A DNA stretch of 64,000 nt, taken from assembly GCA_016748015.1 (NCBI GenBank), contig JAAOMT010000790.1, forward strand, positions 13,479 through 77,478. Reading direction: 5' to 3'. This DNA comes from Geosiphon pyriformis uo1 (Eukaryota; Fungi; Glomeromycota). Position numbers and translations under genes: made by a program. Below the pieces are notes generated by a model. The model saw only the letters and a program-made list of their open reading frames with translations. It was not told where the DNA came from and did not search any database. This document shows, piece after piece, positions 1 to 64,000 of this stretch (positions are counted from its first letter, which is position 1; each line of letters opens with the position of its first letter).

Positions 1-800
1 TCTGAAAATAGTCCTAATTTTGTGACCCGTCTGTACGATTCTAAATTTTGGAATGATGATATTTTTCGCTTGAAATAACAAATAAATGCGTTGTACAAAA
101 AGCGCGTCATTTACTAGTATGACGAGTTTTATTGAAGTGAAAATTTATTACGATAAACGGCACATTATTGGACGGTCTGCTATTTGTGTTAAAAATTATC
201 TTAACCGACAAAAAATACTGATAATTAAAAAAGAAATAATAGAATGCTATTTTCATTAGAGAATTTCTTCGAAAGAAAAAAGTTAATTTTATTATACATA
301 TCGGATAAAAATAATCGTTATCTGTACATTGTCTTCCTAGATTTAGATCTTCAACTTTTACGTTCCCTATTCAAACGTTAATAAAAACCTGTTCTATATT
401 TTGAAAGTTAGGTTTCGCTGCAGCTCTGTGGGATAGAATCCCAAAACGGTAAATAATGCACATGTCTTAATAGTTCAAGAAACAGAGGAATTAATTGAAT
501 TTATGTAAAATTCTACTGCGTGAACAAAGTTTTATGAACTTCTTTCATGTCCAATTAGTTGGACTATCAATAAGATTTGTCTAATCATGTATAATAATAT
601 CAACTTTTATTGATTTTTTTATGTGAAAAAGGGAAAACAACAGCTCTTTTTTACTGTTGCTTCTCAACTTCCCTTGATAAATTTCTTGAAACTCCAGAAT
701 TTATGATTTCGGTTAAGAGATAGGTTCCGAATATAACTCTGTGCTGAAAAGTTTCTTAAAGACCCTTCACTTGTTAAAAAGCCTTAAGATTTCCGAAAAT

Positions 801-3800
801 ATGGGCCAAGCATTGTCCACCGCCAACGCCTTAAAACCCTCATTCACGAGACGTAGTGCTGCTTTATTAGCCGCAGCCGGGTTGTTCGTGCTCTTGTACA
901 ACCTAAACGGACAACAGGAAAGACAACGGCAGGCGGCTGGACGTCAACCAGGGTCACGAGGAGGAACGGAAGCATCAGTTCAAGATGTTAGAAGCAGATC
1001 TAGAAGAGTAGGGGTTGATGCACGTTTTTTAGCACAAATGAAAAAATTGCTCCCTATCTGCATACCAGGTAACCAATATTTTGTGAATTCATATGAATAT
1101 CCTTAATAACTGGGACCTTATCTATCCTATGTGATTTTGGTACAGGCCTTGCCACCAAAGAGGTGACTCTGTTGGTAGGTTTGGCAATCGTCCTGGTTTT
1201 TAGAACATGGCTTGATATTTGGTGAGCAGTTTTTTTGATCGGGTTAAAGGGTGCTCTCTTCAATCAAATCTTCCATAAAGACTTTGTGTGTGAGGAATCA
1301 AGGATCACCGTTTCTGATCTTCATCGAGTCGATCCTGGGCTATTCCAATCTCGATCAAATTGGAAAGATTTCTTAAGAATCAGCGTTTGTTTAGACTTTG
1401 TAACACGTATGATTTCCATCTGAAAATATTGGTTTAATAACTGAAACTAATTATAAGTTCTTTTTGGGATCACTTGGAACAGGTTTTCGGGTTTCAATGG
1501 GTAAAATTTCGATCTCATCTGAGGATATTAGTCATATGATCCCTGAGCAATTTACATAATTTTTTTCATTTCTCATAGGCATGTGGTAAAAGCTATTGTA
1601 TCTCGAGACCGCAAAACCTTCTTAGCACGTGCTATTGTAGAGTTTGGCTATATGATGGTAAATTCAAACCCTTATTAGAAATTGAATGCTTGAAAGCTAT
1701 ACATATTCAAATCCTTCTTATTTTTTAGTGGCCTATGAGTGTAGTGAATAATTCACTAAAAATGTGCATTAGCGCCTTAGCTTTATCTTTCAGAAAACGA
1801 TTGACACGGGTTAATGACTTTAATTCCCGATTTTTCTTTTAAAATTCAATCTATAGCCTAAATTTAACTATTAATTTATTTTTTTAAAAGTACGCGCATG
1901 AACAATACCTTAAAGATATTGCCTTTTACAAAATATCCCACGTTGATAACCGAATTCAGAATCCTGATCAACTACTCACACAGGTACGTTGAAAATAATA
2001 CTTTGCATCACAATGCTTGCCTTCCTTACTTTAATAAAATAAAACTTGACATGTACTTTAGGATATTGACAAGTTTGCCGAAAATTTGAGCCATTTATTT
2101 TCAGATATCGGCAAACCCTTGGTCGATATCATTCTATTTGCTTGGAAATTGGGGGAAGCTATGTTAGTGCTTATTTTTACTAGTTCTCTTCCCTTCATCC
2201 ATAAGATTGCAATTTAAATTTCTTGACTCCCATACGCCAATTCAGAGGTCGAGAAGGTAAATTAACTTCAATTTACTGTCGAATTCAAATTCATACATAA
2301 AAATGTTTGACACGAGGCTACATTCTATTTTTTAGCCCCAATCTATATGATTACATATTTCCTATTGTCCGGTTCTATTCTTCGGGCAATGTCTCCACCA
2401 TTTAGAAAGTGTATGTACAATTTTTTTGCTCTTCATCTTTGATTTGCTATTTCACATTCATCAACCAATATATCTCTAATTTATTTAATTAGTGAACGCT
2501 ATCGAACAAAAGTTCGAGGGAGATTTCCGTTTTACTCATGTATTAGACTTATTTTTTACATTATGTTTTCCTACTTAAAAGGAAGTTCTATATTGATTCG
2601 ATTAAATTTCTTTAGTCACGCATCATGACTTATTCGGAGGAAATTGCATTTTATGGCGGTGGCGAACGAGAGAAGAGTTTAGTGAATAGCAGTTTCGATA
2701 AGATTTTGCGGCATGTAAAAAAAATATATCGCCTTCGTTTCGCAAATGGTATTTTGGATTCTGTGTTGGTGAAATATTGTTCCACTATGACCGCATATTA
2801 GTGAGTTACGCTTCTCTGTTATGCATAAACGTGTTCTATGAGCTGAAATAATAATGTGATTTAATTTAATTTGGCATTTTCAAGCTTGCTGGCTAGGCCT
2901 GTGTTTAATCCAAATTATGGTAAGGAAAATCTTAAAGTCATTCAATTTCAAATATCCGTGGCTTTAGTTTAATTTTAAATCTTTTATTCAGCTACTGAGT
3001 ATATGGGAAAACTCGGCGCTGACCCAACAAAAATTATGGAAGATTATTCGCGAAATTGTAATTTTAATCAATCATTACCTATATTCAAGTAGCTAGATCA
3101 ACTTTTTCCTCTAAATTCCCTTGATCACTTTTAAAAAACTAGCTGGATACCTCGTGAATTTGTCACAGGCAGTTGGCAGATTAATTTTAGCTGGCCGTGA
3201 TTTGCCTAGATTCGCAGGCTATGCGGTGCGTCATGATTAATAATCAAAATATTAATTGCTAAGTTGCTATCCTTTGAAAACTAAACACATCGATTGTTTC
3301 TAGTCCCGCATATCAGAATTATTTGAAGTCCTCGAAGATGTCAATAAGGGTCGATACGAACGAACTATAAGTTCAAATGAAGCCAATATTACCAAAGGTA
3401 TTTTGATAATAAAAATATTTGGCTATTTGAGAAATTTGATCGAGTAAGAGTCATCGATCAACAATCTCTTATCGTTAAGGTATAACCCCAGCTGATATCA
3501 AGGGTCGGGTTATTATACAAGATAGCGCCATTCTTTTTGACCACGTTCCTATCATAACGCCAAATCACGATGTATTGGTAGGTCTTTCACTTTTAAGTTG
3601 TGATATTTGAGCTAAAGTAATAATCTTTAATTCCTTATTGAACTTTAGATTAAAGATTTGTCATTCAAAGTTGAGAAAGGAATGAATTGTCTGATTATGG
3701 GACCAAATGGATGCGTATGTAATATTTATCATTGCTTAAAAAAATAATGTAACTTATCATGAATGTTTTTTTGAAATTTTTATTTCTAGGGAAAAAGTTC

Positions 3801-5106
3801 TCTTTTCCGAATTCTTGGTGACCTATGGCCTTTATTTGGTTGGTTATTTTCCATATGACCAATTTCTCCAGAAATGACTCATTTTGCGAATTTAGGAAAT
3901 TTCTTTTTTAACCAACAGATGGCACTGTCAAAAAACCTTCTGCCTCGAAACTGTTTTATGTGCCTCAGAAGCCATATTTGGCACTTGGGACTCTGCGAGA
4001 TCAAGTAAGTGTGTGAGTTCAACTAGGTGTGTGAGTTTAACTTGTAAAAAATTTCGGTCTCAGTACTGAACAATTAAAACCATCTTGAATCTCATTTGCA
4101 AATGATGTCTACAGATAATCTATCCCGACACCAAAAGTCAAGCCCGTAGCAAAGGCTATAATGATGAGATCTTGTTGGAATTGCTCAATGTTCTACATTT
4201 TGATTATATAGTAGAACGAGAAGGCTGGGATTCTGTACGGGATTGGACGGAGGCTCTAATGGGGAGTGAAAAACAGGTATTTAAATCATCCCTTCTCAAA
4301 TATTGCTTTTTCCAACAGATACATACTTTTTATGATAACTCATCCTTATTTTGTAATCTCAAAGCGAGTGGCTATGGCGAGGCTTTTTTACCATAAGCCT
4401 CAATTTGTAAGTCATTGCTTTCTCTGATTTTTTTCAAATGGAATAGCTCTGTTGATGACTCATTGTAACAATTTACAAAAGGCGATATTGGATGAGTGTA
4501 CAAGCGTCTTTAATACCGAGATTGAAGGCGCTATGTATAGACATGCGCGTGAATTAGGGATCACTCTGCTCACTGTTTCTCATCGTCAATCTTTGGTGAG
4601 GGTCACATCTTTAACTGAAGAATTTTTTTAACATATATTCCAAAGTTTAATCCTTTAATTATTTTCATGGATGAAAATTGTGATCTCAGCGTAAGTATTT
4701 ATAAATTTATTAAAGCACCCATGGCTTTAATTTATCTTATTAATTATTCCCATTTATTCATAGTTCAATACCATGAATGGCTACTTCGTTTCGATGGCGA
4801 AGGCAATTATGAATTCAGAAAGTGCGACCTCGATTCTCAATTTTGCAATTTTTTTTCATAGCCAAGTTAATAGTTAACTAAGGTGATTAATGATGCTTAC
4901 AATCAAATTATTTGCCCAGGCTTGAAGAAGGTGATACAACGATCCCATTTTCATTTACGCAAAGTAAAGCATCCACATCTGCTGGTGTTTCAAGTAAAAA
5001 CAAACTTGATCACACAATTTCTATTGAGCAAGAAGGGGAAGGTGAAGATGAAGGAGAAGAAGCTGACAATGAAAATAATGGCTCAACGAGTAGTGGGTCC
5101 GATTAA
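801..5106 (+). CDS. Peroxisomal ABCD-family half transporter (PMP70/Pxa1/Pxa2-like), many short GT-AG introns
   Basis: Spliced translation gives [31 protein letters not shown] motif SEEIAFYGG, Walker A GPNGC|[32 protein letters not shown]|AILDECTS and LLTVSHR, followed by an acidic tail ending at TAA 5106. Confidence 0.93.
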
Positions 5107-6879
5107 AAGTGCTCTTCTCAAACTGGTTTGTGCGCCGCGCCACACGTCTCAAATAAGGCATTCAATCATTACATCCAACTCCCCATAAGAATTTGCCGCT
5201 ACCCTCTATTTTAAGCGCTGCTCGCCCAACCCCCTTTGGGATTGTATAGAAACAGTCCACCACCCCTCCATTTATGGATATAAATCTTAAAAGCACACGA
5301 CATACGAAGCTTACTTTGGTTAATGGTATGTAGATAAATCTGAAAAAACTGGTACATAATATATAGGATTTGGGGACGCTATTTAATATCAAACGGTATT
5401 GGTGGTGATAGATTATTTCAATAGTCTTTAAGGAATCTCATTAAGAACGTGGGAAAGTATTTAGCAAATCTTTTGTCGAGTTCTTTAGACTATCTATCAT
5501 AGATGGGTGATTGTTTTCCTAGACTGATTGAGTGAAAGAGGGCAGTCATATATCATTGTTGTCGATTTCACTGACTCTTATTTGCCCAAGTTCACTATTT
5601 AAGCTTTTGAGATGATGCGATGCGTAAAAACAAATTAGATACAGTTTGGTTATTTTAATAATTGTGGCTGAGCCACTTTTTATTAATGATTTCAAAAAGT
5701 GTGGATGTAAGATATGGTGTTAAAATTATTTTGTGAATAAAATGATTTTAATTTTGTCCCATTTTTAATTAAATGGTAAGCAAATTTAATTGATGAATAA
5801 TTTAAAAAATTGTGATAAATAATAACTAAAATAATTTATTAATAAAATGGGGCATGCTGCGGAGGATGATGTTGTTTTCGCTAATGATGGCTTTTTTTTC
5901 TTCATAAGTCCATGCTTACTAATTTCTAGTTCACTTCGTCTCTTAGTAATAAAGAATTAAAAAAATTTGTTAATTGCTTTCAACAGCAAATAAAAAATAC
6001 AAAAACCAACTGAATAATAATCGCAATTCTCTTTATTCTCTAGTCAAAAAATTTAAAAAAAATAATCAATATTAAAATAAGCCAAAATAAAAAATTATTT
6101 AAAAGATTATTTAAAATTATTAAAATCCAATTTTATAATATTATTATCAATCAAGTTAATATTAATATACACAAAATTAATATTATATTAACTAAATAAT
6201 AAAAACAAAACTATTATTATATATACAAACTATAATTTAAAAATTATAGGTTTTTAACTTTGATTTTTAATATATTTTATTTTAAAAATTCATTAACAAT
6301 ACATTAATTTGTGTAAGCCATTATTAAAAATTGTAGCTTAAACATATTTTAATATATAATATACAAATTTTAAATTTAAATTAATACAGTTTTGAATATT
6401 GTTTTATTTTTACAATATAATAAGTAATTAAACAAATTAATTAAATAAAAGTTTGTGTTAAAATTATTAATAAAAACAAATTATTTACATAATATTAAAA
6501 AATATATTATTTAAAATATATATTATTATTTTTAAATTATATTTATTTTTGTAAGCTTTTTTATTTAATAAATTTTTACTTTTTAAAATTATTACTATTT
6601 TATTATATAATTGGTTAATTTTTTATATAATTTATAATTTTGTTAATTTTTAATTAATGATAATATTACAAAATAAATAAAAATTTAATAATACTTTAAA
6701 CTTTAATACTTATAATAATATATTTTTAAAAGTTTTTTATTAAATATAATTATATTTAAATTTAAAAAAATATTATTAAAATTTAAAATAATATTATTAA
6801 AATTTAAAATAATATTATTTAAAAACAATTTTTATTTATATTATTTAAATTTACTTAAATTAAAAATTAATAAATTTTT

Positions 6880-7365
6880 TTGTAAATTTATTGTGTATTA
6901 AGAGACTAATATGCTGAGGCTGTCATAATTTTTAATGAAAAAATAAAAGCTGCTTCTATTTTTATTAAATATATAGAACATCTGATGAAATTATATCACA
7001 TTAAGATATGGCTTTGAGATCTAAACATAAAGTAGACATAAAAAAAGCTGGATTGGTCAGAAATAATAATTTAATTTTAGATTTATTATATAGTATAATG
7101 TCTATATTATTAAATATAATAGTTTAATTGCTTGATATAATAAAATCTTTTGTAATTAGTTTTAATAAATACAAACTGTGCTCTTTTTTTTCTGGTTTGA
7201 GTAGAAATATATATGTTAGTATAGACATTTAATGTTGTTTTGTCTGGTCTAAATGACTGGCTATATGTAATAAAAATATAAGCTATATTTAGTTTAAGTT
7301 ACTTAGTTTGGTTTTATGTACTAGATAACAATTGGGCTTTACTCATTAAATATTAATAAAAAATA
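6880..7365 (+). mobile_element. Heavily decayed 3' end of a LINE (ORF2 C-terminus, 3' UTR, A-rich tail)
   Basis: Residual reading ...IKKAGLVRN...LLDIIKSFVISF...CSFFSGLSRNIYVSIDI* (stop 7230-7232). The following UTR (tgttttgtctggtctaaatgactggctatatgta...) is homologous to the minus-strand UTR at 7880-7983. Confidence 0.55.
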
Positions 7366-7851
7366 TTTTATTGTAAATAAATAATAAAAACCAAATATTT
7401 ATTATATATTACTATTTTAATTAAAATTATTTGGTTTTTTATATATTATTTTAAAATAAAAATTATATTTATTTATTATAAATTTTTGATAATTAGCTTT
7501 TAAAATAATATTTTTAAGTAATTTTTTATTATTATAAATGTTTAATTAAAATAATATTTTAATAAAAATTAATAAAAATATTTTAGTAATATTATAAATT
7601 TAAGTAATTATTATTTTTCTAATTAATTTTGAATTATAAATATTAAATTTTTTTATTAATAATTTAATATAATCAAAATATTACTTATTTATTATTAAAA
7701 AATTTTTTGTTATTATTAAATTAAATAAAAATATTAAATAAAAAATAATTACATATTTTGCTTTTTTATTAACAAATAAATTTATTTAAAAATATTATAA
7801 AATAAAAATAAATAAAAATATTTAAATTTTATATTTTTATACAAAATATAA

Positions 7852-8914
7852 TTTTTTTATATTAAAATTAATAAATGTAATTTAACTACTACTTAAAAAC
7901 ATATAATTATACAAAATTCTATATTAAATATAATTTATGCTTTTTTTACATATAATTAGCTATTCAGACCAATTAAAACAGTATTATACATCTAAATTAT
8001 TTACTACAAAAAAGTTTCACAAAAAACCAAACTACATATTGTTTAAACAAAAATATAGACCAAATTACATATAAATATTTAACTTAATGCCAAAATTTTA
8101 AATTATTTTACAAAACTATATGGAAGTTAAATTAATTATAGCCAAAATTACAAATTTATTATATGGTAAAAAACTATGTTTTTTATAATACACTTTCAAT
8201 TTGATTATTATAGCCAAAGTTTAGATTTGTAACTTTTGGTAAAATACTAAATTAAATTAATATTAACAATCTATTATTTGACTTATTTCCCAATAAACTT
8301 GTCATATTAGTTACTCAATTTTTTATCATGAAACTTTTAACTAATAATATATATAAACAATTAAAAAATTCAGCTTTGTAAAAAGAATAAATTACTATAT
8401 AGTTATTAGTACAAACATTCAACAAACTAATTTATTCTCTAATAGTATCTGAAATCAAATTTTTTTTGGCATAATTATCTTGTGTGCATAAAAACATATA
8501 ATCTAAGTTTTTTATCAAACCACACCAAATACACAGCACACTAAAATAATTCAGATCATATAATTTTTTTTTTAACTATAAGCAGTTGGCAGTATAAGAC
8601 TTTTATAAAATATAATCAAAGTATTGCAAAAGCAGAACTTGTGAAGTTAGACTGAATTTAATCATTAAAGTACTATATACTAAAAATCTAATGCATATTT
8701 ACAAGGTTGTAAAAAGATTTGTTTACAATATTATTTATATACTTAAATTCTTAGCTAACAAAATTAATGGTCTCAAAAAGACTTCTAATAAAGTTATGGA
8801 TGTTTTCAAAGATAGATTTGTTTTCTATAACAAAGAAGTAATATAATATTCTAATAGGCAGAGTAGAATTAAATATGATGACTACATCAACAAAAAAATT
8901 AGCATGTTTATTAT
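7852..8914 (-). mobile_element. Decayed 3' portion of a LINE (end of an RNase H-like region, Cys/His zinc-binding motif, C-terminus, 3' UTR)
   Basis: Minus strand reads NKHANFFVD (GNExAD-like), then KKLYDLNYFSVLCIWCGLIKNLDYMFLC (CxxC...HxxxC-like, H decayed to Y), and ends at TTA 7984-7986. Its 3' UTR matches the plus-strand relic. Confidence 0.6.
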
Positions 8915-9735
8915 TGTTACTCATAAAAATATAGGAAATATTATAGCATGATTATTAGCCAATCAGAAGTAGGTATAGTAAATGTGGAATTCCAGAATTT
9001 CTCTCAGGAATTGCAGGATTTCAAGAATTTCAGAATTCTCCAACAAAGAATCGCAGGATTCCAGAATTCCAAGATTCCTGTTATGAAGAATTGAGGAATT
9101 GAGGAATCTCAATTATGTATATATAGCAGCAGGACTAGAAGCTAAAAAGACAGATCTCTTAGTTTAGATTTAATCTAAGCAACTTTCCAAATTACAATCA
9201 TCTAATAAATAACTATTTGTTATCTCAAACTCATTTCCATTATCAACACTTCATGTTAATAGTAATTGATACTTAATCACACTAGAACAATAGCTCTTGA
9301 TCATGGCTATTGACAGAATACTAACTTGTAAATCACCTTGGCTTATTTTTTTTTTTCTTTATTTTATTTTTTTTTCTTTATTTTTTTGCTTTGATTTTAT
9401 TGTTGTTTACTAACTCTATTGAGGATTAACGTGTGGAACACTGACGTCAGGATAAACGTAACTGGTAAAAGACCCAGAAATAAGGGTAGAACACTCAATT
9501 GAGGATAGCTTACCAGGAAGAATACCGGCCATCAAGCTAAGAAAAAAATTGACGAAACTGTGGTTTCGGGAAGCTATGGAAAAAACTATCACCATTGAAT
9601 CTCTGTTCATTATACAAAGAACTCAACCAAACCCTTCAGATACCAAACCTTTAGATCATTGACAACGAGAATAGCTTTGAGCACCAAGTTACAGGTTCAT
9701 ATTTAATTCAACACCAGAAATTGTCACTTGTAACA
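8915..9735 (+). repeat. 5' LTR of element A
   Basis: TGTTAC...TGTAACA termini; aligns with 27987-28865; TATA-like gtatatatag near 9118. Confidence 0.95.
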
Positions 9736-9754
9736 TTTGGTGCTCCTTGTGAGG
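9736..9754 (+). promoter_or_regulatory. Primer binding site of element A
   Basis: TT-TGGTGCTCCTTGTGAGG directly after the LTR, complementary to a tRNA 3' end (CCUCACAAGGAGCACCA). The tRNA identity was not determined. Confidence 0.85.
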
Positions 9755-9797
9755 TATAATATTACAAAGAATTAGCACCAACAAACACCATCCAAAA

Positions 9798-12700
9798 GTG
9801 GCAGAATCAGAAAACATAGGAGCAAACTATTTAGGATTCATGAAATCCTTATTTCAACACTATTGTCAACACTTGGGATTAAACTACAATCATATATTCA
9901 CCGAATCAGTCTTTAATTTCTACGTCAATGAAAAGATTTTCTCTTTGTTAGAAACACTAGTGAATACTAAATCAGCCAGAGAAACTTTCTACAAAGAATT
10001 AATTCAAAATACCAATCTGCCAACAAATCACAATTTTGCCTCCATCATTACTGAGATCAACAAAAAAATTGAACATCACATCCAACAAAAATATCCAATT
10101 ACTTATGCCAGTAAAGGCAAATAAAAACTATAAACACCAGTAGTAATACCCAAAAGGATACAACCACCTACTTGGAAGAAAACAAGAGTTGAATCACCAA
10201 CTGCTCTATCCTATTACTACACACTGGAAAGCACCATCAATATAACATCAGCAAGCACATCCACATCAAACGCGATATCAACATTTGGACAATTCCTATT
10301 CCAAAGTAAACAAAGAAAAACAGATTTACTAGGACCATACGGTGAATATTTTGAAGGATTTAAGTTGCGATTACCAATACTATCAGGAATTCGATCACTG
10401 CTGTCTCAACCAGACTTTGGAACCACTATCCCATGGAAACTATCTGAAGAAGAAGAGGAAGAAGAATCAGAAGATCAAGAATTTACTTATCAAAACCTGA
10501 TCCTTAAAAACCCAGAATTTGGAATCCCAAACGTTCAAACTCAGCAAGAAAATCCGGAAATCGAAACTCCGAATATTCAAGCACTGCAAAATCAAAAACC
10601 CGAAGTAATTAATCAACACTTACTTCCAGTTATTGTCATTGATCAACCACCAGTTGAACCAATTGGTCAGCCCATCCAAATACCAAACCAACAAAATCAA
10701 CAACCACCCTCAGTATCATCTCAACAACAACAACAACTTCTATTACAGCAACAACAACAAATGGCATACACACCAATTGCAAAGCTTGACAAATTCACCA
10801 GCAAAGAAGATGATGCACAAGTGTGGCTAAACAATGTAGAAAAAACCATTACAGCCAACGAATGGAATGACACCAGAGCCATGCAAGTCATACTTTATTT
10901 TCTCAAGGATATAGCAGATTCATGGTATCAAAGCCTGGTCAACAAACCCCAAGATTTCAACACCTTTAAATTAGAATTTTTGAGATACTTTAGCAATAAC
11001 AACAGCATCAACAGATTAGCCAACACTTTCACTACAATTAAACAAGGAGAAACTGAAGCAGTTATCACATATCTGGGATGCTTCCATAGAAATCTGCAAC
11101 AAATCCAAGCAATTAATGCTAATTATTTCACAGCGCCACAAATTTTCAATCAATTCATCCATGGCCTGTGCAGTAGCATCTTGCAACATGTATGCCCATT
11201 GCATCCAGCCACTCTCCAGAATGCAGTCACACATGCCAGAAATTTCAAATTTGCCAAATTAGAAGCCAATCACACCCACACCATAAACCTAGTGATGAAT
11301 AGATCATCTGAATTGGATTCTAAATTGAAACAATTCAGTGATTCAATTAATCAGAAGTTAGAGGGATACTTAGCTGACAATTGTGCAATTTATCAACCAC
11401 CACAATAATGCAACAATCCAGGAAATGTGAATCATTTCCAAAATCAGTCGCATTCATCATCATCATCAACAGCACCTAATCAGTCATGGCAGCCAGAAAC
11501 ACATGTTTGCCACAACTGTGGTAAACAAAGACATATAAGAGCAGACTGCAGATTTTATAGCAACAATTCACGATTGGAAAATCAATATCAAAACCTCAAT
11601 CACAGATTTCAAACTCCAAATTGTTACTTAAATCAAGATCAAACTACTTACCTGCCAATGACACAGCCATTAATCTATCAACTGTCAGTATATTAACCTC
11701 AAATTTATCAACTGCAGCCACCAGTAATTTATCAGCCACAACCCCAAATAATTTATCAACTCCAATCAATTCAGACACTGCCCCAAAATTCAGTTAATAT
11801 GACATCAGGCCACTCCAGACCTAGAATTACACAAAACTGGAGATCGGCAATAGTTGTCTACCAACTGATCTCCAGTTCTTCTAACTCACCATCAGGATTA
11901 CATTCACAGAATTCGGGTACTGGTACCACTCAAAACCCAAATTCCCAGAACTATTTAAGTCTCCTGATTACTCCAGAAGACGCCACCAATACCAATTCAG
12001 GATCCAACCAACAATTAACACTCACCAGCAATATTCTGCCAGCCACCATCACAGAAGACGAGTCACTCACAGCCATATTCCCATTTGAAATTGAGGAACC
12101 ATCAGGAGTTCTTTTGTTTAACAGAGCCGCTATTGAGGAAAAACCCATCACGGTGATGTACACCAATGCCAAAATTGATGGCCATTCTATCAAGCTCATT
12201 CTTGATAGTGGGTTAGCAAGCAGCATTATCACATGACAACTCATGGACCAATTAGGTTGCCAAGTTAATCGTGCTGCCAGCACCAGAATCATAACAGCTA
12301 ATGGAGCAACCAAAACTCTCATTGGCAAGATTGATGATCTACCCATTGAAATCAATGGCATCACTGTACTAATCAAGGTATTAGTAATGGAAACAACCCA
12401 GTACCAAGCTCATTGGCAACAACTGGTTGTCCAAAACCAACACAATGCTTGACTGGAACACACAAAAACTCCAACTTAGCCAAAACAGCCAATACATGCA
12501 AGTACCAGCCATGTGTGGCCATTTCAAACTTAACAATGTCATGTTATCAATGCTGCTCATCGATTTTGAAGAGGAAAAACCAAAGCCTACTTGGGAGGCA
12601 TACCAAGTATTGTGGGCCGACGTCGAGCACAACAAGCTACCGCCAATTCTAGACTGAGAAAAAAAGAACAATATAAAGGGAAAAGGAACAGAAACAGAAG

Positions 12701-15700
12701 AACATACCTGTGAAACCACTATTGACGCCTGGGATAATGATGACAAAAGTGAAGCAATGCCAACCAGCTGAGAAGAAAAAGGGAAAGGAAAAGAGAAAGA
12801 AGAAAACTTATCTGGAAAAGCCGACGAAGCCACAGAAAAAATAACCAGTGACTGGGAAAGAGAATACTTACATAAGCCAGTGAAGGAGCCACCTTACATT
12901 CTCTTAAAATGTTAGAACTGCAAGAAAAAACTCTCTTCCATAGGAGCATGGATTGCACCAGACAAAAACTACTGGACACAAATCCACTAATACTGCAAAC
13001 CATGCCATAGAAAATGCTATGATTACCCAAAACAACAAGGCAAGTGGGACAACGAACCATGTCTTGCTTGCGGTAAACAGTTACTCGACAAAGGAATATA
13101 GAACAATATTCCTGGTCGAAGAGGAATGTGTGACACTTTGTGCCAATACACAATCCTCATCAGTGATTGGGTAAGTTGCAGCACACCAATAACAGCCGTC
13201 TGGCACCGAGCAATCTCTCGCTTAGAAGGTTATCCACATGACAAAGATGAAATCTGGCAAATGGCCAATGCCAAAGTAGAGGGCACTTTGTCCAGTGAAA
13301 TTCTGGAGATCAAGAACAACCCTCCAGAACCAACAGACATTGTTTTGGTTCTCAACCTGGATGCCTTTCTCAACTTAGAAAACAGCCCAGAAGAATTTCA
13401 TGAACACTATCAGAACTTAGCACCCACCAGAAAAGAGCAGGAACAAAGATTGAAAGAAATAAACACTTGACTATGTGACTATTGTTTGATTCCATGTGAC
13501 TTTCAATATTGTAATAAGTGTGACCTCATTTACAATCCACCACCACGCATAATCTACATGATCTCCGAAGAGAAAGAACCAATTAGCAGCTGTACATTGG
13601 AATTGAAATTGGAATCGATTTTCAATTCCAATTCAAACTCCGACAAGAACAATGATGAAAACACCGGTTCCAGCTCCATTCAAAATGGCATTAACAATGA
13701 CAACAATTCCAACTCAGATTTAAACTCTGATTTAAACTACGAACAATATATTGCACTCTCTGATCTCACTAAAGAACAGAAACTAAAATAGTTCAGTAAT
13801 AATAATGAGGGTATTATGCCAGAATGTGCACATGATACTAATGCTGGGTTCGATCTAAGATATCTAGAAAAAAATGCCATCAAATTGGAACCACATTCAT
13901 GCACCTGCATTGATCTGAAAATAGTGCTGGAAATTCCAGCAACAACAATGGTTTAATTAGCATTTAGGAGTAGTTTAGCAAAAAGAGGAATTAATATAAG
14001 AGGAGGAATAATTGATGTGGGATATGTAGAAAATATCATCATTATAATACAAAATGACTCAGAAAAGGCCTATATAATAGAGCCCAATAAAAAGATAGCA
14101 CAGGCAATATTTTTACCTCTGATTAGAGTAGCTCAGTTGGTATCAGTGGGAAAGAGAGAGGAATTAGGGATAACAGCAAGAGGAATACAGGGATTTGGGT
14201 CAATGGGTAGAATAGATGTACCAGTTAATATGGCGGAAGAAGAAATTGTTGGCCAAGGAGAAATTATCTCAACCAGTCAAGCTATTTCTATTCCACCATA
14301 TAGCCAGTACATGTTAGCAATAGAAAGGAAGGAAAAAAAGCAAGAACAGATTTTTGAAGCTGAAGCAAACCTTTGTGAATCAGAAAAGATTGGACTAAGC
14401 AATCTTCACATACCAGCTAAAAGCTATAGCTGCATAAAAATTCTCATCTACAACAACATTGGCAATGTCATCAACATACCAAAAAGAACCACCATCGGAT
14501 ATTTAACCACAGAAATAGAAGACCAACCATCAAACTCCATTCCAGATTTTCCACAGCTTTGTGGATATGTTGATATAACATCACAAATGATATATAAACA
14601 AAGCAAATGTTATTTGCTCCAATCAGAACAATTGGAACAAATGAATATGAGAAACTTGGATCCACTCCAAAGTATGCAACTTAAGATGTTGCTCAACAAT
14701 TTCAATGACATCTTTGCCAACAAAAATGAGTTTGGCCAAACTGATATTATCCAGCATCAGATCAAGACTAGAGATGCAATGCCAATTAAACAAAGAGAAT
14801 ACAGAATACCACCAGCTAGCCACGAGATTATCTGGCAAGAAATAAACTGAATGCTTGACAATGGGCTAATTCAGCCATCAATGAGCCCATGGTCATTACC
14901 AGTAGTACTCATTCATAAAAAGAATAGAAAAATCTGCTTTTGTGTGGATTATAGAAAACTCAATGGAGTAACTCGTGGAGATAGCTACCTCATTCCATGG
15001 ATCCAAGAATTATTCAATGCTTTTGGTGGAAACAAATAGTTTTCAATATTAGATCTGGACAGTGGTTACTGGCAAGTAGCCATGGATCCAGCTGACAAAG
15101 AAAAGACAGCATTCACCACCAGAGAAAGGAATTTTGAATTTGAAGTAATGTCATTTGACTTAACCAACGCACCAGCCACTTTCCAAAGGCTAATAGAAAT
15201 TGTTTATATGGGCTTATTGTGGAAATCAGTAGTTGTATACTTAGATAACACCAATGTATTCTCAAAAACATTTGATAATCATCTTCATAATCTTCAACAA
15301 GTGTTTGAAAGACTAAGAAGAACAGGATTAAAGTTAAATGCAACAAAGTGTTTTTCAGCAAAACAGAACTAAAATTTTTAGGACACATAGTCAGCAAAGA
15401 TGGCATCAAAACGGATCCAGAAAAAATAGAGATAGTAAAGAACTTTTCAGTGCCAACAAATATAACAGAACTGAAATCATTCTTGGAATTTGCCAGCTAC
15501 TATCAACATTTTATCAAGAACTTTTCTAAGATAGTGCAGCCACTCAACCAACTGCAAACCAAGAATACAAAATATGAATGGACAGAAAGTCAACAAGAAG
15601 CTTTTGATATTCTGAGAAGAAAGCTCATTTAAGCTCTAGTACTAATCTATCCAGATCACAGCAAACTATTCATCATCACCACTGATGCATCTGGCCAAGC

Positions 15701-15834
15701 ATTGGAAGCAGTACTATCTCAGAGAGGACCAGATGACAGAGAATATCCAGTAGCATATGCCAGCAGAGATTTAACACCAGCCGAAAAGAACTATGGAACA
15801 CTGGAACAAGAACACTTAGCAATATACTGGGCAG
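9798..15834 (+). pseudogene. Element A gag-pol, 5' part: Gag (capsid, CCHC knuckle), aspartic protease, Cys-rich domain, dUTPase, RT, start of RNase H
   Basis: Knuckle CHNCGKQRHIRADC; protease ILDSG; RT SPWSLPVVL, CFCVDYRKLN, LDLDSGYWQ, YLDNT; RH TTDASGQALEAVLSQ...YPVAYASR. Many stops and a few frameshifts. Confidence 0.93.
13810..14210 (+). pseudogene. dUTPase domain of element A
   Basis: All five trimeric dUTPase motifs in order: AGFDL, RSSLA, GIIDVGY, IAQAIF, RGIQGFGSMG; one internal stop. Confidence 0.93.
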
Positions 15835-16847
15835 TGTTACCAATAGAATTTTAGCTATTAATTAGCATAAAATTACCCTTATAATTCCTATAATTCATTA
15901 GTATATTAATATTATTTCAAATTATTATTTATTATTTAATCAATTATCACATATCACGATTCAAGTAAAATAATCTAATTAGTATAACAGAAAGTAAGAT
16001 GATCAAATTACACAATACTCTGAACTTTGTAACATTCAAAAATTTGCTGAAATTTACAGAAATTCGCCGAAATTTATAAGAAATTTGCCGAAATTTACAG
16101 AAATTCGCTGAAATTATGAATAGTTCACCCAAATTAATCAATAGTTCAGTGAAATAACTTGTAGTTCATCAAAATGTATCTTTAGTTTGCTGGAATTTGG
16201 GCAAAGAAAAAAAAGTGCAAGTTCATAAACTAGTATTACAACAAGTTGTATAAAAGAAGAGCTTTTCTCTTCTAGAAAATGTATCTTACTTTAGATTTAT
16301 TACTTAGAACCATTTCTACACACATAAAAAGAAATAAATACCAAATAATTTGAAAAACCAAATTCTTTAATTATTGCTCTTGGAAAATCCCCAAAAACCA
16401 ACTAACATTTCGAAATTGATTAGCTACCAATTTCAGTAAACTGTTAGTGACTTCAGGTCTGGATAGAAAACGTTTCTCTTGATAAAATTCTATTTCTTTT
16501 ACATTTCTTTTATTTTCTTTTATTTTTCTTACTATAATCATTAGGGTAGCCTACAGACAAGATTCCTGTAGAAGAGTTGACTTTTACAGCAAAGTAATTA
16601 CACATTTTTAGTAAGCTTCCAGATGAGCAATTCTTGGGAAAGAGTTGACATTTACTACAATGTAACTACACAAAGCAATTGGCAAGGAATTGGCCATTCC
16701 ACTTATAAGCCCAGCAGTTCAAATTATAGAAGATAATTTGAAGATAAATTCAGTTATTGGAGGTTCAACTACTTCCTGAAAACGTGAATTCACAGCAAAT
16801 CAACATTACCAACATTTAAGAAAAGAGACCAAAAACCTCCAGTAACA
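15835..16847 (+). repeat. 5' LTR of element B
   Basis: TGTTAC...GTAACA; matches 24687-25626; followed by PBS TTTGGTGCTCTCCCACGG. Confidence 0.96.
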
Positions 16848-16892
16848 TTTGGTGCTCTCCCACGGAAATAACACAGCAACAACAAATTCAAA

Positions 16893-19800
16893 ATGGCGAC
16901 CACACCAGACACAGCAACTCTAGAGTATTACCAGTCAATATACACTTACTGCAAGCAAAGATTCAACATTCCAGACAGAATTGAAATTGTAAAGAAATCA
17001 GTATACCAATATATTGAAAACCACATCAACAATTATCTTTTTGGAAACTACAACATTTCAGAAGTTAGAAGCAACCTCTACAATAATTTAGTGCATCATT
17101 CACATTTGGGAACAGAAGACCTGAACAGTGAAACATTTGCTACCTATTTCCAAGAACTTAATTTTAATATTATTAAGTATTGTGAAGAAAAATACCCAGT
17201 ACAGTCTAAATACTCTTTTGACTTTGAATCAGAGACAGAAACAAGCAATAAAGGCAAACAAAGATTGAAGCAATACTCAAGAACTACTCCAAACACTCCA
17301 ACACTACAAAAGACAACTGCCAAACACTTGTAAACACCTAAACAAGGAACCAGTGTCAAATTACCACTTTCTATTACACTATTTCCAATTTCACTTGTTC
17401 AACCACAAACACCAAGTTCATCATTTAGCCGTTTTTCCAGACCAAAAGATTTTCAGTCACCTAGAAATCCTACTCAACAGCAGGAACCAATATCAACAAG
17501 TGCCAATATCATTAATTACTTACAGGAAAACGAAAGTAATCACTCAGAAAGCTTGGAAAGTAAAAAAACTGAATCAGAACCAGAAGAAATTCCAGAAAAC
17601 AAAAAAAAAATGGCAACTGCTTACATTGCAAAAATCCCAGAATTCACTGGTGAAGACAATGATACCAGTCCCCAAGAATGGCTTGACAAAGTTCAAAAAG
17701 CAGGAGATGCAAATAGTTGGATTGCAGCAAGAATGCTCAAAGCAATTCCTTACTTTCTCCAAGGAACAGCAGGAGAATGGTTTGAAAATTTAGAAGAACC
17801 ATTTGAAAACTGGCAAGCATTCAAAGATGCTTTTTTACAACAATTTACTGACAACAATACCTCTATCACTCTCAGAAACCGCTTTTGCAATATCAAACAA
17901 GAAACATCTGAATCTGTTATGACCTATCTTGGAAGATTTAACAAACTTCTCAGACGAATCCGACAATTAGAAACCAATGACTACTATTCTGATGCTCAAA
18001 TTCTGGATCAGTTTATAGCAGGGTTAAAAGACAAACTGATTAAGAAAGTCTGTCCACATGCTCCAGCAGACTTAGCAACTGCTATTAGACATGCAAAGAG
18101 CTATGAAATGGCAATGGAAGAAGCAAATCACACCAAGCTTGTAAACCTTGCAATTGGAGAAACCAGCTCAGTGGCTGAAAAGAAGATAAATCAACTCACA
18201 AAAAAAGTTGAAAGCTACTTCACAAACCAACAACAACAGCAACAACAACCACAAAGATATCAACCCCCACAACGACGCAACCAAAACAATTTTGGATCAT
18301 TATCTAACAACCAATCTCAAAATTGTTATTATTGTGGAATTCCAAAACACTGGAAACGAGATTGTAGGAAATTACAAAGAGACCAACAAAACAGGAGTAA
18401 TCAACATTACTCTTCACTACAACAATCCTATTACCAATCTCCACTACCAACTTATTATTCACCAAGACCACAAAATCAAAACAGTTACTATCCACCAGCT
18501 CCACAATCAATGCAGCAACAATATTAGCAACCTTTACCAATTCAGCCATATCAGACACCACTCACTCAACAATATCAAGTACCAGCAAGAAGATTGGTTC
18601 AACATAACCAATTCACACCCCAAAATCAATTGCAGAATAACCACAACAGAATCAATCCAAATAACCAGTTGGTTCCCCGAAATTCGGGCCAGCAAAGACC
18701 CAATCACTATCACACTCAACCCAGTTATCTTACAATACCAGAGAAATCGGATTTTCAACAAACTGTACTTTCTGAAGGTGAAATTGCAGCACCAAGATCA
18801 AACTTTTTCAACCACACCATTCCCCCAGCTCAAATTGCCCAAAATGCTAATCTGTCAGATATATTTTCATTTGAATTTGAGGCAAATGAATCACCATTTC
18901 TGCTTAGTAATGCAGCAGTCAATGAACAGAAAGCAATTACTGCCATGTACACAGAAGCTATAGTGGAAGGAAAACCCATTTGCTTAATCTTAAATAGTGG
19001 ATCAGCTGGAAGTATCATCACTTACCAGCTGATGCAACAACTCAAACAAAACATAGACAAACCAGCTCAAACAGTTATTGTTACAGCTAATGGTATGAAG
19101 AAGACTCCAGTAGGAGAAATTGATGATTTCCCTTTTTTAATTGATGGAATTACCATTCCAGTTAAAGTTCTTGTTATGGATGCACCCCAATACCAAGCTC
19201 TAGTCGGAAATGATTGGCTTCTCAAGGCCAATGCAAACCTGAACTGGGAAACTCAAAAACTTAAAATCTCATACCAAGGACAATATACCATAGTACCTGC
19301 AATCTGTGGTACCTTTAACAAATGATCAGAAAAAGCTCCAGTATTTGAATTTGAAGAGGAGAAAGAAATACCACTTACTGAAACCTACATGGCTCTTGGA
19401 TCAACATCCAATTGGGCTGAAGAAACTGAACAAGAGATTTTCGAAGAATCAAGGGGATGGAAGAAAGTTAGATATTCTACACCAAAACCACAGAAACAAC
19501 CACTCTATATTCCACTTAAATGCAAAGATTGCAACAAAAAACTTTCATTAATGGGAGCATGTATTTCTCCAGAAGAGGAATATGAAACTCGTACCTGTTA
19601 CTTTTGCAAAGCATGCCATAGAGAATGATTTGGATTTCCAAAAAGAAGTGGAAAATGAGACAACACACCTTGCCTTACATGTGGAGAAATACTACCAGAA
19701 GAATGCAATTGAATTGATGTAGCAATGAGAGGAGGAGTATGTGATCAAATCTGTCAATATGCTCTATCAATTTCGGAAAAAGTCAAAAGAGGGACACCAT

Positions 19801-22412
19801 TTGATGCAGCATACAACAGTGCTCTCAATAAACTTTACCACTACCCTCATAATACTGAAATAATTTTTGACCTAGCAATGACATTAATCAATGGAGCCAC
19901 TCAAAAAGATGTCCGCCAAATGAAAAAAGCTGAATATATTGAGTACACCATGGAATTAGCTGGATTTGATTATGAAGATAAAGTAGAAACCTACCACCAA
20001 ATTGCAAGCCACACATATCTGACCAAAGAAGCTCAAATTCAACAATTAGAGCAAATGAACATTCAATTGTGTAAAGAATGTGTTATGCCTTGTGATGACC
20101 AATGGTGTTTAGAATGTTATGCTCTTAGCATTCCTTTGCCAGATGAGAATGATGAAAATGAAATCGAATTTGGAGTATCTGAACAAGTAGAAGAACTACC
20201 AACCACTCCCATCTATCTTCTTGAAAAGCAACCACCTCTACAACTTAAATATTTTGACAACCATGGCCAAGGAATCAGACCAGAAAAAGCANNNNNNNNN
20301 NNNNNNNNNNNNNNNNNNNNNNNNNNNNNNNNNNNNNNNNNNNNNNNNNNNNNNNNNNNNNNNNNNNNNNNNNNNNNNNNNNNNNNNNNNNNNNNNNNNN
20401 NNNNNNNNNNNNNNNNNNNNNNNNNNNNNNNNNNNNNNNNNNNNNNNNNNNNNNNNNNNNNNNNNNNNCTTACTCTTAATCAACATTTCGGGTTTACAAT
20501 CAGTAAACAACAGAGAACAATTGGAAAAAAGTGAAAGAGGAACTCAAGGTTTTGGTTCAACTGGACGATTTACAGTTCCAGTAAACATAGCTCTTAATAC
20601 ACAAAATGAATCTCACCAGATTCTTCAACTTCCTCAGCCAATTACCATTTCACCTTTTGGAGAACATTACGAAATTTACACTTGCTCAAAACCCACCACT
20701 ACACAACAAATCTTTGAATCCAATGAACAAATCTGTTTGAAGCATGAAATATTAATTCCAAATGTTTATATTCCCAAAGGAATGAAAAAATTTTGAGTTA
20801 CATTCTACAACCCCAATAATTACCCTATTGTTTTATTAAACAAATTAGAAATTGGAATCATACACAGCAATATCTTTCAAGATGAAAACCCTCAAATTGT
20901 CTTTAATTTCATCGAAATTATAAAGCACACTCTACTCCCAAATCCAAATATTATTCTCACTACTGAAAACTACCACTTGTTAGAAGAAAAACTCTCTCGA
21001 ATCAATATAGATCCCTTAGAACCTCAACAACAAAGACAATTGAAACAATTGATAGCTGAATTTGCAGATATATTTGCAAAAGACAACAATGACTTGGGAA
21101 AAACAGACATTGTTCAACATCAGATCCATACAGGAGATGCTCTACCAAAACGTCAACAAGCTTATTGAGTGCCACCTGCCAGCCACCAAATTATCAGAGA
21201 AGAGGTCCAAAGAATGCTCAATAATGGATTGATTCAACCATCAAGAAGTCCTTGGGCCTTACCAGTAGTTTTGGTTAAAAAAAAAAACGGAAAAATTAGA
21301 TTTGTGTTAATTATAGACAACTGAATAGTGTTACAATTGGAGATGTCTACCCTCTTCCAAGAATTGATGACATGCTAGATGCTCTGGGAAAAGCCAAGTT
21401 CTTTTCAACTTTAGATCTGGAAAGTGAATACTGGCAAGTCGAAATGGACCCAAAAGATAGACCCAAAACAGCATTCACCACTCAAGAAGGAAATTATGAG
21501 TTTAATGTTATGCCTTTTGGACTTTGCAATGCACCAGCAACATTTTAGCGACTCATAGATGTTGTCTATGAAGGGCTCTTGTGGCAATTAGTAGTTGTTT
21601 ATCTTGATGATACTGATGTATACTCACCAAGCTTTGAAGCCCATTTCATTCACCTGCGAGAAGTTTTTCAACGACTATGAAAAGCAGGATTAAAGTTAAA
21701 TATTGAGAAATGTCACTTTGGAAAAACAAGTTTGATCTTTTTTGGACACATAGTTAGTAAAAATGGAATCAAACCAAATCCAGGAACAATCAATGCTGTC
21801 AAAAACTTTCAAACTCCCAGAAATACTACAGAACTAAGAGAATTTGTGGGATTAGTCTCTTACTATTGAAAATTTATAAAAGGATTCTCAGAAATTGCCA
21901 AACCACTAAATTATCTTACTAACAAAAACGTACCATACAAATGGACTGAAGAACAACAAAAAGCTTTTGAAATTCTCAAAACAAAATTGACAACAGCCCC
22001 AGTTTTTGCTTACTCAGATTTCAACAAACGATTCCAATTAGCCACTGATGTCTCACACATAGCATTTGGTGCTATCTTATCACAATTGGATGAAAATGGC
22101 CAAGAACAAGTTATTGCCTATGCCAGCAGAACACTCAAGCCAACAGAACTCAAATATGACTCAACTGAATTAGAAGCTGCTGCAGTTATTTGGGTTTTTA
22201 AACATTTTCAACAATATCTGAAAAATGGAAAAGAATTTGACATAATAACGGACAACATTGGCCTCAAATGGCTTAATAAAAAGAAAAATGAACAAAGTGC
22301 CAAACAGTTTCGATGGAATGACTTTCTAGCAGACTACAGATATATTGTACACCACAAACCAAGAAAACTACATACCAATGTTGATACCCTCTCAAGAATG
22401 AGACAAGATTAA
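16893..22412 (+). pseudogene. Element B gag-pol: Gag, protease, Cys-rich domain, dUTPase (core lies in the N gap), RT, RNase H
   Basis: IPEFTGE...PQEWL capsid; CYYCGIPKHWKRDC knuckle; ILNSG (mutated DSG); RGTQGFGSTG dUTPase motif 5; YLDDT; RH ATDVS...ELEAAAVIW...ITDN...NVDTLSR. Gag and protease are in one frame. Confidence 0.94.
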
Positions 22413-22469
22413 TACCAACAACAATTTCACCACAACTTACTAACTTACCAACAAAATAACCAAACAAGA

Positions 22470-23855
22470 ATGGATCCCAGAAACTACAGCAATCTTAAAA
22501 ATTATTTGGAGATCCTTACCATGCCAGAAAACTGGTCTCCAAGTGAAAAACACCGCTTACAACACCAATCAAAACAATATTTCATACACCAGAACAAAAT
22601 TTATTATAAAAATCACAGAAAACCAAACCAGCCACTCAGATTAGTACAAGAGAATAAAAAAGAAACAATTTTATACAACATGCACACAGATCTGTCTTCA
22701 GCACACTTGGGAAAAGAAGAAACAATTCAAAGAACCCTTGAACATTATTTTTGGCTTCACATGCAAAAAAACATTCGACAATATGTAGAATCTTGTGATA
22801 ATTGCCAAAAAAGAGGAGGAACTCACCCCACAGAACCTTTAAATCCAATCAAAATTGGACAACCTTTTGACAGAGTTGGAATTGATTTAGTCAGACCATT
22901 ATCTATCACAACCCAAGGAAATTGTTATATTGCAGTTGCAGTGGATTATTTTACCAAATGGCCTGAAACTAGAGCCATCCAAAGAGCAGATGCAAAATCA
23001 GTAGCAAAATTCATCTATGAAGACATTATCTGTAGACATGGATGTCCAATTGAACTCTTATTTGATCAAGGAACACATTTTGTGAACAACTTGATACAAG
23101 AAATTTGTAAACGGTTCAATGTCAAAAGACCTCTATCATCATCTTATCACCCTTAAACAAATGGACTTATAGAACATTTCAACAGAACATTGTGTGAATC
23201 TTTAGCCAAAGTCTCAACAGACTTTGAACAGGAATGAGATATCTTTATTCCATCAGTGTTACTAGCATACAGAACACTAAAACAAGATACTACAAAACAC
23301 ACACCATTTAATCTTACTTATGAAAGGACAGCAACATTACCAATTAATTTCACAGTGGAAACATACCCAGTACAACCAATCAATGAAGAAAACTTTCAAG
23401 AGACACTCCAAAGAAGAGCTTACACTCTTCTTAGTACACTGGAAGGAAAAAAAAGAATAGCAGCAGCTCATATTGAACATTCCCAAGCTTAACAAAAAGA
23501 AAGACATGACAACAAATTACCATCTATTACCAACGAATTTAAAGTTAGAAATAAAGTTCTCTTACACAGAACTAAGGCTGAAAAACAATGGAGTGGGAAA
23601 TTTGAAAACAAATAGGATGGACCATTTTATATTCACGAAATTCTAGGCAATAGATCATATAAGTTAAGACTTAATGACAAAATATTAGCAAAAGTTGCAC
23701 ATGGAGACAGACTGAAACACTATTATTTCAGAAACAATCCTGAACCATTAATTCCACAAATTGGTACACATTCTCCTTTAATTAATTCTGAAGATATTCC
23801 CCGAAATTTAGAACCAATAATTATAATAGAACAACAACCAAACTTGAACACTTAA
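22470..23855 (+). pseudogene. Element B integrase ORF (HHCC, DDE core, GPY/F, no chromodomain)
   Basis: MH...AHLG...CDNC; RVGIDLV; VDYFTKW; FDQGTHF; GPFYI; several in-frame stops. Confidence 0.93.
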
Positions 23856-23998
23856 ATTTTACAATAATTCTCTACTAAAAACACAAAGACAAAAATAGTA
23901 AATAATTACAAAACACCCAAACCCAAAAACAAATAAAAACCCCATATCCAAAAAATAATTTTCTTTATTTTTTCTTTTCATAATTAGTCAATTTTATC

Positions 23999-24706
23999 AT
24001 GATTATTCCCCAAAATATTCAACAAATATCCCAAAAATTAATGTTAGCCTTGAAAACACTCCCTGACTTATCTATAACGATTAATGGAAGTCAAATTAAA
24101 TACATTCAGAAAGAAACCACAGCCCCAGTAGCAAATCATTTACAGAACTATCACCCCTATAGAAGAGAAACAAGAAGTCACTCTGAAAATAAATTACCAA
24201 GACTTTTGAAGCAGGCACTAGAAGAAAATCTGCTAATTGCCCCTATTGACATTCCACCAAATGCTACAATACAACAAAAACTACTACTACTTCTTAATGA
24301 ACAGAACAATGAACACACCCCTATCTATAAATACTTTCAAATTGGAAAAACACTTTATGAACAAAAACTGGAACTTGAAGCAACAAATCTCACTCCTGAA
24401 GTTATACAAAAACAAATCTACAATGAATTCAAAACAGCAGCTGGACCAACAAACACTTGCTACAAACTTAGAGCAGCTTTTAGACTCTATGATTTGTTTA
24501 ATACTTGTGAAAATATTCTACAAAATCCAATACTGCAATCAATGAAAGTCCAATACATTGGCAAACTCACAGAACTAAAATTTCAACAATTTTCAGACCA
24601 GATTACTTCAATCATTTTAGATCACTATCTCAATATTACAGATAGTGCTTGGACTTCGATGGAGCTCAGTCTTGAGGAGGAGATTATGTTACCAGTAGAA
24701 TTTTAG
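23999..24706 (+). CDS. Element B ORF3, 235 aa, unknown function, in the env position
   Basis: Open ORF between integrase and PPT, ending inside the 3' LTR; aligns by eye with element A ORF3; no obvious signal peptide or TM segment. Confidence 0.75.
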   Translation: MIIPQNIQQISQKLMLALKTLPDLSITINGSQIKYIQKETTAPVANHLQNYHPYRRETRSHSENKLPRLLKQALEENLLIAPIDIPPNATIQQKLLLLLNEQNNEHTPIYKYFQIGKTLYEQKLELEATNLTPEVIQKQIYNEFKTAAGPTNTCYKLRAAFRLYDLFNTCENILQNPILQSMKVQYIGKLTELKFQQFSDQITSIILDHYLNITDSAWTSMELSLEEEIMLPVEF

Positions 24707-25626
24707 CTATTAATTAGCATAAAATTACCCTTATAATTCCTATAATTCATTAGTATATTAATATTATTTNNNNNNNNNNNNNNNNNNNNNNNNNNNNNNN
24801 NNNNNNNNNNNNNNNNNNNNNNNNNNNNNNNNNNNNNNNNNNNNNNNNNNNNNNNNNNNNNNNNNNNNNNNNNNNNNNNNNNNNNNNNNAAATTATGAAT
24901 AGTTCACCCAAATTAATCAATAGTTCAGTGAAATAACTTGTAGTTCATCAAAATGTATCTTTAGTTTGCTGGAATTTGGGCAAAGAAAAAAAAGTGCAAG
25001 TTCATAAACTAGTACTACAACAAGTTGTATAAAAGAAGAGCTTTTCTCTTCTGGAAAATGTATCTTACTTTAGATTTATTACTTAAAACCATTTCTACAC
25101 ACATAAAAAGAAATAAATACCAAATAATTTGAAAAACCAAATTCTTTAATTATTGCTCTTGGAAAATCCCCAAAAACCAACTAACATTTCGAAATTGATT
25201 AGCTACCAATTTCAGTAAACTGTTAGTGACTCCAGGCCTGAATAGAAAACGTTTCTCTTGATAAAATTCTATTTCTTTTACATTTCTTTTATTTTCTTTT
25301 ATTTTTCTTACTATAATCATTAGGGTAGCCTACAGACAAGATTCCTGTAGAAGGGTTGACTTTTACAGCAAAGTAATTACACATTTTTAGTAAGCTTCCA
25401 GATGAGCAATTCTTGGGAAAGAGTTGACATTTATTACAATGTAACTACACAAAGCAATTGGCAAGGAATTGGCCATTTCACTTATAAGCCCAGCAGTTCA
25501 AATTATAGAAGATAATTTGAAGATAAATTCAGTTATTGGAGGTTCAACTACTTCCTGAAAACGTGAATTCACAGCAAATCAACATTACCAACATTTAAGA
25601 AAAGAGACCAAAAACCTCTGGTAACA
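24687..25626 (+). repeat. 3' LTR of element B (contains an assembly gap)
   Basis: Preceded by PPT GAGGAGGAGA; matches the 5' LTR. Confidence 0.96.
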
Positions 25627-25630
25627 GCAG

Positions 25631-25836
25631 TCATGAAATGGAAAGAATACTTGAGCCAGAAGTTTGAAGTATACACAGATCACAAAAGATTAACATTACT
25701 TCAAAAACAAGAATTTGGAGATAGAAGACAGTTAAGATAGAAAATGGCACTTGCACCATATAATTATATTATACATTATAAAAAGGGAAAAAACAATGAA
25801 AATGCTGACGGTTTGTCATGAATGAGACAAATCTAG
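25631..25836 (+). pseudogene. Remainder of the element A RNase H
   Basis: MKWKEYLSQKFEVYTDHK...IHYKKGKNNENADGLS*MRQI*. Confidence 0.9.
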
Positions 25837-25917
25837 GAACATTTCAACCCAAAATATAACAAAACCAGAACAATACCAACAAAACCAGAACAATACCAAC
25901 AAAAAATATAACAAAAG

Positions 25918-27289
25918 ATGAACATACAAAAATATTAACAACTGCAATATTATATAAACACTTAACAGTTCAAGGAAAATTTATCTCAAACAAAATGAAA
26001 GAATATTAAACAACAATTAAAATATTTTATCACTCACCAAAATATACTTTATCGGAAAAATAGAAGAACCAACCAGAGTAATTACAGAGCTAGAAAAAGA
26101 GACAATATTATTCAACATGCACTCAAATCCAACAGCAGGACACTTTTACAAAGAAGCAACCATGGAAAGAACCAAAAAAAGATACTATTGGCCATCAATG
26201 TATCCAGACATCATCTAATATGTTCAAAATTGTAATGCTTGTCAGCAAAGAGAAGGAATGAAACCCAGTAAACCATTAAGACCAATCAAAGTAGGACAAC
26301 CATTTGACCGTATTGGAATTAATCTAGTTGGACCATTAATAATTACCAGAGGAGGAAACAGGTACATAGCAGTAGCCATGGACTATTTCACTAAATGGCC
26401 AGAGGCGAAAGCAATTCAAAGAGCAGATGCAGAATCCATTGCCAAATTCGTTCATCAAGATTTAATTTGTCAACACAGATGTCTAAAAGAATTATTATCA
26501 GACCAAGAAACTCATTTTGTGAACAAAACATTAACAGAATTGAGCCAAAGATTCGGAATTAAGAGACCACTATTATCACTATACCATCCACAAACCAACA
26601 AATTAGTCAAAAGATTCAACAGAACATTGTGTGAAGCAATAGCTAAGCTCAGCCAAGAAAACCAAAACAATTGGGACATGTTGATACCATTAGTATTATT
26701 TGCTTATCGAACAATGAAGCAAGACACTACACAAGCAACACTATTTGAATTAGTATATGGTAGAACAGCAACATTACCAGTGGAGATAGAGGTCAACACA
26801 TATCCAACTGAACCAATAACAGAAGAGAATTTCCAAGAAACATTGTTAAGAAGAACATATGACTTAATAGAAACATTGAAAAACAAACAAAAAAGAGCAG
26901 CTAATAACATACAAAAATCACAAGAAAAACAGAAAGAAAGACATGATAATCAACTACCAAACAAACCAGTTGAATTCAAGATTAGAGACAAAGTACTCTT
27001 ATATTGTACCAAAGCAGAAAAACAATGGAGTGGAAAATTTGACCTCAAATGGGATAGACCATTTCACATAGAAAAAATTCTAGGAAATGGAGCTTACAAA
27101 TTAAGACTGGACAACAAAATCTTAACCAAAGCAGCATATGGAGATCAACTGAAACTATACCACAACACTATACTACCATCTACTAGTAATATTCCACAAT
27201 TAGAAGTACAAAGAATACTAGTTTAACCAGATCAGATTCCACAAGATTTGGAACCAATCATTATTATTGACAACAACACGTCAAATTGA
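25918..27289 (+). pseudogene. Element A integrase ORF
   Basis: MHSNPTAGHF...CNACQ; RIGINLVGP; MDYFTKWPEA; SDQETHF; clearly similar to the B integrase. Confidence 0.93.
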
Positions 27290-27313
27290 TTCATCAAAAG
27301 AATATATAAAGAC

Positions 27314-27973
27314 ATGGTAGACATGACAGGAAATATCAGAAAAATAGAAATTACAGACAACATTCACTCACTAGCACAACAACTCTTTCAATTGATCCAA
27401 CACCAGGAAATGAAGATTACAATCAATCAACAAACCATTCAATATCAAGATACTAGAAAGACATTGCAACCCAAAACACAGAAGAAAACTGAAAATACTG
27501 TGGACAAAATCATTATGAAAGTAAAATTAGCAATAAGAGAGTTGACAAAAGAGTCACTATATCAAAAGTTGACTAAAGAAACTTGGAATTGATAGATACA
27601 ACAATTTCCATGAAACTATTGTTATTTTTACTTGGAACAACACGTAAATATCCAAAATCTATATATTAATAAAACAAAGCAATTATTTGACAAAAGAATA
27701 CTACAACAATTAGAACATTTTGTGGGAAAAAACAACTTATTCACACAGGCCCGAGCTATATACCAAATACACACAGCATTTCAGAATAGACCAGAAATAT
27801 TACTCAACAAAGCAATAGATATGGTTACCAGTAATCAATTAGGAAAGATTATCAATGCTCAATTTAAAGAATTACAGACCCAAATAACACAAATAATTCT
27901 CGAAAACAAAATCCAGGAAATACTTCAAGAGGGGGAATTAAACAAGTTGGATTTCAATAGAGCTCAATATTAA
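27314..27973 (+). pseudogene. Element A ORF3 (homologue of B ORF3), disrupted
   Basis: Shared blocks: ITDNIHSLAQQL/IPQNIQQISQKL, ITINQQTIQY/ITINGSQIKY, ARAIYQIHTAF/LRAAFRLYDLF, LGKIINAQFKELQTQITQIIL/IGKLTELKFQQFSDQITSIIL. Confidence 0.75.
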
Positions 27974-27986
27974 AAAGAGGGAATAA

Positions 27987-28865
27987 TGTTACTCATAGAA
28001 ATATAAGAAATATATTAGCATGATTATTAGCCAATCAGAAATAGGCATAGTAAATGTGAAATTCCAGGATTCCTCTCAGGAATTGCAGAATTCCAAGAAT
28101 TTCAGGATTCCCCGACAAAGAATCACAGAATTCCAGAATTCCAGAATTCCTCTCAAAAGAATCGCAGGATTCTAGGAATTCAAGGATTCCTGTTGTGAAG
28201 AATCGAGGAATTGAGGAATCTCAATTATGTATATATAGCAGCAGAACTAGAAGCTAAAAAGACAGATCTCTTAGTTTAGATTTAATCTAAGCAACTCTCC
28301 AAATTACAATCATCTAATAAATAACTATTTGTTATTTCAAACTCATTTCCACTATCAACACTTCATGTTGATAGTAATTGATACTTAACTACACTGGAAC
28401 AATAGTTCTTGATCATGGCTATTGATGGAATACTAACTTGCAAATTGCCTTGGCTTATTTTTTTTTTTTTTTTATTTTATTTTATTTTATTTATTTTCTT
28501 GCTTTGATTTTATTGTTGTTTACTAACTCTATTAAGGATTAATGCATGGGGCACTGATGTCAGAATAAACGTGACTGGTAAAAGACCCAGAAATAAGGGT
28601 AGAACACTTGATTGAGAATAGCTTACCAGGAGGAATATCAGCCATCAAGCTAAGAAAGAAATTGACGAAACTGCAGTTTTGGAAAGCTATGAAAAAAAAA
28701 TTATTACCATTGAATCTCTGTTCATTATACAAAGAACTCAACCAAACCCTTCAGATACAAAACCTTCAGATACCAAACCTTCAGATCATCGACAACAAGA
28801 ATAGCTTTGAACACCAAGTTATAGGTTCATATTTAATTCAACACCAGAAATTGTTACCTGTAACA
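27987..28865 (+). repeat. 3' LTR of element A
   Basis: Preceded by PPT AAAAAGAGGGAA; aligns with 8915-9735 with extra repeat units. Confidence 0.95.
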
Positions 28866-28894
28866 CTGGAGCTCAATCTCTTTGGAAAGGATAA

Positions 28895-29537
28895 TGTTAC
28901 AGTTGAAACCCATAATTTTTATTAATTATTACATGTATTAGCCATTGATGTCATATAATTAGCCACTCTATTTTTAGATAGTGATCATTAACCTGATCAA
29001 TGACCTGACTATTGACCACTTTTATTAGCTATATAAGTAATGAGTCTCTTAGCTGTAGAAAATCATCTCTCAGACAAGAATCAAATAAATAAAAATAACA
29101 ACTTTCATCTCAATCACTCTCTTATTATTAATTTTCTTTTCCCTACCTTTAAGTATCTGAACATCTTAGGATAAAAGATTACTTGTTAGCCTTTTCCTGT
29201 TTGAATAATTGTAGTATTTGAAGACTATTTGTATAAACATGACTGAAGAGCACAATTTGATACCTGATATTGAATTCTAAGAGTTCCGATGTGAAGGCAT
29301 AGAATTAATACCAGCAGTGATCAATTGTTGACAGTACAAACTATTTCTCTACCTTCAGATTCCCAGTTACCTTTGAAAAAAATAGCGACTGAGATATTTT
29401 ATGAGACTGATCTCGCACATTGAATCCATACTCATTCAATTTGCTCTTTAAAGTTGAATTCTTCTTTGATTATTTCCATCACCCTACAATCCTGTTCTCC
29501 CTTGCTATCCATTAGCTTGTTACTCCAACTTGTAACA
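28895..29537 (+). mobile_element. Third LTR (element C) with a 29-bp PPT-bearing stub and no partner LTR
   Basis: TGTTACAGTTG...CAACTTGTAACA termini and TATATAAG near 29031. It is preceded by ggagctcaatctctttggaaaggataa, which resembles the pre-3'LTR ends of A and B. Confidence 0.75.
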
Positions 29538-32500
29538 GTATTATTAACAAATGCCTCAGCTGCAAAAAAAAAAGACATCCCACTATTACTTTTAACTCTG
29601 CCCAATTTAGCCACAAACTTAGTATTAATCCAATACTTACATAAATGCTCATGTCTTTTAATTTTACACAATAGTGGATCATAAAAAATCCTCCAAAGAA
29701 GGGGTGAAAAAACCTCACTCTAATTCAAACCATTATGTACTCTATAACCATTTGAGAGGCCAAAATTGGTCATCACTCTGTTAATTTTATCCTTGTAAAT
29801 ATTGCCAAAAAACTTGATAAACCTGTCACACATCTTGATATGCCATAGGCTAGCCTTTAAGTGGTACCAACTAACAGAATCATATGCCTTATACATATCC
29901 TACAAAACCAACCAAAGTTTTTTATTTTTCTTAAGAGTGTTTTCAACTACTGACCCAACAGCAAACACCAGAACCTGAGTAGAAGTACCCTTTAACACTG
30001 AAAAATTGTCACTGTGGAGAACACCAAACTTGCTACAAGCAAAAAAAATTCTATCAAAAAAGATCTTTCTGGCTGTCTCAATTAAAGCAATAGGGTAGAT
30101 ATTTGTAAGAATTTCATCCCAATCATAAGGTTTAAGGATCATCAAAATTCATGCTCTCTTCCATAAGGCAGACACTATACCAACAAAGAGACATTCATTT
30201 AACAGCACCAAAAGACACTCTATTACACTCTCGTCATCATGCTTCTAAAGTTTGTTCAGAATGCCAGACAAGCTAATGGTTTTGCCATCAGGCAGACCAC
30301 CAACAACTACAAACAACTCACTCATGTTAATTATATCCATTACACCAGAAAAAACATTATCTCTAACATAGTTCAATAGTACATACTGATGAGCCCAGAG
30401 ATCAGACAGCACAGAAAACACCACACATTTCCTTGTTCAACCTTTCATGATCCTGTTAATATTTAATCTTATTTCATCTGAATTCAATACCAGCTCATTA
30501 TTAACCACCAAGTGATCCAACACCACCTTTCAAAAGAGTCTATCTAAAACACTTCTGATCATACTACCCTTGTCCGAACAAAACTTTTTCATGTGTTTCT
30601 CAATAGCTGCTCTGATAGAAGCATTTTGCACCAATTTTGATTCATATATTTTGGACTTTCTGTACCCTTTTCTGACAATTGACAAATATTTAAGAATGTT
30701 TATCATTTTTTGATCAGCATGAACCATGTTTCTCAACACAAGAGCCTTATCAGTATCCAAAGTTGACCATTTTTCAACAAGGCAATCGAACCTGAAAGTG
30801 TTATCAGATTCCAACTTCTTGACAATTTTGACAACCAACAACTCCAATCCCAGAAATTTAGAAAACTGCTTATTTTTTGAACACTGAAAATCACTGAACC
30901 AAAGCCTAAAAAAGATCTCATCTGCAAAACCCACCAATGCTCCTTCCAGTAGCAACCACATAGCATCTAAATCATGATCTGCAGCTGTGACAAGAAACTT
31001 AATCTTTATTATCAGAATTCTGGCAGAGGAGCAATCTCTAAAATAAGACCACCCAGTACTGTCTGCATCTTTGATTTTGAACTTCCAACAATCCTTGTAA
31101 ACTTGTTTGTGCAAACCATTTAACTGAACATCCAGGAGTCCACTCAAACTGACCAATACCACCACAGCATTGTGGTCTATATCAAAGAAATCAGAAACAG
31201 AACCAACCCAATGTTTTACAACAGTAGAAAATAGACTCTTACTAACAAAAATGTAATCAATAGTCCTTTCAGCACTTCTTGAATTGCACCATATAGGAGT
31301 CTTAATCAAATAATGACTATTAAACAAATTAACCAGATCCAAACTCGAGCAGAACTTAAAACTTGCACTTCTTCCAGACCTGCACTTATTAAAATCTCCA
31401 CCCAAAACCATGAAAGTACTGGTGTTAACAGTCTTAGCAATAATAGAGTTAACCTCAAGTGCTTGTTCAAAATGGATGCCAGCAGAAACAGCAACATACA
31501 AACCAAGAACAGACACCAAGAGCTTGCTCTTGAACAAAAGCCACACCAAAATAATCTAACCAGGAACCACTTCAACCTTAGAAACATGATGAGCCAAAAA
31601 ATTGTTCATAACAACAGCAATACCAGCACCAAGACACCCAACATCCAAACCAGAAGTAAAAATCTGAACTTCATCATATTTATCTTTGATCCAAAGCCTA
31701 GAAGAAGACCTCAACTTTGTCTTAGTAATGAAAGAAACCGTATTCCTAGAACTTATATACTAGCAAATAACATCCACTTGCTTTGCAGGAACATTGATAC
31801 TCCGAACGTTGCATATAGCAAATTTTCAAACCAAACCACTTATTGGGATAAAGAAGATAATAGGGAGCCAGAACCAGAACACAAATAATCCAATCTGATT
31901 AACACTGAACTAATTGAAGCTTTCAAAGACATCATCTTTAACTCTAATTTACCCACCTTGGTGGTTAGAATCTTGGAGCTACTTAAACTGAAACCAAAAG
32001 CATCATCAACAACAGCAGAAAAAGAGGGAGCAGAAGGCTCTGATACACCATCCAAAACCATATCCAAGTTAACTTCTGAAGCCAAAGATGTAAAAACAGC
32101 CAAAGAAAGCTCATGAAAAACAGGTGTCAAAGGCACTAGTTCCACAAAGCTCAACTTTTTCACAATATCAAAAATCTAATCGGTTAAAAGCTTCAAAGAC
32201 CATTCCAAAGATGCCAAGTGATTGACCAAATTAGAGACACCATAGGAATTGGTACTGTTAGAAGAGGACCAAGCATCAATAGAAAATTTAGCACCAGGAG
32301 ATGGATCAGTACTTAAAGAAGATGAAGAACCCAAAAGAAAAGAGGAACCACCTGCAACTTAAGCCCAAGTTTTGCTACCAAAAAAAACCAGACAAATGAT
32401 AGATGTCTGCTTTTTTTTATAAATGTTGGCCAGGCAAATCCAATTTTGATCAGTCACCACCCACTTTTCATGAATTCCAGAATTCTCACCAACTGAACAC

Positions 32501-33900
32501 ATATCAGAAACATGACCAAATTGTTTATATTTGGCACAACATGCCAATGAAAGACTAGTCTAGTGCAAACTCACATTCTTGAAAACTGAAACAGAACCAA
32601 TAGCAGTCAACTTGGATGCTCTATTCTCAAAACAAATGACAGTACACCTATCTCATTTGTAAGACACAGGATTATGGCCAATAAAATAGGTTTTCTTACC
32701 ATAAGCCTCCACTAAAACAGAAAAATTATGGATCATGGTGCCAATTGAAAGAGTATAAAGCAAAGCCCAATGCTGATCCCTAAACACCCATGCTTGTTTG
32801 TCCTCATTTGCCAAAACCACATGTACAGAATCTTTTCTCATGAACATTAACCATTTAAAAGCAACCAGACTAGCCACTTTAGATGACTTAAACTCTATAA
32901 TAGTCTTCTGCCAAAGTCTAATTAACTGCATTTTAATCGAAATAATCTTGCCAAATTTGAAGAAAACTGATTTCATTACTGATCTAAAAAGATTCACTGG
33001 GATTTTCTTGATGATCACCTCTTAATTTGATCAGCTGTTTACCTTTCTAAAATCATTATTAACAAGAATTTTATTACTAATTGCCAGCACTTTAGCCTTA
33101 TTCAAACTAAATTCTGATGTAAAAAATGATCTGATAATCTCAAGGAATTTTGAGAGAGTGGAAGTATCCCCAAAACCATCCACTTAATAGAAAATTTTTT
33201 TTATTGAAATTAATTTATCATTAACTAACTTGTCAAGCACTGCAAAAAGCTCAATATCAAGTGCAAAAGATTTTGTTGAATTAAAACACTGCATTCTCAG
33301 GGCACATAATTCGAGCAGCAGCACCTGATTGAACCTAATATCTACATGAAAAGGAAGCTTCAGTGCAACATCATCATTACTTATACTTTCGAAAGAAGGT
33401 TGTCTCAGTGAGTTACCCAGTGCGTATATTCAAGTGCAAGTTTTTCTTGGCATAGCATTGTTTATGTTATCATCCTCACCTGATTCTGTGTAACTGGTCT
33501 CCTCAGCCATTGTGTTTGCCATGTTTTCTACATCTGAAAGATTGCTTATACTGTCAGCAACACTGCCAATCTCACTTCCCCAGGACACCCCAGACTTGAC
33601 ACCGACACTACTAATATTTTCTACACTTAACAGATCAGTAGACAAGTTGATTACATTACCAGCTACCGGCTTTTTTGGCTTTTTGTAGGATACATTATGT
33701 GAGTAGACTGTATTCACATGCTTATTTTTCACACTTTGACAGGTTCCCAAACCAGCCAAAATCAAACCCGAACCACTAGCAGAAAAGCCCACTGGTTCTA
33801 TCATGACAAATGAAGGTATAGTAGAAGAAATAGCTAATAGAGATTAGGAGAAAAAAAGAAAAAAAAGCGACTTTTTCAAAGTTATTAATGCTCTTATCAT
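29538..33900 (-). mobile_element. Non-LTR retrotransposon (LINE), 5' part: ORF1 and ORF2 (APE endonuclease, RT), truncated at LTR C
   Basis: ORF1 33804 to ~31840 with an RRM-like segment, a CCAKYKQFGHVSDMC knuckle and a coiled coil. ORF2 has GGDFN, TIDYIF, DIDHNAV (APE) and PIALIE, DMYKAYDSV, FSPLLW, AFVNNT (RT, degraded FVDD). Confidence 0.9.
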
Positions 33901-35644
33901 GGTCAGAAGATTGACAAGAAAAAAGATTTTTTTATTACTAATTTATTAAGTTATTTATATTAAAACAATTAATAAAATTACAAACTAATAAAAAAAATAA
34001 AATAAAAAATATTTCTAAAAGTGTTAATTATTTATTTATTTTTACTAATATTATAAAACTGTTTTTTTGGTATATTTAATATCAATAATTTTAGTTTAAA
34101 CTAAAATCAGTCTTTTATAAATTCATTAATTTTGATTGTATAATATTAATAATTTTAAGTATTTATCTTAAATAAAACAGATTTTTTTAAAAAAATTCTA
34201 TTAATAAATAATAATTTTATTTAAAAATAATTATAAATAAGTTTTATAATAAATTTATAACAATAATTTGATTTTTAATATTATATTATTTTTTTTTGAT
34301 TAATTATAATTCATAAACAAAATAATCAAAAAGCTTTAATAAAGAACAGTTTTAATCAAATCATAAAATTTTATTCTTTGTTAAAATCATATGATATTTA
34401 ATTGAAAACGTTTTTAAAAAACATATTTAAAAAAAAATGTGTTATTAAAATTTTGATATTAATGATGTATATAAATTCATTTTAAAAAAAGTATGTTATT
34501 ATTCAAATTATTTTTTAAAAATTTCAAGTAAAAAATTGTCTAATCATTCATTAATAAAAGTTATTATTATTTTAAAATTGCTACGCTTTTTTTTTTGTAT
34601 GATGGGACATTGAAAATTTCTTTCCACAGAAGAAATTCTCCAGGAAACAAGAATGGTCTTTGATTTTCATGTTAAAAAGATTTTGTTCTTTTTAATATTT
34701 TCTCTTTTGAAATTGTGATATATCTTCTCTTTTGAGATTATAATATCGAAAAGATTATAAAAGCAAATAAAATCAAAAAAAAAATGGGTACAAAACAATA
34801 TCTTTCTTTTTTCTTCACCAAACTCTTTCGCAAAGGAAAAAGTCAATTTTTTAGTTTGGATCAATGACAAAGCCTTGGTATTTGGTAATAGACTCAAAAC
34901 GACCATTACAATTTCACAGAAGAAAGCAAAAGTACTATTATCTATTATCTCATAGGACTTGCTGAAGTATCTCTTTTTATTCCAAAGAGATTTACCTCAT
35001 GTAAGGAATTTAAAAGAAATTAAACATACACTTGCAGTACAAAATTAGGAACTAGACATTTTTTAGCTTGTAGTGCCGTGAAAAGGTCGAGAAGTTTGTA
35101 AAATAATCCAAAATATTATATATATTTAGTTTAAAACGATAGATTTGAACGCCCAACTTTTATTGGTAAACCCAACAGAAATTTCTGGTAGAAAAGTTCA
35201 CTTTTTTCGGATTGGAACATAATTCATAGTCCAAAATTATTATTATTATTATTATTATTATTACTTCTACTAATAAAGAAAGTCCATACCTTTACACTAT
35301 CGATAAATCAATAATGGTCGTTTTTGATTGGTCTCCCAATTCATATTCTGATTCATTTTGTTAAATATCATGGTTGACTATTTTTGATGAAGCAAATTTG
35401 TATCCCTGAACTCAGGAATTGACACACTAGTTGGGATATTTCAAATCTTGAGATTTTATTTCAAGAGTTGGGGAAATAAAATATTAAAGCTTTCTTCACT
35501 GAAACGATACATAATACTAATTTGAAATTACTATTCCTTGAACCGATAGAGAATACGAATGAGAAAAAACCTTAATCAATATCCTAAAGTAACAAGAAAA
35601 AAAAACCACAAAGAGTTCATAAAAGTGCTTTTCAGCTCTTTTCT

Positions 35645-36853
35645 TTAAACTCCAAAGAATTTCGCTCCCATTAAGAGTTCAATCCCTTTAACGCCAGCAA
35701 CTTTTGCAATGCGAATTATCTGTTCATCAACGACTGATTTTTCCCAATTCTGAATCGCATATTTCATGGCACCAATCTTCAAATTAGTATCTTCATGCTT
35801 CCAGCCTAACAGAAACAATTCATCCCAATTATCGTGTCTCAATTCAGCTAACATCATATCAACAACGGTCTTTGCAAGATCTTTCAGTACACGCATACAA
35901 GCGTCTGAATAAAGTTCTGGTAATTTCTCTGTTGGAAATTCAACAGGGATTCTGTTGGTATAAAGATAATACACCAAAGCTCGAAACGTTTCATAAGTTA
36001 CCCCAGTGACAAGTACCTCCTTGTTTTTGGTTTCAATCCAATCACCATCATACATTTTGTCGAAATAGGTTGATCGTGCCGCCAATACCACTCGATGAGC
36101 ATTCAATCTCGAGCCACAACTAAAGGTGAACACGAGATCAGATAATCGCGTATTATCGAAGAGGGTTTCGAAAAAGGAAGTGTCTTGAATCTTTTCCGAG
36201 ATTAATAAATTTGTCTCGACAATTTGGTCAGAGGAAAGTTGATTCCAGATAGAAACTTGTATAATAAGGTCAATATCACCTTCTCTGGGATGATTCTCAT
36301 CGAAAATTTCATCAATTGGACAAATGTTATGGAATCCGAAACCTGTTTTTTGCATGGCGAAATCGAATTTACCTTGACTAATTTCGGTGGTGGCTAATTT
36401 CGTATACTTTTCTGGAAAGTTTAGTTCATCACGAATAACGTGAAATAATTTGATCTGATAACGTATGGAACGTTTATCCACCTTTTCCAATTTTTCCTCT
36501 TCACTTTGAAATGCCCAGAGATATGCACCGAGGGTTTTTGAAGGGACATAGGTATTTTTCGAAGGTGAATTGATGGTACAACCTAATCGCCATACAAAAT
36601 GTGAATTTGTTGTTGTTGAATTTTTTTTAACTTTTGCTTCAGCCGTTTTCCAATTCTTATTTGATGACATTGATGACATTGATGATGTTGATGTTGATGT
36701 TGATTTTGATGCTGGAGAAACAAAATATTCACTGTAGATAGTTGATGAAATTAAATTGTTATCTATCACATATTTGAAATGGGGAATTTTCCAGACAAAT
36801 GTGAATGAGCTTTCGTCAGTATTTGTAGTGATATTGTCAATTTTTTTTTCCAT
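35645..36853 (-). CDS. MATH-BTB/POZ protein (SPOP-like Cul3 adaptor), intronless
   Basis: N-terminal FTFVWKI...YSEYF...WRL...GFGF MATH-like strands; BTB SDLVF...AHRVVLAARSTYFDKM...FRALVYYLYT. Confidence 0.85.
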   Translation of the reverse strand: MEKKIDNITTNTDESSFTFVWKIPHFKYVIDNNLISSTIYSEYFVSPASKSTSTSTSSMSSMSSNKNWKTAEAKVKKNSTTTNSHFVWRLGCTINSPSKNTYVPSKTLGAYLWAFQSEEEKLEKVDKRSIRYQIKLFHVIRDELNFPEKYTKLATTEISQGKFDFAMQKTGFGFHNICPIDEIFDENHPREGDIDLIIQVSIWNQLSSDQIVETNLLISEKIQDTSFFETLFDNTRLSDLVFTFSCGSRLNAHRVVLAARSTYFDKMYDGDWIETKNKEVLVTGVTYETFRALVYYLYTNRIPVEFPTEKLPELYSDACMRVLKDLAKTVVDMMLAELRHDNWDELFLLGWKHEDTNLKIGAMKYAIQNWEKSVVDEQIIRIAKVAGVKGIELLMGAKFFGV

Positions 36854-37223
36854 TTTTTTTTCGCAAAAGGGGAAGCAAGGGAGAAAGGGTAAAAGGGTAA
36901 AGGGGTAATAATGGTATAAAGGTAAAAGAGAAAATGGAAAAATTTACTTTTGTCAGATCATAAAACTGGATTTTCAAAGATATATGTAAACAAAGCAATA
37001 CAAAATTTTTTTGATGTCATAGAGAGAGATTATTGGTACTGAAATAGATGCTGGGTAATAATTACGTTTGTAACAATGTTTATCATGTTAAAAATATACT
37101 TGTATATAGTGATTCCCAATTATGAATAATATTTATAATATATCATTAAATCACGAGCTTCTGAAGGAAAAAAATATTTATCATTACAAATATCTAATCC
37201 AATTGGGGTCAAAAATTCTGAAA

Positions 37224-37968
37224 ATGAATTCTATACAAGATTGGTAAAAAAATTTTCAAATTTAGGTATCAAAAAATTTTAAATTTTAAATATCTCTTTT
37301 AATTTTCGTAGCTCCTTTAAATGGAACCAATTGAACAAAAAAGGTACCCAAATTCTTGAGAATCTATTCATCGATTTAACAGCGCTTAGTCATGATGACC
37401 TTGATTCACAAGGTACAAAATATAAAGATGAGGTATCACTTGCCCAACGAGGAGCAGGGATACAGTTAATGGACCTTATGAAAGAATGTAATATTGGTTT
37501 TTTGATATACTATTATCATATATTTAATATAATGAATAATTTTGAAGATAAAAAATTTATTTAAATTTATTTTTCGCCATGAAAAAAGTGCGCCTCATAT
37601 TAGATTCAATGTATACGACTTACACCCAAATAATTAATTACATGGATCAAAATCTCATTAAAAATCTTGAAAAAGAACAAGAATTAAAGGTCAATACATT
37701 TATCGTTTCTTTTTTGAATTAAATCAAGTCTTAATCTCTTATAAATCAAATAAACTTAAATTTTTAAATATAGCAAGAGGAAATGAAAGAAATTGACCAA
37801 ATAACAACATACCTTTCCATGTTCGAAAAAGAATACAAACTAAAAGAAACTATCGTAAAATCAATAATACTTGATGGCTCACCAACTCGGGAACAAATTT
37901 CTACGGTTTTGGTATCACTATGGCGAACACAACCATATATTGATGAGAAATTTGAATGGGAATTGTGA
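37224..37968 (+). CDS. CINP-like protein (CDK2-interacting protein family), spliced
   Basis: KWNQLNKKG, MFEKEYKLKETIVKSI and LVSLWRTQPYID match my recollection of human CINP (KWETLNDAG, MYRKELLLKRTVAKEL, YLSMWLHQPYVE). The start codon is uncertain. Confidence 0.65.
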
Positions 37969-38331
37969 AATTATTCTTTGAGAAAAATAAAAAATAAAGA
38001 GAAACATTGAGATTCATGTTATAAATATACTTTTCTCAAGATTGTTTGCTGTTGGATGATTTTATCAAATTGAATAAAGATAAATTTAAACAAACTCTAG
38101 ATAATTATCAAGAAAAAAAGTGTCTTTTCTCAAATATCATTTACATTTTTCCATCTAAATCATTATTTATTTAATTTTATTTAAAATTTTATTATCAAAG
38201 TTTGCATTTAGCAAAAAATTATATAACTGACTTGAATATTATTAAAGTTGGTATATTGATAAGTATTCAATTTTGAATATAATACTTGTTATATATTTTA
38301 TTTTAATTATATTATTATAAATGCTTTCTTA

Positions 38332-38335
<4 letters not shown>

Positions 38336-38383
<48 letters not shown>
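38336..38383. repeat. (TTA)n microsatellite
   Basis: Direct reading; a shorter (TTA)n lies at 35237-35263. Confidence 0.9.
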
Positions 38384-39476
38384 CAGAAATATAAAAAATA
38401 TTCCAATACTTAATGTCTTTTGTTATATGATTTTTATTTTATTGGGTAACCTGATTATTTACATAAAAAACTTTTTCTCCACGTCTAATCATGAGAAAGT
38501 AGGTTTATATCTTAAATCTCTAGAGAAAATTGCTAATCATGAGAATGACAAAAGACAAGCACATATTCTGATTGAAAAATACAGAAAGACAAGTGTAAGC
38601 TTAGAAATTTTGAGTTAATTTTAAGGTTTTGGTGGTGTGACAGGAATCTAAAAGGTTTCTGTCATTCAAGATTAAAAGGCGAGCCACGAAGCTAATCTTA
38701 GGCCCCAAATAATCTAGAAGGTTATCTGAAGTTCAAGGCTAGAAGCTGAAACTGTGGGATGAATAAAAAGCCAGAAAAAAAGTCAGCAGAACTGAAACGT
38801 ATTTCTCTTTATGCTTTTCAATTTTAAGAAAACGGTTTCGCGATTGGTGACGGTCCTTAGAATCACGAGATTCTCTAAAGGAGCAAGAGATGATAGTTAT
38901 GATGGAAAACTCATTGGGACAGTTTAAGTTGAAACATGATAAGAATTTGAGCAGCTTAGAGAGCATTTAGGGCGAATTCGCTCAGAATTACAATTTTCTG
39001 AAACAGGTCAAATAGACTGCTATTCACAATGAAAAAAACACGATAATAAGTTTCATCCAAACTATTAAAACAGTAAAATATCTGCTTAACAAATTAAAAA
39101 TAACTTTCAACGTTGATAATTTGGATCATTAAAAACTAAAAATGAGTATTTTTTTTCTTTGTTTTACTAATCACGATTTTTTATAAATTTCCTATTGCGT
39201 CTTATTAAACACCGAAAGGCAAGTGCCTTTTAAGGCTTTGAAGTATTTGGTTGTATTCAGAAACTAAGCAATTAAATCATCACCTAGTTTTTTTGATGGG
39301 ACACATTTAAGGCAATGTGTGCCAATCGAGATTCGATCATATTCCAAATAATTGTTATCAAATAATATTCTGCCAAGTGTCGGTCCTCACACCATAAAAA
39401 CTTATCTAATAAAAGTAACGTTCTCTGAAGCGGCCTTACTTCATACTTTGAATTAAAAGATTCTTGTTCACGAAAG

Positions 39477-40391
39477 ATGTCTTCTTTAATATTGGCCTTC
39501 GGCTACATTGGCGGGATGTTGCTAGTGATGAGCACTTTTTCATACTTTTGGCGAAGACGAAAAAATGGTATTGTTTCGTTAATTTCATTTAATTTTTGCA
39601 ACTCAAAGATAAAAAGTACCTTAGTTTTTCCTATTGGATTCTTCTTCTGGTGTTTATAGTTTGGTTTGTTACCAAAATCTTAAACTTTAGTTGTTAGGAA
39701 TATCAAGGGAAATTTTGAACAATCAAAGTTTTCTCTTCCTTTAATTACCATTACTTCATATTTATTGATGGATCTAATTTATTGATTTTGCCAAAAAAAA
39801 ATTACCAAACTTCCAGCTGATTCAAGCTACGAGCCATGGTTTGCTGAAAATCGGGATAGAGACATATATATCTCTCTTATACAAAAAACTGATCCACCTG
39901 CGGATGAGTTATTGCTCAGAAGCGCGTTATTACGGCGCGCAATGACTGATTATCAACGACTTTCGAAATTACGTGAAGATAAACAAGCGCTATTAAACCT
40001 TGTACAACGAGGAGCTGTTGGGGATGATTTATGGACAATTCTGATGGATGCAGAAAAAGAACTTGAACAAGAGCTCATGGATGTAGTTTCTGAGGCAAAT
40101 ACCTTTACAGAAAATTGGGGACAATTTATTTTTCAGAACGCGAGTGAAATGGTAAAGCATCAAAGGATCAAAGATCTCAAAAGAGAGATGAAGGAATTAA
40201 AGGAAAAGGAGGAGAAGGCTGCGAAGCGGAGAGAGGAAAGGGAAAGGATTGGCGCGGAAGAAAATGAAAGAAAAGAGAGAGCAAGATCAGAAAAAGAACG
40301 GAAAAAGGCTCAAGAAGAATTGTTAAAAGATGAAGCTCAGAAAAAGAAGAAAATATCAGAAAAGGACAAAGGAAAAGGAAAAAAGAAATAG
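39477..40391 (+). CDS. SEC66: ER translocation protein Sec66/Sec71
   Basis: N-terminal TM helix then FWRRRK; EPWF; LLRSALLRRA; GAVGDDLW; VVSEANTFTENWGQFIF; one intron at ~39568-39816. Confidence 0.9.
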
Positions 40392-40778
40392 AGAATGGAG
40401 TCAAAATAAAACAAGCTATAACACTCAAAAATGTCATCAGGCTACAAACACTTGTATAAATAATTCGAATAGAGGTACTGCCCATGCATGATCACAGATC
40501 ATACCTTTTTCTTGTATATTTCTAGCATTCTGGCACCTGTTCAACTAGCTTTCATCTTAACCGCTGTTTTGATGCTAAAGATCACATCAAAAATGTATTG
40601 TGATTTGCCATCTTGTAGAAAAAAAATAGTAATAAGGATTAGATCTGCATATTTGACATATAATACTTTAGGTGATGAAATTCATCAATTATGAAAACAA
40701 CTTAGAGGAATACCGTATTAGCAAAAAGTTGAGATCGAAGTCTGAATTTATATTGTTTATATTATAATAGAAAGAATT

Positions 40779-43067
40779 TCACATCTTGTTTAATGGGGTT
40801 AAACCCAACAATTTTAGACCATTGCCCAATGTTATTTTAGCTGCCCAGAAGAGCAAGAGTCTCGGCTCAGCAATCTCTTCTTTCATTTCTTTAACCCTTA
40901 AAACTCTAACCGCTTGGGAGATGCTATGCGCGAGGTTAAATAAATAATTTGCTAAAATCGATGGCTGGAATTTTTGAAACGATCTCCATACAAAATCTGG
41001 ATATTGGGAAATCTGAAAAGCTAGTTCAAACGCTTCTGGCTCTTGAAGAATGCTGGAATCAGCAGAGGTGTTCAAGCTAACATTTGCCTTTTCCTCGATT
41101 CTTTTTCATATAAGCATATAAATTAGTCATGTCATTGAATCCAACTTGTATGAAATCCAATTTATAAGTTTTAAGATACTTACCCACTCAATCTGGCGTG
41201 TGCATATTGTAAATATACCCCCGTATCCCCCCTCGACCCCGTCATTCGTTCCCATGAAAAATCATAGTCTTTAATCCTATCCCGTTGAAAGTCTTGAACC
41301 ACTACTGCTGAGATTCCCACTATATCTGCGACCTTCTCAGCTACAGCCTCACCATATGATGACAATATATCTATATCCTCTTTTTGCCCTGCCTCATTAT
41401 TCTTTTTAATTTGATTTGAGAAAGAACCCTCCAAATGGGCTAAGTTTTTTTGGGGATTGATACCTTCCAAAATTTCCTTATATTTGTCCTGATTCTCTTT
41501 CATTATATCAAGCATTTGTTGCTGTGCAGTGTCTAATAAATCTTGGAGAAAAACAGCTGTACCTCGGCGAGTTGACATTCCATTTATAATTCCAAAGTCA
41601 ATATGTTGTAACCAATTCTCCTTTTTTTCATTGTTAGTTATATCTAGCAATTCCAAGATTTTGAATAATCTTTGAAAATGGAGTTTCTGCGATACGCCCA
41701 CTACATAATACATTTGGTCAAATTTATATTTTTCTTTCCGATCTAGAGCGGCTGCGATATCCCGAATCAAGTATAAAGACGTCTCATTTGTTCGTTTGAG
41801 CACAGGTGAACCCAAATTGAAATTTTCTAAATTCACTTTAACAGAACCATCAGATTCCTCTTGCAATAATCCTTTGGATCGCAATAAAGAGTGGACTTTA
41901 TCGACATCATTGCGTATTTGAGATTCACCTGAGTATACGTCAAATTCAATGTTGAGCCGCTTGTAAATTTTCTGATATTCATTTATGCTTAAGTTTCGAA
42001 ATTCATCCCATAATCGTATAAGAGATTCGTCGCCTTGTATAAAAAGACGAGTTAATCATACTCCTCAAATATCAACCGAGAACCAACGGAAATTTACCAT
42101 CTTCCATTTTCTTAAAATACTGGTTCGCCTCTTCGCTGATCTCGGGACTATCTTTAATTTGGGTGCTTATTTTAACATAAACCTCGTGTAGATGATGAAT
42201 GGGGTTCTGAATCAATTCTTCACGCGATCCAAACTTGTTAAATCCTATGGCCAAAAGCCCTAAAATAAAATAACCCAGAAATAAGAAGTCCGAAATATCC
42301 ACTACTTCAGGAATTCACAATGAAAAGATAATTACCATACTGTTTTCCCCAGTCCCCTAAATAGTTTAAGCTAATTGTTTTAAATCCCATCGCCTCATGT
42401 ATCCTCTTTACAAAATTTCCAAGGATAGTGCTTCTTAAATGTCCAGCATGGAAAGGTTTCGCAATATTTGGAGAACTGAAATCAATCAAAACTGTCTTTC
42501 CATCTCCAATGTCACGGCAAGTGCCATAAGCTTCTTTTTCATTTACGACTTGATAAAGAACTTGCTTTATGAATTCTGCACGTTGGACATGAAAATTGAG
42601 GTATGTTCCAGATGAGGTTACGCTCGAAATGAACTCGTCAGATTGAAACTATTAAGTTATTGAATAAGGGAAAGCTATTGATACAAGGAAACTAGCAAGG
42701 CTGAATGCATTGCTCCGATATTTTTTAACGACAATGCAATGTGCTCGACCGTGCGATTTCCAACCTTCTCTATCAACCCTTTTGCATGTTCAACAGGATT
42801 AACTTCTTCGATCTCTTTATCTAAATTTTCGCGGGTTTCTTTGGTTAATTTTCTTCGTTCCTCTTGACCATCAGGCCTTGATGCAAGCAATTTCAGTACT
42901 GGCAAACTAAACTGCCCTTTCTGCTTTACTTTGGGGTGTTCTAAAAGATGTATAAGTTGAGCTTCAGGCTGCCCTGTTTGTCGTGATAGCTGGAGCGCTA
43001 TTGCTTTTTTGAAATTCAATACTGCTATACTAGATAGAGACTTAGGAAAGAGGGGGGTCAGTGACAT
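40779..43067 (-). CDS. Arginyl-tRNA synthetase (fungal/mitochondrial RARS2-type), spliced
   Basis: DFSSPNIAKPFHAGHLRSTILG (HIGH), NYLGDWGKQY, GMSTRRG, GDTGVYLQYAHARL and a C-terminal anticodon domain ending GLKLLGLTPLNKM. Confidence 0.95.
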
Positions 43068-43278
43068 TCTTTAGGGTTTGAGTGTTGCGAATTTTTGAAG
43101 AAAATAATATAATGGCTAAGCTCGAGTTTTATCTTGCAGATCATACCTAATAGAAGCGCTCATTGTCTCACAAGATAATAGAATGTTAATCTTGGACTCG
43201 ATTTTAAATTTATAGGTAGTACTTTATCACTTCCCAACCATTCAGAAACCTCAACTTGAGGTTTTCTACATTTTAGAA

Positions 43279-44241
43279 ATGCCAAAGTTTAGAAAGAAAC
43301 ATGCCAAGACCCTTCCTACAAAATCTTGCTTCTCAAGAATTTCGAGTGAGCCAAGTTCTATCTGCCACTTTACATCAATGGCTCCCGAAATTTTGATTGA
43401 TATTTGTGGTTTCCTCCCACCTGAAGATTTGAATCGCTTAGGGCTCACCTGCAAAAAGCTGTTTGATTTTTTATTCTCAACCTCGGAATCGACTCAATTG
43501 ATTTGGGGACATTCTCGTAAGAGTTACTCCGGCTTTCATCTACAACTTCCAACACCAGAAGGAATGTCCGAGTTAGAATATACTAAGTTGGTTTATGGAA
43601 AGAAGTGCCAATTCTGTTACGCTCCCGATTCTAAAATCGATTGGAATTTTAAAGTAAGATCCTGTCAATTCTGCTTAAACCAGAAAATTGGAACGTATGT
43701 ATCATCTATCATGAGTCTTTTGAATATACTTAGTTCAATCTAACTTTCTTTGATGGCTTGATGGAGTATGATTTACATTATGGCCAAGCATCCGGTGAGA
43801 ATGCCCGAATCGATCTGGAAAACGTTACCTTCCTGCTTGAATACCAAAAGCAATCGGGTATTTTGGATTACAGAGGTCATAGCTCGTCATAAAGAGTATA
43901 TAACGCTTGATGAAGAAGCAAGGAAAGTATGGCTTTCCGAAAAGACTGTACAGCATTTGAAATATGTTGAGGATAGAGCTCATCGTGAAGGCCTTTACGA
44001 ACGCTTTATCCAGAATAAAAGAGAAAAGGATCGTATTGCCAAAAAAAAACTTGCAGCAGCAATCGATGCCAAAATCACGGAATATTGCTGCCAACATCCA
44101 AAATATAAATTTCACCAAATGAAGAGATTACCTGGTTATTTTTTGGCAGTTCTAGTCGCCAATGAGTTCACAGAGAATGGATGGAAAATATTACTCAAGA
44201 AATTGATTAAAGAATACGAAAGAGGCCAATTTAGAGGCTAG
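43279..44241 (+). CDS. F-box protein
   Basis: SMAPEILIDICGFLPPEDLNRLGLTCKKL F-box, followed by PEGMSELEY and paired CQFC motifs; one intron near 43696. Confidence 0.8.
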
Positions 44242-44786
44242 ACCATCTGCTCTACGTTTAATATCAAAATTACGAAATCAAATGGAGAGGTTGCACCATC
44301 TGAAACAGTACAGCTTTACATCAGCCTTCGAAATGTTTGCTTGAGCATTAGTGAAATTGAAATATCAGCCATTACCAAAAAAAGGCCTCGAACGTTTATA
44401 TGCTCCCGGTTCAAAAAGATTCTTAATTGGTCATTTTATTAAATAGGCCTTCCAAGATTGTTTGGTTATACAATATGTACTCTAAAATGACTTCATCGAA
44501 CGTATCAAACGTTATGCATTTATTGCTCTATGACGGAAATTTTAATGTTTTTAAAATTCTTGGGAAGCTGAAAAGATGGCATTTCTTATATCTTCCATAC
44601 TTTGATTATATGCCATATTTGTCTCAATAAATGTTCTTTCTGTTTTCCATACCTTAAGATGAACCAAAAATATATAGTAGTAAAAAAGACATATCAAAAA
44701 AAAATTTCGGCTCAGTGATAATAAGGTACTTTTCATTGCTGTCATCTTTCTTTTCTCTTCTTGTTTGGATATAAACATCTGTCTTT

Positions 44787-45183
44787 TTACGCTCCGCCAC
44801 TGTGAAATTTTGTCATAAAAAAGATAGATGTTAATGGAAAAATAAAGGAACCACATCCCAACTACATAATTAATGATGCAATATAAAATTTAAGTACTTA
44901 CACTAAAATGTTATTGATAGGAATGTGAATCAATTTTACAAAAAACCCAATGAAGCCCATAACGAAGAAGCCCATCGCAACAGCCTGGGAGATTTTGATG
45001 AACTCTATACCAAATTACAGGAGTTGGTCAATTTTTAAGACGAATTCAAGCGAGGAAAAGTATAGGGCTCAATTTAAAATACAAACCCCGCCGATCTGGT
45101 TTCGTGCATCTATTCAAAAACTGTGTTCCTTCTTTAACAAACTGTTTGGGGGTCTCGACGAATTCTTTAAGATGTTCAGACAT
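44787..45183 (-). CDS. SSS1: Sec61 gamma subunit, 70 aa, 3 exons (45183-45087, 45004-44902, 44799-44787)
   Basis: Spliced product [70 protein letters not shown] with canonical GT-AG introns. Confidence 0.96.
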
Positions 45184-45432
45184 TGTGTTTTATATTGAGG
45201 TTTAAACCAGAGTGCGAGTAAAAAAGAGAAAAGCAAGGTGAGGCTCGGGGAGTACTTACGACAAAGTATTGGCTTTCGAAGGCTTTGTGAATGGGTTTTT
45301 ATCAGTAAAAGAACCAATGAAGGGATGCCACAAAAACGTTTGGTAAAACGATGTGTCACAACAGATTGTCATTTTATTGGTTTTTTATAAAAAAAAAAAA
45401 AATTTCGAAATAATCGAAAAAGGAAATACATA

Positions 45433-46696
45433 ATGTTAAAAACCATGTAAGGTCTCCTGAAAAATGTATTTCAAATTTTTGGAAAAAAAAAATTCAATCT
45501 CTTCAAACTTTTTCGAATGGCAGAAAACCGAAAACTGCGAAATCAGCTCGTGCCCATAAAAAACGGGAACCCAAACTTCAAGAGAACCCAAAAACGGCGA
45601 TATTTATTCGTGGACACAAAACAAGTAATATCGTCAATATAGCTCTTAGTGATTTGGTAGAATCTTCATATTATTTTTGCCTCTTAGCAAATAAAACGAT
45701 AGAAATCAAACCATTGATGGCTAATTTCTTAAAAATTTTTAGTGTGCGCTTAAAAAGCCTGATGCTATTACATTTTCAAAAAAGAACGAGATCTTACCCT
45801 TCGAGAATACTACCTCGTTAGAGTTTTTTACCCAGAAGAACGACGCATCCTTGTTCGTCATTGGGCAACATTCAAAAAAACGACCACATAATTTGATATT
45901 TATTCGAATGTTTGATGGACAAGTCTTGGATATGGTCGAAGTGGGAATTGAAAAATCAAAACCTATTGCTGATTTTAAGGTACTTCACTCACAAATTTGA
46001 AATCATATTTTGTGAAAAAATTAAAAATTTCCTGTACACTACTTGAAACTTCAAAATAGACACCAAAGTGCGCTATCGGCATGAAACCATGCTTCATCTT
46101 TAATGGGGATCTATTTGATAGATCGGAATTACACAAAAAATTTAAAAATATGTTACTCGATCTCTTTCATGGGAAAACCGTTAAATCGGTAAATCTTTCG
46201 GGGCTTGAACATGTCATTTCTGTCACTGCTGGTCCGCAAAAAGGAGATGATTCCGCGACAAGTGTAATCTATTTTCGTGTTTACACAGTGCAAACGAAAA
46301 AATCCGGGCAACGGACACCACGGATTGAGCTTGAAGAAATGGGACCCAGCTTTGATTTCCGAATGCGAAGAACGAAATTTGCGAAAGATGAAGTTTATAA
46401 AGCAGCCACACGGGTTCCCAGAGAATTGAAGGTATTTTGGGCTTTAATCATTTTAATTAATTTTTCTGCATCAAAAAATTGATTTCACATAAATTACACT
46501 TTAGCCAAAGAAAATTAAGAATATTGATCTGAATGAAATTGGTGATCGAGTTGGCCGAATTCATCTTGGAAGACAAGATTTAAGCAAATTGCAAACAAGG
46601 AAGATGAAAGGGCTTAAGCGGGGTTCCCGAGAAGAGAAAATGGATATTGATGATAAGCAAGAAGATGAGAAGCCAATAAAGAGGCAAAAAACTTAA
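45433..46696 (+). CDS. RPF2: Ribosome production factor 2 (Brix domain), spliced
   Basis: REPKLQENPK, ILPFENTTSLEFFTQKNDASLF, HSKKRPHNL, KPCFIFNG, RIELEEMGP, GRIHLGRQDLSKLQTRKMKGLK. Confidence 0.95.
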
Positions 46697-46891
46697 GTTA
46701 ATATCTTAAAAATTTGGTGTCTAATGTGGTAGAAAGAACCATTTCAAAAAACAGTGAAATTTATGATATCCTTTGGGCGAATTACACAAAGTTAAAAATC
46801 AGGATAAAATGATACCCAAATATTTCAAATTCAAAGAGATGAGTTTCTAAAACACATATTTGATATTATTTCTTGATGGCTTTCATTAAGA

Positions 46892-47699
46892 TTATTCTTG
46901 TATTTTCTGAGTTTATGGCTTTTCTTCAAATTTGAGGCTAACACTGTTTACACAGTGTCGTTCATCGGCTTCAGTGAACTTCCATCCTTCACCCTTTCAA
47001 ACATGAATCAATAAAATTACAAATGATCAATCACTATATTCTGATTAAAGTGTAAGAAAAATGAGACCTACTGGATATACCTTGAAGACGTGTCCTAAAT
47101 GGCCTCCACAAGAGGAGCAAGTAATTTCTGTTCGCGTTACACCATGAGAATAATCATTATGACGTTGAATAGCACCTAAAGAAAGTATTTCTGAAAATAA
47201 GATCCTTGAATTTTTTTGATAAATCTATCAACGTTTTGTACCTGGAATTGCGTCGAAAAAGGCAGGCCAGCCGCATCCAGAATCAAATTTAGTGTCTGAT
47301 ATATATAATGGTGCATTGCAAGCCGCACATTGATAAACACCTAATTAGATGAATCAACAAAAAGAAAGCAATTTAATTTGCAAATTTAAAAGTAATTTTA
47401 ATTCCATCTCATGTATTTTTACCTTTTCCTTTGAATTTGTTATACTCGCCAGTACCAGATACTTCAGTACCCTTTAGACGTATCACGCGAAACTGTTCAG
47501 GGGAAAGAATGGCACGCCATTCTGCTTCACTTTTTTGATTTGCCATTTTATTGAAATTAGTGGGGGTTGCGATGATGTTATCTACGAATTTTGAAGAAAA
47601 TCCCTTTGTCAAAAAAAAAGAAGCAGCTATCAATGATGTAGTGGTTAGGAAGTGAGGACGATATTTGGTAATCTGAGGCCTAAAGAGACGATAGAACAT
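46892..47699 (-). CDS. MSRB: Methionine-R-sulfoxide reductase MsrB (SelR family), spliced
   Basis: [58 protein letters not shown]. Confidence 0.95.
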
Positions 47700-48162
47700 T
47701 TGACTTTGTGAGTTTTATAATGAATTCAGTGAAGGTCCCCGGCTTTTGCATGCATGACGTTACTTACGCAACCTATTTGTTGATTGCTTAGGAAAGATTG
47801 TACATAATGAAAAAAGCTTTGAAACAATGAATTCCCAAATCGGGAATTTTTCGCTTGTTGAATAGATTGAATACAAATAGCAAAATTAATTTTTAGTGTC
47901 ATTTCGCCATTTTGAGGCAAATTTGTCCACAATTAATGTTAAAAATAATAACGGTACTTTTCGATTCAAGGAATTGACTTATACCAAAAACGGGAAGGCT
48001 ATTTGATATTTGAGAAGATATCACTGGTTGTATTTATCAATATAATTAAAAAAATATATTATTAATAATCGATCATGACTAATTTTGACTATCTGAATCA
48101 ATCAATAAAAATGGCATTAGGATTATGTTAGCTGGCCAAGAAATAGCTTTTTCATAAGAAAC

Positions 48163-50917
48163 ATGCCACTTCCAAAATCTAAAAAAACAAGTGGTCTTGG
48201 AAAAGCCATTATCAGAGATCGCTTTAAAGGAAACTCACGTCCTAGAGATGGGGATACTACATTGGTACATGCCTCTTATTCTCGCTTTATAAACATCAGG
48301 CAATCTTGAGTGATCCTAACATGTCTTCGAATCATTTTGTTGACAGCACACAACTGATCTTGATGATGGAGCAAGCTGGGGAAAGCTGCGTTCCATTACT
48401 CAAGAACGCAATCTAGACGAGTTCCTAAATACAGCTCAATTGGCTGGAACAAGTTTCATCGCAGGCATGATTATTGTCGAAAAAACATTTAAGAATTAAT
48501 CTGAAAATTGATTTCTCATGCTTTCTCATGATCTGAATTCAGAGAAATTGAATATAAAGGTTGTGACAAACGGTTACAAGAACCCTTTCCTGCTTGACGT
48601 TGATCAAGAGCGAGAGATATTAGCAAGGCATGAGGCTAATAAAGAAAAGCTTACCATTCCTCGAAGGTATGTTTCAAAAACAATTTAACGTCTCAAATCT
48701 GTAATCAGAAAATTTTACACTTATCTCATCCTCCTCACTAAGGCCCAAATGGGATAGGACCACCACTAGCGAGGAATTAGAACGTAACGAAAAAGATGCT
48801 TTTTTGCAATGGCGACGTGATTTAGCCTAGTTAAGCTTTTCGAGTTTGTTACGTTTTTCAAATTTGAATCAACTAGTTATCAATTTTTAACTAACTTTAA
48901 AGAATCATCAATTGCAACAATAAACACCATCAGTCTCCAAGAACAGGAAAATTTTGTATTGACACCATTCGAACGCAATCTTGAAGTTTGGCGTCAATTG
49001 TGGCGTGTCATCGAACGATCAGATTTAGTTGTACAAATTGTGGATGCGCGAAATCCATTGTTTTATCGATCGACCGATCTCGAGAAATATGTGATAGAAG
49101 TTAACGAAAACAAAAAAAACTTATTGTTGATTAATAAAGCAGATTTCCTTTCTGCTAAGCAAAGGTAGAATAACTCGGATTTTATCCAAATGTATCATTA
49201 TTTAAAAGTAGCTCAAGCTGACAAACTTATATTAGGAAATCATGGGCTGATTATTTAGAATCGCGGAAAATTCGATTCGTATTTTTTTCGGCTGCTCTCG
49301 CACAGGAAAAACTCAAAAAAGAACAAGACGTAGAAAATGCAGAGCCTTGCACAAAAGAGGCACTATCTAGTGTATAGGTCAAGTTAAAATAATCTTGTTT
49401 ATTGTCTTAAATCAAACTAATTTAAATTAATATTAGGAAAATCTCGCCACACCATCTAAATCGAATTTGAATGGAAATTGGTTGGAAGTGACGGATAAAC
49501 ACGTTGATACTACAGAAAAAGAAATTCAGGAATTAAGTTCAGAAAATGCCCCCAACCCAGATAATACGATTTCTGGACTTGAAAGTGATCATCTTTCTGA
49601 AATTAAAGCATTGAGCCACGAGAACGTGGCGAATAAAAATATAACCAGAAATGTGATGCAGGCGTCTGAAGAAGATGAAAATATCCGCATTCTATCCGCA
49701 GGTGGCTTACTGTTATTACTAGAAGAGGAAGCAAGTCTGTTTGAAGGTATTTTTATTCAATTAAATTAAATTTTCTTCCTTATGAAAAGGTTCAGGTTTA
49801 ATTCAATTATTATCAGGTTTTTCCACCGAGGTTGATGTGAAAAAGCTCACTATTGGACTGGTTGGTTACCCTAACGTCGGGAAATCATCAACAATCAATG
49901 CTCTTTTAGGAGAAAAAAGGGTTTCAGTCTCATCAACCCCTGGGAAAACAAAACATTTTCAAACCATTCACCTGTCACCTTCGTTATTATTGTGCGATTG
50001 CCCTGGTTTAGTTTTTCCCAACTTTGCCACAACTAATGCAGAAATGGTCTGTAACGGTGTATTACCAATTGATCAACTTAGGGAATTTACTGGTCCTGTC
50101 GGATTAGTTGCTCAGCGAATTCCAAGAAATGTGCTCGAGTCAATCTATGGAATCAATATACGTACTAGAAGTTTAGAAGAAGGGGGAGATGGGGTCCCGA
50201 CCGCCGAAGAATTACTCGTTGCATATGCAGGTTTGTTTAACATTATTGTTGGCTTGTAATCCATAGGATACTTAATATATAACTTTTTTGGTTTAACATA
50301 GTTGCTCGTGGTTTCACCAAACCTAGTTACGGGCAGCCTGATGAATCCCGTGCCGCCAGATATATACTCAAAGATTATGTCAATGTATGTGGAAACATAA
50401 ATTTGATTTTCAGCTTTCAGTCTATATTTGATCTGTTTCACGCATCTAGGGGAAAATCCCATTCTGTCACCCACCACCGGGTGGCCCGCCACCCCAAGAT
50501 TTCAATGCAGAGCTATATGAATTGGCCGGTTTAATCAAAGCTAAGAAAGTAGCTATATCAAATGATGAGTCTTTTTCAAATTCATTTTCTTTGCTTGAGG
50601 GCTCATCACCGACCAATTCGGTACCTCTTACCGGAGACAAATCTCGCGCACTGGATAAATCATTTTTCCGCCCATCTACAGGTACAGGCGCTAAACTTAA
50701 AAGCTATAAAATTTTGATGGGCACGAATATAGCTGGAGGCTCTTTTAATCGTGTAAACATGTACCCAATACATGGTAAGATTGCCGATGACGGAAAACCA
50801 GTGGACATAGGTTCAACACAATTTGGGTTGGCAAAAAACTATATTATTGAGGGCAAGAAACATCACAAGAAAGGCAAAAAGAACATCAAGAATCGTAGTG
50901 GTGGGGGCTATGATTAA
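48163..50917 (+). CDS. LSG1: Large subunit GTPase 1 (circularly permuted GTPase), spliced
   Basis: TPFERNLEVWRQLWRVIERSDLVVQIVDARNP, NKAD, GYPNVGKSS, STPGKTKHFQT, DCPG. Confidence 0.96.
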
Positions 50918-51169
50918 GGAATGCCTAAAATAATGAATTATATTGTGATCTTAAGTTATTAATTTTTTGATGCTAGAGAATATAATTATTACAGAATAAT
51001 ATATTAATAATATTTGGAATCGATTCGCAAAAGCGTGATTTGGACTATTAATTAGGATAAGTAGTATCGTTACCTTTTGTACGATAAACGAAATCGGGAA
51101 ATCCTCATCTCTATGGTATTTTGAGTTTCAAATTGGTTTGATTAAAAAGGACTGATGGAATGACAAAGC

Positions 51170-53230
51170 TTATGATTGTTTCAAAGTAGAATTATCGGAA
51201 ATGAAAGGATTATCATGGTTGTTAGAAGCCATATTATTGGTTGTAGTTGAAGATTGTGACGCCTCAGAACTCCTTCGAATATAAGCTGCGGAAGGAGATG
51301 AAAGCCTCACAGGTGAAAAAGGCACTGAAGAAAGAAAATCTATTTGAGAATATATTCCAAGGTGAACTCAACAGCAATTATTAATAAAACTACCGTTCCG
51401 TAATGACGTTCCACTGAGAGAGGTGCCATATGAAGACCTCAATTGGGGATCTAAATCAGTCGTTGATCGATATGATTTATGTGACTTTTTAAGTAATTTC
51501 TTTGCCGCTGGTGATAAAAGAGCAGCACGTGCGTTTGGAGTCGCCAACCTAAAAAGACGAATCTTTTTAGTTCATAATTCTAATGTTTGATTCATTTACA
51601 AGAATGAAGAATTGTCAATGATTTGCACCTTGTTCCATATGCACTACGTGAAGAAGTACGTGGCGTACTCATAGAATTTATTCGTCTTCGAATATTTCTA
51701 GATGCATTACTTGAAAGATTCATTCCAAGCATTTCTCTCCGAGGTGTGGGGGGTAATGAAAAAATAGGTCCTGTTCATGGAGAACTATCAGAATTAAATA
51801 TGAATTTAGGGGGAGAATCAGCAAAATTAAATCATTTGTTCACATAAAAAAGTACCTGGTGTCTGATCACCATTTATTAGAAGGGGAGTACCTTCTATCA
51901 TTCCCCATGTCATAAGTTCAGAACTATCAATTTGAGATGGATTCAATGAGGGTGTGGGTGAGACAAATGTATATCCCTCAATTCTTGGAGTTCCCAATTC
52001 TGAGCTTGATTCTAAATTTGAAAGAAATTGAACGTCAATTAAATAATGAAATAATGTAAAATTTTGGGAAGTGAATAAGAATACCTGATTGTCCATATAG
52101 GTCGATTCCAGCGGCTGTCGCTGCAGCAGCTGTGGCTGCGGCATGATCATTGATATTCTGAAGAATAATGAAATTTTTTGATTTCTTTGTTAAAAATTAA
52201 GTTAATATATTAATAAGAAAAATATATCATACCGTGTCATCAGGAGACTCAAATCGAGTGTTCCCAGAGACAATTTGTTTTGGCGCGATCCGGGTGTTTT
52301 CTGTTGATTGCACGGGGTGCCCTTCAGGATAAAACATGAGGGCATTTTTAACCTTTAGATGAAAATTGAAAACTTTAGTAAATCAAAAGTAATAAAGTGG
52401 AATGAAAAAAATTTCTTCAAGTAACAGATCTGATAGTTACTGTATATTTCCATGACGCGATCTCACCAGGTCTTGGTGCCGGCTCATCTAAACCTTCAAT
52501 TAGTTTAGGGGATTCATTCTGATCTTCAAGTAATAGCGGAGATTTTTCCTTTTCATACATCCACTTATATTTTAGCTTCTTCTGTTCTTCAGCCTTCTGC
52601 ATCAATTCTAAAAAGGTGAGGTAGTTAAGGTTTTGCATTTTGGGTCAAAAGTCATTCTTTTTTTTCTTTTTTTTTTTTGAAATAATTAACAATTATAATT
52701 TTTATGGAACACATTTATAAAAGGATATGAAGCATTATCTTCGCTAGTGTATTTTGCTTGAAAATTATCCAAGGACATATTGGTATCGAATTGTTTTTCA
52801 AGTTGTGATTGATTATATTTGGTTGTAACTGTTCTCGTCGAGATCGGCGTGTCCCATTCTCCTTGTGGTGTGTTGATTAAAGGGGTAGGTGCTTTTGGAG
52901 AATAATAGTCAGTAATCAATTACATCAAGTTTCAAATAGGCAACCTTTTTTCACGAACAAAAAACCTGGGGTCTTTCTTATCGGTGTAGAGACTTGGGTT
53001 AGTTTTCGAGTGGCATCGCGAAGCAAAACGGGATCTTTAGCATCCAAGGCGTCCAAATAACCATGTTGCGCTTCTAAGGTGGTAAGAGAAGGAAAATAAT
53101 CCCGCTTTATGATCTCACTTATTGCTTCGGTGTAAGTATCTTCGTCTAGAACAACTTGCACAAGTTTAGGGGTTACAGATTTAACGTCTGTAGTGACCAA
53201 AGCTTTACTTGAAGAAGCTGTCAGTTCCAT
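51170..53230 (-). CDS. ESS2: Splicing factor ESS2/DGCR14 (Es2 family), spliced
   Basis: VLDEDTY...IIKRDYFP, SLDNFQAKYTSEDNAS, KNALMFYPEG, MTWGMIEGTPL, LSPAAKKL. The 3' end was inferred. Confidence 0.88.
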
Positions 53231-54036
53231 GAAGACGAGAATTATTTTAAAAAAAGGAAGTAGAAGCTAGTTAAACCAGAAATATTTTTAATTTTGATAT
53301 TGATATTTTAGTTGTGCTATGAGATAATAAATAATTATGACCAATCATGGCTGAATAAAAAAGAGTGGGGTAACAAAAGGAATGAATTTTAGGGCTTTTA
53401 TGATTGGCCCAAAAAGTTGTCTAGTCTTTGACCAAGAGGAAACAGGTCTTTTTTCAACATTTTTTAATCAGCCAACACCTTGTAAAAGGATCGAGTTTAT
53501 AAGATAAAAATAGATTTCAAGGGTAGGGATAATTTTTTTTTTAAAATTAAAAGATTATTCACACCTATCAACACTTTTTTATTGTCATTAGAGATCATTA
53601 TTTCTAATCTCAATCTTATCTTTTTAACAGAAGGGTTTTTTGAGCTTATCGGGAATTTTGATAGGATGAAGTTTTTTATTTAACAAAAAATCTATATATG
53701 ATACCACAAAGTCGAAGAATTAAAAATTTTCTTTAGTAGGGATAAGCCTATAAATTTATCAAGGATGGGTTAATTGTTCAGATAAAAAGATTTCTAAATA
53801 ACTGAAATATTGCATACACCAATTCTCAAATGGAAACCTTTTTTTTTTTTTTTTTTTCAGTTTTTCTAATTGCACTTAAGATACTCAAATCTATTTATGG
53901 GAACATATCCAAAACTATTTTTTATCTATCCCTTCGAAGACATAAAAAATGCCCTAGCGTAACTTTCTGATAATTTGACAAGGATAAAAAAACATCAATA
54001 ATATGTAATGTAGCTGCAGCTATTTAAAAGCTGATA

Positions 54037-54037
<1 letters not shown>

Positions 54038-54070
<33 letters not shown>

Positions 54071-54090
54071 NNNNNNNNNNNNNNNNNNNN

Positions 54091-54168
<78 letters not shown>
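54038..54168. other. Homopolymer-flanked assembly gap (polyT-N20-polyA)
   Basis: Direct reading. Confidence 0.9.
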
Positions 54169-54170
<2 letters not shown>

Positions 54171-55775
54171 GTTTCTCTATCATATACATATTCTTATCAA
54201 AGTTTTTTTTTTTTTTCAAGTTTAAAAATATTTTACAAATTTCAACGAGGACGAACTATGAAAAATATGTTAAATAATAAAATTCCTTTTACCTTTTTTT
54301 TTTTTTTGAAACAGACATTACATCTTTCTATTTCCCAAAAAAGGAGATTATTTTCATCAAAATATCAAGTATTAATCAACCTTTTTTATTCAGATCATCA
54401 ATTCCCATAATTAATTCATTATCACCTGATATCAATTATATGAAAATTTTTTAGTGATATCATTTCAAAAAGATCTTCATTTTATTAAGATTGGGATCTT
54501 GATCGTGATCAGAAACCAAAAAAATATTTCATGATCATTGGTAGAACCATCAATAGAACAAGTGACCAGTTAATTGCTAATTTAGGTAAAGAAGGGTTAC
54601 TATTAAGGAGTTTGCCATCATAATTATTATTGTTCCAAAAAATCAAGATGACTGCCCAGACTGGACATCGGCATAGATCAAAGTAGTAAAGAAACAAAGA
54701 TCAGTGACAAGAGATCTTACTGAATATCAATATAGAGTGGCGGCATTTCTCTTAATCAGTGATAAATCAGTGTCGCCAATAATAAAAATCTGATTAAAGT
54801 AAAATCTTAAGAGGTTGGGAATAAATGTGATAAAGTTTTACGATCCTGATTTAATTACAATATTAATGTAGCTCGGTAGGTCGCATTTCTAATCGCTTTT
54901 TAATGCCAATATCAAATATTTTTTCGTGGTATGACGATATTTTTTTTTTTTTAAAAAAAAAATTATTTTCCATCCTTCTTCCGGGCATCTATAATTTTGC
55001 ACTCCACCACCACCATTACCACAATAGTAAATGTCTGATAAGTAATTGGTAAAAAAAATTATAATAAAAAAAAAAAAAAAAAACTTTTGTTTTATTAATC
55101 TCCCAACAATTCTAGTATTAAACCTCCTAAAAGTGTCAATAGTGGCTGTGTGTGGAACTTTGTTCAACTTCGTACATGTGGAGTGTGGGAACTGATGGTC
55201 TCAACCAATTAAATCTTTCCACGGACGCAACTAACAAACCATTTGGGTCACACCAACGGAGATTTAGGAGATTTGGGAAGATCTCTTCAAGACAAAGATC
55301 AAGTGATATCACTCGGATTGCAGATAAGTGATAGGATAGGAGCTTGGAAGAGAGGTAAAAATTGTAGTTCTTTTGATACTCGACTTTGTTTAATATCATT
55401 TCCCAAAGCAAATACAAATCGTTGTCGAGTCTATATCCTTATCTTGGTTTTCCATCATATATTTAGTTTTTAAAGTTGTCTGGTATGTATTGGTTTTTAC
55501 TTTTAAACTTACATCTCTCTCTTGGGAAACACAAGGAATACTTTTTTATTAACTAGATGTCACCTATCTTTTTTTCAAATAGTTAAAAGAAAAAGAGGTC
55601 TTATGTCGAAAAAGATAAACGGTAAGACCACTCTTTTATTTCGAAAAGCTAAAGGTTTGCTTCATTTTTTTTTTTTTCTAGTTATTTTTTTGCTTTGCAT
55701 ATTCGTTAATAATTAGGCAGCTTACCATCTTCTCACCGTCGTTCGGCCGAAGAAGAATATTCTGATACAGAAACT

Positions 55776-56370
55776 ATGTCATCACAAACAACTCCACAAT
55801 CCATTTCACCACCTACACCCGGGGAAGTAGATATAGAGATGACAGAAGCTGAACCAGCTAATATTGTTCCCCCCGTTACAACTAACTCTCACTTAGCCGC
55901 AATCGCTTCTTACACTGCTCAAACACCACAACAACGTTCACCAAGTTCGACAAAGAAGTCGATTAATAGACAACCACGTCAACTAGAATGTTATAATTGT
56001 GGAATTACTAGTACTCCACTTTGGCGTCGGACTCCGGATAGAATGCATTCATTGTGTAACGCTTGTGGTCTTTATTATAAACAGTATAACACACATCGAC
56101 CATTACATATTATACATAAGACTAGACCACCTTCTCGTCCTTACCCTTATATTTTACCTGCTGAAAGGCAAAGGGCGACTACTCCGACACAAAGTACTAT
56201 AGTGATTGCACCAAATAATTCACAACCACACACTCAATCATCAAGGGAGGCTCAAGTAAATGAACAGTTACATGCAGACGCTCAACCTTTATTACAATTA
56301 CTCCCAAGAATACAACCTTTATTGCAACTTTTACCACAAATGCAAGCCCAACATGAACAACAAATGGCTG

Positions 56371-56404
<34 letters not shown>

Positions 56405-57401
56405 ACAACAGCAACAACAACAACAACAATTAGAGCAAAAACAAGAAGTTATTCAACAACAACAACAACAACAACAACAAGAGCAACAAATACCAAAACA
56501 AGAAGTTGTTCAACAACAACCACAGCAGCATACCGAAAATTTAGCACCTTCACCAGTTACCAAAATCTTATCTGATGGCTCCACAATTGTAACCGAAGCC
56601 CCAGTTCATTGTAACAATTGTGGTCAAACACAAACACCATTATGGCGAAAAAATGAAAGAGGTCAGCCACTGTGTAATGCATGTGGATTATATGCAAAAA
56701 TGCATAATCGAGATAGACCTATCGCTATGCGTAAATCAAAAATTCAACGTAGACGTCGTGATTGGGGCACTAATTTTAGTCCGGATCCAAATGGAAGTAA
56801 TGTGGAGGGTTCAGGTTCTGAAGAGATATCCGCCGATTCCAATCCTCACAGTCCATCAATGTCACCTTCTCCCTTAAGCCATTCCCAACGTCCTTTAATG
56901 CCAATGCCTCTATCGCTCGCTCCTGCATTATTGACATTAGCTGATGCGGCTACAAGCCAACAGGAACAACAAGAACAGAAAGAACAAAAACAAGAAAGAT
57001 TAGAAAAGAAAGTTGAAGACGGACTACAAGAATTAAAAGTAGAAATAGAAGATTTAAAAACTGAATCACAAGGAATATCTCCTCCTGTTAAAATTACAGT
57101 ATCAGACCGTCATGGCACGCACCACACTTTGGTTGCTATAGCACCAGCACCAGAATCCATAAGCAATAAAAATATCCCAGTAGCCATTGCACCTGCCCCA
57201 ACTCTAAATGGCCATCTGATCCCCCTAAATCAAAATCAACCTTATATGCCCCCACCATTTGATTTTTATGACGAATCAAGTTTCATGGCATTGGTCGAGA
57301 AAATGACGCGGAAACAAGTAGAAGAATTCCTGGCAGTCATGGAAAGACGCTGCGAGATTTTGAAGACTGTTTTAAAAGTAGAACCTTCACCAACAACTTA
57401 A
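55776..57401 (+). CDS. GATA-type transcription factor with two zinc fingers and a polyQ linker
   Basis: CYNC-X18-CNAC and CNNC-X17-CNAC, both with TPLWR; (CAA/CAG)n tract at 56370-56480. Confidence 0.93.
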
Positions 57402-57858
57402 GATGACATCTTTATGTGAAAAACGAGTTTAAGTAGAATGAACGATTATTTAGCTTTCAATTTTTATCTCGCTTCATGAACTTTTTTTTTTTTTTTTTTT
57501 TTTTTTTTCATATTTTCTTTGCATAAGACCCCTTCCACCCCTTCCACCACCTCCTCCTCCATCGACTCTTATTTCGGTATATATGACTTATCCAACGGAA
57601 CGATACTTTTTATCTCCTACTGTTGTGAAAAACTCGGAATTGTTTTCTCTTGCGATGAAAAATCGTAATAACATTTTTTTTTTTCGGATTTCAATCAACG
57701 CCTATTTTTCTTTTTTCTAAAGATAGAACCTAAATAAAAGATAATTTTTTTTGATAGCGGCGAACTTTCTCTCATGTAATATATTTTAGATGAAGATGAT
57801 GTATAATAGCGTCAGAATATTTCGTACCTTTTGTATCCCCAAACTATAAACAATTTAA

Positions 57859-57920
57859 GCTACTACTACCACCACCACCCTTACTACTGCTACTACTACT
57901 ACTACTACTACTACTACTAT

Positions 57921-57964
<44 letters not shown>

Positions 57965-57968
57965 TTAC
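57859..57968. repeat. (TAC)n microsatellite
   Basis: Direct reading. Confidence 0.9.
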
Positions 57969-60615
57969 AAATTTTAATATAAACCATTTATGAAAAAACT
58001 TTGAATGACCTTTCTAACAAAAAAATGTTGTGAAATTTTTCTTTGAAGATTATCACCATCAATTAGATATCTTTAATCTCGCTTTTTTTGCTTGCGTTTC
58101 CAGTAACGAAAGAAAAAAAGTGACAGATAACCCATCAGTGGCGCAACGTTAACTGATCTCGGATTCCATCATTTTTAATTTTTAATAATTGATAAATGAG
58201 ATATTGGATGATTTAAAAAAACCATCCTGCAATATATAAAATTCACCATTAAGACAGCCATCACAAAGTTTTTTTTTTTTTTAAGATTGCCACCCTTATC
58301 CAAATAACTGATAGCCCAATGAAGTCTAGAAAGTATCTGCACATCTGCAAGTTCAGGGAAAAAATTGATGCAATGGTGATGCAACTCTCGGCATCAATAA
58401 AAATTGTATCATAATGACCGTTGTTCGTCATCATAGATTTTTTGGTTAAAAAAAAAAAATGTCTTAAACTATTAACAGACATAAGGACAATTAGATAATG
58501 ATATCTATTGATAAAAAAATTAAAAAAAAAGTGACCCATTATATCTTTTTTGAGTTTAAAAAAAACCCCCCCCCCCTCCCCCCCGAATCTTTTATTTTTT
58601 TGAGATCGAGGTACACTATGACCCAAAAGATTATCATCTGTGATATATATATATATATGTATTTATTTATTTATTTTTTCACCGATTTTTTTAATCTATG
58701 AAATAAATAAAGTTTTTTTTTTTTAAAATGAAACTAAATCAGTCGTGTCAAAAAAATTACTTTTTTAATCTTTTTTAAACATTTTTATTAATGTTTTTGA
58801 TTTTTTTTAATAATAATAAACAATCTGGCTTAATTAAAATTTGTAATATTTAATAAAATTACAATTTATAATTTATAATTAAATATCAAAAATTTAAAAT
58901 TAATAAATATGTTTGCAAATAAAAAACAATTAAATGTTGACAAAATAAAAATTTAAAAAATACATCTATGATAATATTTTTTCATATTTTAACTAAAATA
59001 AGACACATGGTAGTATTTATAGCATGTTTAGAAAAAGTATTCATAGTAATAATGAAATAATTAATTATGGGGCTTTAACTGGTGACCTATATATTTTTAA
59101 CACGGTACCAAATCAAAACGTCATAAAGTCGAGAAAATTAATTCAAAATGATCAAAATTATTGAACTCATAATTAGGTATAATATCGTAGGGAAAGGTGT
59201 TTTGATGATAAATAACCTAGTTGAAATCATTGTATAGTATAAGAGATTGGATTTAAAATAAAACATGAAAATCTTCATTTGGTTGAAAGGTCACCCTACC
59301 TGAATTATGAGTTGTGGAACATCCTCAATAAAAAGGATTGATAGGACCTCAAATTAAATTTTGAAACATCTGCGGCAGCGAGTAGAGTAAACAAGGCAGC
59401 AGGCTTTCCATATTGTCCAAGCCATAAAAAATATTCCATCATCCTCCGAGTTCGCTAGAAAAAGTAGTGTTTGATTGATAAAAAGAAATTATTAAAGATT
59501 TTTGCCGATTTTCATTGAATTTAATAATAAAAATTCGAAAACTTTAAGGATTACCTTAAATACAAAAATATTATATTTTATATCTTTTATGTTATTTTTC
59601 TTTCTTTCTTTCTTTCTTTCTATAAAATATGGAGCGATTAAAATGAGCAATCGCAATTTGTTTCCCGCTATGACAGCTTTTTATTCGAATCCAAATGACA
59701 ATTTTTTGCAGAAATACTGTCTCAAAAGTGTTATTTTTGAATAATGAAATTTCGTTGGAATAAGTGATACTTATTTCACGCTGTCCCAACGAAATTTGCT
59801 CTTTACGAAGAGGGGAGATAATTATTTTCATATCCAGTGTCTGTTCAAAATAAAAAAATGAAAGAAAAATCCACCACCACCACATTCTACTCAATCTTAC
59901 CTTTTTCTTGGAAGATGTAGAATAAGATTATTTTTTTTTTCTCTTAAGGAAATTCTGATAACTATCGTTTTCATGTTGATCATATCCGATAATTCCATAT
60001 TGTCCGATCTCCGGGTTTCCCCGATAGTCTATCATATGAGCCAGACCGCAACAAAATCAGACAAAGTGAACTTGTGACGTCGTTCGAAGCATTAAGTTTA
60101 CTTTTTCCGTCTTTTATATAATTTTTTAATGATCCAATATCCTAACCCACTGCTCTTTGTTTTCCATCTTTCAAATTAATCTTTTGTTTATACTCTTCTG
60201 CGGCTCTGACAAAATCTTCGTCTTTTAAATCACTAACGCTAGTGGTGATATGGTAGATATTATCAGCTTGCAAATGTCGAGAACATTTATAATTGGGCAT
60301 GGCATAATATTTACTTTCTCCGAGATGTTTTCTAGTTGAATCAATTATAGAAGCATGATCATCAACATACAAATCAAAATCAGGATGATTTTCGTTGCCG
60401 ATTCTTTCAACAAAGATTATGCCTAGCTTTGCTTGGGGAAAATTAGCCAAAGCATTAGAAAACCTTCTTCTTTTTGACTTAACTACAAAAGACTCCTCGC
60501 CTCCTTTGCCTTTGCTCAAAGTAGAACTGACCACTACTAATTCACTAATTAAGTCTTCTTTTAAGGACTCGGAGATTTCTTCAGTTATGGAAGAAAAGGC
60601 GCAAAATCTTGCACA

Positions 60616-62125
60616 TTAGTAGAGATATTTAGGATTATTCTTGTCAGGATCTTTGCTTCGCTCTTTTTTAATCCGTGAAACTCTTCGATTGATTTTTTCT
60701 ATACTCTTCGAAGCTTCGGATTTGCCAATTTTTAAAAGCCTGAATTCCTGGAAAGGATCACTAGCGAATTCTTGGACTTTGACCACACTAGGGTTGGCCC
60801 TAGTAAACAGAAAATGCTGAAACTTTTGTAGACCGGGTAGTTTTTTAAAATAAGCTTCCAGACCAAAATATTGAAACCCGGCTCTATTATTATAGCGCCG
60901 CGCTTTATTTAGTCTGGCAACACTAGATTTTTTTACTACTTCAACCACATGATCCACACAATCTACAGTCGTTTTGTGGTATAGTTTCTAAATCAATCCA
61001 AAACTGCCATCACACTTGAATTTAGTATGTCCAGGTACCATGAAATTTAATTCGATACTTTCGTAATAACCGCAAATAACTAAATATAGATAAAATCAAA
61101 TGGTAGCATAATTTTTATTCTGTCCTCCCGCATTATCGCAAGTAATCTTCAAATACTTTTCACCTTTATTCAATTTCTTAATTCCATCGAATACCATGCT
61201 CAGTGTGCCATTAGGACCTTTACCGATAATTTCGTCTTCATCAAGAACGTAATTAATTTGTTCGCGTACTGCTTCATCTTGAACGCCAAATTAATGCACT
61301 TTGTGTGGACAAAGATAATAAATTTTACTCACCTGTTGATCGGAATGGGGCACGTGAACATTTTGTGCCCAAGCGTAACTGTAATGAGCAGTAGCATCTA
61401 CGCTACAATAATCAGCTTTACCTCCTGTCAGCTGGAAGGAGTGTAAGCGATTGAGTAATGCGATTGACATTTCTACCGGGACTTGGTAGTCCATGGATTT
61501 CAGCATAATTTTCGAGAAAATTCTTCACGGCGGTAGCAACGTTTTTATTGCTGGTTATTTTGGTTTTCCATCGCGGTACTCTTTTCACATTACCATGAAC
61601 ACGCAGTATTATACCATTCGTCGCCAAGTGATTTCTAACGTTTTCGAAGTGAGTGCGACCAATTCCCAATATATTAAGATACGTTTTCTGACAAAGTGGC
61701 GTATTGCATTTTCTTTTTATGACGTTGACTGGCAGTTATTTCTCCACCATTCTTTGCTTTCAGTTGGGCCATTAAAAATATATCCTGTTCGGATCTAGAG
61801 AGAGCTTGAAACGCCTCACGTAATTCAGCAAACTTTTCTCTCGGAATCATTTTTGAACAACCACACTTGCAGCCTATCTCCAAGAAACGTATGGCGTTTC
61901 TGTATTCGGCAGAACCATTATTATTATATTCACTATTCTTCATATACTAATAATCCTATATAAATAATTTTATCACTTTTTAGGTCTTTACTAGCAATAA
62001 GCTTACAAAAAAAGTCACAGGTTCCTGTAAGACCTCAATGTTGCTGAGAATAATCCATTTTCAAACCCCGATTATAGTTCTTTACATATGTCTTCAACTT
62101 AGGATTTCGGATTTTATTTGCCATT
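60616..62125 (-). pseudogene. DNA transposase pseudogene, Sola-like (DDD)
   Basis: CKCGC N-terminus, HGN...P, NYAEIHGLPSPGR, ITCDNAGGQNKN, FMVPGHTKFKCDGSFG; stops, frameshifts and an apparent internal deletion. TIRs were not identified. Confidence 0.7.
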
Positions 62126-62596
62126 TGAAACTTGAAAGAGAAAACTGGTTATAGTGCCCGAGTACGTGTGCTAATCATTGAGTTACCAGCAATCACATAA
62201 AATGTGTAGACAAAATCCGAAGCAGTACAATTGTAAACTGAGTCTAATTAATAGCAATTTGCAAAGGTTCAGAAAGGGTGTGAGTAGCAAAAAAGAATCA
62301 CTTGGATACGCCAAACACAAATATTATAATTTCGCTCCGACTTTCCCCAAAGAGGACGGCAGAAAAAGACTAATGAAAAGTTCACTAGACACATTATGAT
62401 GGTTTTCAGCTGGCAAAAGTAACATTACATCTGACTTTTACATTTTCTTTCTCGTCGAAATAAGAAATTAGTGGGCATTATATTATTATGACCATTAATA
62501 ATGAAATTTTCCCCACGGATTCATTTTTAGTAAGCAAGCAAATTATGCTGTGCAGTACTTTGCACGCGCCTCTTGTGTTATCAATGAGACGTGCGT

Positions 62597-63733
62597 TTAA
62601 AATGACAATCTGGGTTTCTTCGGAACACGACGACGTTCTGTGTTTAATCCGCGAATCTGTTCTTGCAGGATTGTGGTGATGTACGTTGCGATATTTTTTG
62701 CTCACATCTTCATTATTTCAGCATTACCGAAGTTGCACGATTGCATTTTAGATATATATAGGACTGGATCGTTTTCTGTGCCTGCCCATTGCAAGAATAG
62801 CCAGTTTCGGGCATTTGACACAATCCCATACACCATAACTGGAACTTCCTCAGAATCTTCCAAATGTGTGTCTTCTCGCTTGCGCTTGCTTAAGCTCTCC
62901 ACGGCACTGTGCATTTGTACTATGTTTTGGGCTGCCCCTTCGTCGAAATCCATTTTTTTTGCCTCCGTTACGCATATCACAATGTCATTTAAAATGACCG
63001 TGTAATCCATGGGACCAAAGCCACGACTCCCATTAAGCTCATCTTCAGCTCTAAGCGCAAGAAGAGGTTCGCTTAGTTGTGAATGCTTTACAGCCGCGGT
63101 TAAGAATGGAGAGATATACTCTCTGCACGTCATTTCGTTCCTCGTCACTTCGCCGAATACATCTGCATTTTTTTGAAGTTCGTCTATGAGCAATTTCAAA
63201 GCATCGTCGCTGACTTCTACTTTATCGAATTCGTCCAAGTTAAGTCGAGGAGCGCTGCTGAGTGATGACCAACTGCTTTTGTGCAAGATGTTCTGGAGGA
63301 CATCACGCAGGTCCCATTCCTCATATGCCTTTTTACCCTTAACCCGTACGGATAAGCTGATCTGGCGCTTACCATTATCAGTTGGAGCATCCTGAATGAC
63401 TCTGTTGAGCTCGAACTCGTTGGCTATTTGTTGCTCAGCTGGCTCCTTGACCACAAAAAAGAATTCAGATCTGTTCAGCAGAGAAAATTGCTCAAGGGCG
63501 GCAGCACGCAAAATATGCTAAAGTCCACTGGAATGCGGCCATTGGTGCCTGAACCAGTTGTTCGACAGATTGCAGCGGATCACGATCGTGCAGTCAGAGA
63601 ATGGATAACGAACGACAAGGGGTGAGATATCTGTAGTATTGATGGATGTGATAAGAGTGCCCTTTGGAAGTGGTTGCGTGCGGTTGTCGCTCAATATTGA
63701 CTTTATTTTTTTTTTAAAAACAAAGTATATCAC
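62597..63733 (-). pseudogene. Crinkler-type protein with a C-terminal PD-(D/E)xK restriction-endonuclease-like domain; two in-frame stops
   Basis: NEMTCREYISPFL, GSRGFGPMDY...VTEAKK.DF..GAAQ...QM, YGIVSNARNWLFL. The frame continues past TGA 62702 to RRRVPKKPRLSF* and across TAG 63518. Confidence 0.7.
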
Positions 63734-64000
63734 ATTTAAAGATTCACTAAAGTAATTGCATAGGAGGAAATACTTGGACCCAAAGCCATTAATGAGTATT
63801 CCTATACTTTGGTCGCTCTAATGAAATCCATATATTAAAATACTCAGCTTCACTCCTCCTTTCTTTATCTACCCAATTTTTAAGCGCTTTGATCGTTTTT
63901 CTTGAGAATTGACTTTTTTGTTGAAGGCCTTTTAGAATAAAGGCAACGACGCCTTTTTTTCGCGTAGTTTGTGGAATTTTATGATGATAAATTAATAAAA

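Follow-up and report, generated by a model that had tools for sequence, protein, structure and literature searches.

The window analysed here, a 64,000-nucleotide stretch of the genome of the mycorrhizal-type fungus Geosiphon pyriformis uo1, carries two Ty3/Gypsy LTR retrotransposons, A and B, both dead and one inside the other. Their pol ends at RNase H (RH), with integrase (IN) and ORF3 as separate genes downstream; the full reading, in which IN is moreover a protein of its own translated via reinitiation, is put at a probability of roughly 0.5. The layout common to both elements is gag–protease (PR)–Cys-rich region–dUTPase–reverse transcriptase (RT)–RH, stop, IN, ORF3, and the order of parts named in an earlier, sequence-only reading is hence borne out for A and B alike. 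The two elements of that reading are real, and their placement is to be corrected: They are nested, with B lying within the RH of A. The features of the window are as follows.

8915–28865, +, element A, interrupted within RH by element B
8915–9735, +, A 5′ LTR, ends TGTTAC...GTAACA
9738–9755, +, A primer-binding site (PBS), assigned from sequence
9753–12410, +, A gag and PR: N-terminal domain, linker, capsid (CA) from 10761, CCHC at 11508, DSG at 12204; five internal stops
12880–13560, +, A Cys-rich region with five CxxC pairs, unmatched in Pfam
13792–14214, +, A dUTPase, PF00692, E 4e-16
14215–14650, +, A post-dUTPase region, about 140 aa, common to B; no Pfam match
14700–15834, +, A RT and first part of RH, frameshift near 15360; cut by B
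15835–25626, +, element B, inserted in the RH of A; 4-bp target duplication GCAG on both sides
15835–16847, +, B 5′ LTR, GCAG just before
16850–16867, +, B PBS, assigned from sequence
16893–20291, +, B gag–PR–Cys-rich region–start of dUTPase in one frame: CA 17610, CCHC 18324, PR 18990, Cys-rich 19518–20120; six internal stops
20250–21000, +, B dUTPase and post-dUTPase region, dUTPase core inside N gap 20292–20468
21050–22412, +, B RT and RH, YLDD at 21600; closes at TAA 22410–22412
22413–22469, +, B RH–IN spacer, 57 nt, ATG-free, C/A-rich, in frame, open
22470–23855, +, B IN, separate ATG-started ORF: H2C2, rve core, SH3/GPF-type tail, no chromodomain; four internal stops
23999–24706, +, B ORF3, 235 aa, intact; overlaps polypurine tract (PPT) and first 20 nt of 3′ LTR
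24687–25626, +, B 3′ LTR, N gap 24770–24889; followed by GCAG
25627–25836, +, A RH end, closes at TAG 25834–25836
25837–25917, +, A RH–IN spacer, 81 nt, ATG-free, in frame, one TAA
25918–27289, +, A IN, separate ORF, decayed, frameshift near 26060
27314–27973, +, A ORF3, about 219 aa, three internal stops
27987–28865, +, A 3′ LTR, purine tract just before

Two nested Ty3/Gypsy elements

Both elements feature direct LTRs with TG...CA ends, a PBS, a PPT, and the order PR–RT–RH–IN, as expected of Ty3/Gypsy; a target duplication is found in B only, the flanks of A being TTAT and CTGG. The LTR pair of A differs at 67 of 821 aligned sites and that of B at 11 of 737 compared sites. Between the LTRs of A and those of B there is no common match longer than about 50 nt, in keeping with the dissimilar LTR interiors of the sequence-only reading, which had also called the PBSs different: The first 8 nt are identical, and the remainder differs. 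Both copies are decayed by many stops and frameshifts, with C>T/G>A stops abundant in each, and CpG observed/expected is 0.19–0.25 in A/B vs 0.87 in host DNA.

The RTs of A and B share 60% identity. RT–RH scores 260 bits to Ty3—which is also the best match among solved RTs—and 187 bits to an "enzymatic polyprotein" entry, against 84 bits to foamy virus and no higher score to gammaretroviral or lentiviral RTs, and is hence not of the retroviral kind. With these scores, and with an ORF3 devoid of a transmembrane stretch, the description of the architecture as "retrovirus-like" was not upheld. Ahead of RT, matches to Spuma_A9PTase occur below or near the cutoff, in relatives too; the region is treated as an RT-proximal linker.

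From 120 relatives listed, 103 long RT–RH proteins were retained. Of these, 48 end no more than 20 aa past RH, and nine more with a non-IN tail were grouped with them, giving 57 split-type relatives among the 103 retained. In trees built from search hits alone, A and B are sisters (support 99/98) and lie outside a branch (87/99) that holds 22 of 23 rows with fused IN. A single clade of all split rows would be compatible with the data (AU p 0.48); only 16% of bootstrap trees recover it.

Gag, protease, and the modules ahead of RT

CA and PR share 39% and 56% identity, respectively, between A and B. The N-terminal domain of Gag is present in both (27% identity over 73 aa, E 1.5e-4), as had been noted; its status as an extra module is not supported, since the position ahead of CA is the usual one of matrix. 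No credible Pfam match was obtained for it, and the Gag N termini of 10 relatives match neither A nor B (best E 0.047).

The Cys-rich region is likewise present in both elements, at about 250 aa instead of the ∼220 aa first given, with 35% identity over 250 aa (E 4e-47) and 13 of 16 to 17 Cys residues aligned. It lacks a credible Pfam match and is likely to bind zinc. Among the proteins compared, a single one outside the families of this genome (P0187) was matched, and the region appears nearly confined to those families.

The dUTPase of A scores 59 bits against PF00692, whose curated cutoff is 22, and is a trimeric dUTPase; the claim that both elements carry one is clear for A, whereas in B the core is masked by the N gap and the flanks alone are visible. 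Among the split-type relatives, dUTPase is patchy (5/57). A single origin of the enzyme would be compatible with the trees (three changes; AU p 0.20) but is not demonstrated by them. The established role of dUTPase is to keep uracil out of DNA, here cDNA, and by analogy the enzyme of these elements likely guards cDNA against uracil. The region of ∼140 aa behind the dUTPase, overlooked in the sequence-only reading, is common to A and B at 24% identity (E 2e-8) and has no credible Pfam match.

The stop after RNase H

The stop that closes RH in B is fixed: Alignment of 1002 contig pieces from related copies over 22330–22560 yields 40 variant sites at ≥3%, none of which falls within the TAA. In contrast, a decay stop at B 23490 reads C in 90% of the depth. 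The same arrangement recurs in 19 related metagenome loci, which are mutually related and were picked by a motif drawn from relatives, with a search pattern in which the stop played no part. All 19 have a stop two to three codons past RH, and in 17 an IN ATG follows 74 to 100 nt after it, in any frame (4:4:9); in the other two, no IN is seen within the remaining 465 and 268 nt. These data support a stop that was inherited and did not arise by decay, and the earlier view of it as a real part of the layout is confirmed by its invariance among copies and its place in relatives.

The spacer between RH and IN carries no ATG in any of the 17 relatives, against 11 in shuffles, and the IN start context is ATGG in all 17. 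The G of the IN ATG of B reads A in 39% of the depth. No consensus structure is conserved in the spacers. At the RH end, the Asn that precedes Val is AAC in 16/17 vs 23/45 elsewhere, the rows being related.

IN is 57% identical between A and B. The expected ending LEPIIII(D/E) is found as LEPIII(I)D/E at 27248 in A and 23808 in B, and both proteins terminate about 10 aa past LEPIII. No chromo family is detected in either at E up to 1, which sets them apart from chromoviruses, and IMG/VR yields no IN relatives. Neither in A and B nor in any of the 19 related loci does IN lie within the pol ORF, the usual Ty3/Gypsy state.

Routes to the integrase

Since the stop is invariant and relatives share the same stop/ATG layout, IN is very probably translated unfused, as a protein of its own. 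Its route may be termination–reinitiation, for which we put the chances just short of even. Ribosomes would terminate after RH, scan on across the short spacer, which holds no ATG, and resume at the IN ATG, yielding an unfused integrase that could enter the particle by binding RNA or Gag–Pol. Consistent with this route are the layout in three genes, the inheritance of the stop, the free frame of the spacer, its lack of ATG, and the likeness of the relatives. In eukaryotes, reinitiation tends to be inefficient once a long ORF has been translated.

A less likely alternative, though not far behind, is that IN is separate and comes from its own subgenomic RNA, made from an internal promoter in the RH end or spacer or through a splice that joins it to the 5′ leader. 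The motif ACGGA occurs in 13 of 17 relative spacers (shuffle mean 0.4), and AACGG, which resembles a Myb-type site, is concentrated in relatives on a single strand about the IN ATG (−200 to +100; 40 vs 0 in the opposite orientation) and may represent a promoter element or a splice signal. Codon choice at the RH end points the same way: Val is GTA in 15/17 vs 57/193 elsewhere. The spacers are, besides being ATG-free, AG-poor (19 vs 51 expected). However, ACGGA and the AACGG cluster are both missing from the spacers of A and B, AG falls within the last 40 nt in only one of 15 tabulated spacers, and in B two further ATGs lie 72 and 92 nt ahead of the IN start.

That IN remains fused to Pol, through readthrough of the stop codon or an intron that takes the stop out, is unlikely. 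Readthrough would be possible for the families of A and B because both spacers are in frame and that of B is open; in addition, plant Ogre elements have an intron inside pol, and the Rhizophagus clarus gene models P0194 and P0197 join RH to IN. These models, however, omit the last RH motif. Relative spacers are out of frame in 13/17, and three of the four readable in-frame ones contain further stops; all three stop codons are used, without a common 3′ context. An in-frame intron finds no support: No consistent splice acceptor is seen, and the first AG past the spacer keeps phase with the conserved GT in 6/18 and lies at scattered positions.

ORF3

ORF3 is 26% identical between A and B over 100 aa (E 2e-7) and belongs to a family of at least 200 protein clusters; an initial comparison of ORF3 profiles fell short of significance (E 0.18). 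It has no Pfam family, and a PDB sequence search with its profile gave unconvincing matches alone. The top 19-aa hydrophobicity window averages 0.7 to 1.3 in 5/5 ORF3s tested, excluding a transmembrane stretch. The model of the window ORF3 is poor (pLDDT 49.5; best fold match Z 5.0). The relative P0277, a probable ORF3 homolog, yields a confident model (pLDDT 94) with a best Z of 4.8 and no Foldseek match in BFVD and PDB at E up to 0.001; the atlas comparison reached ≤0.80 for features and TM ≤0.51 for structure. This modeled homolog thus appears without structural match, which does not amount to a new fold. By prediction, ORF3 is thus a soluble helical accessory protein and not Env. Just ahead of it, most copies seen carry T-rich tracts, and it is therefore likely made from its own subgenomic RNA.

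On present evidence it is very improbable that A and B are retrovirus-like infectious elements with ORF3 as an envelope or coat-like protein. ORF3 occupies the env position, and one atlas match, at 0.91, leads to a closterovirus coat cluster (146/256 features, recognition below the bar). Against this, the RT is closest to Ty3, ORF3 has no Pfam family, and no hydrophobic 19-mer exceeds 1.3, so that the transmembrane anchor of Env in Retroviridae and errantiviruses is missing. The fold-search listings, which for the window ORF3 rest on the poor model, do not include a closterovirus-type coat. A reading in which the stop and extra ORFs arose by decay or accident in a pair of dead but otherwise standard Gypsy copies, both full of C>T/G>A stops, is barely credible and was rejected: The stop is fixed among copies and recurs at one position in A, B, and 19/19 loci, and the ORF3 family is broad.

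A broader picture—a Glomeromycotina-wide clade of three-gene Gypsy elements with free IN made by reinitiation on genomic RNA and a helical ORF3 of new fold that switches on downstream translation or loads IN into the particle—is speculative and, taken as a whole, improbable.

Relation to known systems

Foamy viruses make Pol apart from Gag and package it through RNA, and in caulimoviruses a 3′-terminal gene assists reinitiation on a polycistronic RNA. The likeness to A and B is a functional analogy, no link in sequence or fold having been found, and here only IN is split off. With Ty3/Gypsy elements (Metaviridae, e.g., yeast Ty3), A and B share TG...CA LTRs, PBS, PPT, a short target duplication in the case of B, a CCHC gag, and the order PR–RT–RH–IN; they differ in the Pol stop after RH, the separate ATG-started IN, ORF3, and the lack of a chromodomain. 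The accessible text of PMC2774666 gives five states of int, and a separate same-strand ORF behind RH is not among them. dUTPase is known in fungal Gypsy elements, namely Postia PosPlaTy3-5, Tuber Tmt1, and Phanerochaete elements, and in PosPlaTy3-5 it lies between PR and RT, as in A and B (accessible parts of PMC2864245, PMC6431247). These Dikarya elements have one or two ORFs, and the same parts mention no separate IN, Cys-rich region, or ORF3. Ginger DNA transposons also carry a Gypsy-type integrase as a stand-alone gene, yet have terminal inverted repeats and no RT, whereas in A and B IN lies between LTRs behind RT–RH (PMC2836005, accessible text).

In a search of openly readable main texts, no printed account of a three-gene layout with separate IN was found. 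The proposal of a candidate undescribed lineage therefore stands as far as a lineage with nonstandard layout exists and no printed description of it was found; that all extra modules define it does not, the dUTPase being patchy and already described and the Cys-rich region nearly genome-confined. The lineage-wide feature is instead the split pol, with IN as a separate ORF.

Implications

LTR elements normally handle the dosage and packaging of integrase by fusion to Gag–Pol, and a lineage that breaks this fusion must translate and package integrase another way. Intact-looking relatives in Rhizophagus make the translation of IN directly testable. The genome of G. pyriformis is reported to consist of 41.2% LTR sequence (PMC11952901, accessible text), and such elements therefore likely account for much of it and for hundreds of "hypothetical proteins". 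Software built around an intact PR–RT–RH–IN frame would flag these elements as defective or posit a spurious intron, and ORF3 adds an uncharacterized, well-folding protein family.

Structure of the two elements

The window features two nested Ty3/Gypsy LTR retrotransposons, A and B.

Features of the window (LTR pairs by self-comparison, all others by eye)
8915–9735 / 27987–28865: LTR pair of A
15835–16847 / 24687–25626: LTR pair of B
29400–33850, minus strand: decayed non-LTR retrotransposon-like frames, endonuclease-/RT-like
35645–62000: region of host genes
35645–36943, minus strand: MATH-BTB protein
41180–43070, minus strand: arginyl-tRNA synthetase-like
43216–44241, plus strand: F-box-like
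45414–46482, plus strand: Brix-like
49786–50917, minus strand: large-subunit GTPase-like
55713–57401, plus strand: GATA zinc-finger factor

B is inserted in the RNase H of A with a duplication of GCAG, and the reading frame of A resumes across the insertion site. Between the two LTRs of B there are 11 mismatches in 737 compared sites; between those of A, 67 in 821. The ends of A lack a target duplication, and its right flank (28866–28905) looks like the end of ORF3, the polypurine tract (PPT) and the beginning of an LTR from a third family; A may therefore have arisen by recombination between two A copies, or by a faulty join in the assembly. The sequence directly upstream of A (6000–8900) is very AT-rich (10–21% GC), with degenerate repeats. 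Both elements are dead and CpG-depleted. Their Pfam families are gag, CCHC, protease (PR), RT, RNase H, H2C2, rve and a weak SH3 tail, with no chromodomain among the matches; dUTPase is matched in A only, the dUTPase core of B lying within an N gap.

The order of parts common to A and B, proposed in the sequence-only reading, is borne out by module identities of 24–60%: RT 60%, integrase (IN) 57%, PR 56%, capsid 39%, a Cys-rich region 35% over 250 aa (five CxxC pairs, 13 aligned cysteines), the Gag N-terminal domain 27% over 73 aa, ORF3 26% over 100 aa, and a post-dUTPase region of ~140 aa 24%. The linkers of A and B do not align. Judged by these identities, the shared layout exceeds chance, and the modules were retained over a deep split.

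A pol gene ending after RNase H

A search for longer RT–RNase H proteins listed 120 of 6015 matches, of which 103 were kept (at least 340 aa aligned) and 17 dropped. Among these listed matches, 48 of 103 stop no more than 20 aa past RNase H, 41 include IN, and 14 carry a non-IN tail; 9 of the 14 cluster with the RNase H-ended proteins, several of these tails being Cys/His-rich. Eight Gag-Pol proteins (P0206, P0207, P0216, P0228, P0235, P0236, P0239 and P0240) have a tail of 75–395 aa replacing IN, several with a Cys/His cluster; the three tails scanned gave no credible Pfam match. The split group also contains two IN-bearing rows, both of them gene models from R. clarus in which the last RNase H motif is omitted.

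Since some of the proteins might be truncated by the end of a contig, DNA loci were fetched by an RNase H-end pattern that excludes the stop. All 19 have a stop 2–3 codons past the pattern—not 19 independent events, because the loci are related—and in 17 IN starts 74–100 nt downstream of it (L010 carries a frameshift; L015 runs into a contig end, its IN identified from the N-terminus only). No IN is found in the remaining sequence of L002 (465 nt) and L016 (268 nt), where T-rich sequence occupies the expected position. In both, the RNase H end agrees with that of R. clarus P0160, a type that may have no IN or carry it elsewhere.

Contig pieces from sequencing run X1 (n = 1002), serving solely as a view of other copies, were placed on 22330–22560; the run may itself be the origin of the window. 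None of the 40 variant sites at ≥3% falls on the TAA at 22410–22412. At the decay stop 23490, 90% of depth carries C (among the 40 of 606 sites listed). At the G of the B IN ATG, 39% carries A, a value inside the span of nearby C>T/G>A sites. The stop after RNase H is inherited.

In a tree of 57 author-chosen rows (34 split, 23 fused; no named reference clades, root not known), A pairs with B as its sister (99/98), and one branch (87/99) holds 22 of the 23 fused rows. The split rows require two changes and form a single clade in 16% of bootstrap trees; such a clade is not rejected (AU p = 0.48).

Synthesis of integrase

Three genes, an inherited stop and a spacer of free frame lacking ATG are directly established. 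On this sequence evidence IN would be made as its own protein, unfused to pol (probability about 0.85). Foamy viruses and caulimoviruses offer possible functional analogies, plant Ogre elements a possible parallel for an intron within pol, and Myb-type sites a possible one for the AACGG motif near the IN start. Reinitiation after the RNase H stop, which would yield IN, is a tentative choice at slightly under even odds. No ATG occurs in any of 17 spacers (11 in shuffles), and at the Asn codon through which an upstream ATG could arise, 16 of 17 cases use AAC, against 23 of 45 elsewhere. No consensus structure of the spacers was found.

Production of IN from a subgenomic RNA, with perhaps one chance in three, draws on the depletion of AG in the spacers (19 observed versus 51 expected), on ACGGA in 13 of 17 of them (0.4 in shuffles) and on AACGG clustered around the IN start on the sense strand (40 versus 0 on the other), but neither motif occurs in the window spacers. 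These are C/A-rich and in frame, as a fusion after all would have it; that is improbable, however, since 13 of the 17 relatives' spacers are out of frame (4 in frame, 4 at +1, 9 at +2) and no in-frame splice acceptor recurs among loci. The window spacers, together with ATGs 72 and 92 nt upstream of the B IN ATG, argue against any single account of all spacers.

Accessory modules and ORF3

Among the matches listed, 5 of 57 split-type proteins carry a dUTPase between PR and RT, and the Cys-rich region matches P0187 alone among RT relatives; it also matches four proteins from the ORF3 profile search. Another Cys-rich insert occupies the same PR–RT position in P0149, P0153, P0160 and P0163. The slot seems to gather putative zinc-binding cargo. 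By this distribution, dUTPase and the Cys-rich region are sub-lineage cargo rather than a hallmark of the whole lineage.

ORF3 of B is intact and is directly preceded by a splice acceptor-like polypyrimidine tract and TAG (23960–23998); 4 of 5 loci likewise have a T-rich tract ahead of ORF3. The family comprises at least 200 protein clusters, and 119 of 120 homologs among the matches listed are from Geosiphon pyriformis, the remaining one being the window's own, which makes this fungus or a near relation of it the probable host. The ORF3 profile has 36 matches among 1.84 billion representatives; a subset of nine comprises seven G. pyriformis and two metagenome proteins. In four loci an ORF of ~140 aa lies between IN and PPT, and in a fifth before an LTR; its family has 70 members (Rhizophagus, Dentiscutata, Cetraspora, Funneliformis, Gigaspora), one with a predicted compact helical domain (pLDDT 94). 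Its kinship with the window ORF3 is probable but weak: hhalign gives E 0.005 and a probability of 7%, and the window-type profile places 8 of 70 members above all 370 controls, the others intermixed with these. In L017 (2–394, minus strand) a Cys/His-rich ORF replaces the helical ORF3 after IN.

Relation to described elements

The available portions of the cited sources describe fungal Gypsy elements with dUTPase and one or two ORFs (PMC2864245), five states of int (PMC2774666) and an LTR content of 41.2% in G. pyriformis (PMC11952901). The split-IN/ORF3 layout is not described in those portions, nor in the portions available of PMC6431247, PMC3248453, PMC2836005, PMC10508981, PMC13465315, PMC11075540 and 10.1101/2021.03.30.436303; a literature search covering passages and record listings found no account of it. 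The split-IN/ORF3 Gypsy variant is real. A retrovirus-like nature, as first suggested, is not upheld: the nearest solved structure to RT–RNase H is Ty3 (260 bits; retroviral RTs at most 84), and a transmembrane stretch is absent from every ORF3 tested. The notable part is the separate IN together with ORF3, rather than any likeness to retroviruses.

Follow-up and report, generated by a model that had tools for sequence, protein, structure and literature searches.

An old third cistron downstream of a separately started integrase in Ty3/Gypsy retrotransposons of Geosiphon pyriformis, and its predicted helical, apparently undescribed product

Plant Ty3/Gypsy elements have been described with extra ORFs in the interval from pol to the 3′ LTR (excerpts of PMC7264820). 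As presented there, the plant ORFs (those of Athila and Bagy2, and Grande gene23, RIRE2 and Retand) resemble the ORF studied here, designated as ORF3, in that they occupy the same slot in many copies, have an obscure origin, and have been proposed to act in the way of retroviral accessory proteins. The sense ORFs of Athila and Bagy2 are env-like, some with transmembrane domains, whereas ORF3 is a sense ORF with a predicted soluble product; the soluble nuclear ORFs of Grande gene23, RIRE2 and Retand are antisense, whereas ORF3 is sense (same excerpts of PMC7264820). ORF3 further differs from the plant ORFs in being fungal, in following a separate integrase cistron, and in overlapping the polypurine tract (PPT) and the LTR, and no Athila or Transposase_28 match was present among the Pfam results listed for it. 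A survey of fungal Gypsy elements, centred on chromoviruses in the sections available, reports an unexplained 'add. ORF' as well as a dUTPase between protease and reverse transcriptase (RT), as here, and can be compared with ORF3 by description only (PMC2864245). In bdelloid rotifers, LTR retrotransposons of dUTPase-bearing lineages likewise have an ORF3 slot with non-Env genes; these encode a GDSL esterase, a DEDDy exonuclease or small transmembrane proteins, whereas the fungal ORF3 has no enzyme motif or family match (excerpts of PMC5408684).

A functional model may be found further afield, in VANC of the Arabidopsis VANDAL elements (Mutator-like), a fast-evolving TE accessory protein of a methylating host that acts on tandem repeats specific to its family (excerpts of PMC5735166) and that is reported to derive from MAIN-like proteins (excerpts of PMC13547354). 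The likeness would be one of function only, each LTR studied here having its own short-repeat cluster; VANC belongs to a plant DNA transposon, and we found no sequence or fold link between it and ORF3. The excerpts of PMC3248453 and PMC13524379 contain nothing on ORF3, and no description of the protein family was found in literature that included few subscription papers and no Repbase-type libraries. Additional ORFs at this position form a known class; the ORF3 protein family appears undescribed.

LTR sequences make up 41.2% of the G. pyriformis genome (excerpts of PMC11952901). We analyzed a 64,000-nucleotide stretch of this genome (the window, to which all positions refer unless stated otherwise), in which two Ty3/Gypsy elements are nested, element B being inserted in the RNase H region of element A. 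Both are on the + strand. The LTRs of A lie at 8915–9735 (5′) and 27987–28865 (3′), and those of B lie at 15835–16847 (5′) and 24687–25626 (3′, with an assembly gap at 24770–24889). The LTRs have TGTTA...TAACA ends, and a purine tract precedes the 3′ LTR of each element. The primer-binding sites of A (9738–9745) and B (16850–16857), each after its 5′ LTR, both start with TGGTGCTC; a tRNA gene search of the whole window found none. B is flanked by the target duplication GCAG (15831–15834 and 25627–25630). A has no target-site duplication (TTAT vs CTGG at its flanks). This suggests that A inserted into the 3′ end of a relative and that rearrangement came later. We considered a Ginger-transposon origin from the TGTTA ends and dropped it, since most Gypsy elements are described as having TGTNR ends (excerpts of PMC2836005).

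The gene order gag, PR-RT-RH-INT was read from the translations of both elements, and Pfam matches in them include Retrotrans_gag/Ty3_capsid, Integrase_H2C2 and rve. In B, a decayed frame covering gag, protease, a Cys-rich region, a dUTPase-like domain, RT and RNase H extends over 16893–22412 and ends with TAA at 22410–22412. The interval between protease and RT (12400–14800 in A and 19330–20900 in B) contains a long Cys-rich region with several CxxC pairs, a domain that we take to be dUTPase-like from its motifs in both elements, and another stretch without assignment; for comparison, PF00692 was precomputed on gene model P0247. The gag frames have long extensions before the capsid Met (9798–10760 in A and 16893–17609 in B), possibly a matrix-like or second accessory domain, and Pfam gave no match for the tested part of the B extension. 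Both elements are decayed. The LTR pair of A shows 68 differences over 820 aligned bases, of which 64 are transitions, and that of B shows 12 over 820, all transitions. Stops number 14 in the 2001 codons of the gag-pol-int frames of B (within 17610–23855), against only these 12 differing sites in its LTRs; the template from which B was copied may already have been defective, or its LTRs may have been homogenized. Both 5′ LTRs contain a long pyrimidine tract followed by AG (9343–9423 in A and 16490–16544 in B), and in A a perfect TACTAAC branch-site motif lies immediately ahead of this AG; the tracts possibly mark a leader intron or a termination signal.

ORF3 occupies the env position of both elements. 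The 235-aa ORF of B (ORF3-B, 23999–24706, + strand) is an open frame, as had been predicted; its last 20 nt are inside the 3′ LTR, and its tail encodes a GAGCTCA motif and the PPT (24660–24686). The ORF of A (ORF3-A, 27314–27973, + strand) is separated by 24 nt from the upstream integrase frame, which closes with TGA at 27287–27289, and ends at the PPT. It spans 219 codons and is interrupted by in-frame stops at codons 93, 94 and 100, in agreement with the original prediction of a disrupted homologue. All four of the motif blocks said to be shared are found in both translations, and the two sequences align significantly (tblastn, 44/207 identities, 21%, E 3e-9): the local score is 126, compared with 40.4 ± 7.3 and a maximum of 94 for shuffled sequences, none of 1000 reaching 126. 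Profiles of the A-type and B-type families match with a profile–profile probability of 92.7% over 183 columns. The claim that there is no obvious transmembrane helix was also borne out, the 19-residue Kyte–Doolittle maximum being 0.88 in ORF3-B, where by hydropathy alone a hydrophobic N-terminal stretch is absent as well, and at most 1.29 in nine of nine family members; the C-terminal transmembrane anchor expected of an Env-like glycoprotein is absent from all nine. ORF3 is therefore not Env-like. Given the stop density of the gag-pol-int frames of B, an open frame of 235 codons would occur by chance with P = 0.19, so the openness of ORF3-B is no evidence of present function.

Integrase appears not to lie inside the Pol polyprotein in these elements, a peculiarity of the lineage. 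In A, B and a related locus, L002, the RNase H frame ends with a stop and the integrase begins with its own ATG (3/3). The integrase of B (22470–23855, + strand) begins in frame 57 nt downstream of the RNase H stop, and the decayed integrase of A (25918–27289, + strand) starts 81 nt, in frame, after the stop TAG at 25834–25836; in L002 the in-frame linker is 24 nt. The linkers (window positions 22410–22472 in B and 25834–25920 in A; 772–801 in L002) are A/C-rich, G-poor and unstructured, and the ATG is at the conserved integrase start. Integrase synthesis would begin either by re-initiation or by read-through of the stop. The same integrase Trp codon is TGA in B (23237–23239) and in L002 (1564–1566), where it is the sole premature stop in the three frames read, and TGG in A; this codon is probably a mutable site.

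ORF3 is a real gene family, an old and conserved third cistron of a fungal Ty3/Gypsy lineage. Homologue searches returned 204 matches to ORF3-B and 108 to ORF3-A. Among the 120 ORF3-B matches listed of the 204, 119 are G. pyriformis gene models and one is the window's own protein; all 108 ORF3-A matches and all 25 longer matches are also from G. pyriformis. Among 1.84 billion cluster representatives, a profile search found 112 matches; ten of the 78 new ones were looked up, eight being from Geosiphon and two (F and G) from metagenome assemblies. Metagenome contigs yielded one related locus with query P0291 and none with alignment A2, and viral contigs searched with three queries yielded none. 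When sorted by best match, the fetched proteins form eight subfamilies (B1, B2, A, C, D, E, F and G), with B1 and B2 being 67% identical and the other pairs 24–42%.

The position of ORF3 was read directly in A, B and L002 and inferred for the other subfamilies from two signs. L002, a G-type locus, has RT–RNase H ending in a stop, an integrase with its own ATG and then, across a spacer of 316 nt, a 230-aa ORF3 that runs through the PPT into an LTR, so that ORF3 follows a separately started integrase in all three elements read as DNA. The first sign is that 26 gene models combine an integrase tail with ORF3: the integrase is clearly first in 17, the match edges overlap in seven, and the order is reversed in two. 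The second is the GAGCTCA motif with the PPT in ORF3 tails, which occurs in one frame in B-type (98/160), F (1/1) and G (2/2) proteins and in another frame in A (40/152), D (5/10) and E (1/4) proteins, with none in C (0/4). The motif is read as ELSL in B, F and G and as GAQY in A, D and E, and this reading in two frames indicates that the tail is constrained as DNA or RNA, not as protein. ORF3 evolves more quickly than the Gag capsid and the integrase, with identities of 21–30% as compared with 39% for the capsid and 56–58% for the integrase. Its retention across lineages with integrases this far apart implies long service to the element.

Selection was assessed at two levels. Nei–Gojobori ratios from the three DNA copies (A, B and L002) are 0.41 (B/L002), 0.21 (A/L002) and 0.49 (B/A) for ORF3 and 0.26, 0.20 and 0.24, respectively, for the integrase. 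These values are only rough, given a dS close to saturation and codon alignments that were fitted on protein; a dN/dS near 1, which would have spoken against the original prediction, was not seen. At the protein level, we used 27 B1 and 30 B2 copies, out of 56 and 51 with good coverage, gene models being biased towards open frames. Residues 105–205 hold 9/41 of the differences fixed between B1 and B2, compared with 109/231 of the rare changes (Fisher P = 0.003). The fixed changes also score as more conservative than the rare ones (mean BLOSUM62 +0.32 vs −0.65, P = 4e-4). As judged from these sequences, ORF3 is under purifying selection that is concentrated in residues 105–205, and the results indicate that it is selected in replicating lineages and decays after insertion.

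The constrained region corresponds to a helical core (residues 105–205 of ORF3-B, 24311–24613, + strand), delimited by alignment A5, column tallies and a pLDDT of 80–95. It consists of a Y-x-Y-[FY]-x-[IL]-G helix, a helix–G-K-[TN]-N–helix unit (K138, R158 and R162), and an N-x-x-G-K-x-T helix. AlphaFold2 on a 59-row cross-subfamily alignment gave a mean pLDDT of 73 and a pTM of 0.62; the N-terminus is predicted as a helix and a beta-hairpin at low confidence (residues 5–37, pLDDT about 55–63), followed by a disordered basic linker (residues 39–63). A first model, based on 25 close sequences (pLDDT 50), was set aside together with its fold search as too poor. The invariant columns are N152 (59/59 rows) and F167, with Y110 and L174 nearly invariant, and the conserved polar residues cluster in helix 133–148, the G-K-[TN]-N turn and helix 153–167. 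Basic residues recur across seven subfamilies at K/R138 (6/7), K150 (6/7), K/R158 (5/7) and R162 (majority, 5/7). The net charge is variable (pI 5.4–9.9 in nine proteins). Homodimer prediction scored 0.18 against a mark of 0.32, with the alignment not used.

Fold searches, which hardly probed the N-terminal 60 residues, gave no clear relative. Among 48,161 chains the best Z was 5.2, which is under the tool's usual background; after re-ranking, the top match (Z 6.0) was a designed protein. Foldseek against PDB and BFVD gave no match at E ≤ 0.001, and the best viral row was an uncharacterized phage protein (TM 0.28/0.36). Neither a helix-turn-helix nor ParB/KorB nor a plant filamentous coat protein stood above the others in the fold search with the better model. 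Three of its matches were rejected as background, namely sigma-F (Z 4.6), Orc6 (Z 5.0) and the C-terminal domain of CHD1 (Z 5.0). The influenza NS1 RNA-binding domain reached Z 5.7 with the first model only and fell outside the best 50 with the better one. The absence of a fold match does not prove a new fold; a predicted core without a solved relative is a target for structure determination. The structure prediction and profile search suggested for the original prediction thus yielded a confident helical core and no clear match to a TE accessory family.

Sequence searches gave one lead that is weak and in which homology is not established. Pfam reported no family for protein P0001 at E ≤ 0.1, ≤ 1 or ≤ 10. 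DUF1016_N (PF17761) appeared below threshold in 7/29 B-type copies, always in one register, with a best score of 15.8 bits against a gathering cut-off of 32.8; in a separate Pfam search the best E value was 0.0028. A balanced ORF3 profile scored 25.7 against an 11-sequence profile of the DUF1016 N-terminus, above 60/60 block shuffles (12.0 ± 2.1), with an hhalign probability of 14.7% and with the family having been picked after the fact. In the same register, the pooled non-B rows scored 21.3 compared with a shuffle maximum of 17.9; no single non-B subfamily was clearly above its shuffles, and the likeness failed with a single YhcG. DUF1016_N, the N-terminus of YhcG, resembles ORF3 over about 67 columns in one register, the common features being a Y[WF]xIG helix, a second helix, a G-x-x-x-N turn and a third helix ending in [FL]Y..[FY]; unlike ORF3, it is bacterial and fused to a PD-(D/E)XK nuclease. 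DUF1016_N may hold a helix-turn-helix. Unrelated families score equally, namely FtsQ (23/59 rows, E 6.7e-5) and Glypican (3/59, E 3e-5). PHROGs and NCBIfam gave weak matches only (phrog_23683 in 18/59 rows and FtsQ in 23/59), which we judged to be due to chance because they involve B rows only. The PDB sequence search gave importin-5 (E 0.06) with alignment A2 and nothing with alignment A5. Taken together with the evidence of purifying selection, the lack of a match to a described family supports the original prediction of a conserved, predicted soluble, non-Env accessory ORF.

How ORF3 is expressed may differ between elements. The integrase–ORF3 spacer of B (23856–23998, + strand, 143 nt) has 3 G and no ATG and ends in a pyrimidine tract and AG; the AG was found where predicted, at 23987, 11 nt upstream of the ORF3 ATG. 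It is the only site that passes our acceptor rule in the internal region of B (16848–24686), which argues that it is not there by chance, and one of 13 on the whole + strand. By the same rule, A and L002 have no acceptor-like site before ORF3. The proposal of an env-style splice acceptor thus holds for B as an acceptor-like site and, being limited to one of three elements, does not hold as a general feature. None of the fetched gene models joins upstream sequence to a B-type ORF3 start, so annotation lends the acceptor no support. No other ATG lies between the integrase stop and the ORF3 ATG in A or B, where the G-poor spacers measure 24 and 143 nt, respectively; the L002 spacer has two upstream ATGs and a TATA-like stretch. 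On sequence grounds, the candidate routes are splicing for B, re-initiation following the integrase stop for A and B, and an internal promoter for L002.

We tentatively favor, at less than even confidence, the reading that ORF3 is a predicted soluble helical protein that binds nucleic acid and regulates the LTR of its own family, as a trans-activator or an anti-silencer. The helix(133–148)–GKTN–helix(153–167) unit would contact DNA through its conserved Lys/Arg residues, the family-specific repeat clusters in U3 would be the targets, and the purpose would be to keep the element transcribed in a methylating host. We infer DNA binding, anti-silencing and trans-activation from the basic residues, the weak DUF1016_N likeness and the genomic context. 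Against this reading, the fold searches brought out neither a helix-turn-helix nor any other nucleic-acid-binding fold, the DUF1016_N score is well short of the Pfam cut-off, and the net charge is not basic in all of the proteins. The CpG observed/expected ratio is 0.11–0.25 in the elements, compared with 0.66–0.98 in host sequence, and in the related Rhizophagus TEs are CG-methylated (excerpts of 10.1101/2021.03.30.436303). The U3 of the 3′ LTR of A has a cluster of eight AATTCC (LTR positions 74–221), L002 has seven TCTTAA, and B has a GAAATT-type tandem, these repeats having been picked as the best of many 6-mers. U3 repeats are usual in LTRs, and host factors could bind them instead of ORF3. 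The support that CpG depletion, ORF3 divergence and the U3 repeats lend to an LTR regulator is circumstantial.

A serious possibility is that ORF3 is a cofactor of the particle or the pre-integration complex, which would bind the element RNA or the cDNA ends and load or escort integrase or help in target-site choice. Integrase made apart from Gag-Pol cannot enter the particle within the polyprotein, and this separate cistron makes a particle cofactor nearly as likely as an LTR regulator. The RNase H stop and integrase ATG are present in all three elements with ORF3 downstream, no chromodomain is found among the matches behind these integrases, and the position of the ORF3 ATG as the first after the integrase stop, beyond a G-poor spacer (A and B), suits coupled synthesis. 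However, divergence as fast as that of ORF3 (21–30% identity vs 56–58% for the integrase) is less expected of a fixed partner, and because the linkers of 57, 81 and 24 nt are in frame, read-through could still give an integrase fusion.

Less likely, in our judgment, is a role in counter-defense through a host protein or small RNAs, as an RNAi suppressor or chromatin-factor decoy, without sequence-specific DNA binding. Fast divergence around a conserved core agrees with such a role, as do the small-RNA and methylation control of TEs in Rhizophagus (excerpts of 10.1101/2021.03.30.436303), and the N-terminal region modeled at low confidence could be an interaction module. However, no known suppressor was matched in the Pfam, PDB or BFVD lists, and the NS1 RNA-binding domain at Z 5.7 came from the poor first model only.

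It is improbable that ORF3 is a captured coat or nucleocapsid-like protein of a filamentous virus, a non-enveloped stand-in for Env that would wrap the element RNA for movement in aseptate hyphae. The closterovirus coat family (PF01785) is the top language-model match in the ESM Atlas for two distant homologues (0.92 and 0.91) that are only about 30% identical to each other, and the size and helical content are similar. However, these matches share 150 and 138 of 256 features, where 170 is typical of true members, and their recognition scores (<2300) are below the Atlas's own reliability marks; the Atlas also gives a 98-member Mucoromycota cluster at 0.90. Neither PF01785 nor another coat family is among the Pfam matches listed, and the filamentous coats in the fold lists ranked low and numbered only two, a virga-like putative coat (E 0.62, probability 0.05) and the capsid of an archaeal filamentous virus (Z 4.4, rmsd 11.4). 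We regard this coat signal in the sequences as weaker than the DUF1016_N likeness.

A decayed Env, or a neutral stretch that the PPT and base composition have kept open, is a reading of ORF3 that is largely refuted already and very improbable, since the tail shaped by a cis DNA motif in two frames and the chance openness of B (P = 0.19) are outweighed by full-length open frames of about 200–240 aa with 24–37% identity in several subfamilies, a core conserved upstream of the tail, the selection signals, the confident predicted fold and the lack of a transmembrane stretch.

Returning to the LTR regulator, a fuller and more doubtful picture is that of three-cistron retrotransposons (Gag-PR-dUTPase-RT-RH / integrase / ORF3) in which ORF3 would found a new family whose fold is still to be solved and which possibly stems from a bacterial DUF1016_N-like domain, and would act as a sequence-specific anti-silencer or trans-activator co-evolving with its own LTR repeats, helping to explain the LTR expansion of Geosiphon. 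If ORF3 counters methylation, it would illustrate the way in which a fungal retrotransposon escapes silencing; if it loads a separately made integrase, particle building would be unlike that of textbook Ty3. Whatever its role, hundreds of G. pyriformis gene models annotated as 'hypothetical protein' are ORF3 copies and thus transposon genes, not host genes.

The rest of the window holds further features. Right after the 3′ LTR of A (28866–29537) are a GAGCTCA motif and a purine tract, together with a third LTR-like sequence, which spans from TGTTAC at 28895 to TGTAACA at about 29537. The − strand at 29600–33800 carries a decayed element with endonuclease-like and RT-like ORF fragments that we take to be LINE-like. 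The region at 6000–8900 is extremely AT-rich (GC 0.11 at 6001–8000) and contains an internal inverted repeat of about 770 nt with 67% identity. Host genes were recognized by eye from their translations: a MATH-BTB protein (35645–36853), exons of an arginyl-tRNA synthetase (41180–43067, − strand), an F-box protein (43279–44241) and a two-finger GATA factor (55776–57401).
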